A stretch of 64,000 bases of DNA from an uncultured cyanobacterium (GCA_963803805.1 CAWDOD010000003.1:160001-224000); one strand, 5' to 3'; counted from the first letter of the stretch, positions 1 through 64,000 are shown. Numbers and translations: made by a program. Notes: a model not told the origin generated them from the letters alone.

Positions 1-1432
1 TAATTGACCAAGTAAGGGGACGAATAATACCTGGTATAACTTCAGCCGCAATTTTACGTGTCCAGATAGGATAAAGAGTGGTTATGGGTCGCGTTTGCAG
101 CAACCAGAGTCTTTTACCATCATAAGTCCACTCAATATCTTGGGGAATACCGTGGTAACGCTTTTCCAATTCCCTAGCTACCTTAGCAACCCTTTGCAAA
201 ACGTTGGGGGGAACATCTCCTGTACCTTCAATTACTGAATCTTTTAGTTGATTAGTTTTATCCTGGGAATTCAATTTTTGAGGATAAACTCGATATTGCT
301 GCGGAGTTACCTGCCCGGAAACAACTTGAACTGCATCCCCTGGTAAAGCTTCAATCACCACTGCTTGATTAAGCTGATCTACTGGATCACGACTAAAGGC
401 AACTCCAGAAAAGACACCTTGGATCTGTTTTTGTACCAACACTGCCATCGAAGTATCTTCTTGACTCCGATCATCACGATACTTAACAGCAGCAGGAACA
501 TTATAAGAAGCAAGACAGTCAAGAATAGCTGTTGACAAAGCCGTTTTATCAGTAACATTCAAAACAGATAGATACTGCCCTGCTGCTGAAGCAGCCACAG
601 AATCTTCCCCAAGGGCAGAAGAACGAACTACCAAAGGATTAGTCTGTGAAGGTTGTAAAAAACTTACCAAGGGTTGAGAATCATCCCCTGGAAGTAAAAC
701 CCAACCTGGGGGAATGTTATAACCCCAACTTTTCAATTGAGATAAATTAGCAGCTTTTTCCCCCACCTTAAAGGGGTCAAGTTTTTGATTAAGAGAAATA
801 ATAGCGCGATCGCCTCTAAAAAAACGAAACATCTTCTGTGACTCCACCTTTCCTTCAGTAGCTGGTAAATCTAAATCATCAGGAATTTGTTGGTATATCC
901 AGAAGATTAAACCAGAAAGGGCGATCGCCCCCCAAATTCTTTCTGGTTCATGGCTATGACGTAACCCTAAAATTAAAGGTAGTAAAATTAAAACACTGAT
1001 ACGCCCAGATTCCCGTTGCCGCAGAATCGTAAAACTAATACCACCTAATAGGAAAATAAAAGCCGCAGTGATGGGATCATGAACTACTATACCCCAAACA
1101 ACATTGGTAGTCCCTGCCCCCTTCCCCATCCAATAACGTCCCATGATTAAGGCAATTAAAGCCACTAATTCCCAAACAGCTTCCGTGGGGAAAAAGTAGC
1201 GGGCTAGCAAAACAGCAGCAATACCTTTACAAGCTTCTGATAAAACGCTTAAAATACCAACAACTTTACCGCCATGATAAAAAGCTGCCGACACAGAAAC
1301 ATTACCTGTACCTAGTTGCCGAAGATTCTTCCCGGTTAAAGCAGAAGTTAGCCAAGCAATTAGGGGTAATCCTCCTAACAAAGGACAGACGATGAGAATT
1401 AGTAGTAAACCCCAAACCTGTGTCAATGTCAT
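1..1432 (-). CDS. PlsY-like membrane domain fused to a PEP-utilising (PPDK/PEP synthase N-terminal) domain; runs off the left edge
   Basis: Not in the ORF track; translated by hand. ATG at 1432 gives MTLTQVWGLLLILIVCPLLGGLPLIAW..GTGNVSVSAAFYHGG, then VGEKAANL, VVRSSALGEDS..SAAGQY, MAVLVQKQI and QDIEW..LLQTRPIT motifs. Confidence 0.85.
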   Translation of the reverse strand, partial: MTLTQVWGLLLILIVCPLLGGLPLIAWLTSALTGKNLRQLGTGNVSVSAAFYHGGKVVGILSVLSEACKGIAAVLLARYFFPTEAVWELVALIALIMGRYWMGKGAGTTNVVWGIVVHDPITAAFIFLLGGISFTILRQRESGRISVLILLPLILGLRHSHEPERIWGAIALSGLIFWIYQQIPDDLDLPATEGKVESQKMFRFFRGDRAIISLNQKLDPFKVGEKAANLSQLKSWGYNIPPGWVLLPGDDSQPLVSFLQPSQTNPLVVRSSALGEDSVAASAAGQYLSVLNVTDKTALSTAILDCLASYNVPAAVKYRDDRSQEDTSMAVLVQKQIQGVFSGVAFSRDPVDQLNQAVVIEALPGDAVQVVSGQVTPQQYRVYPQKLNSQDKTNQLKDSVIEGTGDVPPNVLQRVAKVARELEKRYHGIPQDIEWTYDGKRLWLLQTRPITTLYPIWTRKIAAEVIPGIIRPLTWSI

Positions 1433-1788
1433 AATTTAAGGTAATAGGTTTTTAAGCAAAGCGTCTATTTTATAACTTCATTCTATAGTGATATCAAAAA
1501 GCTTCGAGATTAAAGGAGAAAGGAGATGGTGCGTTTTCATTTCTAACATTTTGTTTGAGAGCAAGGTTTTAAGTTAAGAAACGCTCCCCATAATATCTCT
1601 ACTATTAATGGTAAGTTGGAAGGCAATAAAGACTCCTCTTAAGAAACACAAGCTAAAACCACGATAAAATCGTAGGTATTGTCAAGAAGTGTTTCTTCCC
1701 AAACATTGGGGTGCAGATTTTCACCCTGTTCCCTGCTCCCTGCACCGTGAGGTGCTAAGAAAGTGTTAGTTTTCGTGAGGCGGTCATC

Positions 1789-2400
1789 ATGATTGCAGTT
1801 GTTGATAAAAAGCCTGTCTCATTTGATGAGTTTATTGGTTGGTATCCAGAAAGTTCTGAGAATAAGTATGAATTAAGACGAGGAGTAATTGTAGAAATGC
1901 CTAAACCTCGTGGTAAGCACTCCAGATTAGCAGGTGACTTGGCATTCGATCTGGGTCTGCTCATTAGGCAGGCAAACCGACCCTATTTCATCCCCAAAGA
2001 ATGTGTGATCAAAATTGCCAATAATACAGGCTATGAACCTGACATTATTATTTTAGATGAAGAAGCAATTGTAGCCGAACCTCGTTGGGAACGTGAGTCA
2101 ATTGTTACCTTAAGTGAATCAATAAAATTAGTTGTAGAAGTAGTCTCAACTAACTGGCGGGATGACTATCTTTTCAAGCTGGCAGATTACGAGGCCCTTG
2201 GCATTCAAGAATATTGGCTGGTGGACTATTTAGGGCTTGGTGGTCGGCGCTATATTGGTTCACCGAAGCGTCCTACTTTTACTGTTTGCACTTTGGTAGA
2301 TGGGGAATATGAGTTGCATCAGTTTCGTGGTGATGAGCGTATCATTTCTCCCACTTTTCCAAACTGGGAATTGACAGTAGACCAACTATTTAATCGATAA
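1789..2400 (+). CDS. Uma2 family (PD-(D/E)XK-like) endonuclease
   Basis: YEL..G.IVEMP, EPDII, LVVEVVS, K..DY..LGIQEYWLVD motifs. Confidence 0.9.
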   Translation: MIAVVDKKPVSFDEFIGWYPESSENKYELRRGVIVEMPKPRGKHSRLAGDLAFDLGLLIRQANRPYFIPKECVIKIANNTGYEPDIIILDEEAIVAEPRWERESIVTLSESIKLVVEVVSTNWRDDYLFKLADYEALGIQEYWLVDYLGLGGRRYIGSPKRPTFTVCTLVDGEYELHQFRGDERIISPTFPNWELTVDQLFNR

Positions 2401-2550
2401 TACCTTCAGCATTCATATAGCTATCTAAGCCCTGTATATGAGAATACTCTTGTAGCAAAAATACATAGCTAGTAATCCCAAATATATATCCTGTTAAGCT
2501 TAAGATCAAAAGTTATAATAACTATTGCTCAGCAACTCCCACTCAGAATC

Positions 2551-3210
2551 ATGGTTCAAGCTCCCATAACTTCCTCTACAACACTCTATCCTGATTCTGA
2601 CGGTAAACCAATGGCTGAAAACACGGTGCAGTATGGTTGGATAGTCCGCTTAGTAACTAACCTCAAGCAATTATTAAAGGATGAGACTGCTTTTGTGGCT
2701 GGAGACTTGCTCTGGTATCCAGTGCCGGTAGAAACTCCCCCTGCACCTTGTCAAGCACCGGATGCAATGGTGGCTTTGGGTCGTCCTGATGGAGACAGAG
2801 GTAGCTACAAACAGTGGGAGGAAGAGAACATTGCGCCCCAAGTAGTATTCGAGATTCTTTCACCGAGCAACACTAGGAAAGAAATGCTTTCCAAGCAAGC
2901 TTTTTATGAGAAGTATGGAGTTTTAGAGATGTTTTTCTATGACCCAGATACTCAGGACTTCTGGGGTTTTGCCCGTGAGAGTCGGGAGGGAAATTTTTCC
3001 TTAGTTACACCTCTACATTTACCTTGGACTTCAACCGTATTGGGGATCAGATTTGAGTTGTACTCAGATGGTTTAGCAGTATTTTATCCAGATGGGGAAA
3101 GGTTCAAAGATCCAGGAGAGTTTGCCCAGGAGCGCGACCAAGCTCAAGCGGAGCGTGACCGGGCATTTGCTAAGCTCCGTGAGTTGGGGATTGATCCGAA
3201 TACGCTCTAA
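2551..3210 (+). CDS. Uma2 family endonuclease
   Basis: YPDSDGKPMAENT, APD, PQVVFEILSPSN, K..FYEKYGV motifs; C-terminal KLRELGIDP. Confidence 0.9.
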   Translation: MVQAPITSSTTLYPDSDGKPMAENTVQYGWIVRLVTNLKQLLKDETAFVAGDLLWYPVPVETPPAPCQAPDAMVALGRPDGDRGSYKQWEEENIAPQVVFEILSPSNTRKEMLSKQAFYEKYGVLEMFFYDPDTQDFWGFARESREGNFSLVTPLHLPWTSTVLGIRFELYSDGLAVFYPDGERFKDPGEFAQERDQAQAERDRAFAKLRELGIDPNTL

Positions 3211-3240
3211 AAGCTTGTCTACTAACCTAAAATGTAGCGG

Positions 3241-3347
3241 GTAAGGTGGGTGGGCAAACTACGTCAATTTAACAATTAATTTCACCAATTATATCCATTT
3301 GCCCACCCTACAAGATATGCGATCACACTACAAGATCCGCGATCGCA
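3241..3347. repeat. REP-like inverted repeat followed by a 20-bp imperfect tandem duplication ending in HIP1
   Basis: GGGTGGGCAAA (3248-3258) pairs with TTTGCCCACCC (3298-3308) plus TAC. CTACAAGATnnGCGATCnCA occurs twice (3308-3327, 3328-3347). Confidence 0.65.
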
Positions 3348-3580
3348 CTTAACAACGCTCCTCTCCTTTATATGGTTTCCAAAAGTATTTCGGTTTAAAA
3401 GGTACAAAACCTGGAGGTTGGTTTAGATATTCGTATATCTCCTCAGATACTACTAATCCATTAAAAGGTATATCAGTAAGACTATCCATGTCCAATAGCT
3501 CATGGTAGTACCTAAATTCATCTACTTCTACACCAACTAATGCGTATCGGAAGTCGTTAGCTGAACGTAAATGTTGATAC

Positions 3581-4592
3581 ACGTGAGTTCGATGAAGTTA
3601 AAAAACAGCAGAAGGAAGTTCAGCTAGGCCTTTGGGGTCAAGGTCAAGGGAAGGCTTTTTGGGCAAGAAAGTATAAGCGATTAGACCAGCTAAGAGATTA
3701 ACCAAAAAATTCCAAACGCTACGGTGTCTTGAATGCTGAATCTGACAGATATTCTTGAGCTGGTCATTAACAGTCTCAATCAGAGAACGCTTACGTAGGA
3801 GAATCTTATCCTGAAGACGCATTAACTTCGGCTTCATATTTTTCTTGCGGTGTGTAATCAGTTGTAGTCTTTGTTCATAGAGTTTCTCAAACAAATCCTG
3901 AGAAATATAACCTCGGTCGCCAAATAACTTACCAATCAAGCCATCAGCCATATCTGGCACAGGGTTACGGTCATCAGTATTACCCTCTGTAAGTTTGAAA
4001 GCAAGCAGCTCACCTTTGTCATTAATAATTAGATGTAGCTTGAAGCCATAATGCCATCCCATAGCATTTTTGCCCCAACCTACCAAACCTTCAAAAACAC
4101 GGTGGCTTTTGGAGCGATTCGGGTGGCAGACCTCAATGGGGGTAGAATCAATAAAGCTGATGCCGGTAATTTCTCCTCGAAGAGTATGTAGAAAACAGCA
4201 AAGAAGCATTAAGCTCCACGGCATTAGCTCTACGAATCGAGTGTAACTGACCAAGTTGGGAAAAGCTTTCTTCCAGTAAGGCAAGACTTGTAGAGTGTAA
4301 AATTCTTTAAAAGTGCGAAATCCCGAACCATGAAAGGCAATGACAATGGTCATCACTTCGCTTAGGCTTAGGCGGGAGCGACATAGACGCTCTCCACAAG
4401 TTGCTGTTAACATTGGCTGTTGTTGCCAATGCCTCTCAAACCTTTGATAAAAGTCATCTACCTGACAGAATATTTGGGTGATATCGAGACGAGATACAAT
4501 ATTGGACATAGCATCAGATTCTGATTAAGATTCATTTTCAGCATACCTCTGATGCTTTTCTTTTCTCTCTTTTTCCTCCGTCGAACTCACGT
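3581..4592 (-). mobile_element. IS982-family insertion sequence
   Basis: 12-bp terminal inverted repeats ACGTGAGTTCGA (3581-3592) and TCGAACTCACGT (4581-4592). 6-bp target duplication TGATAC (3575-3580, 4593-4598). Confidence 0.92.
3598..4509 (-). CDS. IS982 family DDE transposase
   Basis: IDSTPI, GWHYGFKLHL, GDRGY, R..IETVNDQLK motifs. Confidence 0.95.
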   Translation of the reverse strand: MSNIVSRLDITQIFCQVDDFYQRFERHWQQQPMLTATCGERLCRSRLSLSEVMTIVIAFHGSGFRTFKEFYTLQVLPYWKKAFPNLVSYTRFVELMPWSLMLLCCFLHTLRGEITGISFIDSTPIEVCHPNRSKSHRVFEGLVGWGKNAMGWHYGFKLHLIINDKGELLAFKLTEGNTDDRNPVPDMADGLIGKLFGDRGYISQDLFEKLYEQRLQLITHRKKNMKPKLMRLQDKILLRKRSLIETVNDQLKNICQIQHSRHRSVWNFLVNLLAGLIAYTFLPKKPSLDLDPKGLAELPSAVF

Positions 4593-4884
4593 TGATACAG
4601 CAAATGACCTAACTCTGTCATCATGTAGGCATCTTGGAAAGTGTGTACGCCACACTCACTAATTCCTTGAGGATAAACATTACACCACCAATCTACTGAA
4701 GAATTTTCTTCTGTGTGATGAACACTCACTTGACAATCAAATTTGCGTCCGTCTGGTAGCAGCAAATCTAATCCTGTAAAGTGTTTAGCGAGCGCTTCTG
4801 CTTGTGGCTCAGAGTTACATTCAACACAAAGACTAAATAACCAACCCATATATTTTAGAATCGATATTTGACTATACCCAGCTT

Positions 4885-5487
4885 TCACGAAGTTTCATAG
4901 CGTATCCAGTGACGGCTGATAGCTTTATCCAACTCTCCGAAAGGATATTCTTCTTCATAAGACTCCTTTAAGGCTAACAAGAAGGTCAGAACTGCCTTTC
5001 CTTCTTCAGGGGTCAAACTTTCGAAGCGCTCATGAAACGCGGCTAGTGACTCACCAGAGTCGAACGATTCTAATGCCTGTTTCCTGTTCAGTTCCAGAAT
5101 ATCATCCGGGAGACCGGGAGAACACTGAGCAAGATAGTTATAGCTTTCTACTATATCATTGCGAGATAGCTTGGTAAGTATATCTATCAGTGCATCTACA
5201 AAAATACGGACGGAGTAGAATGATTTTAGGGAATAGTAGAGGAAAGCAGGTAAAAAATATAGCAATGCCTCCGGAGTCAGCGCTACAATATCACCTCCTA
5301 TTTCATAACGCATCTCCTGAGCAGTAAGTTCTATGGGGGTTATCGTAGCTAGAAACTGACCCAATTTTTTATATTCGTACTGCACTAGGGGTTCTGGTGC
5401 TAATATCTGAGTAGCTAGGGGTCGAGGGCGTGAGGCAAAGGCATTAAAGAAATATGCTTTCAGGTCTTTGTCAGGAGGTATTTGCAT
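4885..5487 (-). CDS. Hypothetical protein (DUF6714-like); candidate immunity protein for the adjacent Ntox16-like tip
   Basis: AF..RPRP and LTPEALLYFLPAFL motifs; begins 16 bp after the DUF4157 gene on the same strand. Confidence 0.55.
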   Translation of the reverse strand: MQIPPDKDLKAYFFNAFASRPRPLATQILAPEPLVQYEYKKLGQFLATITPIELTAQEMRYEIGGDIVALTPEALLYFLPAFLYYSLKSFYSVRIFVDALIDILTKLSRNDIVESYNYLAQCSPGLPDDILELNRKQALESFDSGESLAAFHERFESLTPEEGKAVLTFLLALKESYEEEYPFGELDKAISRHWIRYETS

Positions 5488-5503
5488 ATCATCGCGAGAT
5501 TAT

Positions 5504-6826
5504 CTAGTGTGCTTGTTGAATTTGCTTCCGGATTGACTCAAGCGCCACTATCACTGCTGCAATCCCTGCTGATATAGCACCAACTGCAACCACGGCTTGA
5601 ATGGCTTTCCCAAGTGCAATAATTGCAATAATAAGTCCAACTATTGCAGCAATAGTTAATCCTGCTTCGATGAGCTGCCGAGAGCGTTCGACCACTTCCT
5701 GCATAGCTCCGACTAATTCTTGTGGACATTTATACTTGTCGAAGTTCCTATAGCAACGCATCATGTTGTTGTTTAGTTGTGTTATGTGCTCACGATGTTT
5801 TCTATTACCGCCCCTAAAGCATTTAGTCATTATCACAGTCCGTGCTGAAAGTTCTGCTGCAATAGCAGCTATCTTAGTTGCTAGAGTTGGGCAGTCGTCC
5901 TTATTACTGCATCCACCAAGTTGACCTTTGACTTTTTTAGTTGCCTCTACTGCTGCCCGCAAAGCCTTATATTCCAGATCACTACAGTCTCCTGGAGGCT
6001 TCATACCATCACCAGGATAAAGTTGTACTAATTGACTTACCGCCATCTCGGTGTTTGTTTTTTTACTTTGAATATTTGTATTGCTGCGCTCATTAATAGA
6101 CTGTTGTTGAATGCCTGGTGCAGATCCTTGTTGCACCACATGGGTCAACTCATGGGCAACCAACTTCTGCCCCTCAAGACTCCCAGGATTATACTCGCCT
6201 TGCTTAAAAAAGATATCCTGCCCCGTAGCAAACGCCCGTGAATGCAAAGAGCGATTTAACTGATTAGCATTACCATCAGTATGTACCTTCACCCCACTAA
6301 AATCTGCTCCAAAAACCCGCTCCATCGGCTTCTTAATCTTCTCAGATAGCCCCTGACCACTACCCCTTGCTCCTTGGATACTTTGCTCCACACCAGGGTC
6401 AACTCCTCCCCCAGCAACTCCACCATGACGCATCACCGTTGGTTTAACTACTGGTTCTACTTTTGTTTGTACTGATTCATTAAAGCCAGGAGAATTAATC
6501 TGTTTAACCACCTTTGCTGCTGTGGCATCAGCTTCCTGTTCATACTTATCCCCTGGTTCCCCTACCGTTAACTTAGTTTGTACCTCTAAGTTTTCTTCTT
6601 TCTCCTGACCTTCACAAGCATCACACTTAGTTTGAATAGAATTACTCAAATAACTTTTACCTACCTCAGAAGCAATTGGCCGCTGCCAACCTGCCGTTTC
6701 TTCGGTACTCTGCCATCTGCCCGTTGCTGGTTGAATACCAACCGTAGGTGGTTTAAAGGAGGAAGATGGGGGGGAATGACTGGGAGGAGTCCAGTGAGAA
6801 GACTTGCTGGTGTGGGTTTTACTCAT
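5504..6826 (-). CDS. DUF4157 (eCIS-core) protein with Ntox16-like toxin domain and hydrophobic tail
   Basis: IQTKCDAC, QTKLTVGEPGDKYEQEAD, FGADFSGVKVH, RAFATGQDIFF and HELTHVVQQ; C-terminal PPGDC...C...C...AR..I..KCFRGGNRKH...C. Confidence 0.85.
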   Translation of the reverse strand: MSKTHTSKSSHWTPPSHSPPSSSFKPPTVGIQPATGRWQSTEETAGWQRPIASEVGKSYLSNSIQTKCDACEGQEKEENLEVQTKLTVGEPGDKYEQEADATAAKVVKQINSPGFNESVQTKVEPVVKPTVMRHGGVAGGGVDPGVEQSIQGARGSGQGLSEKIKKPMERVFGADFSGVKVHTDGNANQLNRSLHSRAFATGQDIFFKQGEYNPGSLEGQKLVAHELTHVVQQGSAPGIQQQSINERSNTNIQSKKTNTEMAVSQLVQLYPGDGMKPPGDCSDLEYKALRAAVEATKKVKGQLGGCSNKDDCPTLATKIAAIAAELSARTVIMTKCFRGGNRKHREHITQLNNNMMRCYRNFDKYKCPQELVGAMQEVVERSRQLIEAGLTIAAIVGLIIAIIALGKAIQAVVAVGAISAGIAAVIVALESIRKQIQQAH

Positions 6827-6968
6827 AAAACCTCTGGGAATGTAGGAGAAAAAGTATAACTTTTTGTTGCTTTTAAGGTTATCTAATTTCTTTTAAGCTA
6901 ATACTTTGACTAAATATATCTTAACGTCAGTATTCATAGGGAACTAAAACTTTTGGGAGAGAAAAGTA

Positions 6969-8963
6969 ATGGCTATAATTGCAACTCCTGATCAGAATGA
7001 AATTAACTCAAATAACCTCATCACTGCCTTAACTCCTATTTACCAGGACTTAATCAACTATGCTCAACGTCAACAACAGCAAGAAGTTGAGGAAAAACCA
7101 ATTGATGTTATCTCAGAATTAGAAGCGATCGCATCTTCTCTCCCTCACTTAGAAAAGCTTTGTCAAACCTTCACCCTTTCTACCTTTGAGCGTAACATCC
7201 TCTTACTCTGTCTTTGTCGAGTAGTTTTTCCCGATGCTCCTTACTGGTTAACCCAAGCCCAAGGTAATCCCCGTGCAGATTATCCTACTCTGGGTTTGGC
7301 TTTGCAACTATGGCAAGATAACCATTGGAGCGCTGTAACTCCCACATCTTCTTTACGTCGCTGGCAACTGCTATTAGTTGACACTAACCAAGAAGATATT
7401 ACCCTGGCTCCCTTAAAAGTTGATGAAACTATTCTGCACTATTTAATGGAGGAAGATTACTATGATGCACAACTAGCCCGTTTCCTCAAGCCTTCAACTA
7501 TTCAAAGTTCTCAACTCCCTACATCTCACCAACAAATAGCTACTAATCTTATCAACATTTGGTCACCTTCATCTACCTACAATACAGTACCAATTGTGCA
7601 GTTATGTGGCCATTCACTAACTACCTGTGAAGAAATTGCGATTGCAGCCTGTCAGGAAAATAATTATCCCCTCTACTACCTTTCTGCTTCTCGACTACCT
7701 AACAACCCCGATGAATTATCATTTTTGCTGCAACGCTGGCATCGGCAAGTCAAGTTAATTGGTGGTGTGTTGTTGTTGGATTGTCATAACCTTCATCACA
7801 CAGACATGGTTAGGGAAGAAGCTATCTCTCGGTTAGTGGAAGATATAGAAACCCCCTTAATAATTTGCAGTGAGAAAAGGAAAAGTTGGCCCAGGCGGGA
7901 GGCGATCGCCTTTGACATACCTCAATTAACTCACGAAGAACAACTGGCACTGTGGCAAACTAATTTAGGTGAAGCAACCTCTCAACTGAATGGTACTGTA
8001 GAATCCCTGGTAACTAACTTTAGCCTCAGTAGTACAAAGATTAAAACTGCTTGTTTAACCACAACGGAACAGCAACAGCAAACTCCCTTAGCAGAACAAC
8101 TTTGGCACTTTTGTCGCACCCAAGCCCGTCCCCAATTAGATGATTTAGCACAACGGGTAGAAAGCCAAGCTACCTGGGAAGATTTGATCCTGCCGGAAAA
8201 AACAAAGAGTCTGTTGCAGGAATTAGCCAGCCAGGTACGCCAAAGGGCAAAGGTTTACCAAAAGTGGGGTTTAGCTAAACGTAGTGTTAGGGGTTTGGGA
8301 GTGAGTACCTTGTTTGCTGGGGAGAGTGGTACAGGTAAAACCCTGGCGGCTGAGGTTTTGGCGAACGAGTTTAAATTGGATCTCTATCGCATTGATTTAA
8401 GTAGGGTTGTAAGTAAGTATATTGGCGAGACGGAGAAAAACTTAGAGCGTATTTTTAGCGCAGCCGAAGGAGGGGGAGTAGTTTTGCTTTTTGACGAAGC
8501 GGATGCTCTTTTCGGCAAACGCACCCAGGTTAAAGATAGTCATGATCGCCATGCTAATGTAGAAGTTAGTTTCTTGCTACAACGGATGGAAGCATATCAA
8601 GGTTTAGCGATTTTAACCACAAACCTCAAAGAATCCCTCGACCAAGCTTTTCTGCGCCGTCTCCGTTTTATTGTTTCTTTTCCCTTTCCCGATGCTGATA
8701 GTAGAAGCAAAATCTGGCAACGGATGTATCCTCAACAAACCCCAACTAAAGGATTGAACTATGAAAGCTTAGGTCAACTATCGGTAACTGGGGGCAGCAT
8801 CCGCAACATTGCCCTTAATGCAGCTTTTCTCGCGGCTGAAGCTCAAGAGGCGGTGATGATGAAGCATATTTTGATAGCAACTAAGGCTGAGGCAATGAAA
8901 ATTGAAAAAATCCTCACTGATCGTGAAATTGCTGGTTGGATAACTGAAAGTTATGATTTTTAA
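6969..8963 (+). CDS. AAA+ ATPase of the Afp15/Pvc15-like (eCIS-associated) family
   Basis: Walker A GESGTGKT, Walker B LLFDEAD, SKYIGETEKNL, VKDSHDRHAN; N-terminal F.LS.FER..LLL and L..WQLL region. Confidence 0.85.
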   Translation: MAIIATPDQNEINSNNLITALTPIYQDLINYAQRQQQQEVEEKPIDVISELEAIASSLPHLEKLCQTFTLSTFERNILLLCLCRVVFPDAPYWLTQAQGNPRADYPTLGLALQLWQDNHWSAVTPTSSLRRWQLLLVDTNQEDITLAPLKVDETILHYLMEEDYYDAQLARFLKPSTIQSSQLPTSHQQIATNLINIWSPSSTYNTVPIVQLCGHSLTTCEEIAIAACQENNYPLYYLSASRLPNNPDELSFLLQRWHRQVKLIGGVLLLDCHNLHHTDMVREEAISRLVEDIETPLIICSEKRKSWPRREAIAFDIPQLTHEEQLALWQTNLGEATSQLNGTVESLVTNFSLSSTKIKTACLTTTEQQQQTPLAEQLWHFCRTQARPQLDDLAQRVESQATWEDLILPEKTKSLLQELASQVRQRAKVYQKWGLAKRSVRGLGVSTLFAGESGTGKTLAAEVLANEFKLDLYRIDLSRVVSKYIGETEKNLERIFSAAEGGGVVLLFDEADALFGKRTQVKDSHDRHANVEVSFLLQRMEAYQGLAILTTNLKESLDQAFLRRLRFIVSFPFPDADSRSKIWQRMYPQQTPTKGLNYESLGQLSVTGGSIRNIALNAAFLAAEAQEAVMMKHILIATKAEAMKIEKILTDREIAGWITESYDF

Positions 8964-9085
8964 GTTATTTTGAGCAGCTTTTATGTTCCTCATATCTGTT
9001 GTCTCGTCTTGTGGTTGTATTGTCATAAAAATTATTATTTTGGCTGAGATGACTTTTAGGAATTCTGGCATTTTGATAGTCAACG

Positions 9086-10081
9086 CTACTTCAACAAATC
9101 TCGCCGGGGTTTAAAAGTTTCCACTTCTCGCAACTTCTCATACAATTCTTTTTCTTCAGGGCTAATTTCTTTAGGAATAATCACCTCTATTTCCACCAAT
9201 TGATCGCCCCGCTTCCCCTCTGCATCGGGATAACCTTTATTAGCTAAGCGTAATCTTTGACCAGATTTTACTCCTGGGGGAACATTCATCTTCACCAAAC
9301 CATCAAGGGTAGGCACTTCCACTGCCCCTCCTAAAACTGCTTCTGTGGGAGTTAAAGGCACTTGACAAAAAATCTCGTTCCCTCGTAAAGCGAAAAAGGC
9401 ATGAGGTTTAACCGTCATTTTTAAATAAAGATCCCCACCATTAATCCCTTGCCCCCGGAGACGAATCTTCTGTTGATCAACTATCCCTGCCGGCATTTCA
9501 ACTTCCAAAGAACGTCCATCTTCTAAACGAATACGTTCTTTCCCTCCTTGGTAAGCTTTTTCTAGGGGTAAAGTTAACCTAGCTTCGACATTACGGCGAC
9601 TTTTCTTAACCACAGGAGGGCGATCGCGATCATTTCCTCCTACGGTATAAGCGCTTTTAGTAGTTCCTGGGCGATAGGCATCTTTAGTAGTAATCCTAGT
9701 ACTAGGTGGTCTAGTTTTAACTCCCACTCCTGTTTCTCTGCGCCTACCCATCAACTGGTCAATAAAGCTATTAAAATCGCCATACTGACTGTAATCCACA
9801 CCCCGGCTAGTACTACTTCTTCCTCCAGCCGCCTTGCCTTTACGAAAGCCTTTCTGCTGCCAATAACGACTAAATTGGTCATACTCTGCCCGTTTAGCCC
9901 CGTCGGAGAGAACTTCATAAGCTTCCCCAAGATCCTTAAACTTCTCTTCAGCAATTTTATCCCCCGGATTTAAGTCAGGGTGGTACTTCCGGGCTAATTT
10001 CCGATAAGCCCGTTTAATCTCTTCTGCTGAGACATCTTTACTAATACCAAGAATCTCGTAGTAGTTACGGAAGTTTTGCAT
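9086..10081 (-). CDS. dnaJ: DnaJ-class (type II) chaperone
   Basis: J domain with HPD motif, DnaJ C-terminal domain, no zinc finger; downstream of dnaK. Confidence 0.92.
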   Translation of the reverse strand: MQNFRNYYEILGISKDVSAEEIKRAYRKLARKYHPDLNPGDKIAEEKFKDLGEAYEVLSDGAKRAEYDQFSRYWQQKGFRKGKAAGGRSSTSRGVDYSQYGDFNSFIDQLMGRRRETGVGVKTRPPSTRITTKDAYRPGTTKSAYTVGGNDRDRPPVVKKSRRNVEARLTLPLEKAYQGGKERIRLEDGRSLEVEMPAGIVDQQKIRLRGQGINGGDLYLKMTVKPHAFFALRGNEIFCQVPLTPTEAVLGGAVEVPTLDGLVKMNVPPGVKSGQRLRLANKGYPDAEGKRGDQLVEIEVIIPKEISPEEKELYEKLREVETFKPRRDLLK

Positions 10082-10083
10082 AA

Positions 10084-10201
10084 GGAATTAGGAATTAGGG
10101 AATAGGGAATAGGGAATAGGGAATAGGGAAAGAATATACTGTTGTCCATTCCCTCAACTTTTCACGATTAGCAATTAGCAACTAGCAACTAGCAACTAGC
10201 A
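10084..10201. repeat. Heptamer tandem repeats (STRR-like)
   Basis: (GGAATTA)2(GGGAATA)4 at about 10084-10125; (ATTAGCA)2(ACTAGCA)3 at about 10167-10201. Confidence 0.85.
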
Positions 10202-10205
10202 ATGA

Positions 10206-12443
10206 TTAAAACCAATCATCATCCTCCTCATCCCAATCATTTTCATATTCATAACGTCGGGGACGGTTTTTGCTGTTACGTTGGGGTTGGTATTCTTCAT
10301 CCTTGGGGCGGCGGGATCGGCGATCGCTGCGGTTCTCTTTGTATCCGTCGTCGTAAGAATCGTTGTAACGGGGCTGAGGACGTTCCTCATAAGGCTCTCT
10401 GTAGCGAGGTTGAGGGCGTTCCTCATAAGGATCTTTGTAGCGAGGTTGAGGGCGTTCCTCATAGGGATCTTTGTAGCGAGGTTTGGTGCGATCACCGTAG
10501 TCATCATAAGCACTTCCGCCGCTATATCCTGGCGAAATTCTAGGATTGTAGGGGGCTTCGTAATCAGGATCTTTTTCCCCGGTGAAGGTGCGTTTAATCG
10601 AACCAAAGAAGTCGTCTTCTTCGTCTTCATATTGCATCCTGATTTCTCTATTCAATTCATATAAGGTATCTTGTAAATCAGATTGCGCCCTATCTATACC
10701 CCTTTCGTCATCTTTTTCTAAGCTATTACGCATCTCCGCGATTAAAACTTCAATGCGACGGCGATAATAACTAGCAAATTGGCTACCAAAATCTAGGGTT
10801 ACTTCCCGGAGTCGCCTTTGGGATTGATCTATCAAAGCTTGGGCGCGATTACGTTTTTCGATTCTTTCCCGGCGTTCCCGATCTAATTGCGAAAACTCCT
10901 CCGCTTCCCGAATCATTTTGTTGATTTCTGTTTCGCTGAGGGTAGATGCCCCTTGAACAGTAACGGTTTGTTCTCTGCCAGTGGTTTTATCCATAGCAGA
11001 GACTTGGAGAATGCCATTAGCATCAATATCAAAAGCGACTTGAACTTGGGGTATCCCTCTAGGGGCAGGAGGAATACCTGTGAGTTTAAAACGTCCTAAT
11101 GATTTGTTGTCACCAGCCATTTCCCTTTCCCCTTGGAGGACATGGACTTCTACCATGGTTTGGTTGTTTTCCCCGGTAGAAAAGATGTCGGAACGGCGAA
11201 CGGGAATGGTAGTGTTGCGGGGGATGAGTTTTTTTGTTACTCCACCAATGGTTTCTAAACCCAAGGAGAGGGGGGTAACATCCAAAAGAAGAACGTCTTT
11301 GATTTCTCCCCCTAAAATCCCCGCTTGAATTGCTGCCCCCACTGCCACAACTTCATCAGGGTTAACATTTTGGTTGGGTTCTCGGTTAATCAAACTCTCC
11401 ACCAACTCCTGTACCATGGGAATACGAGTAGAACCCCCCACCAGTACCACGTCATCAATTTGTCTGGGGGTTAAGCCTGCATCCACCACAGCCCGTTTTA
11501 AGGGGCGGCGTAAGCGATTTACCAAATCCCCACACAATTCCTCAAACTGATTACGAGTTAACTGGGTTTCAATATGTTTTGGCCCCTCGTCTGTGGCGGT
11601 GATGAAGGGTAAGTTTATTTCTGTAACTGAAACCCCAGAAAGTTCAATCTTGGCCTTTTCCGCCGCTTCCATTAATCTTTGCAAAGATTGGCGATCGCGC
11701 CTTAAATCTACTTTTTCTGTTTCTAGGAACTGTTCGGCTAACCAATCAACAATTTTACGATCAAAATCATTGCCCCCTAACTGAGTATCACCGCTAGTAG
11801 AACGAACTTCAAATACTCCATCTCCCACTTCAAGGACAGAGACATCAAAAGTTCCTCCCCCCACATCAAATACGAGGATGGTACGATTATTTTTCTGTTC
11901 CAAACCGTATGCTAAAGAAGCAGCCGTAGGTTCATTAAAAATCCTTAAAACCTCCAACCCAGCAATCTTGCCGGCATCCCTAGTCGCTTGCCTTTGGGAA
12001 TCATTAAAATAAGCAGGAACTGTAATCACTGCCCCGGTAACTTCTTCCCCTAAATAACGACTAGCTTCTTCAGCTAGCTTCCGCAAAATCTTGGCCGCAA
12101 TTTCTTCCGGGGCGAATTCTTTACGCAAGCGAGGACACCTAATTTTGGGATTACCATTTTCATCCCGGCGAATGGTGTAGGGAACTTGCTTCGATTCTGG
12201 GGTTAGTTCTGAATACTTGCGCCCAATCAGACGTTTACCCCCATAAAAAGTGTTCTGAGGATTAAGAACAGCCTGCCTACGGGCCATTTGCCCCACCACC
12301 AACTCCCCATCTTTATTAAAACCAACTACAGAAGGAGTGGTGCGTGTTCCTTCTGAGTTTGGAATCACAATTGGCTTGCCACCTTCCATAACTGCTACTA
12401 CGGAGTTGGTTGTTCCCAAATCTATGCCGACTACTCTGCCCAT
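10206..12443 (-). CDS. dnaK: Molecular chaperone DnaK (long paralog with C-terminal extension)
   Basis: [26 protein letters not shown]; acidic tail ending DDDWF. Confidence 0.97.
10345..10485 (-). repeat. 36-bp coding tandem repeat in the dnaK tail
   Basis: PRY(K/R)(D/E)PYEERPQ three times plus a partial copy. Confidence 0.85.
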
Positions 12444-12554
12444 GGGCGCTTTTTTCTCCTGCTGTTGCTTCCCAGTTGTTAGCTAAGTTCGCACTCTAGC
12501 CTAACTAATTTACATAATATATATTGACTATTCTGAATTTATTCTATCTTGTGC

Positions 12555-13427
12555 TTATTGCTCCTTGCGTAAGTCTCGAATTGCTTCAATACTTAACCCT
12601 GTTGTTTGTGCGATCGCTTCATCATCTAGTTGATTAAGCAATTTCCTAGCAATGGCAAGTTTTTCTTGTTCTATTCCTTGTTTGATCCCCTCTTCTCGTC
12701 CTTCTTGCTTTCCTTCTTCTCTACCAAGCCTCACTGCCCCTTGCTGATCATAAATAAACATTTCTCTACGTTCCAAATCCTCTAATTCATCGGGGGTTAA
12801 GTTGGCTTGGTTGGCGATTTCAAAAGCTTGCTGAAGTTCGGAAGGGTTATCCATATTCTCCGGAATTGAAGTTAGTGAACGGGCCGATTTGATAAAATAA
12901 ATCCATTTATCGGTAATAGTTTCTAGTTGTGCTTCTTCTTTGGTAAATTTTGGTAACTCCACAAATACCAGTTCAATCTCGTTTTCCGGATAAAGCGAAG
13001 CATCCGATACTTCTCGATAGACAAAGCGAGAGGTAAAGTGATCACGTTGAGGAAACATTTCAAAATCAGTGAGGGTTAAGGCAATAACTGGTTTGAGCAT
13101 TCGGTAGCCTTCTCCCTTTTGGAGTTGAAAAGCATAAGTCTTGGCTGCATTGAACAAAACTCTTTTACCAAAAGACTCCACATTCAAAATCTGCATTTCA
13201 ATAATAATGATTGTGCCATCATTGAGTTTCGCTTTGACATCAAGGTAAGTATCTTTTAAGCCTTCTACTCTTGGAGGTAAGTTGGGATTGATGATTTCTA
13301 AGTCTTCAATGGTAGAATTGCCTTCATAAATCAAGGCATTGAGGAAACTAATGAGAATGTTTTTGCTTTGTTGAGAACCAAAGATTTTCTTAAAGGCGTA
13401 GTCAGTTTTAGGGTTTATAAATCTCAT
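12555..13427 (-). CDS. Rpn family / PD-(D/E)XK nuclease (putative transposase)
   Basis: Likely start MRFINPKTDYAFKKIFG at 13427; LDVKA, IIIEMQ, FVELPKF, EG.EEG repeats, IA..TGLS. Confidence 0.9.
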   Translation of the reverse strand: MRFINPKTDYAFKKIFGSQQSKNILISFLNALIYEGNSTIEDLEIINPNLPPRVEGLKDTYLDVKAKLNDGTIIIIEMQILNVESFGKRVLFNAAKTYAFQLQKGEGYRMLKPVIALTLTDFEMFPQRDHFTSRFVYREVSDASLYPENEIELVFVELPKFTKEEAQLETITDKWIYFIKSARSLTSIPENMDNPSELQQAFEIANQANLTPDELEDLERREMFIYDQQGAVRLGREEGKQEGREEGIKQGIEQEKLAIARKLLNQLDDEAIAQTTGLSIEAIRDLRKEQ

Positions 13428-13472
13428 CACTCTAGCCAAACCTAAGTCTTGCAATATTCTAATAATTAAACT

Positions 13473-14987
13473 ATGGGAACTACTAAAATTGAACGAGTCC
13501 GGGGTGTTAATGACATCTTGCCTGATATTTGTGCTGTAGAACAGCAAATTGCTGAACAACTCAGTAGCTGTTTCCAATCTTTTGGCTATCATCCTATTGA
13601 CGTACCAATTCTGGAATATACAGAACTTTATTTACGTAAATCTGGTGAAGAATTAATTTCCCGGATGTATGATTTTACTTTTTATAACCGTCGCCTTTGC
13701 CTGCGTCCAGAGTTTACGGCTTCTATTGTTAGGGCGTATATTGATAATTTGCAAGGGCTGCCTCTACCCCTACGCCTCTATTATCAGGGGCCAGTATTTC
13801 GTTATGAAAAGCCTCAAAGGGGGAAATACCGCCAGTTTACTCAAATGGGAGTAGAAATGCTTGGGGCAGGAGGGGCTATGGCTGATGCTGAGGCGATCGC
13901 CACGGCTTGCAAATCATTGGCAAAGCTGGGTTTAAGTAATTATCGCCTGGTTATTGGCCATATTGGGGTTTTGAGTAAGTTTCTAGGAAGTTTAGATTTG
14001 GAAAATCGCCTCAGCAGCTTTTTGCTGGCGAATATGGAGATGTTACGCAAAGAAGGTAGGGAATATATAGAAAAGAGTTTGCAAGAGATTTATCCTTATT
14101 TTGGTGCTGCTGTAGAAGATATTCCTAGTACCAATAAATTAACTCAACTTTTCCAACATAGCTCTAATGAAGAAGCCAGGTTAGCGATTTTAGAACTAGT
14201 GGAGAGTATGAATATTAATTTGGATGATACTCGCCAACCAGAAGAAATTGCTGAACGCTTATTAGATAAAATTAAGCACCAAGATCAAAATCCAGGCATC
14301 AATAAAGCCCTGGGGTTTATGGAAGAATTGGGACAAATTAAAGGCAAGCCGGAAGAGGCTTTACCCCAAGCAGAGAAAGTTTTAAAGACTTATGAAATTG
14401 ATAGTGCTGCTTTAGGTGAATTGCAGGATATTCTCAAAAACCTTGAATTCTATGATATTAACCAAGAAAGCATTAGCTTGGATTTTGGAATGAGTCGCGG
14501 TTTGCAGTACTATACCGGGACAATTTTTGAGGTTCATCACGGTAATTCAGGACAAGGACAGCAGTTGTGCGGTGGCGGTAGATATGATGAATTAGTTGCT
14601 ACCCTTAGTGGTAAAAAGAATATCCCCGCTACCGGCTTTTCTTTCGGCATGGAAAGATTAAGACTAGCTTTGGAAGAGGAAAATTTATTACCAACAAAGG
14701 TGAAAGAAACTGTAGACGTTTTAGTTATTCCTGTAACTCCCCAAGAATATAGCTATGGTATCCAAGTAGCAGAAAAGTTGCGCCACGGCGGGTTAAAGGT
14801 AGAACTAGATGTACGAGGTAAGAATGTTTCTAGTAATTTACAATATGCAGTTAAACAAGGTATTCCTTTTGCTGCAATTTTAGGTTCACAAGAAGAAAAA
14901 GCCGCTAAGGTGATGTTAAGGAATTTAGCAGCTAATAAACAAGAACAAATTGCTATTAGTGAAGTTTTGACATTGATTCAAGGGTAA
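13473..14987 (+). CDS. hisS: Histidine--tRNA ligase (long form with central insertion)
   Basis: RGVNDILP, LRPEFTAS, FRYEKPQRGKYRQFTQ, RGLQYYTG, GGGRYD, GFSFGMER; C-terminal anticodon-binding domain. Confidence 0.8.
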   Translation: MGTTKIERVRGVNDILPDICAVEQQIAEQLSSCFQSFGYHPIDVPILEYTELYLRKSGEELISRMYDFTFYNRRLCLRPEFTASIVRAYIDNLQGLPLPLRLYYQGPVFRYEKPQRGKYRQFTQMGVEMLGAGGAMADAEAIATACKSLAKLGLSNYRLVIGHIGVLSKFLGSLDLENRLSSFLLANMEMLRKEGREYIEKSLQEIYPYFGAAVEDIPSTNKLTQLFQHSSNEEARLAILELVESMNINLDDTRQPEEIAERLLDKIKHQDQNPGINKALGFMEELGQIKGKPEEALPQAEKVLKTYEIDSAALGELQDILKNLEFYDINQESISLDFGMSRGLQYYTGTIFEVHHGNSGQGQQLCGGGRYDELVATLSGKKNIPATGFSFGMERLRLALEEENLLPTKVKETVDVLVIPVTPQEYSYGIQVAEKLRHGGLKVELDVRGKNVSSNLQYAVKQGIPFAAILGSQEEKAAKVMLRNLAANKQEQIAISEVLTLIQG

Positions 14988-15068
14988 ATTAAGGTTAATT
15001 GCTAGTTGCTAGTTGTGGTCTTAGCTATCAACTACATTCACCATTTACTGATAACTGATAAGTGATTT

Positions 15069-15845
15069 ATGTCAATAAACCCCAAAAACGATTGTTGTTT
15101 TTCTGCTCTGGCTTTAAGCCCGCCTTATTGGGATTGTGCTGGAAAATTAGCAGAGAATTTAACTGAATTTGCACCAGGTATCAACTTAGTTGTGGCTACT
15201 GATAATGTTAGTTATTTCAAAGAGTTTGATAATGTAATTGCTATTCCTCATCGTCATTACTTTGGTTATCGTCCCTACAATGACAAACTATTTGCTATTG
15301 AGGCAGCACTACAAAGATTTTCTGTTGTTGTGCAAATAGATGTTGATATCACTTTGTTACAACCGCTTGAAACTATGGTTAGTAATAATTGGCAGCCCGG
15401 TATTACTGGTAGAAGTGAATCTTTAGTAGAACATACCCAAAAATATAATCCTAAAACTCTTGTTCATCTCGAAAAAATCTGCGATCGCCTAGAGCTAGAA
15501 CTAGATAATATTAGATGGATAGGAGAAAGTTTATTTGCTTTGAGACGAGATTCTGGCAAAGAACAGAGGTTTTTGGCTTGCTGGAGAAAGTTAGCACATT
15601 ACTGGGATATTCATAAGTTAGGTGCAGGGGAAGGGGCTATTCTTGGCTTGGCAGCAGCTTCTGTAGGGTGGGAAGTAGAAAAAAATGAACATTGGACAAA
15701 GCTGAAATCAGCTTTAGTACATCAAGATATACATAAGGACATTGTCGAGGCTCAATCAGCTAAGTTAAAACGGAGGTGGCACTATCGATTACGCATACTA
15801 CGCTCCAAACTTTTAGCGTTGAAGGACAGAGATTTTTATCAATAA
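15069..15845 (+). CDS. Hypothetical protein, possibly GT-A fold
   Basis: 258-aa ORF with VVATD, DKLFAI and a DxD-like QIDVD. Confidence 0.5.
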   Translation: MSINPKNDCCFSALALSPPYWDCAGKLAENLTEFAPGINLVVATDNVSYFKEFDNVIAIPHRHYFGYRPYNDKLFAIEAALQRFSVVVQIDVDITLLQPLETMVSNNWQPGITGRSESLVEHTQKYNPKTLVHLEKICDRLELELDNIRWIGESLFALRRDSGKEQRFLACWRKLAHYWDIHKLGAGEGAILGLAAASVGWEVEKNEHWTKLKSALVHQDIHKDIVEAQSAKLKRRWHYRLRILRSKLLALKDRDFYQ

Positions 15846-15935
15846 TATCTAGTGGTTTGTTGATTAAAAATTGACGGCTCAAGGGTTTCAAGACAACTAG
15901 CTATTAGCCATTAGCCATTAGCTACTAGCAATTAT

Positions 15936-16346
15936 TTACGTTTGCACCATCTTAGTTGACAAACCTGCCCAATCTCCGGAAGGAAGTTTACCTAAAATGT
16001 AAACATCAATTTCAGTTTCACCAACAAGATAAACCTGGAGGTTTTGAAGATTATCCTGGAGGGTAGAAACCAAATCTTGATACTGCTTCACCGTTTCTTT
16101 TTCCGAGGTATTGTGCCAATCTTTCTCTGTAGTTGCTTGTTGAAAAAACTTCTCAAATTCTACAGTTTTAATGGATACATTCTCTTGTTTAGCTATCTTT
16201 TCTAAAATAACTATCTCGTTGATTTCTGATAAATCTTCTTGAGAGTAAGTAAATACTTCAAAGGGATAATCTGATTCACTTATCCAAAGAAGATCAGTAG
16301 TTGCGAGACGTAATTTCTGGAGAATATCTAAATTAGTTTTGTCCAT
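15936..16346 (-). CDS. nuiA: Nuclease A inhibitor family protein
   Basis: LLW.SESDYPFE, VYLVGE.EIDVYILG, GLST..V.T. Confidence 0.88.
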   Translation of the reverse strand: MDKTNLDILQKLRLATTDLLWISESDYPFEVFTYSQEDLSEINEIVILEKIAKQENVSIKTVEFEKFFQQATTEKDWHNTSEKETVKQYQDLVSTLQDNLQNLQVYLVGETEIDVYILGKLPSGDWAGLSTKMVQT

Positions 16347-16379
16347 TGCAAGTAATTATTTTAATAATGATAAATCATG

Positions 16380-18182
16380 TTACCGTTCAATAGGTAAAGT
16401 AATAGTAAACTCTGTTCCTTTATCAAGTTTAGAATTGACTTCTATTTTTCCTTTATGCTTTTCAATAATTTGATAACAAATTGATAAGCCTAATCCTGTC
16501 CCTTTGCCCACGTGTTTAGTAGTGAAGAAAGGGTCAAATAATTTATCCTTAATTTGAGTAGCAATTCCTGGACCATTATCACTAATTCTTATTTTAATTA
16601 AGTTGGCATCAATCTGACGACTACAAATAGCGATCGCCGGATTAAATTTACGGCCGCTATCATTACCATTTTGTTCCTCAATTGCATCAATAGCATTAGC
16701 AATAATATTCATAAAAACCTGATTAAGTTGAGCTGGGTAGCATTCAATTACAGGACAGTCCCCATAGTCTCGCACTACTTGAATATTATGCTTTAAACGA
16801 CTATTTAGAATTAATAGTGTATTATCAATACCTTCGTGAATATCAACTTTCTTCATGTCTGCTTCATCCAGACGAGAAAAGTTCTTGAGAGAAAGAACAA
16901 TTTTACGGATTCGTTCTGCTCCCATATCCATAGAAGTAATGAGTTTAGGCAAGTCTTCAGATAAGAAATCTAAATCAATTTCCTCAATATAATTGCCAAT
17001 CTCAGAATTATTTTCAGGATACTTTCGGTGATAAAGCTGAACTAATTTTAATAAATTTTCTGTATATTCTTGAGTATGTTGGATATTACCATAAATAAAG
17101 TTAACAGGATTATTGATTTCATGGGCAATTCCTCCTACCATTTGTCCTAAACTAGACATTTTTTCAGTTTGAATTAGTTGAGATTGAGTTTCCTTTAATT
17201 CTTTAAGAGCTTTAGTTAATTCTTGAGTACGTTCTTGAACTCTTTCTTCTAAGTTCTGGCGATTTATTTCTAGTTCTTGAGTGTATTGACCAATTCTTTT
17301 AATTAACTGATTAAGAGAAATAGCTAAAGAACCTACTTCATCTTCTGTTACCACAGGCGCTCTTAAATTGAAATTGGATTCTTTCGTGACTCTTTGAGCT
17401 AAATAAGTAACAGCCTTTAAAGGTTTGGCAATGTGACGACTTGTATAAATTGCTAATAAAAGTGCGATTCCAGCACTAACTAACATACTAAAGGTAATAA
17501 TTTGTATCCGTAGGGCTAAAGCCGTTTCCAGCTTTTCTTGAGCCTCTTGGGCCTGAGTTTTTGCTGCTTCGGTAATAGCAACCAACTTTTCTGACAAGCT
17601 GTTAAATTCGCTGTCTGCTGGACTGACTACATCTTCACTTAAAAAAGTTAGTAAGTCTTGCTTTGCTCCTTGTATTTCTTCTGGTTTGAGGTCTGGAGGA
17701 ACAATTTGTTCGTATAAAGTATTAATGGATTCTGTATAAGAAGCAACAGCAGTTTCATAATTAATTAGAAACTGCTCAAATTCTCTGGGTTTAATCGCTG
17801 AATGGCGAGGATGTTCATCAACAAATATCATTAAATCAGATATGTTATTTTGAACTCTTTCTACATGGCTAACAAATGTGGAGCGTTGCAAATCAAAACT
17901 AATCGCTTTACCTAAAGTAGGTAATAGTTTTTGGGGATGGTTACGCATTTGCAAAAGGCTATTTTCCAACTCCAACAACAACTGTTGTTGTTGGTCTGCC
18001 ACCGTCAAAGTTTCTAAAGCTTTTCTTTCGTAATATTCCCCTAAAATTAGTCCTACTGTTGTTCCAAAAACACCAATACCAATTGCTAAGCCATAGCCAT
18101 AGCTGATTTTTTCAGATATGCTTAAACGGTGAACCAATCGTTTGATCCAAACAGAGAGATTTTGCTCGAAGAGGCGATTCAT
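16380..18182 (-). CDS. HAMP-domain membrane sensor histidine kinase
   Basis: Two TM segments, HAMP (DEVGSLA), AHEINNP H-box, DNGPGI and GTGLGL. Confidence 0.93.
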   Translation of the reverse strand: MNRLFEQNLSVWIKRLVHRLSISEKISYGYGLAIGIGVFGTTVGLILGEYYERKALETLTVADQQQQLLLELENSLLQMRNHPQKLLPTLGKAISFDLQRSTFVSHVERVQNNISDLMIFVDEHPRHSAIKPREFEQFLINYETAVASYTESINTLYEQIVPPDLKPEEIQGAKQDLLTFLSEDVVSPADSEFNSLSEKLVAITEAAKTQAQEAQEKLETALALRIQIITFSMLVSAGIALLLAIYTSRHIAKPLKAVTYLAQRVTKESNFNLRAPVVTEDEVGSLAISLNQLIKRIGQYTQELEINRQNLEERVQERTQELTKALKELKETQSQLIQTEKMSSLGQMVGGIAHEINNPVNFIYGNIQHTQEYTENLLKLVQLYHRKYPENNSEIGNYIEEIDLDFLSEDLPKLITSMDMGAERIRKIVLSLKNFSRLDEADMKKVDIHEGIDNTLLILNSRLKHNIQVVRDYGDCPVIECYPAQLNQVFMNIIANAIDAIEEQNGNDSGRKFNPAIAICSRQIDANLIKIRISDNGPGIATQIKDKLFDPFFTTKHVGKGTGLGLSICYQIIEKHKGKIEVNSKLDKGTEFTITLPIER

Positions 18183-18242
18183 TAGTTATGTAGATACTCC
18201 CGACACAAAGTTTAGACCGAACTTTATTTAATAAAAGAAATT

Positions 18243-19118
18243 CTAAAGAAATTCGTCTTCTCCAATTGCTTTATAAACTTGGCGAATAGAATCGTAATCA
18301 CTATCTCGAACCAAGGTAAGTTTAGAACTTACATATTCTGGGTTATCTTTAGTTTTAGCGATCGCCTCAATTAATTCTTGCTGATTTTCAAGCATACCTT
18401 GCCGCAAAATCTTCACTAATTTTGGGTCTAGTTGACTGCTAGCCATAAAAACATTATCGGGTAAAACTTCTCCTTGTGCTAGTAGTTTGAACTGCTGAGG
18501 TAATTTCTCATAATCAGAGGTTGAACCAGCCCAAGCATCAACTTTCCTCCCCTGTATTGCCTTCCTACTACCTTCACTACCTAACCAAAATATTTCTAAA
18601 TCTTTGGTAGGGTCAATTCCTGCTTCTAAAAGTAATTCTAAAGGTCCTAAATGACCACTAGTAGAACCAACAGAGGACATGGCAATTTTTTTACTTTTTA
18701 ATTGTGTCAGGGAAGTTATTTGACTATTAATGTCCACAGCTATAGCTGAACGATTGTTAGAGCCAGTAATCGCTACTATAGGAACAGCATTAGTACGGGA
18801 AGAAATAATTACATACTCAGAAGCCCCGGCTAAAACTAAATCTAATTCAGCTAACTGTAATCCTGATACAGCTTCTGTATGATTTCCTACCGAAACAAGT
18901 TCTACAGGCATATCAATTATGTTGGCTAAAGTGCTAGCAAATTGTCCATACTTTTCCTCCAATTCTTCTGGTTGATGAATATAGGTAACGGTAAATCGCA
19001 ATTTCTCCTCCTCACTTTTTTCGCCAGATAGCTCCTCAGAAATGGGAGGATTGTTAACTGTTGCTGAACAACTAGTTAAAAATAGTAGGGAGTACCAGAA
19101 AAACTTTCGCCTTTTCAT
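18243..19118 (-). CDS. PhnD-like phosphate/phosphonate-binding lipoprotein
   Basis: Lipobox LTSC, STSGH motif, D.DYD.IR C-terminus. Confidence 0.85.
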   Translation of the reverse strand: MKRRKFFWYSLLFLTSCSATVNNPPISEELSGEKSEEEKLRFTVTYIHQPEELEEKYGQFASTLANIIDMPVELVSVGNHTEAVSGLQLAELDLVLAGASEYVIISSRTNAVPIVAITGSNNRSAIAVDINSQITSLTQLKSKKIAMSSVGSTSGHLGPLELLLEAGIDPTKDLEIFWLGSEGSRKAIQGRKVDAWAGSTSDYEKLPQQFKLLAQGEVLPDNVFMASSQLDPKLVKILRQGMLENQQELIEAIAKTKDNPEYVSSKLTLVRDSDYDSIRQVYKAIGEDEFL

Positions 19119-19326
19119 TGTATTTTCAAGAAAGTGAGGAGTAGGTAATAGGTAGAGAAATGTAAAGTATTTTTTATTAACTTTTTACTATTGGCAACTA
19201 GCAATTAGCCTTGCAAAGTAGTGTAACCTGTGCCAGATTCATAGCCGCCACATTGATAGGAACTAGAGTTATTTATCCTGGTCAACTCAAATATAAAGAA
19301 AATCATGTTGCCCCCAGGCTATTACT

Positions 19327-21300
19327 ATGCGTTTTTCAACTATTACAATTTATACTTTAGCTGCTTTAGGATCTGGAGAGTTAGCTTACAAAGCTGTTGC
19401 CCAGGCAAATATAGCCCCAGAAGCACAGCAAGATAATTATCTTATCTCCCCCCAAGTTACTTCTCCCCAAGAAGCACAGCAAAACAATTATGCTGTTTCC
19501 CCCCAAGTAACTCCTCCAGAAACTTTAGCTGCACCTGAGTTTGCCCGAACTCTTTCTGGAATAACCCCTGTTTCTCAAAATTTGGCAGTTACCGTCACAG
19601 ATATTCAGGTAAAAGGAGTTAGTGAGGAATTGCAACAAATTGTTCTCAACACAGTTACCACCAAAATCGGAGGTGATACTAGCGAAAATCAACTACAGAA
19701 TGATTTAGCTGAGATTGTTGACACAGGGTTATTTGCAAATGCTAGGGTTAATACCACTACTAGCCCTGATGGTATAAACGTAGTATACCAAGTTGAGCCA
19801 ACTATTATCGAATCGCTTCAGCTTTCTGGGGCTGAGGTTTTAACTCCAGAAGTTGCGAGGGAAGTTTTTCAATCTCAATTAGGTAAACCGGTTAGTGTGG
19901 GTAGTTTGCAGCAAGGTTTGGCAAAGCTTAATCAATGGTATCAAGATAACGGCTATGTATTGGCACAGGTTTTGGCGGTACAACCAAATCCTGATGGGGT
20001 TTTGAACTTGACTGTTGCCGAGGGGAAAGTGAGTAATATTGAGGTTCGCTTTTTAGATGAAACAGGAGAAGTTACCGAAGGGCGCACAAAACCATCCTTA
20101 GTAGAGTCAGAATTAAACTTGCAAACCGGGGAAATATTCCAGATTGAAAAAGTACAAGAAGATGTTGGCAAGCTTTATCAATTGGGATTATTCCAAAAAG
20201 TGGACGTAGCCCTCAATGGTGATGCGAATAACTTAGATGTGATTTATGAACTAACGGAAATACAATCTCGTCGTATTAATGTGGGGGGAGGTTACAGCAA
20301 TAGAACTGGAGTTTATGGCACAGTTAATTATAACGACCAGAATGTCGGGGGTATAGGTAATAAGTTAGGTTTGGATTTGCAACTTGGCAGCCGCACTTTC
20401 CAATTTGATACTAAATATGGCAGTCCTTACCGTGCCGATAATCCCGATAAGTTAGGCTATCAAGTCAATGCTTTCCGTCGCCGCAGCGTCTCGAATACCT
20501 TTGACGATGATATCACCCTGGGGAATGGAGATGAAGCTAGGGAAGGTCGCTTTGGCGGTGGAGTTAGTTTTAACCGTGATGTTGAAGATTGGAATACTTC
20601 TGTTGGTGTCAATTACACTCGTACTAGTATTCGGGATGAGGAGGGAAATGTTACTCCTTTTGATAGTCAAGGTAATTCCCTTTCCTTTAGCGATACAGGT
20701 ATTGACGATCTCTTAAGCATTTCAGCAAATATTAGCAAAGATCAAAGAGATAATCCCATCAATCCTACTTCTGGTTCTTACATTAGCTTAGGGACAGAAC
20801 AATCTATTCCGGTGGGTTTGGGTAATATTCTTATGAACCGCTTGCAAGCCAATTATAGTCATTACACCCCCGTAAGTTTGTTAGGGAAAGAAACCCCAGA
20901 AGTACTAGCTTTTAACCTCAAGGGGGGAACTGTTGTGGGAGACTTACCTCCCTACGAAGCTTTCAATTTAGGTGGCTTAAATTCTGTACGGGGTTATGGT
21001 TTTGGTGAAGTGGCTAGCAGCCGTAGTTATGTCCTAGCTTCAGCAGAATATCGCTTCCCTCTCCTTTCAGCTTTTAATCTGCCCATTGGCGGAGTTTTGT
21101 TCGCTGATTTCGCTTCCGATTTAGGTTCTAGTGATAATGTTCCTGGAGAACCAGGGGTTGCGAGGAATAAGCCTGGTAGCGGCTTTGGTTATGGTACAGG
21201 AGTGAGGGTAAATTCTCCTTTAGGTATTTTACGGGCAGATTTAGGCTTCAATGATCGCGGCGAAACTGAAGTTGGTTTTGGTATTGGGCATCGGTTTTGA
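19327..21300 (+). CDS. Omp85/BamA family outer-membrane protein
   Basis: POTRA-like repeats, LGG.NSVRGY, SPLG.LR.D, C-terminal Phe. Confidence 0.92.
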   Translation: MRFSTITIYTLAALGSGELAYKAVAQANIAPEAQQDNYLISPQVTSPQEAQQNNYAVSPQVTPPETLAAPEFARTLSGITPVSQNLAVTVTDIQVKGVSEELQQIVLNTVTTKIGGDTSENQLQNDLAEIVDTGLFANARVNTTTSPDGINVVYQVEPTIIESLQLSGAEVLTPEVAREVFQSQLGKPVSVGSLQQGLAKLNQWYQDNGYVLAQVLAVQPNPDGVLNLTVAEGKVSNIEVRFLDETGEVTEGRTKPSLVESELNLQTGEIFQIEKVQEDVGKLYQLGLFQKVDVALNGDANNLDVIYELTEIQSRRINVGGGYSNRTGVYGTVNYNDQNVGGIGNKLGLDLQLGSRTFQFDTKYGSPYRADNPDKLGYQVNAFRRRSVSNTFDDDITLGNGDEAREGRFGGGVSFNRDVEDWNTSVGVNYTRTSIRDEEGNVTPFDSQGNSLSFSDTGIDDLLSISANISKDQRDNPINPTSGSYISLGTEQSIPVGLGNILMNRLQANYSHYTPVSLLGKETPEVLAFNLKGGTVVGDLPPYEAFNLGGLNSVRGYGFGEVASSRSYVLASAEYRFPLLSAFNLPIGGVLFADFASDLGSSDNVPGEPGVARNKPGSGFGYGTGVRVNSPLGILRADLGFNDRGETEVGFGIGHRF

Positions 21301-21323
21301 GGGGGTTATGGTATTTTTGAACC

Positions 21324-22145
21324 ATGAAAAAATATCAAACTTTTTGGCTTTATATTTTACTAATTGGAATCGCCTTATTAATGCTCTTTCCTTTAATTTG
21401 GCTAATTAGTACTTCCTTAAAATCTCCCACAGAAAACATCTTCCAATTTCCCCCACAATTACTACCCCAACAGCCCACCCTACAAAACTTTGCTACAGTT
21501 TGGCAAACCTATCCTTTCGGGCGCTATCTTTGGAATAGTACCTTTGTCGCTGTTTTAACCGTGGGCTTAAACCTCTTGTTTTGTTCCTTAGCTGCTTATC
21601 CCTTAGCCAGGATGAACTTTCGGGGTAAAGATTGGATTTTTGCGGTGATTGTCTCTACCATCATGATTCCTTTTCAAATCGTCATGATTCCTTTGTATAT
21701 TCTGACAGTACGCTTAGGTTTACTCGATAGTTATTTAGGGGTAATTTTTCCTAGTTTAGCTTCTGCCTTTGGTATCTTTTTATTGCGCCAAGCCTTTCAA
21801 GGAGTTCCCAAAGAATTAGAAGAAGCTGCCCGCATTGATGGCTGTTCAGATTTGGGTATTTGGTGGCACGTAATGATACCTGCGGTACGCCCTGCCTTAG
21901 TTACCCTAGCTATCTTTGTCTTTATCGGTTCTTGGAGTGATTTTCTCTGGCCTTTAATTGTACTCAACGACCCTAGTTATTACACTCTCCCCCGTGGCGT
22001 TGCTGACTTAGCAGGGACTTTTTCTTTGGATTGGCGTATTATCGCTGCTGGTTCAGTAATTTCCATCTTACCAGTCCTGATCTTATTCGCCCTTGTACAA
22101 CGTTACATAATACCTACTGAAGCAGGAAGCGGAGTTAAAGGGTAA
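21324..22145 (+). CDS. Carbohydrate ABC transporter permease
   Basis: EEAARIDG EAA motif; multiple TM segments. Confidence 0.93.
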   Translation: MKKYQTFWLYILLIGIALLMLFPLIWLISTSLKSPTENIFQFPPQLLPQQPTLQNFATVWQTYPFGRYLWNSTFVAVLTVGLNLLFCSLAAYPLARMNFRGKDWIFAVIVSTIMIPFQIVMIPLYILTVRLGLLDSYLGVIFPSLASAFGIFLLRQAFQGVPKELEEAARIDGCSDLGIWWHVMIPAVRPALVTLAIFVFIGSWSDFLWPLIVLNDPSYYTLPRGVADLAGTFSLDWRIIAAGSVISILPVLILFALVQRYIIPTEAGSGVKG

Positions 22146-22162
22146 AAGATAATATTGATAAT

Positions 22163-24613
22163 TTACTTAATCATTGGCTTCATCTCCAAAGCAGCTTTAG
22201 GATAAGCAATACGTTGGTGATTAAATTGTTGCCATACTCTCACAAACACCTTAGCAACTCTAGCTAACTCTTCTCTAGTCAAGCCAGAATCGGCTAATTG
22301 ACCATCTTGCCATCTTGCCCTCATGATTTTATTAACAACCATCAAAGCTGCATCAGGAGTAATATCTTTAAGGGAACGCAAAGCCGCTTCGCAACCATCA
22401 GCTAACATCATAATTCCCGTTTCTTTAGATTGGGGAATTGGCCCTGGGTAGCGAAAATCTTCTTCCTTAACAGGACATCCTCCCTCTTGCTCTGCTCTTT
22501 GTCTAGCTTGGAAATAGAAATAGGAAATTAATAAAGTTCCTTGGTGTTCGGGAATAAAATCTCGAATAGCTTTAGGAAGCCCATGTTTTTTCGCCAGAGT
22601 AATACCTTCAGAAACGTGTTTTTTGATGATAACCGCACTCTTGACTGGATCATTAATTTCATCATGCTTGTTGGGACCTCCCATTTGATTCTCAATAAAT
22701 CCTTGAGGGTCGTGCATTTTACCAATATCATGGTAAAGGGTTCCTGCTCTAACTAGCTCGACATTACATTGCAATTCCCTCGTCCCTGCCTCAGCTAAAG
22801 AAGCCACAAATAGGGTATGTTGAAACGTTCCTGGAGTCTCTGTGGCTAAGCGTTTGAGTAGAGGACGGTTAGGGTTAGATAGCTCCACAAGACGGATTAA
22901 AGTGATTAAATCAAAAACCCGCTCTAGGTAAGGGGAAATTCCTAAAGCAATGATACTCCAAGCAACTCCAAAGAACCCAAAAAGAACTGAATCCTGCAAC
23001 ACAGGATACCAAATAGTTCCTGCTGTAGCACTGCGAATCAAAATAATAATTAAACAAACAAATCCTTGGGTTAAACCAATAGCCCCCCCCAGGGCAGCCA
23101 TTTCTTCCCGTGATCGCATTCTTCGGGCTACTACTGCTGCAACTATACCTCCTGCAGCTCCTGCAAGTAAGTATTCCCAACTAATTACAGCTCCGTTACC
23201 TCCCATAATACTAAAAGCAGAAGCCCCTGTGAGAAGGACAACTTGGGTAACACCCAAAGCAGGATTGTAAAAGCTACTAGTGAGCAAACCCACAGCAGCC
23301 AAGTTGTTGTAACGAGGACCGAAAAAAATCAGGGTTAAGGGAGGGGTTAAACTCAACAAACAAAGTAAAATACCATCGCGACTTCGCAATCTAATATTTA
23401 CTTTTTTCTGCACAAAGACAAAAATCCCTGTAGCCCCGACTAAAACAACACCACAACCCATCAATCCTAGCCAGTTAGGGCTACGACGGCTCAAGCCAAA
23501 ATAATCTAAAAGAGCAAAGTCTTCCTGGCTAATTTCTTCTCCCTCTTCAACAATTACTTCTCCTTGACGTACTGGCAAAGGTTTAGGTTTGATATCCAGA
23601 ACTGCCTGTTCTGCTTTACGCCTAGTTTGTTCCTCATCTTCAATTAAATTAGGTTTTAAAGTATCCATCAATAGCTCTGTAGCTAACGGAAGAGTTAAAA
23701 CAGGAACTAAGGGGTCAATTTGCTGACTGATAGCATTGGCAAGAACCTCATCTGGTAGTCCCCGGACAATACCTTGAGTAAGCATCCTTTCTGAGGCGCG
23801 ACGAATACCGCTTTTAGTTTCTCTCCAAGTTTGATCTCCTAACTCAATGAGGGTATCTTCATAGTCTGAAATGAGATTAATTAATTCTGATTCTCTATTT
23901 TCAAAGATTTTTTCTTTACCCTGAGCGTAATTTCTCCGTACTTGGGCAATTTGGGCCACTAACTCAGAAAATTCGGCACTAGAAACTTGCTGTCGATAAT
24001 CTCTTAATTCCCGAATACTTTGTCTCAAAGTTGGCTTTAAACTTATCTCTGAAGACTGTTTTAGCTCTGTTTCTGAAACTGCTGATAAAACACTTTGCCA
24101 TTCTTCTTCTTTGCTACTGCCAAGGCGACGTTGAATGGGCAAAGAGAGAATTTCTTCGTCAATTAAAGCAAATGAGTCAGCTAACTGTCTCATTTCATCA
24201 ATGCTTATAAAAATACTTCCTAATTCTTGATTAATTTGATTAGTGGCTTCTTGATCTATTTTTAGTACAGGAACGACACCTGTACGGGCTTCTTTACGTT
24301 CTTCTTGGGTCGTTTCTGGGTCTTTTACTTTGGCAGAAAAAGGGGCTGTGATAGTTTGAGGAGCAATTGTACCCACTGCTAACTCAGGTTGGTTATAGAA
24401 GCGTTGTCCTACTACTCCAGTAAGAGAAATTACTGTCAACACAAAAACTAACGGCCCTTCAGCACTAAGTTTGCGTTTTTTAGGGGAGCTAGATTGGGAT
24501 TGAGAGTCAAGCACCTTTTTATTAGTATGTATTGGCAACAACAAAGGTACTTGAGCTTGATATTTTTGCTGCCAATGATAAACTTTTTCTTTTATGGAAT
24601 GAAATTTGCCCAT
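22163..24613 (-). CDS. 7TM-HD (HDIG) phosphohydrolase, PgpH-like
   Basis: Extracytoplasmic domain, TM block, PGTFQH, YHDIGK, HHV-like KHV, HQGT, ADGCEA. Confidence 0.9.
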   Translation of the reverse strand: MGKFHSIKEKVYHWQQKYQAQVPLLLPIHTNKKVLDSQSQSSSPKKRKLSAEGPLVFVLTVISLTGVVGQRFYNQPELAVGTIAPQTITAPFSAKVKDPETTQEERKEARTGVVPVLKIDQEATNQINQELGSIFISIDEMRQLADSFALIDEEILSLPIQRRLGSSKEEEWQSVLSAVSETELKQSSEISLKPTLRQSIRELRDYRQQVSSAEFSELVAQIAQVRRNYAQGKEKIFENRESELINLISDYEDTLIELGDQTWRETKSGIRRASERMLTQGIVRGLPDEVLANAISQQIDPLVPVLTLPLATELLMDTLKPNLIEDEEQTRRKAEQAVLDIKPKPLPVRQGEVIVEEGEEISQEDFALLDYFGLSRRSPNWLGLMGCGVVLVGATGIFVFVQKKVNIRLRSRDGILLCLLSLTPPLTLIFFGPRYNNLAAVGLLTSSFYNPALGVTQVVLLTGASAFSIMGGNGAVISWEYLLAGAAGGIVAAVVARRMRSREEMAALGGAIGLTQGFVCLIIILIRSATAGTIWYPVLQDSVLFGFFGVAWSIIALGISPYLERVFDLITLIRLVELSNPNRPLLKRLATETPGTFQHTLFVASLAEAGTRELQCNVELVRAGTLYHDIGKMHDPQGFIENQMGGPNKHDEINDPVKSAVIIKKHVSEGITLAKKHGLPKAIRDFIPEHQGTLLISYFYFQARQRAEQEGGCPVKEEDFRYPGPIPQSKETGIMMLADGCEAALRSLKDITPDAALMVVNKIMRARWQDGQLADSGLTREELARVAKVFVRVWQQFNHQRIAYPKAALEMKPMIK

Positions 24614-24735
24614 GATGACGAATAAATATATTTCAAACTATAGGAGTTAGATAACTCAAGTCCCATCAGCTTGTAATCTGAAAATTCTGTAATTAGCTCT
24701 TTCGGATTTAGCTTAAACAACTAAACTAATTATGC

Positions 24736-25677
24736 CTATTCTTCTTGGGAAATAATCCGAAGTTGGGGACGAGACTGGAGAATTTTAGGAGAAGCTACTG
24801 CAGCTATGTTAAGTAACTTGTGATTATCGTTGAGTTGTTCAACTCCAGACCAAACTGAAAAAAGTTTGGTGGCGAGGGACGCAATTTTTTGGCTTGTGAG
24901 ATGTTTTTTGATGACTAAACGCCATCTAGAAGGAATACCGCTAAAGCTGTTGTAAACTCCCCCTAAGGCTCCTGTTAAGGCCGCTGTTAGGGTAGGATAG
25001 TAACCCGTTTGTACGGCTCTTAACACCCCTAGACGAAAGTTTGCTGGGGTGGCAAGAAAACAGTAAAATGCTAAAGCTATAGGAGTATAGTTTTTTTGAC
25101 CTTCACGGGATAAGCAAGTAACAACTTGCTGCAAGGGCAGACCTTGGGAAATGAAAATTTCAACCTGTTCTAGTTGTCTAATTAACGGCGTTTCAATTCC
25201 TCTACAATAACTAATAATTTGAGAAATTAAATTAACAGGGTTAAGTTTTTCTTTTAGAGCTAGACTGAGGCTATAACTCCAAATGAGCATAGATTGATGA
25301 TCGTAGCCATCTTTAGCCCAAATCTGTGCTGATTTTGTTAGATTTGCCCTTTGTAAGTTGCTGATTTCGTGGAAAAATAGGGCTATTGGCAAAGTTGCCA
25401 CTGCTAATTCAGCGCTGTTAGCTTTGTTTTTTAAGTTTAGTAGTGAAGACTCTGCAAAGCACATTTCCTCCAAATAAGCATCATGGGTGAAAGAACCAAA
25501 CTTAACTAGGCTCTCAAGAGTGCAAGTGCTAATTCTACTCCATTCAAGAAGATGGTCTTGGGGAAAATTAAGCCAATTTTGTCCTGAAGGATTTCTTTGG
25601 TAACTTCTGCCTAGACCTTCTCCTAAATAGCTACCTAATAGACCTCCTTTAAATCTGCTTAAAAGTGGGTGTTCCAT
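24736..25677 (-). CDS. ADP-ribosylglycohydrolase-like protein (degenerate active site)
   Basis: SRFKGGLLG...GEGLG and AALTGALGG..GIP..W fold motifs. Confidence 0.75.
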   Translation of the reverse strand: MEHPLLSRFKGGLLGSYLGEGLGRSYQRNPSGQNWLNFPQDHLLEWSRISTCTLESLVKFGSFTHDAYLEEMCFAESSLLNLKNKANSAELAVATLPIALFFHEISNLQRANLTKSAQIWAKDGYDHQSMLIWSYSLSLALKEKLNPVNLISQIISYCRGIETPLIRQLEQVEIFISQGLPLQQVVTCLSREGQKNYTPIALAFYCFLATPANFRLGVLRAVQTGYYPTLTAALTGALGGVYNSFSGIPSRWRLVIKKHLTSQKIASLATKLFSVWSGVEQLNDNHKLLNIAAVASPKILQSRPQLRIISQEE

Positions 25678-25766
25678 TAGATACCTAAATATTGGGACAG
25701 AAGTACACTTCGAGATTACTTTGATTTTATCTTAATTATTTTTGTTGATTTAAAATATATTTTGAT

Positions 25767-26237
25767 TTACTGCCTAAGATAATCTACTAAGGCTTTTAAC
25801 CCCAAATAATAGCTGTTGCCTCCAAAACCACTTATTTGTCCTATGGCGATAGGGGCAATGAGAGAGTTGTGACGGAAGGCTTCGCGCTGATAAATATTAC
25901 TTAGATGCACTTCTACTGTAGGAATATTTACCCCAGACAAAGCATCGCGAATAGCAATACTAGTATGGGTATAAGCTCCAGCATTAATTAAAATTCCTTG
26001 GTGCTTGCCCACAGCTTGGTGAATTGCATCAACTAAAACCCCTTCGTGATTAGACTGGAAACTGGAAACTTGAGCTTTTAAGTTTTTTCCTTCTTCTTTT
26101 AAGAGGAAGTCAATTTGCTCTAAAGTCACAGAACCATAAACATCTGGTTCCCTTCGCCCTAGCAGGTTCAAGTTAGGTCCATGTAGAACCAAAATATTTA
26201 TCTTGCGCAAAGCCTCGAAATTCACTTCATCGCACAT
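25767..26237 (-). CDS. aroQ: Type II 3-dehydroquinate dehydratase
   Basis: [37 protein letters not shown]. Confidence 0.97.
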
Positions 26238-26383
26238 TAGCGCTGTCGCCGACGCTGTTGTGGTTCATCAACAGGAATGGGTATAGGCTCCGATTCTGGT
26301 TGGGGTTCTGGTCCAAGAAGAGTTTCAATGAGCTGGCGCGCCCATTCTTTTAGCTTTTCTAACACCTTCTCGATATAGTCCAT
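26237..26383 (-). CDS. Small hypothetical protein (48 aa), not in the ORF track
   Basis: [53 protein letters not shown] about 14 nt upstream; stop overlaps the aroQ ATG (TAATG). Confidence 0.7.
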
Positions 26384-26612
26384 TGTTATAAAGACTGCTC
26401 CTGCGAGACAATGTATTTAATATTACACAATTACAAGCTGTAACTTCTCAATAATTGCTTTCTTTAGCAAGAAAGATGTAATTTTAAAAGTTAGCTTGCT
26501 AGATTAACTGAAACAATAAGTTCAGTTATATTAAGATTAACACAGCCTTCTAGTAAGAGCGCATCCTACTAAAGTACCCTTGTCAATGATCATTTTATGT
26601 AGTCTGTTTGTG

Positions 26613-27868
26613 TTATCTGTACAGCTTTATTAGCTTTCTTCTGAGCAAGTCTAGAGCGTAGCAAGCGCTAAAATATCTGATGGTGTCTCTGGTTTTTTCG
26701 GGAGCAAGATAGTAAGGAAAACTTTGTACTTCGCCATTTGGTTGGGCAATCGCCAGATAAACTAGTCCTACTGGTTTTTCTTTTGTACCACCTCCAGGAC
26801 CAGCTACACCGGTGATACTCAAACTCCAATCAGTATTTAATTGTTTCTTAACCCCTAACGCCATTTGTTGGGCTACTACAGCGCTAACTGCACCAAACTG
26901 TTCTAAGTCAGATTTCTTTACTTCTAAAAGAAATGCTTTAACTTGATTATCATAGGCAATAATCCCCCCTCTAAAATAATTAGAACTCCCAGGCACAGAG
27001 GTAAACATGGCCCCTAAACCTCCTCCGGTACAAGATTCTGCCACGCTAATAGTTTTTTGATTTTTCTGTAAAAGTTCTCCTACTACAGAAGCAAGGGTAT
27101 CTTCATCTGCCCCAAAATAATCTAGTCCAGCAATTTCTTTAATCTTGGCTTCCACTGGGGCGATCACCGCTAAAGCCTCCCCCTCCGATTTCGCCTTAGC
27201 AGAAACCCGCAATCTTACTTCCCCTTCAGAGGCATAGGGAGCAACGGTAGGATTGGTGAGGGTAAATAAATCCGTAACTTTTGTAGCTAAAGCAGATTCC
27301 CCTATACCTCGAAACTTAAGCAAACGACTATAAATAATCTCTTTTCCCCAACCTTGGCTTTTTAAATAAGGGACGGCGGTTTCTTGCCACATCCGTTTCA
27401 TTTCTGAAGGAACCCCAGGAAAGGTTAGGATGGTTAAATTTGCTTTCGGTTGCCAGATAATTCCTGGTGCAGTGCCTGCGGGGTTTGGTAAGATGCTTGC
27501 CCCTTTGGGTAGTAAAGCTTGCTTACGATTGTTAGGAGTCATTTCCCTACCCCTTTGAGCGAACTTGGCGGTAATATCTGCAATAATTTCTGGCTTTTCT
27601 TCTAAAGGAGTTTTTAAAAACTCCGCAATAGTTTCAGTTGTTAAGTCATCAGGAGTTGGCCCAGTCCCCCAGTGAAGATTAAGATGGAGGCACGCTGACT
27701 AGCGATGGCGATCGCATTTTGGAGACGTTGAGGATTATCTCCAACCACGGTTTGGTAATAATGAGGTATGCCTAAACTTGCTAGCTGTTGGGCTAAATAT
27801 TGAGAGTTGGTGTTGACAATATCTCCTAGTAATATTTCTGTGCCAACACAAATTATTTCTGCATTCAT
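26613..27868 (-). pseudogene. cinA: Competence/damage-inducible protein CinA, split by a 1-bp frameshift near 27660
   Basis: [15 protein letters not shown]...TGGLG then a frame change to [12 protein letters not shown]...AESCTGG...ITGVAGPGGG. Confidence 0.88.
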
Positions 27869-27925
27869 GGGGTTAGATAACTGGTGAAGCGAAGATTAGA
27901 TTATACAAGCTAAAGTTACCGTATC

Positions 27926-29086
27926 TCAGTCTAGAAACCATTCAGCATCATCAGCTTTTTTCAGACTTTCTTGAAGTAACTCCTTTCTGTCAAGCCACTT
28001 TCCTTCATAGCGTACACTTCCAAAGGTATCATCAAGAACTTTTTTACCGTTGTGATAAGCATGAACATGGATACCAACCTCCTCTGGGCGTTTTAAAGTC
28101 CAAACAATTGCTGGAGTACTTGGCCAAATTTTGATAGCATCATATTTGCAATTAGCCAGATTAAGAGTCTTTTTCACTTCGGAAGTGTCTGGATTTCCTA
28201 AAAATATATCGTGTAGTTGTTTGAGGGGGTTTGAAACGATATGTTGCTTCGACCAATTCCCGTCATGACCACAATTAGAACAAAAATGCTTACGGTGAGG
28301 ATTTTCAGCAAAGTCCCCTAGATCAAGATGCGGTGCATGACAACGATTACATATTAAGCAATCTAGTGGTCTTTTAGTGACTACAGCTTCAAGGTAAGCT
28401 AGTGCTGCTGGTGGCGTTATAGCAATTCTTGGCCTAAGCTCTAAATCTGGGAAAAGGCCTGGTTGATCTAAAATCATTAGTACGGGAAAAGTCTGATCAA
28501 TATTTTTCTTCTCACCTTCTTCCTTTCGAGCATGAAGATGAATTCCGATACTATCAGGTACACCATCCAAAACAGTATTGATAGCTGGCGGTAGCGAAGC
28601 CCATACTCCTACTCCCCCTGAATATTCCTCTAAATCAAGGATAAAGGGGTTCTTAACATAACACATAGCCTGAGATGCATTACTGCAAATAACATCCTCT
28701 GATTTATCAGCTTTGGCAAGTGCTTTAATATCTGCCTTAGTTCCCCAATAAACGTGGTGGGTTCTGCACCACCATCGTTCTGCTCCATGCCTAAACTTGC
28801 CCGCTTTAACAATATCACAAGGGAGTATAGCATCACAGCCAGCTTCAGGGGACGGAAAATATCCCAAAATGTGATCGCTGAATACACATACGTTTCCCAT
28901 TGTGCGATCCTTAGTCCAAACTACAACTGTTTCTTTCGTGTAATTTGCTGGTCTGAGTGGTTGTTCTTCACCTAGTTGGGCTATAACCCTTGTTTTGCCT
29001 CGCTTAGCATCCTTATCATAAATTTCCTCTACAAGAGTTAATTTGATAGTTCCATTAGGTAAAGCTTGCCTAAGAATAAATGCCAT
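27926..29086 (-). CDS. Hypothetical Cys/His-rich protein with an internal duplication
   Basis: 386-aa ORF; WWCRTHH, CNRC, H..H.CSNC and two GIHxHA...D.TF repeats. Confidence 0.75.
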   Translation of the reverse strand: MAFILRQALPNGTIKLTLVEEIYDKDAKRGKTRVIAQLGEEQPLRPANYTKETVVVWTKDRTMGNVCVFSDHILGYFPSPEAGCDAILPCDIVKAGKFRHGAERWWCRTHHVYWGTKADIKALAKADKSEDVICSNASQAMCYVKNPFILDLEEYSGGVGVWASLPPAINTVLDGVPDSIGIHLHARKEEGEKKNIDQTFPVLMILDQPGLFPDLELRPRIAITPPAALAYLEAVVTKRPLDCLICNRCHAPHLDLGDFAENPHRKHFCSNCGHDGNWSKQHIVSNPLKQLHDIFLGNPDTSEVKKTLNLANCKYDAIKIWPSTPAIVWTLKRPEEVGIHVHAYHNGKKVLDDTFGSVRYEGKWLDRKELLQESLKKADDAEWFLD

Positions 29087-29169
29087 CTTCCGCTTGTTCT
29101 TAATATGGATAGGTATTGCCTTTTACCCAAAGCTTAACTGATAATTAATCAAGTTAAGTTTCTCTGGAG

Positions 29170-30435
29170 TTGCGAGTGAAGGTTTTGGTCGTTGGGAATG
29201 GAGGGCGCGAACACGCCTTGGCTTGGAAACTGTTGCAATCAGAGCAAGTTGATAAAGTATTTTGTGTTCCGGGTAATGGTGGAACAGCTTTATTGGAAGG
29301 GTGTCAGAATTTAGCTTTAAGTGGAGATGACTTTGAGGGGCTAAGTAAATTTGCTTTAGTTAATGGTATATCTTTAATAGTTGTTGGGCCGGAAGTTCCC
29401 CTCGCTTTAGGAGTTACAGATCGCCTGCTTCGAGATAACTTGAAAGTTTTTGGACCGACTAAAGCTGGGGCGCAAATTGAATCGAGTAAGTCTTGGGCTA
29501 AAGAATTAATGGCAGAAGCTGGTATACCCACAGCTCATTGCGAAACCTTCACAGAATTAGCCCCAGCCCAAGCTTATGTTATTGATAAAGGAGCGCCTAT
29601 AGTAGTTAAAGCAGATGGTTTAGCAGCAGGTAAGGGAGTAACTGTTGCCTCTACTGTAGAAGAGGCAAATAGTGCCTTAGAAGCGCTGTTTGCTAAGGGA
29701 TTTAGCGAGGTTGTGGTAGAAGAGTTTTTAGTTGGAGAAGAGGTTTCAGTTTTTGCTTTAACTGATGGCATTAGCTTGCGTACCTTGATTACTGCCCAAG
29801 ATCATAAAAGAATTGGTGAAGGAGACACAGGGGAAAACACAGGGGGCATGGGGGCTTATGCTCCAGCACCTTTGGTAACTCCTCAATTGATGGAGCGCAT
29901 TGAGAAAGAAATTCTGCAACCGACGGTAGACGCTTTGCAACAAAGAGGAATTGATTACCGAGGTGTTCTTTATGCCGGATTAATGATTTCTCCCCAAGGT
30001 GATCCTTTGATTCTTGAATTTAATTGCCGTTTCGGAGATCCTGAAACTCAAGTCCTTTTACCTCTGCTAGAAACTCCTTTAGAAGAAATTCTCTTAGCTT
30101 GTGCTGAAAAGAGATTAGAAAAGCTACCTCCCATTGAATGGAAACAAGGCAGTGCTGTTTGTGTCGTGGCTGCTTCCCAAGGCTATCCGGGGGCATATGA
30201 GAAAGGTTTTACTATCTCTGGTATTGAAAAGGCAGAAGAACTAGAAACTACCGTATTTCACGCTGGTACAAAGTTGATGGGAGGGAAGCCTGTTACCAAC
30301 GGTGGGCGAGTTTTAGGAGTTACAGCAGTAGGAGCATCTTTCTCAGAAGCGATCGCACAAGTTTATAAAGGAATTGACTCCATAGATTTTACCGGAATAT
30401 ACTTCCGCAATGATATTGGCCATCGGGGGAAGTAA
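29170..30435 (+). CDS. purD: Phosphoribosylamine--glycine ligase
   Basis: GNGGREHAL, KADGLAAGKG, QDHKR, NTGGMG, EFNCRFGDPE. Start may be GTG at 29176. Confidence 0.97.
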   Translation: MRVKVLVVGNGGREHALAWKLLQSEQVDKVFCVPGNGGTALLEGCQNLALSGDDFEGLSKFALVNGISLIVVGPEVPLALGVTDRLLRDNLKVFGPTKAGAQIESSKSWAKELMAEAGIPTAHCETFTELAPAQAYVIDKGAPIVVKADGLAAGKGVTVASTVEEANSALEALFAKGFSEVVVEEFLVGEEVSVFALTDGISLRTLITAQDHKRIGEGDTGENTGGMGAYAPAPLVTPQLMERIEKEILQPTVDALQQRGIDYRGVLYAGLMISPQGDPLILEFNCRFGDPETQVLLPLLETPLEEILLACAEKRLEKLPPIEWKQGSAVCVVAASQGYPGAYEKGFTISGIEKAEELETTVFHAGTKLMGGKPVTNGGRVLGVTAVGASFSEAIAQVYKGIDSIDFTGIYFRNDIGHRGK

Positions 30436-30489
30436 GTCAAAAGTCAAAAGTAATCGCTCAATGATCAATGATTCAGTTATTAATGATCA

Positions 30490-31758
30490 TTGATAACTGA
30501 CAATTTTGGGAGCATTAGAGCCTTGGAAATAGTAACTATCATCGCCATTATTCTTGCTGCTATAGGAACTGGTTTAATAATTTCTGACCGCCGTAAAGAT
30601 AAGTACTCTCCTTGGCAAGCAACTGTTATTCCCTTAGCTTCTATTCTTGGTAGCGGTTTTTTAATTTCTGCCCCTTTGTTAGCTAGACAGTTAGGGAATT
30701 ATGCCCTTTTCGGCATGGTGATATTAATTGCGATCGCTTATTTACTTGGGGAAGCGGTGCGCTTTAATATTCAATATTTAGAACCAAGAATGGAGAGAGG
30801 GGACAAAGGCTTAGCTTTTACGATTGAAAAAATATCTTTCTATGTCTTAGCTGCCGGTTATGTAATTGCTGTCGCTTTTTATCTAAATCTACTTTCTGCT
30901 TTTATCCTCGAAGGCTTTTTTGATCTATCCCCCCTCATTACTAAGATCGTAACCTCAATTTTTATTCTTTTAATTGCTTTACTTGGTTGGTGGCGAGGGT
31001 TAGATATTTTAGAGTCTGTGACTAAAAATGCTGCTAGTCTTAACTTAGTTTTAATTGTCGCTTTTTTGATTGGTTTGTTTTCCTATAATCTCTCAGAATT
31101 TGCTGAGGGAAAATGGCAACTCTTAACAGAAAGCCCTTCATTTAGTTGGGGAACAATACGCTCTCTTTTGGGCTTACTTTTCATTACCCAAGGTTTTGAA
31201 ATTTCCCGTTTTCTTAGCTCTAAATATGATCATGCTTTGCGAGTGAAAACCATGAGATATGCTCAGTTACTTGCTGGGGCCATTTATATTCTTTTTATCG
31301 CTTTAGCAACAACCATGTTTCGTTTACCTGGAGGACAAAGTACCATTGCTGTCTTAGAATATGCTCAGTTAGGAGTCTTTATTCTGCCTTTTTTGATGCT
31401 TATCGCTACCTTTTGTAGCCAATTCAGCGCCGCAGTTGCTGATACGGCAGGTTCTGGGGGTTTAATGGTAGCAATAACAGAAAGACAAGTATTTGTCCAA
31501 AGACCAGGGCGCACTGATTATTTTATTGTGGCTGGTTTAGCACTGGTGTTGACTTGGTTAACGGATGTTGTTGAAATTATTAGTATTGCTTCTCGTGTTT
31601 TTGCACTTTTTTATGCCCTTCAGTGTGCAGCCGCTTTAACTCTAGCCTTTAAAACCCCAGGGGTAAAGAATCGTTTTCTCAACATCGCTTTATTTATTAG
31701 CGCAATCTTTATTTGTTTATTGGTAGCAATCTTTGCTAAATCTGCTTTTTATAACTAG
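30490..31758 (+). CDS. Multi-pass membrane protein, APC-superfamily-like
   Basis: About 12 hydrophobic segments; LASILGSGFL, QGFE, SQFSAAVAD. Confidence 0.7.
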   Translation: MITDNFGSIRALEIVTIIAIILAAIGTGLIISDRRKDKYSPWQATVIPLASILGSGFLISAPLLARQLGNYALFGMVILIAIAYLLGEAVRFNIQYLEPRMERGDKGLAFTIEKISFYVLAAGYVIAVAFYLNLLSAFILEGFFDLSPLITKIVTSIFILLIALLGWWRGLDILESVTKNAASLNLVLIVAFLIGLFSYNLSEFAEGKWQLLTESPSFSWGTIRSLLGLLFITQGFEISRFLSSKYDHALRVKTMRYAQLLAGAIYILFIALATTMFRLPGGQSTIAVLEYAQLGVFILPFLMLIATFCSQFSAAVADTAGSGGLMVAITERQVFVQRPGRTDYFIVAGLALVLTWLTDVVEIISIASRVFALFYALQCAAALTLAFKTPGVKNRFLNIALFISAIFICLLVAIFAKSAFYN

Positions 31759-31818
31759 TAGGGATGGGTTGATCTAAATTGCTGCTATTACCTGAAATCT
31801 AGATCAACCTGCCCTTAC
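31758..31818. repeat. REP-like imperfect inverted repeat
   Basis: GTAGGGATGGGTTGATCTA pairs imperfectly with TAGATCAACCTGCCCTTAC. Confidence 0.6.
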
Positions 31819-31847
31819 ATAGGAATGTCGTTAATGATAAATGATAA

Positions 31848-32675
31848 ATGATAAATGTTCTTTGGCATTCTAAGTCTGGAAGAATCGGCTTAATACTAAC
31901 AGTTACTATCGTTTTAATAGCTTCCCTTGCTCCTGTTTTAAATCCTTTTGATCCTGCTACTGCTAGAGATTACGCTGCTAGATTAAAACCTCCTTCGGTT
32001 GAACATTTATTCGGTACAGATGCTTTAGGGAGAGATGTCTTAACTTTAGTTTGGTATGGAGTAAGAACCTCCTTAATTGTGGGACCAATTTCTGTAACTT
32101 TAGGTTTACTAATCGGTACGTTTTTAGGTTTAATTGCTGGTTATTTTCGTGGTTTAGCAGATATGATCATTGGCTGGTTAACAGACATCCTTTTAGCCTT
32201 TCCTTCAATTTTATTAGCCATCGCCATTGTTACAGTCACAGGCCCCAGTCTCCCCAGTGTGATGTTGGCAGTGGGGATTGTACAAATTCCCATTTTTATT
32301 CGCTTGACCCGTAGTATGGTTCTTTCTCTGCGAGAAAGAGAGTTTGTTCAAGCTGTTAAATCTTTAGGTGCAACCCCAACCAGAATTATTTTTCTGCACA
32401 TATTACCTAGTAGCTTCAGTCCCCTAATTGTTCAAGCCACTCTCTCTATTGGTACAGCAACCCTAGAAGCTGCTGGTTTAGGCTTCCTTGGTTTAGGCGC
32501 ACAACCCCCAACTCCTGAATTAGGAACTATGTTGGCTGATTCTTTTAAAGGAGGCTATTCTTTATCAGCCCCCTGGACAACTATTTTTCCTGGCTTGTTG
32601 ATTACTTTAATTGTCTTAGCTTTTAATTTATTAGGAGATGGATTAAGAGATAGTTTAGATCCGCGTTTGAATTAA
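31848..32675 (+). CDS. Peptide ABC transporter permease (DppC/OppC-like)
   Basis: HLFGTDALGRD, EFVQA.KSLGA, NLLGDGLRD.LDPR. Confidence 0.93.
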   Translation: MINVLWHSKSGRIGLILTVTIVLIASLAPVLNPFDPATARDYAARLKPPSVEHLFGTDALGRDVLTLVWYGVRTSLIVGPISVTLGLLIGTFLGLIAGYFRGLADMIIGWLTDILLAFPSILLAIAIVTVTGPSLPSVMLAVGIVQIPIFIRLTRSMVLSLREREFVQAVKSLGATPTRIIFLHILPSSFSPLIVQATLSIGTATLEAAGLGFLGLGAQPPTPELGTMLADSFKGGYSLSAPWTTIFPGLLITLIVLAFNLLGDGLRDSLDPRLN

Positions 32676-33109
32676 TAGGCAATGGAAAGGAGGGAAATAA
32701 CATAAGTGCAGTTTAACTAAATTCGACTTAGATATTAAATCTATTTAATTTACATAACTTCAACTGAAAATTTGTCAAGTCCTAAAAAGGTTCTCAAACG
32801 ACGCATTTATGTGATTTAATGGAATAATCGAAAAATCATACTGCTACCCCTATATCTAAAACCAAAAGCCAATCTCTACAAGCTAGATAAAGCGTTAATT
32901 AAATGGCTATTTTCCCTCAAAACCATAGTTAAAGAAAGTGCTAGGTCTAACAAATTTTGAGGGGATTTTCAAAGTTTTTTTGACAAAAATCGCTTTTTAA
33001 AGTAAGCGACACAGGAATTTGTAACAAAGAAATCAAAAACCTCATCATAAGTTTAAAGTTGTGATCACAACGTTGTTATATCATTTATCATTAAACATTT
33101 TTATAGCTC

Positions 33110-33322
33110 ATGGAATTTGTTGTTTTATTTGCTGCCATTATTGTAGCTTGGCTTGTATTTAACCTCTTAGTTAAAATCGTCAAAACCAGCATCAAAACTG
33201 CAATAACGGTAGCCATCATCGTCTTAATGTTGCAACTAATCTTTGGAATTGGGCCTCAAGATTTGTGGCAAGCAATAGTTAGTATCCCTGAAACTTTAGC
33301 AGATTTTTTTAACTCCAATTAA
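33110..33322 (+). CDS. Small membrane protein
   Basis: 70 aa with two hydrophobic helices. Confidence 0.7.
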   Translation: MEFVVLFAAIIVAWLVFNLLVKIVKTSIKTAITVAIIVLMLQLIFGIGPQDLWQAIVSIPETLADFFNSN

Positions 33323-33419
33323 TTGAGTAATGATGTAAAGGTTTCACCTAGAGAGGGAAAGAGGCGATTTTTATTTTTGCTGCGTTCGCAATGAACAATA
33401 AATCGAGTAACCTAGATAA

Positions 33420-34727
<1,308 letters not shown>

Positions 34728-34747
34728 TATTGGTCATTAATTAAAAG

Positions 34748-34776
34748 AAGAGACGTTCAAAGCGAACGTCTCTTTT
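34748..34776 (+). terminator. Hairpin / intrinsic terminator after ahcY
   Basis: AAGAGACGTTC-AAAGC-GAACGTCTCTT followed by TT. Confidence 0.65.
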
Positions 34777-34892
34777 CAGTTTCTTCAGTTTCTTCAATGT
34801 TATTTCTAAGAAGCTTTCTTCTTCTTTAAACAAGTCTATTGAGGTTATTACAAGAAGCTCTTCTTGCTTCACATACCCAATTAATATAATTT

Positions 34893-35405
34893 TTAGCTCA
34901 AATCAAATCTAACTTCTAGAAGCTGCTCTCTATGATACTTTGTTACATACATCTCTTTAAAACCCGGCTCATCATAAAGTTTTTTATTAATGTCAAAATG
35001 TTGATAATCTCCTTTAATAGATACACATTCAGTCCAAGGAACATTATAATAACAGGCATCTTTCTGAGATAAAGGAGTATCACTATAGAAAATACTGTTG
35101 TAATTATATTTCCAATGAATTAAAGTCTTGATCAAAATACAATATCGTCCATCAGCAGTATGGAGAGCTAAGACAGTTCCTCTTTGGGAAAGATAGCGAA
35201 ATCTTTTCGGTAATTCTAATTCTAAAGCAGTATTTGAAGGTATATTCTGGTTTTTTGCCCAATCAAGTATAGCTGGACATATCTTTAGGCAAATACATTG
35301 TCTAAATTTAGATATAACTACTAATGGCGACCAGAAAAGTAGATGAAAGATACACAGAATCGCTAAACCTATACCGGTTATTAAATTATCTAATAATTTA
35401 CTCAA
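34893..35405 (-). CDS. Hypothetical membrane-anchored protein; last gene of the toxin/immunity array
   Basis: N-terminal hydrophobic segment; paralog of 35503-37003 (PAILDW..LELPKRFRY.SQRGTVLAL..DG.YC). Confidence 0.7.
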   Translation of the reverse strand: MSKLLDNLITGIGLAILCIFHLLFWSPLVVISKFRQCICLKICPAILDWAKNQNIPSNTALELELPKRFRYLSQRGTVLALHTADGRYCILIKTLIHWKYNYNSIFYSDTPLSQKDACYYNVPWTECVSIKGDYQHFDINKKLYDEPGFKEMYVTKYHREQLLEVRFDLS

Positions 35406-35553
35406 TTTAGATAGAACGATATTTGATAAACAAGTGGTCTAATCAGACATGGTAGCTCTTTCAGCGCTTTTGTGCATTCTAGGTTTAGTAGAACCGCAAT
35501 TTTTAATTTAGAGAATAGCAAACTTCAAACAATTGTTGATTGTAACTCTGTTT

Positions 35554-36731
35554 CAGAAGTGTTGCGCGAGGGGGTGTTCAGTCTAAAAATAGACACACTA
35601 CACCTATGATCAAGAAAATACCTTTATATGAACACTAGCTTTTTAAACCAGTGAACATAGCTGATATGTTCACTCATAAAAGCCTGTAAATAGCGAAGCT
35701 TATCTAATAGTTTATTGCCAAACTCTTGAGGTATTTTCACCAAAGCTAGTAACACATAACCAATCAAGCAACTGTATATTTGGATTTCAATTCCATTAGT
35801 GTTTTTAGTTATTAATTTGTCTAGTTTTAAGTGCATCTTAAGGAATTTCCAGAACAATTCTATTTGCCATCTTAAACGGTACAATTCTCCAATTTCTTGG
35901 TTACTCATTTCCTCCTCTCCTTTTTCTGGCAAGTTAGTTGCTAGTCGAAATTCTGTTCTACTTTCTAAGTCGCAAAATATTACTACTCTTACTTCTACTT
36001 GCTCTTTTCCTTTACCCAATATGTAATTGCCATTCTCTAGCATTTGAATGCTTATGTTTTTCTTTATTCTTAATAGGAAATATTTATTGGTTTCACTCAA
36101 TAGTGACCTGATTCTTGACAATCCTGAAAACCCTCTATCCATTAGGCTAACTCCGTTTTCAGGATTAGACTCTATTGTATAGTCTCCATACTTGCTGTCA
36201 TGACCTTGACCAAAGTGTATCAGTATTCCTTCTGGGGAGGATGTTAATAAGTTCAGACCACTAAATAATTTAACTTGTTTTAATCCTTGCTTTGTTAGTA
36301 ACTTACTTGTCAATGTCACTATGGTTGAATCTAAAGGAAACAAAGCTAACCTTCTGTTGTCTATTTTTTTACTCTTGTTTAACTGTTTTCTCAGTTTTTT
36401 AAACAGATTGTAAAACAACATTGGGTCTCGTTTTTTACTCGCTCTGGAGAATGTTGATTTATCTACTGTTATGCCACGAATATTCAGGGTTTTGAATACA
36501 GAAGTCATGCTTACTTGCCCTTGGTCTAATACGAAACTTAGCCAGGTTGATACAAATAAAAATGTATTTAGTACTGGATAATCGTCTTTGGGTAAGTCTC
36601 CCAGGTACTTTTTGACTATTTTTGGGAAGTTTGATACCATCTACTTAACTTTATTATTTATTTTAATCGCCTCCATTTTACCAATTTGTAGGCTCTTTTT
36701 TACTTTTATTTGCTATCACTCAACGCTTCTG
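35554..36731 (-). mobile_element. IS4-family insertion sequence
   Basis: Terminal inverted repeats CAGAAGTGTTG (35554-35564) and CAACGCTTCTG (36721-36731); no target duplication. Confidence 0.82.
35624..36640 (-). CDS. IS4 family DDE transposase
   Basis: LDST, MDRGF, ATNL, Y..RWQIE.F.K.LK. Confidence 0.93.
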   Translation of the reverse strand: MVSNFPKIVKKYLGDLPKDDYPVLNTFLFVSTWLSFVLDQGQVSMTSVFKTLNIRGITVDKSTFSRASKKRDPMLFYNLFKKLRKQLNKSKKIDNRRLALFPLDSTIVTLTSKLLTKQGLKQVKLFSGLNLLTSSPEGILIHFGQGHDSKYGDYTIESNPENGVSLMDRGFSGLSRIRSLLSETNKYFLLRIKKNISIQMLENGNYILGKGKEQVEVRVVIFCDLESRTEFRLATNLPEKGEEEMSNQEIGELYRLRWQIELFWKFLKMHLKLDKLITKNTNGIEIQIYSCLIGYVLLALVKIPQEFGNKLLDKLRYLQAFMSEHISYVHWFKKLVFI

Positions 36732-37102
36732 AAGACACAGTATTGACCATCATCAGAATTTAAAGCTAAGACAGTACCTCTTTGGGAAATATAGCGAAAT
36801 CTTTTGGGTAATTCTAGCTCCCTAATAATACTAGAATGTGTATTTTGACTCTTTACCCAATCAAGAATTGCTGGAGCATTTTTCAGAGAGACAAATCGTC
36901 TAAATTGATAAATAAGCCAGAATGGTAACCAAAGGGGTGAAGTTAAGAAAGCTATGCTTGATCCCAACACGTTAGTTGTAAATTTGTTCAATTTAGTTGT
37001 CACTCCACATCTTAGTCTGCTACTGCAAATCTAAAAATAACTAACTGTTCTTCAATTTATTTATCTGCTCTATAATATCTGCGATCGCACTAAATTTAGC
37101 TT

Positions 37103-37429
37103 TTAAAGTAGTGGCTCAAATGAACTGTAGGCTTTATAGTTTCGGAAATGCCGAGTATATAAGTCTGTTTCATCTTCAAACTCATCGTACAAGGTTGGAT
37201 TCACATCAACAACCTGCTTCAAAGACCAAGTAATAGTTTCTCCATATTCATTCTGAAATTTCCCTTCCTCTTTCTTCGCGTAAGCTAAGGTTTTCTCCTG
37301 AGCTTCTTCTAGAGAGCTAGCTTTGATTAAGGTAAAACATTCTTGGTACAAAGGCTTGTAATCTAGTTTGTTAGAGTGAGATTCATAAAGAATTAAGGCA
37401 ACATAAAAAGACTGAGTTGAATCTTCCAT
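37103..37429 (-). CDS. DUF4288-like protein (candidate orphan immunity protein)
   Basis: Y.A.ILY, Y.E...LIKA.S.EEA.EK, N.YGETITW pattern. Confidence 0.7.
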   Translation of the reverse strand: MEDSTQSFYVALILYESHSNKLDYKPLYQECFTLIKASSLEEAQEKTLAYAKKEEGKFQNEYGETITWSLKQVVDVNPTLYDEFEDETDLYTRHFRNYKAYSSFEPLL

Positions 37430-37504
37430 TAACTTTACCTCTAAAACTATTTCAGAAATTTACCATCATTCAAAAGTTTCTAGGCTCTTTTATTGTTATA
37501 TGAT

Positions 37505-37864
37505 TCAGTCGTCAACTAAACTGATTTTAGCTAGAGCTTTAGCACCCTTTACTAAAGACTTGCCCCAAGTAAAATTGTAAGGTAATCCGGGGGTTACTGA
37601 TAATAGCATGGAGATGGGAGGGACTATATATTCCACAACTTCTGGATAGGAAATAACAAAAATATTCAGGAAACCTAAACGTTCTAAATAGGTTTTCAAC
37701 TCTTGCCGAGAATTATCTTCTTCTTGCCTGGGAGCATAGATTTGTTCTCTACCAATTACAGAATAATACTGCTCCCAAAGTTCCCTTATTTTTTCTTGAA
37801 CAGCTATATTCCCTAAATAAAACTCCGGGGGAGAAGCAGACTTAGGATCGAAGCCGAGAATCAA
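37505..37864 (-). CDS. Hypothetical protein or gene fragment
   Basis: 119-aa ORF with TTG start, co-oriented within the array; no motif recognised. Confidence 0.35.
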   Translation of the reverse strand: MILGFDPKSASPPEFYLGNIAVQEKIRELWEQYYSVIGREQIYAPRQEEDNSRQELKTYLERLGFLNIFVISYPEVVEYIVPPISMLLSVTPGLPYNFTWGKSLVKGAKALAKISLVDD

Positions 37865-37888
37865 TCACAATTTGCTCACCCTACAATA

Positions 37889-38056
37889 CTAAAATCTACG
37901 AGGGAACTTAGCGTCCTCACACTCATTAATTTCTTCATTCCAACGACCTCCTCGATCTAAACAACTATCCACAGCTAAAAAATTTCTTGCCCAAGGAAGA
38001 AATAGATATCCTAATAGAAATACGGTGATAATTCCCACTATGATCTTAAGTTTCAT
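37889..38056 (-). CDS. Small single-TM protein (55 aa); candidate immunity protein for the SAA-like tip
   Basis: ATG at 38056, 5 bp after the toxin stop: MKLKIIVGIITVFLLGYLFLPW...DSCLDRGGRWNEEINEC. Confidence 0.7.
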   Translation of the reverse strand: MKLKIIVGIITVFLLGYLFLPWARNFLAVDSCLDRGGRWNEEINECEDAKFPRRF

Positions 38057-38061
38057 GATGC

Positions 38062-39018
38062 TCAATATCGATTTGGTAAACCTTCGGGACGGAATTGTTG
38101 ACACATATCTGGACATGATCCGTCAGGATTATATGCACCAGATATTCGACCGCTATTATTTGCGATTTGATCTTGCTGGCTTGCTTCAGCTGGATCTCCT
38201 TTAATCTGGTCAAAAATCTCCCTTGAATTGCTTAACCACTCAGCCATCTGTGCGCCATAAGGACCGAGTTGAGCTGCTTCACAATTTGCCTTGCAGTGAA
38301 AATAGGCATCGCCACCAATCCAATTTGCCTCACGCATATCGTTATAGTTTCGCCAAAAAATACTGATAGCTGCTCCTTCCTGGAAAGCTCGTGCAGCTTG
38401 ATCTAAACTTGGTCCCAAAACTGGATTTTGGGGTATGAGTATTTGAGAAAGTATTCGTGATTGATCAGATGAGTTGTTCGTAGATAGTGGGTCTAATTCA
38501 TCTGAAAGTTGGCTATTATTATCAGTAGCTTGTTGGAATTGCGAACCTTCTAATTTTTCCCTATCAGAAACTTCTGCTTTAGCTTGAACTTGTAAAGAAC
38601 TCCTCTGAGCATAATTTCGCAACAAATGCTGAACAGATTCCCCAGCAGCCACCTTAGCTCCCACCGCATCAGCCTCCACCTCATACTTATCCCCCACCTT
38701 ACCCATTTCTCCCGCAAGTTGCACCTTACCAGATTGTTGCTGTACAACATGAGTTCCTTCATGGGCTGATAACTCCACACTAGGAGGCTTTTGAAAAGCA
38801 ATCTTATTCCCCATCGTATAAGCCTGGGCCCCCAACTGCTTACTCGCTGCTGCTGCGGGGCCACCGATATAAGCTTGGACATGGGACAAATCTTGTCCAA
38901 AAGACCTTTGAATTCTATCTAAATGAGGTAATGGTACAGGGGAACCGGTAAAACCTGTAGCAGCAATCTGGGATGGAGAGTGATTAGTTTCTTCTCCTCC
39001 ACATTTGGCACATTTAGC
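38062..39018 (-). pseudogene. DUF4157 core plus serum-amyloid-A-like tip; 5' region degenerate
   Basis: HEGTHVVQQ core; tip FWRNYNDMREANWIGGDAYFH...DQIANNSGR...FRPEGLPNRY; in-frame TAA at 39019-39021 in I*AKCAKC. Confidence 0.8.
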
Positions 39019-39195
39019 TTATATAGCAGTCACCACGATTGTTAGGACATTTTTCTGTTGCCTATTGCCTTGAAAGCAAGATTTAATGTCATAACCGATA
39101 TGTCCGTTGCTATACCTTCAAACTAGCAGGCATCTTTCCCAGGTTGCCCTTTCTTTAACTAGCTGCTGTTGGGGGGATAAGCTTTGTTGAGTAGC

Positions 39196-39378
39196 TTAAT
39201 TGCTTTGGAGTTTTCGTCGAAACGTAACCGATGGTATAAAGTGCAAAATTTTTTCTTCCATTAAATCTGGGTCATCGTGAAACTCAAATCTGTTTCCCAA
39301 TGCCCAACATCCAGATGTAGGAATAACTAGCAGGATGCCTAAGATAGTAGACCAAAGCAGTTGTTGGTTACTTTTCAT
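39196..39378 (-). pseudogene. Truncated paralog of the lipoprotein-like immunity family
   Basis: IPTSGCWALGNRFEFHDDPDLMEE; similarity is lost after about residue 50. Confidence 0.75.
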
Positions 39379-39395
39379 CTTGATTAATCTGCTTT

Positions 39396-39815
39396 TCAGA
39401 GTCCAGTCAAGCCTACGTTTACAGAAATAAATGTTACCTCTCTATTCTCGTCATATACTATCGAAGGTTGCCATCTTATTTGTCTTAAAACTCCTACCAT
39501 TTTCCTGCGATCGCAAGATAAAAAATCTACTCCTCTATAAAGAGTCTGCTTACCACCAGGAAAGTTAGGATCTTCTCTCATATTAGAAAAAATACCATTC
39601 TCAATATACTCGCATTTGAAACCATTACTCTCCATAATTCTTTTAGCTCTGTCGATAGAGCTACCCACTGGTATAAGCTGCGAAATTTCTTCTTCCATTA
39701 AATCTGGGTCATCATGAAACTTAAATCTGTTTCCTAACGCCCAACATCCAGATGTAGGAATAATTAGTACGAGACCTAAGATAGTCAAAGAGATCAGTTG
39801 TTGGTTAATTTTCAT
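39396..39815 (-). CDS. Putative lipoprotein, candidate immunity protein (copy A)
   Basis: Signal peptide with TSGC; FHDDPDLMEEEI..IPVGS.I..AK.IME.NGF.C; near-identical to 41871-42290. Confidence 0.8.
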   Translation of the reverse strand: MKINQQLISLTILGLVLIIPTSGCWALGNRFKFHDDPDLMEEEISQLIPVGSSIDRAKRIMESNGFKCEYIENGIFSNMREDPNFPGGKQTLYRGVDFLSCDRRKMVGVLRQIRWQPSIVYDENREVTFISVNVGLTGL

Positions 39816-40434
39816 CTTGATTCAGCTCATTGGGTAGTTCTATACTGCCTAGTACTTTAGGCGAAAGCGGGTCTGTGTTAATTTGAGCTAGTTGTTGAGG
39901 ATCGTTTTCTGAAGTCTTCTGGTTTTCTAAAGCCTGCTCATTGCCTAAAGATTTCTTTTGTAACTTCTTAAAAGTTCCTGCTTTAGCTTGAACTTGCGAA
40001 GAACTCCTACGAATATAATTCTGAAGTAAAGGCTGAACAGATTCCCTAGCAGCCACCACCTCATACTTATCCCCAACCTTACCCATCTCCCCCGCAAGTT
40101 GCACCTTACCAGATTGTTGCTGTATTACATGGGTTCCTTCATGGGCTGACAACTCCACACTGGGAGGCTTTTGGAACGCAATCTTATTCCCCATCGTATA
40201 AGCCTGGGCCCCCAACTGCTTACTCGCTGCTGCTGCGGGGCCACCGATATAAGCTTGGACATGGGATAAATCTTGTCCAAATGACCTTTGAATTTTGTCT
40301 AAATGGGGTAATGGTACAGGGGAACCAGTAAAACCTCTAGCGGCAATCTGGGTAGGAGAATGACTTACTTCTTCTCCTCCACACGTAGCTTGTACCTTTA
40401 AAGTGGAAGAAATAAGTAAAAAACTAAAGACCAA
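39805..40434 (-). pseudogene. Orphan DUF4157 cassette with the toxin domain deleted
   Basis: HEGTHVIQQ core; lacks EADAVGAK (24 bp); the linker matches 42850-42937 and then jumps to sequence matching the 3' end at 42302. Confidence 0.8.
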
Positions 40435-40834
40435 CTAGTCCTGTTGAAACAAAAACACTCTCAACACTTTCGTCTTGATGCTCAATAACAACTTGCCATC
40501 TTCTTGAGACAACCAACGCTTTACTGAGTAATGGTTTACTAAAGTCACAATACAAAAAATCTACGTTGAAGCGTAGATTTTCTTCTGTGGTTCCATGGGT
40601 TTCATTTTCCATATATTCACAGGTGAAACCATTTTGCTCCATTACTTCCTTAGCATCAGCAATAGGACTACCAATAGAAATATAGCTGAGAATTTCTTCT
40701 TTCATTAAGTCGGGATCTTCATGAAACTTAATTTTGTTTGCCACTAATTTGCTTGCAATACTCAAAGTAATAGATAAGATAATTCCTACTAGGAGTAAAA
40801 ATAGGAACTTTGGTAATTTCTGATGTGAGTTCAT
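40424..40834 (-). CDS. Membrane-anchored paralog of the immunity family
   Basis: KFHEDPDLMKEEI..ISIGSPI.DAK.VME.NGF.C...VDFLYCD...W; begins 10 bp after the toxin stop. Confidence 0.8.
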   Translation of the reverse strand: MNSHQKLPKFLFLLLVGIILSITLSIASKLVANKIKFHEDPDLMKEEILSYISIGSPIADAKEVMEQNGFTCEYMENETHGTTEENLRFNVDFLYCDFSKPLLSKALVVSRRWQVVIEHQDESVESVFVSTGLVGL

Positions 40835-40844
40835 TATTCACAGC

Positions 40845-41862
40845 CTAAATTTTTGTTTTCCAACCCGGTGCATATACAGGAGGTTCATGTTCTCCTAAAC
40901 CTGCATCTCGTATACCTTGATGAGCTACAGAGTTACTGTTAGGCCCCAGTGGAAAATAACGAACCTTTTTTGCTTCAATCCTACGCATTGAGCTTGCTAG
41001 CTTTTCCCTGTATCTGTCGCAGGCTTGAAGATCTAAGTTAGCTGCTGTCTTGATTCTACCACTGGGATTTGTCGTCCAATCTAGACCGCGAGGAACATAT
41101 GGACGAGATGTAGTAACTATATATCCCCAATGACCCTGATCCGTTTCACTAGAGTTGCTTGAATCTGTACCGCTTGAATCACTAATACTACCACCCGTAC
41201 TACCAGAGCTACCAGCAGTGTCAGTATTAGGTCCACCGCGAAAAAGTGTTTCTCTTGCAGATTTGATAGGTTTACCTTGCTCATTTACGGTAACTGGATC
41301 TGAAACGACAATAAATCCATGATGACCTATTCCTAAATCTACTCCGTAATAGCGAAGCTCAACTTTACCTGGCCGAGTAGAAGATTTGGCAAGTTGTATT
41401 GCTACGGTTGGATCGCTTTCTACTTTAGCTACATCTTGTCCTAATGACTGTTGAACTGTATCCAAATGAGGCAATTGTGTTGAAAAGCTAGTAAAACCAG
41501 TTGTAGCAATAGACGAAGAACTTCTATGAGAATACTTTTGCAACAAAGGCTGAACAGATTCCCCAGCAGCCACTTTAGCCCCCACCGCATCAGCCTCCAC
41601 CTCATACTTATCCCCAACCTTACCCATTTCCCCCGCAAGTTGCACCTTACCGGATTGTTGCTGTACTACATGGGTTCCTTCATGGGCTGATAACTCCACA
41701 CTGGGTGGCTTTTGAAAAGCAATCTTATTCCCCATCGTATAGGCTTGGGCCCCCAACTGCTTACTCGCTGCTGCGGCTGGGCCACCGATATAAGCTTGGA
41801 CATGGGACAAATCTTGTCCAAAAGACCTTTGAATTCTATCTAAATGGGGTAATGGTACAGGG
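40845..41862 (-). CDS. 5'-truncated (orphan) DUF4157 cassette with an intact His...GPNSNS permuted-papain-like tip
   Basis: HEGTHVVQQ; tip HHGFIVV, FRGGP, DWTTNPS, Y.PLGPNSNS, PP..APGW. The core begins abruptly 8 bp after the upstream stop codon. Confidence 0.75.
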
Positions 41863-41870
41863 GCTGCTTT

Positions 41871-42290
41871 TCAGAGTCCAGTTAAGCCTACGTTTACAGA
41901 AATAAATGTTACCTCTCTATTCTCGTCATATACTATTGCTGCTAGCCATTTTACTTCTCTTAAAACTGCTACCATTTTGCTGCGATCACAAGATAAAAAA
42001 TCTACTCCTCTATAAAGAGTATGCTTACCACCAGGAAAGTTAGGATCTTCTCTTACCCTAGAAAAAGTATCATTCTCAATATATTCACATTTGAAACCAT
42101 TACTCTCCATAATTCTTTTAGCTCTGTCGATAGAGCTACCCACTGGTATAAGCTGCGAAATTTCTTCTTCCATTAAATCTGGGTCATCATGAAACTTAAA
42201 TCTGTTTCCTAACGCCCAACATCCAGATGTAGGAATAATTAGTACGAGACCTAAGATAGTCAAAGAGATCAGTTGTTGGTTAATTTTCAT
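41871..42290 (-). CDS. Putative lipoprotein, candidate immunity protein (copy B)
   Basis: Near-identical to 39396-39815. Confidence 0.8.
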   Translation of the reverse strand: MKINQQLISLTILGLVLIIPTSGCWALGNRFKFHDDPDLMEEEISQLIPVGSSIDRAKRIMESNGFKCEYIENDTFSRVREDPNFPGGKHTLYRGVDFLSCDRSKMVAVLREVKWLAAIVYDENREVTFISVNVGLTGL

Positions 42291-42301
42291 CTTGATTCAG
42301 C

Positions 42302-42937
42302 TCATCGGGTAGAACAATTTAGACCTTCTTTTTTTGTACCGATAGCTGCAACTTGTGGGGTCAAATTGGTTTCAGAAGCTTGTGTTTTTACTTTGAAGGG
42401 ATTTACTTCCCAACAAGGAGCAAGTACTGGCGGCTTTCCAGGATTAAATCCTAATTGTTTTACCGCGTAATATACTGTGGAATTGCTATTAGCTCCATCA
42501 AAACACTGTTCTGAATCAGGCATACGGTACTTAATTCTAGCCGCTTCAATATTGTCCATAATTTCCCTTAATTTAGAGTCATAGTTATTAAAAGCACCAA
42601 TTGACTTAAATTTTTGCAGTTCTACTACCGCACTAGGATTTGTTGTCCAATCAACAGTCCTCTCTGTATACCGACCATATTGTGTAACGATTTATCCATA
42701 CATAAATCCTGAAAGACCGCCACGATAGAAATTTGTAGGACCGTAAAAACCAGTTAGATAAGAAGGTTCACGAAGAATGATAAAGGCATGGTGTGCTGGA
42801 GTCGTAGCTGTTCCTACTGGTTTGAAATGTATTTCCAAACTACCTGGTACTTTAGGCGAAAGCGGCCCCGTGTCAATTTGAGCTAGTTGTTGAGGATCGT
42901 TTTCTGAAGTCTTCTGGTTTTCTAAAGCCTGCTCATT
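42302..42937 (-). pseudogene. Toxin tip paralogous to the 40845 tip; 5'-deleted, with one in-frame TAA at 42692-42694
   Basis: HHAFIIL, FYRGG, YG*IVT..DWTTNPS, GANSNS, PPVLAPCW; the two listed ORFs share one frame. Confidence 0.8.
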
Positions 42938-42942
42938 CTTGG

Positions 42943-44322
42943 ATCGCAACTCAACAACTAGGCTTTTCTTTACTCACTATTCCTGCCCATCTGCTACCCC
43001 AAGAAACCGCCGCACTACAACAATTCTGCCAACGTTTAGAAAGACAAACTATTTTGGGACGTAGCTTAGTTTTCCTTGATTGTCGTCAAATACTAGAAAG
43101 TGATGGTTTAGCAGAGAAGTTCTTTTCTCAACTAATTGAACAACTGCCTACTCCATTCCTCATTAACTCCCCTCAGCCCAAACAACTTTCCCAACCTTGC
43201 CTGATTCTGGAAGTTAACCCTCCCACTAAAGGAGAACAATTGCAACTTTGGCAAACTGCCTTGGGAGATGTGGCTACAAATTTAGAAACAGAATTAGCAT
43301 CCTTGGCCTATCAATATCACCTAGACCTCCCCACTATCCAAACCATCTGCGCCCAAACTCTCACTGAACTAGATTCAAACAATGCTCCTACAGAATTACT
43401 CCCCAGCCTCCGACAAAACTGCCACCATTTAGTTCGTCCCGCTTTACAAGGACTCGCCCAACACATCGAAACCAAAGCAGATTGGGAAGACTTAATCTTG
43501 CCGGAAAAAGAGAAAAATACTCTTGAAGAGATTGTCGCCCAAGTTACCTACCGCAAAACTGTTAGTGCAGACTGGGGTTGGGCAGGAAAGGGACAACGGG
43601 GACAAGCTATGGTGGCAGTATTTGCTGGGGTAAGTGGTACAGGGAAAACTATGGCAGCCGAGTTAATAGGTAAAAGGACAGGATTAGATGTTTATCGTAT
43701 TGATTTAGCTGCTGTAGTGAGTAAGTACATTGGGGAAACGGAAAAGCATTTGGGTCAAATCTTTGATGGCGCAGAAAGGGGAGGAGCTATTTTACTTTTT
43801 GATGAAGGGGATGCTCTTTTTGGTAAGCGTACTGAAGTCAAGGATAGCCGCGATCGCTATGCGAATTTGAGTGTCAGTTATTTGTTACAACGTTTGGAGG
43901 CTTATGGTGGCTTGGCTATTATTACCACCAACTGGGAAGAATCTTTAGATCAGGCTTTTAAGCGACGTTTTCGCCACATTGTTAAGTTCCCCATGCCAGA
44001 CAAAGAAACCAGGAAGTTACTTTGGCAAAGGATTTTTCCCAAAGCTACCCCAATCCATCAATTGAATTTTACAGAGTTAGCAAAAATGCACATTAGCGGT
44101 GGTAATATTCGCTCTATAGCTCTGAATGCTTGCTTCCTCGCTGCTAAAATGGGGCAGCCAGTAACTATGAAGCAAGTTGCGATCACCGCTCGTGAAGAGT
44201 ACGTGAAGTTAGATTTGGGGAATATGGATAACTTTACCCAAGGTTGGTTAAAAGAAGCTAAAGAAGCTGAGTTGAAGACTTTGATGTCTCAGTCATTACC
44301 AAACATTCAGACAACAAGATAA
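42943..44322 (+). pseudogene. Second Afp15/Pvc15-like AAA+ ATPase, 5'-truncated
   Basis: GVSGTGKT, LLFDEGD, SKYIGETEK. The frame extends upstream of 43054 (IATQQLGFSLLTIPAHLLP), aligns with about residue 225 of the 6969 ATPase and has no ATG. Confidence 0.8.
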
Positions 44323-44398
44323 AAAGCCTAACTCTACTACTTAGATTCGTCTCTTCCTCAAACCCATTGGAGGAATCCTCGAATTACTTTCGTGTTAA

Positions 44399-45031
44399 CT
44401 ATTCTTTTACCAAAACTCCATGTAAAAAAATATCTGCAATACCTTCGGCCATTTCCTGCATGGCTTGGGGAGAAGCGTCGGGATTAATGATGGTATTTTC
44501 AGAAAACCCGGCGATCGCAAACATACCCAAAAATACTTGAGCAACAATTTTAGGATTAGTGCGGCGATAGATGCCGCGATCCATAGCAGTTTGGAAAAAC
44601 ACTTCCGCCACATCCGTCATCTTTTCAATCACCTCCGATTGAATCCTTTCTTGCAATTCGGGGTGAAACTGGGCTTCTGTAAAGCAAACACGCATCATAT
44701 CGCTATTTTCCTTCATACGAAACATACGCCGTCGCATTACTTGGGCTATGGCTTTGTAACTACCCATTTCACTTAATTCTGTTAGTAAGTCAGTGAGAAT
44801 TTCTACCCAACCCATGGTCACCACTTCAATTAAAATTGCTTTTTTGTTAGCAAAATGACGAAACAGAGTCCCTTCTGCCACCTTTGCACCTGTAGCTAAA
44901 TCTTTAGTAGTTGTGCCGTCGTAACCTTGACGAGCAAATAAATGTAAGGCAGCTTTTAAGATGCGGCTGCGGGTATTTTCTTCTGGATTACTGGTTACTT
45001 GTCCGACGGAACGCTGACTAAAAACTCGCAT
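44399..45031 (-). CDS. TetR/AcrR family regulator
   Basis: RILKAA..LF...GY..TT...LA..A.V.EGTLFRHF..K. Confidence 0.93.
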   Translation of the reverse strand: MRVFSQRSVGQVTSNPEENTRSRILKAALHLFARQGYDGTTTKDLATGAKVAEGTLFRHFANKKAILIEVVTMGWVEILTDLLTELSEMGSYKAIAQVMRRRMFRMKENSDMMRVCFTEAQFHPELQERIQSEVIEKMTDVAEVFFQTAMDRGIYRRTNPKIVAQVFLGMFAIAGFSENTIINPDASPQAMQEMAEGIADIFLHGVLVKE

Positions 45032-45225
45032 AGCATTTTTACTTATTAAATTAGCTGGAAAACTGTAGAGTTATTCTCTAACAAGAAGTAGTGATCATGG
45101 TAAAAGCTTCACAGATCGTTAAGAGGGAACAGTTATATTCTATCGCGGTCAAATGTCTTACCCTTTTTAGCTTAAACAAGAATTTTGTGCCAACGGGCTT
45201 GTTAGAATAAATCCGTACTAAAGCG

Positions 45226-46812
45226 ATGCAGAGTATGCAAAAAATATTGAAAGATTGTTTTCGACGCAATAGCTGGAATTATAAGTTAATCAGTTTTTGC
45301 TCTTCAATTATGTTAGTGGGAAGCTTTTTACCCCATGTTGCTTTAGCGCAAACCCCGACAGGAAGTTCAACTTCAATTCAGCCTTATTTAGATCGGGTTG
45401 TCGAACAAGTTACGGAGTATGAGCTAGATAATGGCATGAAATTCATACTCTTGAAAAGGGATAAAGCCCCGATTGTTTCTTTTGTTACCTATGCTGATGT
45501 GGGGGGTGCTAATGAACCTGATGGTAAAACAGGGGTAGCTCATTTCCTAGAACATTTAGCTTTTAAAGGTACAAGGCGCATTGGTACAACTAATTATGAA
45601 GCGGAAAAGCCCCTTTTAGAAGAATTAGATCGCTTATTTGAGGAAATCAAAGCAGCTAGAGAAGCGGGAGATGAAGCTAAATTAACTCAACTACAAGCAG
45701 AATTTGCTGAGGTTGAAGCCCAAGCAGATAAATATGCCAAACAAAACGAATTTGGTCAAATTGTCGAAACATCTGGAGGAGAAGGCTTAAATGCTGCAAC
45801 CTCAGCCGATTATACAATCTATTTTTATAGCTTACCTGCTAACAAAACGGAATTATGGATGGCTTTAGAGTCAGAACGCTTTCTTGATCCTGTATTTAGG
45901 GAATTTTATAAAGAAAAAGAAGTCATATTAGAAGAGCGTCGGTTGCGTACAGATAACTCTCCGGTGGGTAAGATGATTGAAGAGTTTCTCGATACTGCCT
46001 ACGAAGTTCATCCCTATAAGCGTCCTGTAATCGGCTATGACGAAGATATTCGCAACTTAGAGCGGGGTGATGTCGAAGAGTTTTTCTCCACCCACTATGC
46101 CCCTAATAACTTAACCGTAGCTATTATTGGGGATATAGATCCTCAAGAAGTAAAAGAGTTAAGCGAGGTTTATTTTGGACGTTACCCAGCTAAACCCCAA
46201 CCCCCAGAAGTAACCAGGGTAGAACCACCTCAAAGCCAAACAAAGGAAGTTACCCTCGAACTCAACTCCCAACCTTGGTATCTAGAAGGTTATCATCGCC
46301 CCTCCATTAACCACCCTGATCACGCTGTATATGAAATCATTTCTCGCTTACTTAGCGACGGCAGAACTTCCCGCCTCTACAAATCTTTGGTAGAAGAAAA
46401 GCAAGTGGCTTTAACAGCACAAGGATTTAGCGGTTTTCCTGGGGAGAAATATCCCAACTTAATGCTTTTTTATGCCCTCACCGCCCCCAATAGTAGCGTT
46501 GAAGATGTAGCTAAAGCCTTAGATATAGAAATTGAACGGTTGAAAACTGAACCAGTTTCCCCTCAAGAGTTAGAGCGGGTAAAAACCCAAGCTAGGGCAG
46601 AATTATTGCGTTCCCTCAACTCCAATATTGGCATGGGGCAGTTACTGGTTAAGTATGAAGTCTTAACCGGAGACTGGCGCAACCTCTTTAAACAACTAGA
46701 GGCGATCGCCCAAGTAAATGCAGCAGATGTGCAAAGGGTTTCTCAAACAACCTTTACTCCAGAAAATCGTACCATTGGTCGGTTGCTTTCTCAAGAAGGG
46801 AATGGGGAATAA
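45226..46812 (+). CDS. M16 family zinc peptidase (active subunit)
   Basis: HFLEH inverted zinc motif, LNAAT, EKEVILEERR. Confidence 0.93.
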   Translation: MQSMQKILKDCFRRNSWNYKLISFCSSIMLVGSFLPHVALAQTPTGSSTSIQPYLDRVVEQVTEYELDNGMKFILLKRDKAPIVSFVTYADVGGANEPDGKTGVAHFLEHLAFKGTRRIGTTNYEAEKPLLEELDRLFEEIKAAREAGDEAKLTQLQAEFAEVEAQADKYAKQNEFGQIVETSGGEGLNAATSADYTIYFYSLPANKTELWMALESERFLDPVFREFYKEKEVILEERRLRTDNSPVGKMIEEFLDTAYEVHPYKRPVIGYDEDIRNLERGDVEEFFSTHYAPNNLTVAIIGDIDPQEVKELSEVYFGRYPAKPQPPEVTRVEPPQSQTKEVTLELNSQPWYLEGYHRPSINHPDHAVYEIISRLLSDGRTSRLYKSLVEEKQVALTAQGFSGFPGEKYPNLMLFYALTAPNSSVEDVAKALDIEIERLKTEPVSPQELERVKTQARAELLRSLNSNIGMGQLLVKYEVLTGDWRNLFKQLEAIAQVNAADVQRVSQTTFTPENRTIGRLLSQEGNGE

Positions 46813-46855
46813 GTAGTTAAGTCACTAGGTAATAAGTAATTCAGTTAAACAAGCA

Positions 46856-48325
46856 ATGGTAACAAAGAAACAAATGAAGCGCTTCAGTTGGCTGGGAATA
46901 GTGGTTCTCACGATATTTTTCGTTATTGTTGGTACGGGGGAAACTAACTTTTCTTTGGCGGCTACAGCCAAATATTACGAGCAACTAGAATTTCCTCCCT
47001 TGCCAGAGGTAAAATTACCGGAGTATGAACGCTACGAACTTAGTAACGGTATGGTAATTTATCTGATTGAAGATAGAGAACTGCCTTTAGTTAGTGGTAG
47101 TGCCATCATTCGCACAGGTTCTCGGTGGGAAAAAGGGGAAGAATCTGGTTTAGCAGGAATAACAGGAACAGTTATGCGTACCGGGGGAACCACAAAACAT
47201 CCCCCCGATCAGCTAAACGAAATGCTTGAACAAAGGGCAGCGTCGGTAGAAACTTTTATTGGTGATAGTTCTGGCGGTGCTAGTTTTAGTGCCTTGAGTG
47301 AAGACTTACCAATGGTCATGACTCTTTTTGCAGAAGTATTGCGAGATCCGGCTTTCCCCCAGGATAAAATCGAATTAGCGAAAACCCAGGAACAGGGAAA
47401 TATTGCCCGTCGCAATGATGATCCAGGGGAGATTGCCCGTCGGGAGTTTTATAAACTGGTTTATGGGGGTCAAAGTCCCTATGCCCGTACCGTAGAATAC
47501 GCAACTTTAGGTAATATTGAACGCCAGGATTTAGTTGATTTTTACAGTACATACTTTCATCCTGACAATATTATCTTAGGCATAGTTGGGGACTTTGATA
47601 CCCAGGAAGTTAAAGAGTTAATTACTGCTAAATTTGGTGACTGGCAACCTACTTCTGGTAAGAGTAAGCCAACAGTTCCTCAAGCAACCCAGAAAAACAC
47701 TCAAGGGGTATTTCTTGTCAACCAACCCCAACTAACCCAAAGTAACATCCTCTTAGGACATCTTGGTGGTCAATTGGATAATCCTGATTATCCTGAACTT
47801 ACTGTGATGAATGAAGTCCTTAATGGTTTTGGAGGACGTTTATTTAATGAAGTGCGATCGCGTCAAGGTTTAGCTTATTCGGTATACGGTATTTGGAGTC
47901 CCCGCTACGATTATCCTGGTATTTTTATTGCCGGGGGACAAACTCGTTCTGAGGCGACAGTTCCTTTTATTGAAGGGATTAAAGCAGAAATTGCCAAGCT
48001 GCGTACAGAACCAATAACAGCACAGGAATTAGCCAATGCTAAAGAATCAATCCTGAATTCCTTCGTCTTCAACTTCGCAGATCCTAGTCAAACCCTATCT
48101 CGGTTGATGCGTTATGAGTATTACGGCTATCCGGCTGACTTTATTTTCCAGTATCAGCGCCAGGTTAAAGCAACTACCATTGCCGATATTCAAAGGGTAG
48201 CTCAAGAATATCTCCAACCAGACAAGATTGTCACTATAGTTGTGGGCAATGCTGAAGATATTCAACCACCCTTGCAGGATATAGGTATGGCAGTAGAAAC
48301 TTTGGATGTTTCAATTAAGGAATAA
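46856..48325 (+). CDS. M16 family peptidase (non-catalytic partner)
   Basis: L.NG, RLF.EVR..GLAYSV; no HxxEH motif. Confidence 0.9.
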   Translation: MVTKKQMKRFSWLGIVVLTIFFVIVGTGETNFSLAATAKYYEQLEFPPLPEVKLPEYERYELSNGMVIYLIEDRELPLVSGSAIIRTGSRWEKGEESGLAGITGTVMRTGGTTKHPPDQLNEMLEQRAASVETFIGDSSGGASFSALSEDLPMVMTLFAEVLRDPAFPQDKIELAKTQEQGNIARRNDDPGEIARREFYKLVYGGQSPYARTVEYATLGNIERQDLVDFYSTYFHPDNIILGIVGDFDTQEVKELITAKFGDWQPTSGKSKPTVPQATQKNTQGVFLVNQPQLTQSNILLGHLGGQLDNPDYPELTVMNEVLNGFGGRLFNEVRSRQGLAYSVYGIWSPRYDYPGIFIAGGQTRSEATVPFIEGIKAEIAKLRTEPITAQELANAKESILNSFVFNFADPSQTLSRLMRYEYYGYPADFIFQYQRQVKATTIADIQRVAQEYLQPDKIVTIVVGNAEDIQPPLQDIGMAVETLDVSIKE

Positions 48326-48336
48326 CAAACAAAAGA

Positions 48337-48360
48337 AGAGGCGTTGCTTGCAGCGTCTCT
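48337..48360 (+). terminator. REP-like hairpin after the M16 operon
   Basis: AGAGGCGTTGC-TT-GCAGCGTCTCT, with G-U pairs. Confidence 0.5.
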
Positions 48361-48455
48361 ATTGGAGAAAAAAGGCTTAGGTAAGCTATAGGTTTAAGAC
48401 AGGAAATAATGCTCAAGAATAGCCAAAACGCAAAGTGTTGTAAGAAATAAAATCG

Positions 48456-49388
48456 ATGGCTGAGCAAATTGAAACGTTAATTTCTATTATTATTGTCAAC
48501 TATAATTGCGGTAATATTTTAATAGATTGTTTGAAATCTGTAGAGGAATTTACTCAAACCTTACTCTCTGAAATTATTGTTGTTGATAATGCTTCTGTAG
48601 ATGGAAGTGTTGCTCTAGTTGAAAAACAATTTCCCCAAATTACCTTAATCAAAGAAACCGAGAATCGTGGTTTTGGCGCAGGTAATAATATTGGAGCTAA
48701 AGTAGCAAAAGGAAACTTTCTTTTCTTCCTTAATCCTGATACAGTCTTAACTCAAGAAATACTCCCTCATCTACTAAATATTATTCAATCAGAGCCAACG
48801 GTTGGTATTGTTGCTCCTAAATTAGTTTATCCAGATGGCAGCTTGCAAATATCTACGGCTGAAGCTATTGGTATCAAAGGAGAATACCAAACTAGAAAGC
48901 GTCTTCTTAATTATCAACAAGGTAAAAACATAGAGGCGATCACCAAGGAGTTTCAAGAGATTAAAACAGTAGATATCGTTATAGGAGCAGCTTTTTTAAT
49001 CAGTGAAGAATTGTTCCATCAATTAAGTGGCTTTGATGAAGAGTTTTTCTTGTATTTTGAAGAATCAGACCTTTGCCAGCGAGTAAGAAACTTAGGTAAA
49101 AATATTGTCTATACCCCTCAAGTATCCCTGATTCATAAACAAGGTTATTCTTCAAAACAAGTTTCTGCACGAGTGCTGCTTGAATATCGACGCAGCCAAA
49201 TTTACTATTACCAGAAACATCTTCCTTTCTGGGAACAGATAGTGATTCGGTTTTATATAGCTAGTAAGTTTACTCTTTTACTAATCAAGTCTCCTGACTT
49301 AACTAAATTAAAGGTAATAAGATTAGCTCTATGTATGAAAAACCATCCTTTTATAAAAAAGCAATCTCCTATTAATAACAAACAATAA
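48456..49388 (+). CDS. Glycosyltransferase family 2
   Basis: SIIIVNYN, VVDNAS.D, N.GFG.GNN, LNPD, GFDE.FFLYFEE.D. Confidence 0.93.
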   Translation: MAEQIETLISIIIVNYNCGNILIDCLKSVEEFTQTLLSEIIVVDNASVDGSVALVEKQFPQITLIKETENRGFGAGNNIGAKVAKGNFLFFLNPDTVLTQEILPHLLNIIQSEPTVGIVAPKLVYPDGSLQISTAEAIGIKGEYQTRKRLLNYQQGKNIEAITKEFQEIKTVDIVIGAAFLISEELFHQLSGFDEEFFLYFEESDLCQRVRNLGKNIVYTPQVSLIHKQGYSSKQVSARVLLEYRRSQIYYYQKHLPFWEQIVIRFYIASKFTLLLIKSPDLTKLKVIRLALCMKNHPFIKKQSPINNKQ

Positions 49389-49409
49389 TTGCTAAATATT
49401 TGATAATAA

Positions 49410-50483
49410 ATGGTATTAGTTAATCTCTCGGTTTTTCTTCTTCAACCTACAGGTATATCTAACTATGCAACAAACCTAATTCCCTATCTAAAACCTCTCC
49501 ATCCAACCCTCTTAACTGCCCATAACTATCCTGATTTTAACTGCTATCCAATTCCTAACAATCTTTCTCCTGCCCAAGGAGCAAAAGGGCATATTCGTCG
49601 CCTTTTCTGGACACAGTTTAAATTAGCTCAACTTCATCAAAAACACCAGAGCAAGTTGTTATTTTCTCCCCTCCCGGAAGCACCTTTATATTATCATTGC
49701 CCCTATGTAGTTATGGTGCATGACTTCATTCCTTTGCGCTTTCCCCAAGACTCTTTTCCACAAACTCTTTACTATCGCTACTATGTACCTCAAGTTCTTA
49801 AACAAAGCACACAAATAATTTGTAACTCAACATCTACAGCCACAGATATTGTTGAGTTCGTCAAAATTCCTGCCAGCAAAATTACCCCAATTCCCCTCGG
49901 TTATGATGAGAAACATTTCCGTCCTTTAAATTTACCTCTTACAAACTCTCGCCCTTATTTCCTTTATATTGGTCGTCATAATCCTCACAAAAACCTTAGT
50001 AGGTTAATCACTGCTTTTGCTAATCTGGCTAACTGTAGCGATCATGAACTTTGGTTAGTTGGTTCTCAAGATAAGCGTTATACTCCTCAATTAGAAATGC
50101 AAGTAGCAGAGTTAAATTTACAAGACAAAATAAAGTTTCTTGATTATATTTCCTATCAAGAATTACCTAGAATTATTAATAACGCGATCGCCCTGGTTTT
50201 TCCTTCTCTTTGGGAAGGTTTCGGATTGCCAGTTTTAGAAGCAATGGCTTGTGGTACTCCGGTAATCACTTCTAACCTTTCTTCCCTACCAGAAGTAACA
50301 GGAGATGCCGCAGTTTTAATCAATCCTGACAATACAGCAGAAATTACTGCGGCAATGGAAACTATAATTAAAGATGAAAAAATGCGATCACAACTTACAA
50401 CTCTTGGTTTAAAACGTGCTAGTCAATTTAGCTGGGCGAAAACTGGACAAGCTACAGTGGAGGTATTGCAAAAATATATTTAA
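49410..50483 (+). CDS. Glycosyltransferase family 4
   Basis: VHD.IP, G...HKN, FPSLWEGFGLPVLEAMACG.PV. Confidence 0.93.
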   Translation: MVLVNLSVFLLQPTGISNYATNLIPYLKPLHPTLLTAHNYPDFNCYPIPNNLSPAQGAKGHIRRLFWTQFKLAQLHQKHQSKLLFSPLPEAPLYYHCPYVVMVHDFIPLRFPQDSFPQTLYYRYYVPQVLKQSTQIICNSTSTATDIVEFVKIPASKITPIPLGYDEKHFRPLNLPLTNSRPYFLYIGRHNPHKNLSRLITAFANLANCSDHELWLVGSQDKRYTPQLEMQVAELNLQDKIKFLDYISYQELPRIINNAIALVFPSLWEGFGLPVLEAMACGTPVITSNLSSLPEVTGDAAVLINPDNTAEITAAMETIIKDEKMRSQLTTLGLKRASQFSWAKTGQATVEVLQKYI

Positions 50484-50498
50484 GATCCTTACCAATAA

Positions 50499-50529
50499 AA
50501 AAAATACCCCCGTTTTGGAGGTATTTTTT
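50499..50529. terminator. Bidirectional intrinsic terminator
   Basis: AAAAAATACCCCC-GTTTT-GGAGGTATTTTTT between convergent genes. Confidence 0.65.
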
Positions 50530-50645
50530 AGTTGTGTTGTTAATCAACCAAAAGTTGGATTTAACTTGAATCTAGGAAGTCAAATTGATATTATTTGACT
50601 TAGGAGCAGATGATAAAGTTGAAAGGTGAAATCTTAGATTGAAGC

Positions 50646-50819
50646 TTAGTAGCTAATGCCGCGATAGGTTCTTTTGCCCTTGCGTTGCTGAACCTGATTG
50701 CTGTGAACATCACGGAACTTGCAATCTTGACCGCGATATTTACCTTTGTATTCAGAAACATTGCCTTCAACAGCATTTTGATGAGCTTCGTAGCTGTGAC
50801 CGCGATAAAAAAGTTTCAT
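50646..50819 (-). CDS. DUF4278 family small protein (57 aa), not in the ORF track
   Basis: MKLFYRGHSY...GKYRGQ...RTYRGISY* with three YRG motifs; GAGG ribosome-binding site. Confidence 0.85.
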   Translation of the reverse strand: MKLFYRGHSYEAHQNAVEGNVSEYKGKYRGQDCKFRDVHSNQVQQRKGKRTYRGISY

Positions 50820-50859
50820 AGTATTCGCCTCTGATAAATCTTACAGTGAGTGAGTGAGG

Positions 50860-50925
50860 CGCGTTCCTTCAGAATTTACTTCTTACTTCCGTCTCTTTGT
50901 TTAGAAAACTTTGAGAGATGAACGT
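50860..50925 (-). promoter_or_regulatory. Glutamine riboswitch (glnA RNA motif)
   Basis: Minus strand CGTTCATCTCT...AGAGACGGAAGTAAG...CTGAAGGAACGC, directly upstream of the DUF4278 gene. Confidence 0.85.
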
Positions 50926-50936
50926 TTTTGGTTTCT

Positions 50937-50971
50937 GTATCTATTGTTACGGTTTTTTCAAAAAATGTCAA
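50937..50971 (-). promoter_or_regulatory. NtcA box overlapping the -10 region of a sigma70-type promoter
   Basis: GTA-ACAATAGA-TAC (50950-50937); TTGACA at 50971-50966. Confidence 0.7.
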
Positions 50972-51134
50972 GTATTATTTTGGGTTACTCTCAACTTTTT
51001 ACTTAGTGATCCCTACAGATTAAGTATAGATATTTTTGAAGAGTAACTAGATTTTGGTGAATTTAAGAAGTTATACGTGATCATAGACGCGATCGCAACC
51101 ACTACTTTGGCAATAATGTAAAAAAGCGCTCAGT

Positions 51135-54100
51135 GTGTTTAGAAAGTGTTGGGCGATGGTAGATAAGGTAAGCAAGTATATGTGGGAAATAATTAGAGAA
51201 TTATTTTCGCCAGAGAGATTTATGCCCCATGGTAATTGCTATCTCTGGCAAACTCAATTGGTCTGGCTGCACGTTATTTCTGACAGCTTAATTGCTCTAG
51301 CCTATTATTCCATTCCCGCTATGCTGATCTACTTCGTCCGCAAACGGGAAGATGTACCCTTTCGGGGCATATTTTTCTTATTTGGTGCTTTTATTATCGC
51401 TTGCGGTACAACCCATATCCTAGAAGTATGGACTCTTTGGCATCCCGCTTACTGGCTATCAGGTTTTCTTAAAGCCCTTACAGCTTTCATTTCTTGCTAC
51501 ACAGCTTTAGAGTTGCTCCCTTTAATTCCCCAAGCCCTTGCTTTAACCACTCAGGCTCAACTAGAAGCGATTAACCTCGAATTAGAAGAGCGAGTACAAC
51601 AGCGTACCACAGAATTATACAATTCTCATCAAGAACTAGAGCAAGAAATTGCTGAACGCAAGCAGCAAGAAAAGCGCTTACAGGTTTTAGAAAGGGCTAT
51701 TACGGCTAGCAGTAATGGTATTGTAATCAGCGACGCTACTCAAAAAGACTTACCAATTATTTATCTTAATCCTGCCTTTGAACGCATCACAGGATATTCT
51801 GCCCAGGAAGTTATGGGGAAAAACTGCCGCTTTTTACAAGGAAAAGAAACCGATCAAGAAGCTTTAGAAGCATTACGACTAGCCCTCACTGAAGGCAGAG
51901 AATGTAACGTAGTTCTGCGTAACTATCGCCAAGATGGTAGCTTATTTTGGAATGACCTTTACATTTCTCCGGTTAAAGATCAATCAGGAAAACTCACTCA
52001 TTACATAGGGGTTCAAGCCGATATCACAGAACGTAAACAAGCCCAAGAAGCTTTGCAAGAAAGTGAAGAGAAGTTCCGTCAACTAGCAGAAAACTTAGAA
52101 GAAGTTTTCTGGCTGGTTGATGCTCAAACCAAAGAGATTATTTATGTTAGTCCCAAATGCAATAAAATTTGGGGTTGTAGCTGCAACACTAAACTAACTA
52201 CATCCCAATCTTTTCAAGAATTTATTCACCCTGAAGACAAACAAAGAGTTCAGAGTGCTATTAAATTACACAGTGTAAACGGAGATTATGACCAAGAGTT
52301 TCGCATTGTCCGCCCAGACGGAACAACTTGCTGGATTCATGATCGCGCTTTTCCTGTCAAAAATCAGGCTGGGGAAGTTTATCGCATCGCCGGAATTGCC
52401 GAAGATATTACCACACGGAAGCAATATGAATCTGTCTTAGAACAAGAACGCCAGCAGCTTAGAGAGATTATTACTCAAGCACCAGTAGCAATGGCAATGT
52501 TAGATACTCAAATGCGCTACATAGCTTACAGTAACAAGTTGCTGCAAGATTATAACTTAGGAGATGCAGATCTGCGAGGTCGCAGTCACTATGAAGTTTT
52601 TCCTGATCTTCTTGAAGGTTGGAAAGAAGACTTACAAAAAGTACTCAAAGGAGAGTCCATCTCTTACCCTGAAGATATTTGGCAGCGTGCTGATGGTAGT
52701 GTACTATATCTGCGTTCGGCTCTACATCCTTGGTACACTCCTGACGGTAGCATTGGTGGTGTTGTGATAGTTTCCCACCAAATCAACGAATTGGTAGAAG
52801 CTAGAGAAACTGCTTTAGAAGCCTCGCGAATGAAATCTCAGTTTCTAGCCAATATGAGTCATGAAATCCGTACTCCCATGAATGGGGTTTTGGGAATGAC
52901 AGATTTGTTATTAGAAACTCCCCTGAATGCTCAACAACTTAATTTTGTCCAAACTATTAGCGAAAGTGCTAAAAATCTCCTCTTAATTATTAACGATATT
53001 CTTGACCTTTCCAAGCTAGAAGCAGGGGAAGTGAATATTGAAACTTTTGACTTCAACTTGAGTAACTGTGTAGAAGAAGTAGTAGATTTGTTGGCAGCAG
53101 AAGCTCAAATCAAAGATTTAGGATTATTTACTTTAATTGAAAGTGATGTCTCTTTAGAGTTAAAAGGAGATGGCCGTCGCTTGCGCCAAATTCTTACTAA
53201 CTTAGTAGGTAACGGTATTAAGTTTACCGAAACAGGAGAAGTCATAATTCGCGTTTCTCCTGTGGTAGAAAGTCGCCACAATATTAAACTACGCTTTGAA
53301 GTTAAGGATACAGGTATTGGCATCCCTAAATCTGAGCAAAAGAAACTATTCCAAGCTTTTTCTCAAATTGACATTTCCACAACCCGTACCCACGGTGGTA
53401 CAGGTTTAGGATTAGTAATTTGCAAACAGTTAGTTGAATTGATGGGGGGAGAAATTGGTGTTCAAAGCGAACCAGGTAAAGGTACAACCTTTTGGTTTAC
53501 TGTCCAGTTTACTAAACAAACACCACAAGTTAACTCAAATGCTTTACGGGAACGCCATCTAGATGGTTTAAAACTATTAGTGGTTGATAGCAATACTACT
53601 AGCTATCAAGTAGTTCAGAGTTGTTTGGAGTCCTATAATATTCAAGTTGGAGAAGTTCAAAGTACCCAAGCTGCCATTTCTATACTGCGTCAAGCAGCTT
53701 TAGATAGTAAACCCTATGATGTAGCCCTAGTTGATTTGCAAAGTCCCCAGGTTAATGGAGAAACTCTCGGTCAACTCATTAGGTATGACCCTGTTTTAAA
53801 GAATGTCAAATGGATTGTGATGGTTTCTATCCGTCAGCACGAGGAAGTAAAAAACTTGCTTTGGCAAGGTGCTTCTGACTACCTACTCAAACCAATTAGG
53901 GCTTCTCAATTATTAGATTGTCTTACCAATACTTTCTACCTTAAAAGTAAAAACCCAACTCCGTCTCCTTTTACCTATCGTCACAAACCCCATATTAACC
54001 CTCCCAAAAATCCTCATCTAAAAATTCTCTTAGTTGAAGATACCCCCACTAACCAAAAAGTTTTACTATCTCAATTTGAGATGTTAGGTTATCAAGCTGA

Positions 54101-54848
54101 CTGTGTTGAAGATGGTCAAGCAGCTCTAGAAAGATTATCTGAGCAAAACTACGATCTTGTGTTTATGGATTGTTTAATGCCCATCCTTGATGGTTACAAA
54201 ACAACCCAAGCTATACGGGAAAAAGAAGGTATATCTCGCCATACTACAGTAATTGCTATTACCGCTAATGCCATGAAAGGAGAAAAAGAAAAGTGTTTAA
54301 AGTGGGGAATGGATGATTATATCAGTAAGCCAATTACCTTAGAAATGCTTGCTAGTGTTATTAATCGCTGGTATTCCCATACCATTAACAATAAAGTCTC
54401 CCATAGTTTGGTTTCAAAAGAAACTCATAATTCATCTTCCCAACTAGTTTCTGCTCATCTTAATTTGGGACAAAAAGCTACCAAAACAGCAACAAATACT
54501 CAGGTAATGGTAGATAAACAAACTCCTTTTAATCTGGTTCGTCTTGAAGAAATCTCGCGGGGTAATAAAGACTTCCAAAAAGAGATGATGCAAATTTTCT
54601 TAGAGGATGCCCCAATTTATTTGTACCAAATTAAGCAATCCTTAGAAGAAACTGATCTAGAAAATTTGGCTGTTAATGCCCACCAACTTAAGGGGGCAGC
54701 GGCGATGGTAGCTATAAAAGCAATGCCAGAATTGGCCCTTCAGCTAGAAACAGAGGCCCGCAATCAAGAATTAGAAAAAGCCCCAGAGCTTATTATTCAA
54801 CTAGAGCAAATTTTTGAACAGGTACAGCTCTTTGTAAAAACATTTTGA
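51135..54848 (+). CDS. Hybrid sensor histidine kinase (TM-PAS x3-HisKA-HATPase-REC x2-Hpt)
   Basis: [19 protein letters not shown], two receiver domains, AHQLKG. The first PAS domain has the LOV-type NCRFLQG. Confidence 0.93.
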
Positions 54849-55130
54849 TCCCTCTACTTAAGCCATAATAGTAAGAGAACAATATCCAGTGGGTGCATCT
54901 TCAGCTTGTTTAGATCTTGTGGCCAATTTCGGCTTGATTCAAAGGGATTAATTGTCTAAGAACATCTATTTTAATTAACAGCTATTAATAGCAGATGTAG
55001 ATTAATAAAATTACTATCCCCAAGATGATATTTAATCCGGATAAAGGCTACAGAGAAAGAAAAATATAAGACTTGGATTGTACAGTAGAGACAAACTGCA
55101 ATCTAATTCTCTACCCACCAACTGGTAACT

Positions 55131-56195
55131 ATGTCAAAAATTCTCGTAGTCGAAGACGATCGAGTGACCCGGCTATTCCTCAAAAGAGATTTGGAAAGAG
55201 AAGGATATGATGTCACTGTAGCTGAAAATGGTGCAGAAGGACTCCAATTGGCAAAAAAGTTGCAGCCAGGGGTGATAATTTCTGATTGGATTATGCCCAT
55301 TGTGGATGGTATGGAAGTCTGTCGCCGGGTAAAAGCTGATGAGATTTTGAGAAGTGCTTTTTTTATTTTGCTTACTTCCCAAGAGTCAGTAGATCATCGG
55401 GTACAGGGGTTAGATGCTGGGGCTGATGAGTTTTTGGCTAAACCTATTGATCCTAACGAATTACTGGCCAGGGTTAGGGTAGGATTGCGGCAGTACGAAT
55501 TGATTCAACAACTGAAGCGAACCAACGAACAATTAAACTGCGAAAGAGAAAAGTCTGAGCGTTTATTGCTACATATTTTACCAAAGACTATTGCCGAACA
55601 GTTAAAAGAGTATCAAGGTTCTTTGGCTGAACGCTTCCAGGATTCAACGGTGCTTTTCGCCGATATTGTCGGTTTTACTCCTTTTTCAGCCCAAATTTCC
55701 CCTTTAGAATTAGTTAGCGTACTCAATACAATTTTTTCTCAGTTTGACCAACTTGCAGAAAAACACGGTTTAGAAAAGATTAAAACCATTGGCGATGCTT
55801 ATATGGTAGCAGGAGGATTGCCTGTAGCTAGACCAGATCATGCTCAGGCGATCGCCGCTATGGCTTTAGATATGCAAAAGGCGATCTCGAAAATTCCTAA
55901 CCACAAGCAGGAGAGTTTTACTATTCGTATCGGTATTCATAGTGGTCCAGTAGTAGCGGGAGTAATTGGCGTTACCAAGTTTATTTACGATCTTTGGGGA
56001 GATACAGTTAATGTGGCTTCCCGTATGGAATCTTCAGGGGTTTCTAGCAAAATTCAAGTTACTGAAACGACTTATAATCTCTGCCGCGATCATTATGTGT
56101 TTGAAAAGCGTGGTGAAATTGAGGTTAAAGGTAAAGGCAAGATGACTACTTATTGGTTGATTGGGAAAATAGAGGATGATGAGGAGACAGGGTGA
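55131..56195 (+). CDS. Response regulator fused to class III adenylate/guanylate cyclase
   Basis: REC domain; FADIVGFT, KIKTIGDAYM, YDLWGDTVN.ASRME. Confidence 0.93.
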   Translation: MSKILVVEDDRVTRLFLKRDLEREGYDVTVAENGAEGLQLAKKLQPGVIISDWIMPIVDGMEVCRRVKADEILRSAFFILLTSQESVDHRVQGLDAGADEFLAKPIDPNELLARVRVGLRQYELIQQLKRTNEQLNCEREKSERLLLHILPKTIAEQLKEYQGSLAERFQDSTVLFADIVGFTPFSAQISPLELVSVLNTIFSQFDQLAEKHGLEKIKTIGDAYMVAGGLPVARPDHAQAIAAMALDMQKAISKIPNHKQESFTIRIGIHSGPVVAGVIGVTKFIYDLWGDTVNVASRMESSGVSSKIQVTETTYNLCRDHYVFEKRGEIEVKGKGKMTTYWLIGKIEDDEETG

Positions 56196-56331
56196 GTAAT
56201 CATGCTATTACCTACTCCCTACTCCCTTCTTAAGAAAAGAGAGAGCTATCATTGCCCTCTCGTTTTATTTTTAAAGGTATTTCAACAAGGTTTACTATCA
56301 ACATACTCAGTCTATTGATTGAGTATGTCTA

Positions 56332-56592
<261 letters not shown>

Positions 56593-56978
56593 TTACCGAG
56601 TGTTCTCCATTCTTTGACATACCTACACTTCTCTTTCATTCGGAATGCTCCGCGAAGGAGTGAGTGTTGATTTCTCAGGGACTCTTCACATTGAAGACAT
56701 TATCTGAGCTTTTAAGCCCTATGCCCTAGGGACTTTGGAATCAAGTGCTAGTTTACCGCAGTGCTATTAGCTCAATATGGAAAAGGTTATATAACTTTAA
56801 ATTCTATTACTAGTTAGGGCAGGTATTAGGCTATAGGGACTAGGAACTAGTAAATAGAAAAAGGTGTAGGTAAAACCGTATTTTTTCTGGTGGTTTTACC
56901 CAATGTTAGGTTTAGTTTGTCTAGGTCATTATAGGTAATGTAACAACTAAGAGTTAAACAATAAAAAGAGGAATTACT

Positions 56979-57527
56979 ATGACGTTACTTCGTTGGCAAC
57001 CTTTCTCAGAAATAGCTACTTTACAACAGCAACTAGATAGAATATTTGACGATTTTGTTAATATTGATTATCCCCAAGAAAGAAAAAATACTTGGCAACC
57101 AGCCGTGGAATTACAAGAAAACGAAACTAATTTTGTACTTAGAGCCGTTATTCCTGGGGTGGCAGCAGAAGATTTAGATGTTCAAGTTAGTCGCGATCGC
57201 ATCGTTATTAAAGGAGAACATCGTTATGACCAAAAAGAGGCTTTATACAGTGAGTTTCGCTATGGCAGCTTTGAGCGGACTTTAGCTTTGCCAGCTAAGG
57301 TAGAAAATGAGCAAGTTGAAGCTGAGTTTACCAACGGCATTCTTACCCTCACTTTACCTAAATTAGAAGTACCTAAAAATAGCGTCTTTAAAGTAAACCT
57401 AACTGCATCTTCCGGAAAGCTAGAAGCACCTCAAGAGGAAGCCGTTAAGGAAGAAAAGGCTGAGGTAAAAGATGCAGATTCTTTACAAGAAGATGTTTGG
57501 GATTCAGAAGAAGAGTTGGTAGCTTAA
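56979..57527 (+). CDS. Hsp20/alpha-crystallin small heat-shock protein
   Basis: SEFRYGSFER, A.F.NGILTLTLPK. Confidence 0.93.
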   Translation: MTLLRWQPFSEIATLQQQLDRIFDDFVNIDYPQERKNTWQPAVELQENETNFVLRAVIPGVAAEDLDVQVSRDRIVIKGEHRYDQKEALYSEFRYGSFERTLALPAKVENEQVEAEFTNGILTLTLPKLEVPKNSVFKVNLTASSGKLEAPQEEAVKEEKAEVKDADSLQEDVWDSEEELVA

Positions 57528-57586
57528 GGTTCTATTCAGAAACGAAAAACCCAAGGTATTATTCCAATAATTGCTGAAAAACAAGT

Positions 57587-57617
57587 TACTGCTGAGCATA
57601 ACTCAGCAGTATTTTTT
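57587..57617 (+). terminator. Intrinsic terminator
   Basis: TACTGCTGAG-CATAA-CTCAGCAGTA followed by T6. Confidence 0.75.
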
Positions 57618-57739
57618 ATAGTGTTTCTCAGACTTATGAGATACTTATTTTTCCCTTTACCCCAGCCGAGAGAATATCTACCTCAACAAGAGCGAGAATT
57701 GCTATATTAATTATTTCAACCTAAAGCAAATCTGGCTAT

Positions 57740-57955
57740 CTAAGCTAAGCGCCAATCATCACTTGCTGTATTTAATATATTGCTTAAGATCCCATGAGCG
57801 TGTTCTAAAGGAAAATGCCTCGGTTTGCCGTTGATCACAAGCTGATATTCATTACTATATTGTCCGTCGCCATAACCAGAAACTAAGTGCTTCTCAAAGG
57901 CTTGTTCTGCTAGCTGTCTAACTTGCTCTCTTAGGTTTGTTTTTGTAATATTCAT
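57740..57955 (-). CDS. Small hypothetical protein
   Basis: 71-aa ORF with an AAGGGTG ribosome-binding-like site. Confidence 0.65.
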   Translation of the reverse strand: MNITKTNLREQVRQLAEQAFEKHLVSGYGDGQYSNEYQLVINGKPRHFPLEHAHGILSNILNTASDDWRLA

Positions 57956-58110
57956 GGTTTATTCACCCTTATTAGTTGGATGTTTCTAAACTTGTCATGA
58001 CAGATGTTTGCGGCGGGACTAGCAACCCGAACAGGACACTTTTCCCAGATGGTGCAGACATTTCCTTTTTATTTTTCCAAAAGTTAGATTTTTTTCTATC
58101 TACCAAAAGT

Positions 58111-58126
58111 TGTATTTTTTGATACA
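58111..58126. promoter_or_regulatory. NtcA consensus site
   Basis: TGTA-TTTTTTGA-TACA, intergenic. Confidence 0.6.
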
Positions 58127-58165
58127 GAAAAATAGTTTGTTTAGCTATAAAGACTTATTTCCTAG

Positions 58166-58399
58166 TTAAGGCAACTTTAGCCAAGCTTGAGTAACTACCT
58201 TACTTAACCAACGACGTTGTACTTGATCGAGGAGGGTATCTTCTTGTAGTACTTCCTCTGTTAACTGATCCAAAGATTTCCCTTGGGAACGAGCAATTTT
58301 AACTACTCCGGCGATCGCTGTAGCTATTAATTCTTCATCAATGGGATTTTGCCGCAGAGCAATAATTTCTTCTGGACTAGCCGGAATGGGATAATTCAT
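58166..58399 (-). CDS. Small hypothetical protein
   Basis: 77-aa ORF filling the intergenic space. Confidence 0.7.
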   Translation of the reverse strand: MNYPIPASPEEIIALRQNPIDEELIATAIAGVVKIARSQGKSLDQLTEEVLQEDTLLDQVQRRWLSKVVTQAWLKLP

Positions 58400-58558
58400 T
58401 GTTGAGTCACCTTTACACCCAAAATATTTACAAATATGAGTTTAATGTTAAGTTTCTTAAAGCAATTTTAATTATTTCAGTATTGGGAAGTGTAGCGTAC
58501 TTTGGCTTAAAGTCAACTAGCCATTGCAAGTATTTAATCTTTAATTTATGTACCTAAA

Positions 58559-60553
58559 ATGAAAGAAATTCTTTACATAGAAGTTCCTACTCCAGATATA
58601 GCGGCTGTAAGGTTGTGGTTGCAGGAGAAATGGCAGCCCTCTCAAGGAAAAAAAATCTCAACATCTAATGGCATTCGTTTATATTTTTTTCCTGAATCAG
58701 AACTATCAATTTTTGTTTGGTCTGTACAACGAACTACCTATTTAAAAATGTTTCGTTGGGGACAAACTTCGATTCCTCAAGAACATACAATTTGTCAATC
58801 CTTGATTACGGATTTAAGAACTAGTTTTCCTTGTCAATATCCTGCTCCTCCAGAAATTAATTTAGCAGAGCAATCTATTTTTGAAGCCTTAGCATCCCAC
58901 TATCCCCTAACTGTCAAATTCTTCCAAAAGATTCCCAATGGAGAATCTGATCTGCAACGGGCTTATTGGTGGGAAAAAAGCTGGCGAGAGAATGTCAACA
59001 AGCCCCAAACACCTAAACAAGTTATCTTTCGCACTGCTGATGCTTCTCAATCTACTGTTGCTAACTATGACCTCATTTATATTGGTGGCGCTTTAGGAGT
59101 CATTCACGCCGCAGTTATGGCGCAATTGGGCTATAAAATACTGCTCGTGGAACGGTTGCCTTTTGGCAAAATGAATCGGGAGTGGAATATTTCCCGAAGT
59201 GAGTTTCAAAGTTTAATTAATTTAGGTTTATTTACCCAAGAAGAATTTGCAAGTCTGATTGCCAAAGAATATAAAGACGGTTTTAATAAGTTTTTTGATG
59301 GCAGCCTTCCTCCTCATCTTCAAGCCAAAGTTTTACACACCCCCACCGTTTTAAATATTGCCCTCAACTCAGAGCAACTGCTGTATTTGTGTGGGCAAAA
59401 ACTGCGTCAAGGGGGGGGGGAAATTTGGGACGAAACGGAATTTGTGCGGGCTGAGGTGGGGACAAAACAGGTAAATATTCAACTTACTCACTTACCCACA
59501 CAAAAAGCAAAACAAGCTCAAGGGCGCCTATTAATAGATGCGATGGGCAGTGCTTCTCCTATTGCTTGGCAACTTAATGGTACTCGCGCTTTTGATAGCG
59601 TTTGTCCTACTGTAGGGGCAGTGGTAGAGAGCGGTTTTGCCCCGGAAGTTTGGGATAGTGACTATGGTGATGTTTTGAATTCTCACGGAGATATTTCCAG
59701 GGGAAGACAATTAATTTGGGAGTTATTTCCGGGGGCAAATAACGAACTTACTATCTATCTATTTCATTATCATCAAGTCCATCCTGATAACCCTGGCTCT
59801 TTATTAGAAATGTATGAAGATTTCTTTACAATTCTGCCAGAGTATCGTCGTTGTCATGTGGAGCAGTTGGTTTGGAAAAAGGCGACTTTTGGTTATATTC
59901 CTGGACATTTTAGTTTAGGGAGTCGCGATCGCACTGTTGCCTTTGATCGTCTGTTAGCCATTGGTGATGCGGCTTCTCTTCAGTCTCCTTTAGTGTTTAC
60001 AGGTTTTGGTTCTTTGGTACGTAATTTAGAACGCTTAACAAATTTGCTTCATACTGCTCTACAACACAACTTACTCAGTGCCAAAGATTTGAATCAGATC
60101 CGAGCTTACCAAAGTAATGTTGCTGTTACCTGGCTCTTTTCTAAGGGTATGATGGTTCCCACCGGGAAAAGCTTACCTCCCCAACGCATCAACGGAATGC
60201 TGAATACTTTCTTCGGACTTTTAGCTAACGAACCCCCAGAAGTAGCAGATACTTTCATCAAAGATAAAATCAACTGGTTAACTTTCAACCGTTTAGCCCT
60301 CAAAGCAGCAAAAATGAACCCTAACTTGTTGTGGTGGATTTGGTTACAAGCTGGTACAAAAGATTTATTGCGTTGGTTAGGGACTTATTTATCTTTTACC
60401 ATCGATTCACTAATTAGCTGGCTATTTAAAGGTTGGTTTCCCAGCTTACTTAATCGTTTACAACCTTACCTAGAAAAAAAATATCCTTCCCTTTGGTTGC
60501 GCTTGCTCAGTTTTAACTACAGTTTGACAGCAGTATTGAAAACCAATATCTAA
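58559..60553 (+). CDS. cruA: Flavin-dependent CruA-type lycopene cyclase
   Basis: GGALG, REWNIS, DAMG..SPI, GDAASLQSPL.FTGFG; the 664-aa length with N-terminal extension fits CruA rather than CruP. Confidence 0.75.
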   Translation: MKEILYIEVPTPDIAAVRLWLQEKWQPSQGKKISTSNGIRLYFFPESELSIFVWSVQRTTYLKMFRWGQTSIPQEHTICQSLITDLRTSFPCQYPAPPEINLAEQSIFEALASHYPLTVKFFQKIPNGESDLQRAYWWEKSWRENVNKPQTPKQVIFRTADASQSTVANYDLIYIGGALGVIHAAVMAQLGYKILLVERLPFGKMNREWNISRSEFQSLINLGLFTQEEFASLIAKEYKDGFNKFFDGSLPPHLQAKVLHTPTVLNIALNSEQLLYLCGQKLRQGGGEIWDETEFVRAEVGTKQVNIQLTHLPTQKAKQAQGRLLIDAMGSASPIAWQLNGTRAFDSVCPTVGAVVESGFAPEVWDSDYGDVLNSHGDISRGRQLIWELFPGANNELTIYLFHYHQVHPDNPGSLLEMYEDFFTILPEYRRCHVEQLVWKKATFGYIPGHFSLGSRDRTVAFDRLLAIGDAASLQSPLVFTGFGSLVRNLERLTNLLHTALQHNLLSAKDLNQIRAYQSNVAVTWLFSKGMMVPTGKSLPPQRINGMLNTFFGLLANEPPEVADTFIKDKINWLTFNRLALKAAKMNPNLLWWIWLQAGTKDLLRWLGTYLSFTIDSLISWLFKGWFPSLLNRLQPYLEKKYPSLWLRLLSFNYSLTAVLKTNI

Positions 60554-60910
60554 AAATAAAGCTAGCTTTACCCAGGATGGTTAACCAGGCATCCTGGCCA
60601 AAGCTCTGATTCAAGCTACAATAAAAAGGAAGAATATTCGTAGAGAAGTCAGACTTCGCTTTATAGGTAGCAAATATCGGCTGAAATAGCCTTTCTTGGT
60701 GCGCTACAGCTACCCTAATGCAGTTAAAGATGGGTTTTGGTTAATTTCTAGTGCTGCAAATACCTTGAAGCTAATGCAGATTCAAGTTATGTTGCTGTTT
60801 TGCAAAGGTTATTTGTATTTAGTGAGAAAAAAGTCTAGACCTTACTTGGTCTGAGAAATAACGCTGAGTATAGTTATTTCATTTCACAATAATTAAAGAG
60901 AAAAAGAGCA

Positions 60911-61393
60911 ATGGTTGACCCTATATCGGTAATTGCTGGAGCCATTACTTCTCTAATTCTGCCCAAGGCAGTAGAGAAGGTAGGTGAAAAACTTGGTGAA
61001 GCGACTCTGGAGAAAAGTGGAGCAATAATCCAAGCTGCACGCCAATCTGTTCAAAATAAGCTGGAACAAGTAAATAGCTCAGGACTATTAAAAAGAGCTG
61101 AAAAAAATCCAACAAAGCATAATATTCAAGTCTTGGAAGCGGAAATTATTGGACAAATGGAAGATGACTCAGAATTTGCAGAACAGCTACAAGCTTTAGT
61201 GAATCAAGTACAGGCTCAGTCTTCATCTCTCCAAATGTTTATAAATGGATTACGGGCTAAAAATTTTGAATTAGAAAAACTAAAGCAGGTAAGTGAGAAC
61301 AAAGGAAAGTCTGAACAGATTGTAGGGCAAAACTGGCAAGTCCAGAATCTCAAGATTAGTGATGTATCAATGGAGTCTAGCGATGACAGTTAA
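60911..61393 (+). CDS. Small helical protein (Bell/HeLo-like candidate) with two C-terminal pseudo-repeats
   Basis: MVDPISVIAGAI hydrophobic N-terminus, KA.EK.GEKLGE, D.EFAEQLQALV, followed by two 21-aa repeats. Confidence 0.7.
   Translation: MVDPISVIAGAITSLILPKAVEKVGEKLGEATLEKSGAIIQAARQSVQNKLEQVNSSGLLKRAEKNPTKHNIQVLEAEIIGQMEDDSEFAEQLQALVNQVQAQSSSLQMFINGLRAKNFELEKLKQVSENKGKSEQIVGQNWQVQNLKISDVSMESSDDS

Positions 61394-64000: not shown

Follow-up and report, generated by a model that had tools for sequence, protein, structure and literature searches.

In the analysed window, a stretch of 64,000 nucleotides from an uncultured cyanobacterium (GCA_963803805.1, CAWDOD010000003.1:160001-224000), an array of toxin and small envelope-protein genes is probably an eroding satellite effector/immunity island of a contractile injection system (CIS), which by now is mainly an immunity island. 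The locus looks like a worn-down weapon kept mainly for self-protection, rather than a store of swappable tips. The start codon and the loading domain were lost from every effector copy, by different deletions, and at least seven separate lesions were counted in the array, whereas none of the three immunity-family genes is damaged. The island extends over 34828-44395 (9.6 kb), and homology to the flanking DNA of a sister species (G001) stops at 34827. The island genes described below lie on the minus strand, except for an AAA+ ATPase gene.

Three co-oriented copies of one core segment, 350-430 bp long and 85-94% identical, were found by self-BLASTN of 34000-45000 and a repeat search, at 38574-39003, 39978-40383 and 41514-41863 (copies 1, 2 and 3). 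Compared with copy 1, copy 2 is 85.6% identical over 430 columns and copy 3 94.3% over 348 nt, and Pfam PF13699 (eCIS_core, formerly DUF4157) matches all three over profile positions 2-78 with 60-61 bits. Copy 1 carries a prok-SAA tip, the tip of copy 2 was removed by a 516-bp deletion, and copy 3 carries a His/NSNS tip (tip B). The preliminary description had reported three similar DUF4157 cores (38620-39000, 40030-40383 and 41540-41862) with an SAA-like, a deleted and a His/NSNS tip, each core being followed by a small envelope-protein gene; these claims were borne out by the repeat coordinates, by the Pfam SAA match, the deletion and the tip B motif, and by the ORFs 37889-38116, 39396-39815 and 40424-40834. 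Its claim that none of the copies has an intact N-terminus holds as well: the frame is open for 27, 39 and 4 codons 5' of the cores of copies 1, 2 and 3 with no ATG within, whereas the full-length gene at 5504-6826 has its ATG 159 codons upstream of the core. Since the core dN/dS between copies is 0.09-0.15 at a dS of 0.22-0.28, the copies diverged as coding genes, and judged by these ratios the truncation of the effector copies looks recent.

Copy 1 (38062..39018; Pfam and frame) is a 318-codon open frame of eCIS_core and a prok-SAA (lipocone) tip (Pfam SAA, E 4.7e-25). The tip retains, as ANNSGR, the sNxxGR motif defined for lipocone tips in the available text of PMC12419801. A start codon was sought 5' of the core and none was found. 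The N-terminal loading domain persists as a decayed remnant (39019..39198), recognized by alignment to the full-length G001 genes and by tblastn of the G001 N-terminal domain; it contains three in-frame stops (TAA 39198, TGA 39120 and TAA 39021) and a 1-nt gap plus a 95-nt insert (39020-39114) that is unique in the genome. Fused to this remnant is a 5' fragment of an immunity-family gene of ~50 codons (39196..39378), which matches the 5' end of either 139-aa gene described below at 87% identity, with tblastn covering residues 1-49. The ORF following copy 1 (37889..38116) encodes a small single-pass membrane protein with two Cys, a candidate immunity protein for the prok-SAA tip; its true start is probably ATG 38056, which sits 6 nt past the toxin stop and gives 55 aa. 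According to the available text of PMC12419801, every immunity protein of a lipocone toxin is either a TM protein or a lipoprotein.

Copy 2 (39805..40434; Pfam E 3.8e-16, joints and translation) consists of eCIS_core and linker. A deletion took its N-terminal domain and left it abutting the 3' end of the immunity gene upstream; the core itself has a 24-nt in-frame deletion within the region of the last helix. Two flanking alignments (self-BLASTN), 39389-39837 to 41864-42312 at 95.1% and 39834-39942 to 42829-42937 at 91.7%, leave copy 2 without an equivalent of 42313-42828, and thus define the 516-bp deletion that removed its tip, with 4 nt common at the joint. The gene that follows, lipoA' (39396..39815), is intact; its 139-aa product belongs to the immunity family and has a lipobox-like TSGC. 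lipoA' duplicates lipoA (41871..42290), which encodes an intact 139-aa immunity-family protein 3' of a further tip, tip A (95.1% nt and 91% aa identity, dS 0.08; dN/dS 0.59, on 21 changes only).

Copy 3 (40845..41870) is a 341-codon open frame of eCIS_core, a second pre-core remnant and tip B. The core is cut 4 codons upstream of the profile match, and the second pre-core segment, which is degenerate, lies at about 41415-41525. In the family alignment tip B has every conserved residue of the His/NSNS tip family, members of which also occur on RHS proteins. The modelled fold of tip B is permuted papain-like, with Ser where Cys is expected; its best fold matches are TseH (6v98), PPPDE/DeSI (2wp7), PLAAT/LRAT (7zot) and CLN5 (6r99), with Z of 9.2, 6.9, 6.5 and 7.0, respectively; Foldseek alone returned nothing below E 0.24 for the model. 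As in TseH (a Vibrio cholerae T6SS effector) and the other three, a strand of the model bears a conserved His, and a conserved small residue sits at a helix N-terminus. Unlike in TseH and papain-like enzymes, the nucleophile position is Ser (NSNS), not Cys, and sequence identity to the fold matches is 7-19%. TseH has a periplasmic immunity partner, and tip B is likewise paired with an envelope protein. The gene for this partner, immB (40424..40834), is intact and encodes a signal-anchored envelope protein of 136 aa, in which two Cys are conserved; the protein is the predicted tip B immunity protein and shares 62% aa identity with its counterpart at the equivalent position in G001. It belongs to a large, unnamed family (903 representatives at E<=1e-3) with no credible match in Pfam, 2 of 61 members each matching one unrelated family weakly. 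The tip B/immB complex model scored 0.77 (runs 0.77, 0.73 and 0.78) against 0.06 for the best control; of 157 solved complexes 116 attain the mark set for this score, as do 2 of 215 mismatched pairs. The runs agree in at least 79% of contacts, the partner pLDDT is 88, and the modelled interface includes H50, G79-P80, N177-S178-N179 and P201. Binding between tip B and the protein encoded downstream of it is supported by these models. The three intact immunity-family genes are all of one family, for which the model, the gene position and the family conservation suggest an immunity role.

Unit A (42302..42973; frame and tip-family alignment) is a linker remnant, 91.7% identical to 39834-39942, followed by tip A, which is a diverged version of the His/NSNS tip. 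Core, N-terminal domain and start are all missing from the unit, and an in-frame TAA at 42692-42694 places a nonsense codon in tip A. At 42938..42946 the truncated unit A meets head to head a 5'-truncated, Afp15/Pvc15-like AAA+ ATPase gene on the plus strand (42947..44322; alignment to paralog and Pfam): toxin-side homology stops at 42937 (self-BLASTN) and AAA homology to G001 begins at 42947. The truncated gene, an ORF of 422 aa from TTG 43054, has lost the winged-helix domain and, in all, ~260 residues from its N-terminus. Its alignment to the intact paralog at 6969-8963 (664 aa, 47% identity) covers residues 267-663 of the latter, and Pfam finds only AAA in the truncated gene but WHD plus AAA in the paralog. 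An exact metagenome-run contig bridges the junction (42908-43076), and in relatives in the same metagenome runs the AAA gene extends further upstream (loose ends at 42942 and 42947). In one rearrangement, a copy of 'linker-tip A-immunity A' took the place of the 5' end of the ATPase gene, of the promoter region and of the next effector's head.

The toxin genes of the sister species are full-length (309 and 440 aa) with an ATG start, and carry a ~75-aa N-terminal domain on the same core, which is shared at 87-94% nt identity; one of them bears tip B, followed by an immB homolog. Tip variation in relatives, on which the preliminary description depended, was found: this genome and G001 together have four tips on one core, namely two His/NSNS versions, a prok-SAA and a weak Tlde1-like tip, with a fixed divergence point ~25 residues past the HExxH motif. 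Relative to G001, copy 3 begins within the pre-core, copy 2 at the last 5 N-terminal-domain codons, and copy 1 keeps its N-terminal-domain remnant with mixed stops and insert. All these break points differ and look like illegitimate deletions. The AAA+ gene of the G001 locus is broken too, by a frameshift and an upstream TnpB-type gene, and the G001 toxins are intact, which counts against the erosion reading in that local loss of the ATPase need not disable the effectors. In two metagenome runs (X1 and X2), G001-like sequence occurs in which the N-terminal domain is intact and the AAA gene is longer (loose ends).

The 5.3-Mb assembly (completeness 97.4%) contains no core repeat DNA beyond the three copies, and tblastn detected no intact N-terminal domain of this subfamily in it, only the remnants at copies 1 and 2. 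CIS genes are present: a sheath and three tube genes (C2:292-295 kb) with Pvc16_N nearby, gp25 and Baseplate_J on C4, and intact WHD+AAA paralogs at 6969-8963 of the window and on C9. The available text on AlgoCIS reports that the N-terminal domain is needed for loading and that DUF4157 is dispensable (bioRxiv 10.64898/2026.05.27.728243). The survey covered 34 cores from other cyanobacterial genomes of the same order among the 150 matches listed, with 73 weaker matches outside. In 33 of the 34 the frame is open for at least 84 codons 5' of the core, and the set contains no core that has a tip but lacks an N-terminal domain. Ten tandem arrays elsewhere contribute 24 cores, every one with an ATG at least 76 codons upstream and with its own N-terminal domain; 10 other short-frame cores comprise 7 with an ATG at least 100 codons upstream, 2 with shortened or ambiguous heads and 1 bare core fragment.

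We propose that the ancestral locus had an Afp15/Pvc15/Alg15-type loading ATPase gene divergent from tandem effector genes. Each effector would have consisted of a disordered N-terminal loading domain, eCIS_core (DUF4157, HExxH) and a variable, envelope-acting tip, with a gene for an envelope-anchored immunity protein after it. Tips would have been exchanged by recombination in the conserved N-terminal-domain/core DNA, as in ordinary polymorphic-toxin evolution. After the losses described above, the toxins would lack both a normal start for translation and the means of entering the CIS, and what remains would be mainly orphan immunity genes, which would counter intact toxins made by co-occurring relatives. 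The cassettes without heads would be recent pseudogenes, whose tips could be donated solely to a gene now absent from the genome.

The preliminary description had likened the array to the silent tip/immunity stores of Rhs, CDI and Maf loci. In such a store the headless units would be donors, and recombination at the core repeats would fuse a tip to an expressed gene with an N-terminal domain; we regard a functional store of this kind as possible but rather unlikely. The 5'-truncated, core-headed modules with immunity-like genes and the tip exchange between two species at a fixed divergence point agree with the likeness, as do the direct core repeats with their low dN/dS, the intact frames of copies 1 and 3 and the conserved tip motifs; furthermore, the G001 arrangement 'N-terminal domain + core start + tip B' resembles a crossover of the two pre-core segments of copy 3. 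However, a full-length, expressed upstream gene sharing the core is one of the defining features of Rhs/CDI/Maf orphan arrays, and this acceptor, or any intact N-terminal domain of this subfamily, is absent from the assembly. The unit in the 'main gene' position, nearest the AAA+ gene, is headless along with the ATPase 5' part, the 5' breaks are heterogeneous, tip A has a nonsense codon, copy 2 is tipless, and a headless core-tip unit behind a full-length gene was found for 0 of the 34 surveyed cores. Rhs and CDI orphan modules are also headless and promoterless, so that the lack of an acceptor is all that separates erosion from a silent store here; an acceptor might be present in the unassembled 2.6% or be transferred from relatives with a ~90% identical core. 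The uninterrupted frames and kept tip motifs of copies 1 and 3 run counter to erosion, and cassettes under intermittent selection would also fit.

It is improbable that the headless copies are still made from internal or coupled starts and act without CIS loading, for instance through lysis release or by zincin-like action inside the cell. The long open frames would allow this, copy 2 has a TTG (40434) right after a stop, overlapping the end of immB by 11 nt, and lipoA and copy 3 are in one frame with a single TGA between them. DUF4157 genes with an N-terminal domain and core and no tip also exist elsewhere as apparently complete genes, and thus the core may have its own role. However, no ATG, GTG or TTG stands 5' of the core in copies 1 and 3, where the first possible start lies 17 residues into the domain (profile position 19); envelope-acting tips without signal peptide or loading domain would have no exit route; promoter and terminator scans yield no more sites than shuffled sequence; and recoding is unlikely because the in-frame stops mix TAA and TGA. 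Least probable is an assembly or binning artefact collapsing the organism with a G001-like relative: the genome appears metagenome-derived, sediment metagenomes are the only runs found with this DNA, these runs also contain G001-like variants (loose ends) and no run contig covers 42216-42767, but the array sits on a 668-kb contig, exact short contigs of a public metagenome run, from an independent assembler and with 0 mismatches, bridge four unusual joints (38991-39315, 39647-39942 with the 516-bp deletion joint, 40265-41152 and 42908-43076), and the window copies differ from G001 by ~10% throughout, so the array is no patchwork of G001 sequence.

The island can also be set beside known systems. 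It shares with PVC-type (eCIS/CIS) toxins (PMC3482391; Geller et al. 2021, PMC8213781) the HExxHxxQ core, the variable C-terminal tips and the downstream immunity gene, and this genome encodes a CIS and Afp15-like AAA+ ATPases, with the canonical N-terminal domain-core-tip order in G001; unlike these toxins, the three copies here are without loading domain and start, and the linked ATPase is truncated. According to the preliminary description, this logic built on the DUF4157 core is not known to be characterised in a cyanobacterium. The toxin class itself is characterised in silico: polymorphic toxins with a 'PVC-metallopeptidase' core, cyanobacterial ones included, were described in silico in 2012 (Zhang et al., PMC3482391, available text); haloarchaeal DUF4157 toxin/immunity pairs (PMC11566945) and the Anabaena tCIS candidates Alr3311/Alr3312 (PMC8894136) also appear in available text. 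Headless DUF4157 cassettes with immunity genes are not described in the available portions of the literature on eCIS/PVC-type toxins. Like the orphans of Rhs, CDI (cdiA-CT/cdiI) and MafB, the units are 5'-truncated, keep a piece of core, lie in direct orientation, each precede an immunity gene, and have a fixed core/tip boundary for tip exchange. Unlike there, the handle is a zincin-like domain instead of Rhs/YD repeats or a VENN/FHA region, the full-length main gene is absent both upstream and genome-wide in the assembly, and delivery is by a phage-tail-like injector needing an N-terminal loading signal. The available text on poly-immunity loci, orphan immunity-gene islands found for example beside T6SS Rhs effectors (bioRxiv 10.64898/2026.07.13.738213), suggests a further likeness: the disabled toxin genes are accompanied by a set of intact immunity genes from a single family, among them two near-duplicates, and a matching intact toxin occurs in relatives of the same habitat; as far as that text goes, the island differs in that its putative immunity proteins are of an unnamed family and its toxin remnants are still long and open.

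The remaining genes lie at the other edge of the island. Its first gene (34893..35405, ORF) encodes a predicted membrane protein of 170 aa with no Pfam or NCBIfam match. A 119-aa ORF (37505..37864) has no family above threshold in Pfam/NCBIfam-type profile searches, and beside it lies a gene for a DUF4288 protein of 108 aa (37103..37429; Pfam PF14119, E 1.6e-24). A 3'-truncated paralog of the first gene, 95 aa and 48-51% identical (36716..37003, repeat at 73%), aligns by tblastn only to residues 1-91 of the 170-aa protein. It ends beside an insertion sequence with a DDE transposase (35624..36640; Pfam PF01609 DDE_Tnp_1, E 1.9e-22), which by our own reading is IS4-like and sits at the point where the paralog breaks off.

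All genes between 34893 and 42973 lie on the minus strand. Three copies of the core segment were placed among them by self-BLASTN and a repeat search: copy 1 at 38574-39003, copy 2 at 39978-40383 (85.6% identical to copy 1 over 430 columns) and copy 3 at 41514-41863 (94.3% identical to copy 1 over 348 nt). Each of them matched positions 2-78 of the PF13699 profile (at present named eCIS_core, formerly DUF4157) with 60-61 bits against a cut-off of 22, and the motif HEGTHV(V/I)QQQ in the core copies conforms to the HExxHxxQ...E signature. No copy beyond these three was found by BLASTN with the core segment in the whole 5.3-Mb assembly. The open frames 5' of the cores extend for 27, 39 and 4 codons and contain no ATG, so the N-terminal loading domain is lacking in all three. 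A preliminary description of the locus was thus confirmed in its coordinates, its set of three tips, the small genes behind them and the absence of N-termini.

The upstream-most unit, unit A (42973-42302), is a linker remnant running into tip A, with neither core nor start; the linker part (42937-42829) is 91.7% identical to 39942-39834. One in-frame TAA (42694-42692) was seen in unit A in the deposited assembly only, the stretch 42216-42767 having no contig from the public sediment-metagenome runs. The gene lipoA (42290-41871, 139 aa) follows directly. Copy 3 (41870-40845) starts 7 nt past the lipoA stop and 4 codons ahead of its core profile match, and between its core and tip B there is a degenerate second pre-core segment (about 41525-41415). 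It is followed by immB (40834-40424, 136 aa), whose end is overlapped by the TTG start of copy 2 (40434-39805). In copy 2 the N-terminal domain is reduced to its last 5 codons, 8 residues were lost directly after the HEGTHV(V/I)QQQ motif (a 24-nt in-frame deletion), and the equivalent of 42313-42828 is absent, which is a 516-bp deletion with 4 nt common at the joint. Its frame leads directly into lipoA' (39815-39396), and the identity between lipoA' and lipoA is 95.1%. The 5' fragment of a third lipoprotein-type immunity gene (39378-39196) is fused to a decayed N-terminal-domain remnant (39198-39019) carrying three in-frame stops (TAA, TGA, TAA) and a 95-nt insert; the insert was considered as a MITE and rejected, as it occurs once in the genome. 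Copy 1 (39018-38062) consists of the core and an SAA-like tip, and a small membrane-protein gene is next to it. Farther downstream were found a 119-aa gene, a DUF4288 gene, a cut membrane-protein gene by a DDE transposase (PF01609), which we read as IS4-like, and the intact 170-aa paralog of the cut gene. A promoter and terminator scan of 34800-43200 gave 19 and 6 sites, where 21.3 and 5.5 were expected. A G-D-K-Y-E-x-E-A-D motif follows the HExxH region in the subfamily of the array (38595-38700 and 41516-41620), and a similar motif lies about 100 residues ahead of the core in canonical cyanobacterial DUF4157 proteins (the genes on contig C8 of the same assembly and loci L037-L041 of other genomes).

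An assembly artefact as the origin of the repeats was contradicted by a public sediment metagenome, X1, which holds 62% of the sampled words. Its contigs are exact across 38991-39315, 39647-39942, 40265-41152 and 42908-43076; the joint 41863/41864 is not among these pieces. The main joints are therefore not products of the deposited assembly, a check that is independent of the assembler and not of the sample, as X1 may be the source sample.

Divergent from the array, an AAA+ gene of 422 aa (43054-44322, plus strand) aligns with residues 267-663 of a 664-aa paralog at 6969-8963 that is intact and has both WHD and AAA (47% identity), and its frame stays open 5' of 43054. Homology to the ATPase gene of G001, a sister species of the same genus, begins at 42947, and the toxin-linker homology stops 9 nt away, at 42937. 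The ATPase gene is therefore without its 5' part, the neighbouring effector gene is without its head, and the region that lay between the two genes is gone as well. The 1,074-nt segment composed of linker, tip A and lipoA (41864-42937) exactly fills the space between the two break points, and one replacement event would explain how the ATPase gene and copy 3 both lost their heads. Since the island flanks (34827 and 44396) are on different G001 contigs, no empty site could be defined. The island is placed at a synteny break, and its distal part (34828-38000) has a G+C content of 0.33-0.36 vs about 0.41 in the window. A repeat of about 300 bp at about 32680-33010, just upstream of an SAH-hydrolase gene, has 13 more matches across G001 (71-83%) and may be a small mobile or repetitive element.

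The array is a putative effector/immunity module of a contractile injection system (CIS), in which each effector has lost the part required for translation start and loading. At least seven lesions were counted: the putative replacement that left the ATPase gene and copy 3 headless; the nonsense codon of tip A; the loss of the N-terminal domain, the 516-bp tip deletion and the 24-nt core deletion of copy 2; the joining of the immunity-gene fragment with what is left of the N-terminal domain in copy 1; and the stops and insert in this remnant. An IS-associated truncation lies further downstream, and three immunity-family genes are intact. The locus is probably an eroding satellite island, which would now work chiefly as an immunity island. 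The core copies differ mainly at synonymous sites (dN/dS 0.09-0.15, dS 0.22-0.28; dN/dS against G001 0.03-0.07), and therefore diverged as working genes. The duplication of lipoA and lipoA' is young (dS 0.08) and copies 1 and 3 have kept long open frames, thus the truncations are recent relative to the duplications. A lineage could, by this prediction, disarm yet retain its immunity genes.

In G001, the one other species of the genus in the comparison, a homologous locus was found at a non-syntenic place. Its ATPase gene (88% nt identity) is broken by a frameshift, with a TnpB-type gene ahead. Both toxin genes of this locus begin with ATG. In the first, of 309 aa (L013 11173-12102), about 75 aa of N-terminal domain lead into the start of the core, to which tip B is directly joined, and an immB homolog is also present; the second, of 440 aa, has the N-terminal domain, the core and a different tip with a weak Tlde1_dom match (E 2e-4, below cut-off). 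The 309-aa protein is without the HExxH region, a natural version of a class effector minus its metallopeptidase part. Across the two genomes one core (87-94% nt identity) is joined to four tips, which part ways shortly after ...SVQPLL, a common divergence point; the variation of tips at the core that the preliminary description had expected in relatives is therefore real. The fusion of N-terminal domain to tip B in G001 is placed at the duplicated pre-core segment, and resembles the outcome of a crossover between two such segments, both of which copy 3 still has. This evidence for exchange between core and tip is historical and does not represent ongoing switching. The effectors of cyanobacterial CIS are almost unstudied, and the two loci show that they evolve in the way of classical polymorphic toxins, in which tips are swapped on a single core.

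The eCIS_core domain was found in 63 of 151 sampled genomes of the order, where tandem arrays are common. All 24 cores in the tandem arrays elsewhere (10 arrays, 9 genomes) are preceded by at least 84 open codons, with an ATG at least 76 codons upstream. Ten further cores were picked for their short frames: seven have an ATG at least 100 codons upstream, two have shortened or ambiguous heads and one is a bare core fragment of 80 residues. A headless core-plus-tip unit was thus found in none of the 34 cores outside the array, drawn from the best 150 matches, which rank ahead of 73 weaker ones.

It had been proposed that the array is a silent store of tip/immunity cassettes comparable to Rhs, CDI and Maf loci, built on the DUF4157 core. 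The likeness holds in part: like the orphan arrays of these systems, the island contains 5'-truncated core-bearing genes with a variable tip and an adjacent immunity-like gene, and tips have been exchanged. Rhs, CDI and Maf loci, however, keep a full-length, expressed main gene with the same core upstream and in the same orientation, whereas the array has none, its upstream-most unit being without core, N-terminal domain and start. Searches of the assembly for the core (BLASTN) and for the N-terminal domain (tblastn and BLASTN) found no other copy of either; cassette recombination therefore yields no expressible toxin in this genome. A silent store is hence unlikely, even though headless genes are also what known silent stores consist of, the cassettes have unbroken frames, and an acceptor gene might be unassembled or come from relatives. 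In a variant at the population level, the eCIS_core segment would be a recombination handle, and headless cassettes and immunity genes would be kept as a reservoir, to be re-armed by an N-terminal-domain gene with an about 90% identical core. Such a gene, about 90% identical in core DNA, is carried by the co-occurring sister species, and loose ends in X1 and a second sediment run, X2, show a G001-like relative with an intact N-terminal domain and a longer ATPase gene in the same samples. This variant, with which cassette switching would be described for the first time both in a contractile injection system and in cyanobacteria, is quite improbable, and the locus gives no evidence for a working cassette-switching mechanism. 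Stop-codon recoding or readthrough was considered, because in-frame stops are the sole interruptions of unit A and of the copy 1 remnant and because lipoA is in frame with copy 3. It was rejected, as the in-frame stops mix TAA and TGA.

The reading as an eroding CIS effector island, now mainly for immunity, was compared with what is known of this toxin class. PVC-type polymorphic toxins with a 'PVC-metallopeptidase' bearing the HExxHxxQ signature have been known since 2012, with cyanobacteria listed among them (Zhang et al. 2012, PMC3482391), and the same domain has been used as a marker of eCIS toxins (Geller et al. 2021, PMC8213781). In AlgoCIS, the N-terminal domain is needed for AAA+ loading and DUF4157 is dispensable (bioRxiv 10.64898/2026.05.27.728243). 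In a haloarchaeon, the secretion of DUF4157 proteins depends on the CIS and their downstream partners neutralise them, so that toxin/immunity pairs of this type have been shown experimentally in archaea (PMC11566945). For the tCIS of Anabaena, only two DUF4157 candidates are named, with targets unknown (PMC8894136). Orphan or headless DUF4157 cassettes with immunity genes were not found described in the literature on DUF4157/PVC-metallopeptidase and CIS polymorphic toxins, supplements aside. Both a CIS and Afp15/Pvc15-like ATPases, which accompany the DUF4157 effector class, are present in the genome of the window. The CIS genes are scattered: the sheath and three tube genes are at 292-295 kb of contig C2, with Pvc16_N and a GerE-type regulator just past the tube genes, and gp25 and Baseplate_J are on contig C4. 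There are nine eCIS_core matches and five Afp15-like ATPase loci in the genome. Two of the latter look intact by ORF, namely the WHD+AAA genes at 6969-8963 and on contig C9 (the C9 gene judged from its ORF alone), and the ATPase at the array is truncated.

The tip of copy 1 matched Pfam SAA with 88.4 bits (cut-off 30.8) and retains, as ANNSGR, the sNxxGR active-site motif of the lipocone prok-SAA family (PMC12419801). Because of this match and the retained motif, it is assigned by sequence to the prok-SAA lipocone family. This family is a known polymorphic-toxin tip with a predicted attack on lipid head groups outside the cytoplasm, and the immunity proteins of lipocone toxins are described as all being TM proteins or lipoproteins (PMC12419801). 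The predicted pairing of envelope-acting tips with envelope immunity proteins would point to use of bacterium against bacterium.

Tip B had no match in Pfam or NCBIfam. A word-indexed search of 780 candidates gave 18 proteins at E<=1e-3, including the G001 homolog, a 495-aa DUF4157 protein (source name Coleofasciculus) and proteins source-named RHS repeat-associated. The near-invariant residues of the family are H50, R77-G-G-P80, D130, Y171, N177-S-N179 and P201. This unnamed family (40848-41468 in the window; motifs H...RGGP...DW...NSNS, often with a Ser/Gly-rich disordered loop) occurs on DUF4157 and RHS carriers, and also as short secreted proteins in Novosphingobium, Sphingomonas, Polyangiaceae and Pseudovibrio. 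The AlphaFold2 model of tip B (pLDDT 81.7, pTM 0.73) gave no Foldseek match against the PDB below E 0.001 (best E 0.24). With VIA-align against 48,161 chains the top match was TseH (Z 9.2, rmsd 3.9, 126 aligned), which is modestly above the Z of 7-8 usual for unmatched models. The next ranks were CLN5 (7.0), the DUF862 deSUMOylase DeSI (6.9, 19% identity), Aichivirus 2A (6.6) and PLAAT4 (6.5), and a Bacillus 'cysteine peptidase' and YiiX ranked lower. The permuted papain-like NlpC/P60-LRAT-PPPDE assemblage presumably includes all of these proteins. H50 of the model is part of a strand and S178 is the first residue of helix 178-188, a position which we take to be the Cys site of the NlpC/P60-LRAT-PPPDE enzymes. 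The family alignment has no conserved Cys at the N-terminus of the core helix, where N177-S178-N179 is near-invariant. Tip B may thus be a Ser-His variant of the permuted papain-like fold, and a by-product of this analysis is a candidate toxin domain family with Ser for Cys on DUF4157 and RHS carriers. By alignment, tip A is a diverged member of the same family; a weak hint of DUF3750 was also obtained for it (E 0.16). Nothing was found in Pfam or NCBIfam for the immunity family or for the 75-, 119- and 170-aa proteins.

A single family comprises the products of immB, lipoA, lipoA' and the G001 gene, with two conserved Cys and either a signal anchor or a lipobox-like TSGC. Its profile matched 903 of 1.84 billion representatives at E<=1e-3 (374 at E<=1e-10), and no credible Pfam family was found in any of 61 members. 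Complex models of tip B (25-207) with immB (32-136) scored 0.77, 0.73 and 0.78, and the best control 0.06; among solved complexes 116 of 157 came up to this mark, and among mismatched pairs 2 of 215, counts that are approximate as own alignments were used. The runs have at least 79% of contacts in common, with a partner pLDDT of 88, and the modelled interface spans H50, G79-P80, N177-S179 and P201 of tip B. The model thus supports binding of tip B by immB, and together with the downstream gene kept in G001 and Coleofasciculus it backs the predicted immunity function. The immunity HMM was run on six loci of the tip family in other genera and gave a strong match directly downstream in one of them (Coleofasciculus). 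At four of the six, the gene next to the toxin encodes a secreted protein of 127-142 aa, and these four were the top sub-threshold HMM matches among 386 ORFs (E 0.013-0.44), which suggests that they are distant homologs of the immunity family. The small envelope proteins of this large family, which has no name and counts 903 representative clusters, are a second by-product, with a predicted position over the active site of tip B.

Elsewhere in the window, a NuiA nuclease-inhibitor homolog and two Uma2-family endonuclease genes (15936-16346, 1789-3210) have no relation to the array. The region 3598-8963 is a second, apparently intact effector module, composed of a DDE transposase (3598-4509), a gene with a weak DUF6714 match (4885-5487), the full-length eCIS_core and Ntox16 gene upstream of it (5504-6826), and the divergent 664-aa WHD+AAA ATPase gene (6969-8963). 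A paralogous module at 204-211 kb of contig C2 has a transposase with identical Pfam scores and an 857-aa eCIS_core protein; an IS630-type transposase lies between toxin and ATPase, and the last 70 residues of the ATPase are in another frame. A second tandem eCIS_core pair, on contig C8 (141480-146009), has ATG and N-terminal domain on both genes; these domains are near-identical, and a core fragment lies upstream. One gene encodes a 590-aa toxin and is followed by a 198-aa lipoprotein-like gene, and the other (273 aa) is tip-less, ending right after the core. Other genomes (L014, L015, L037-L040) likewise have tip-less genes in which the N-terminal domain is followed by the core alone.
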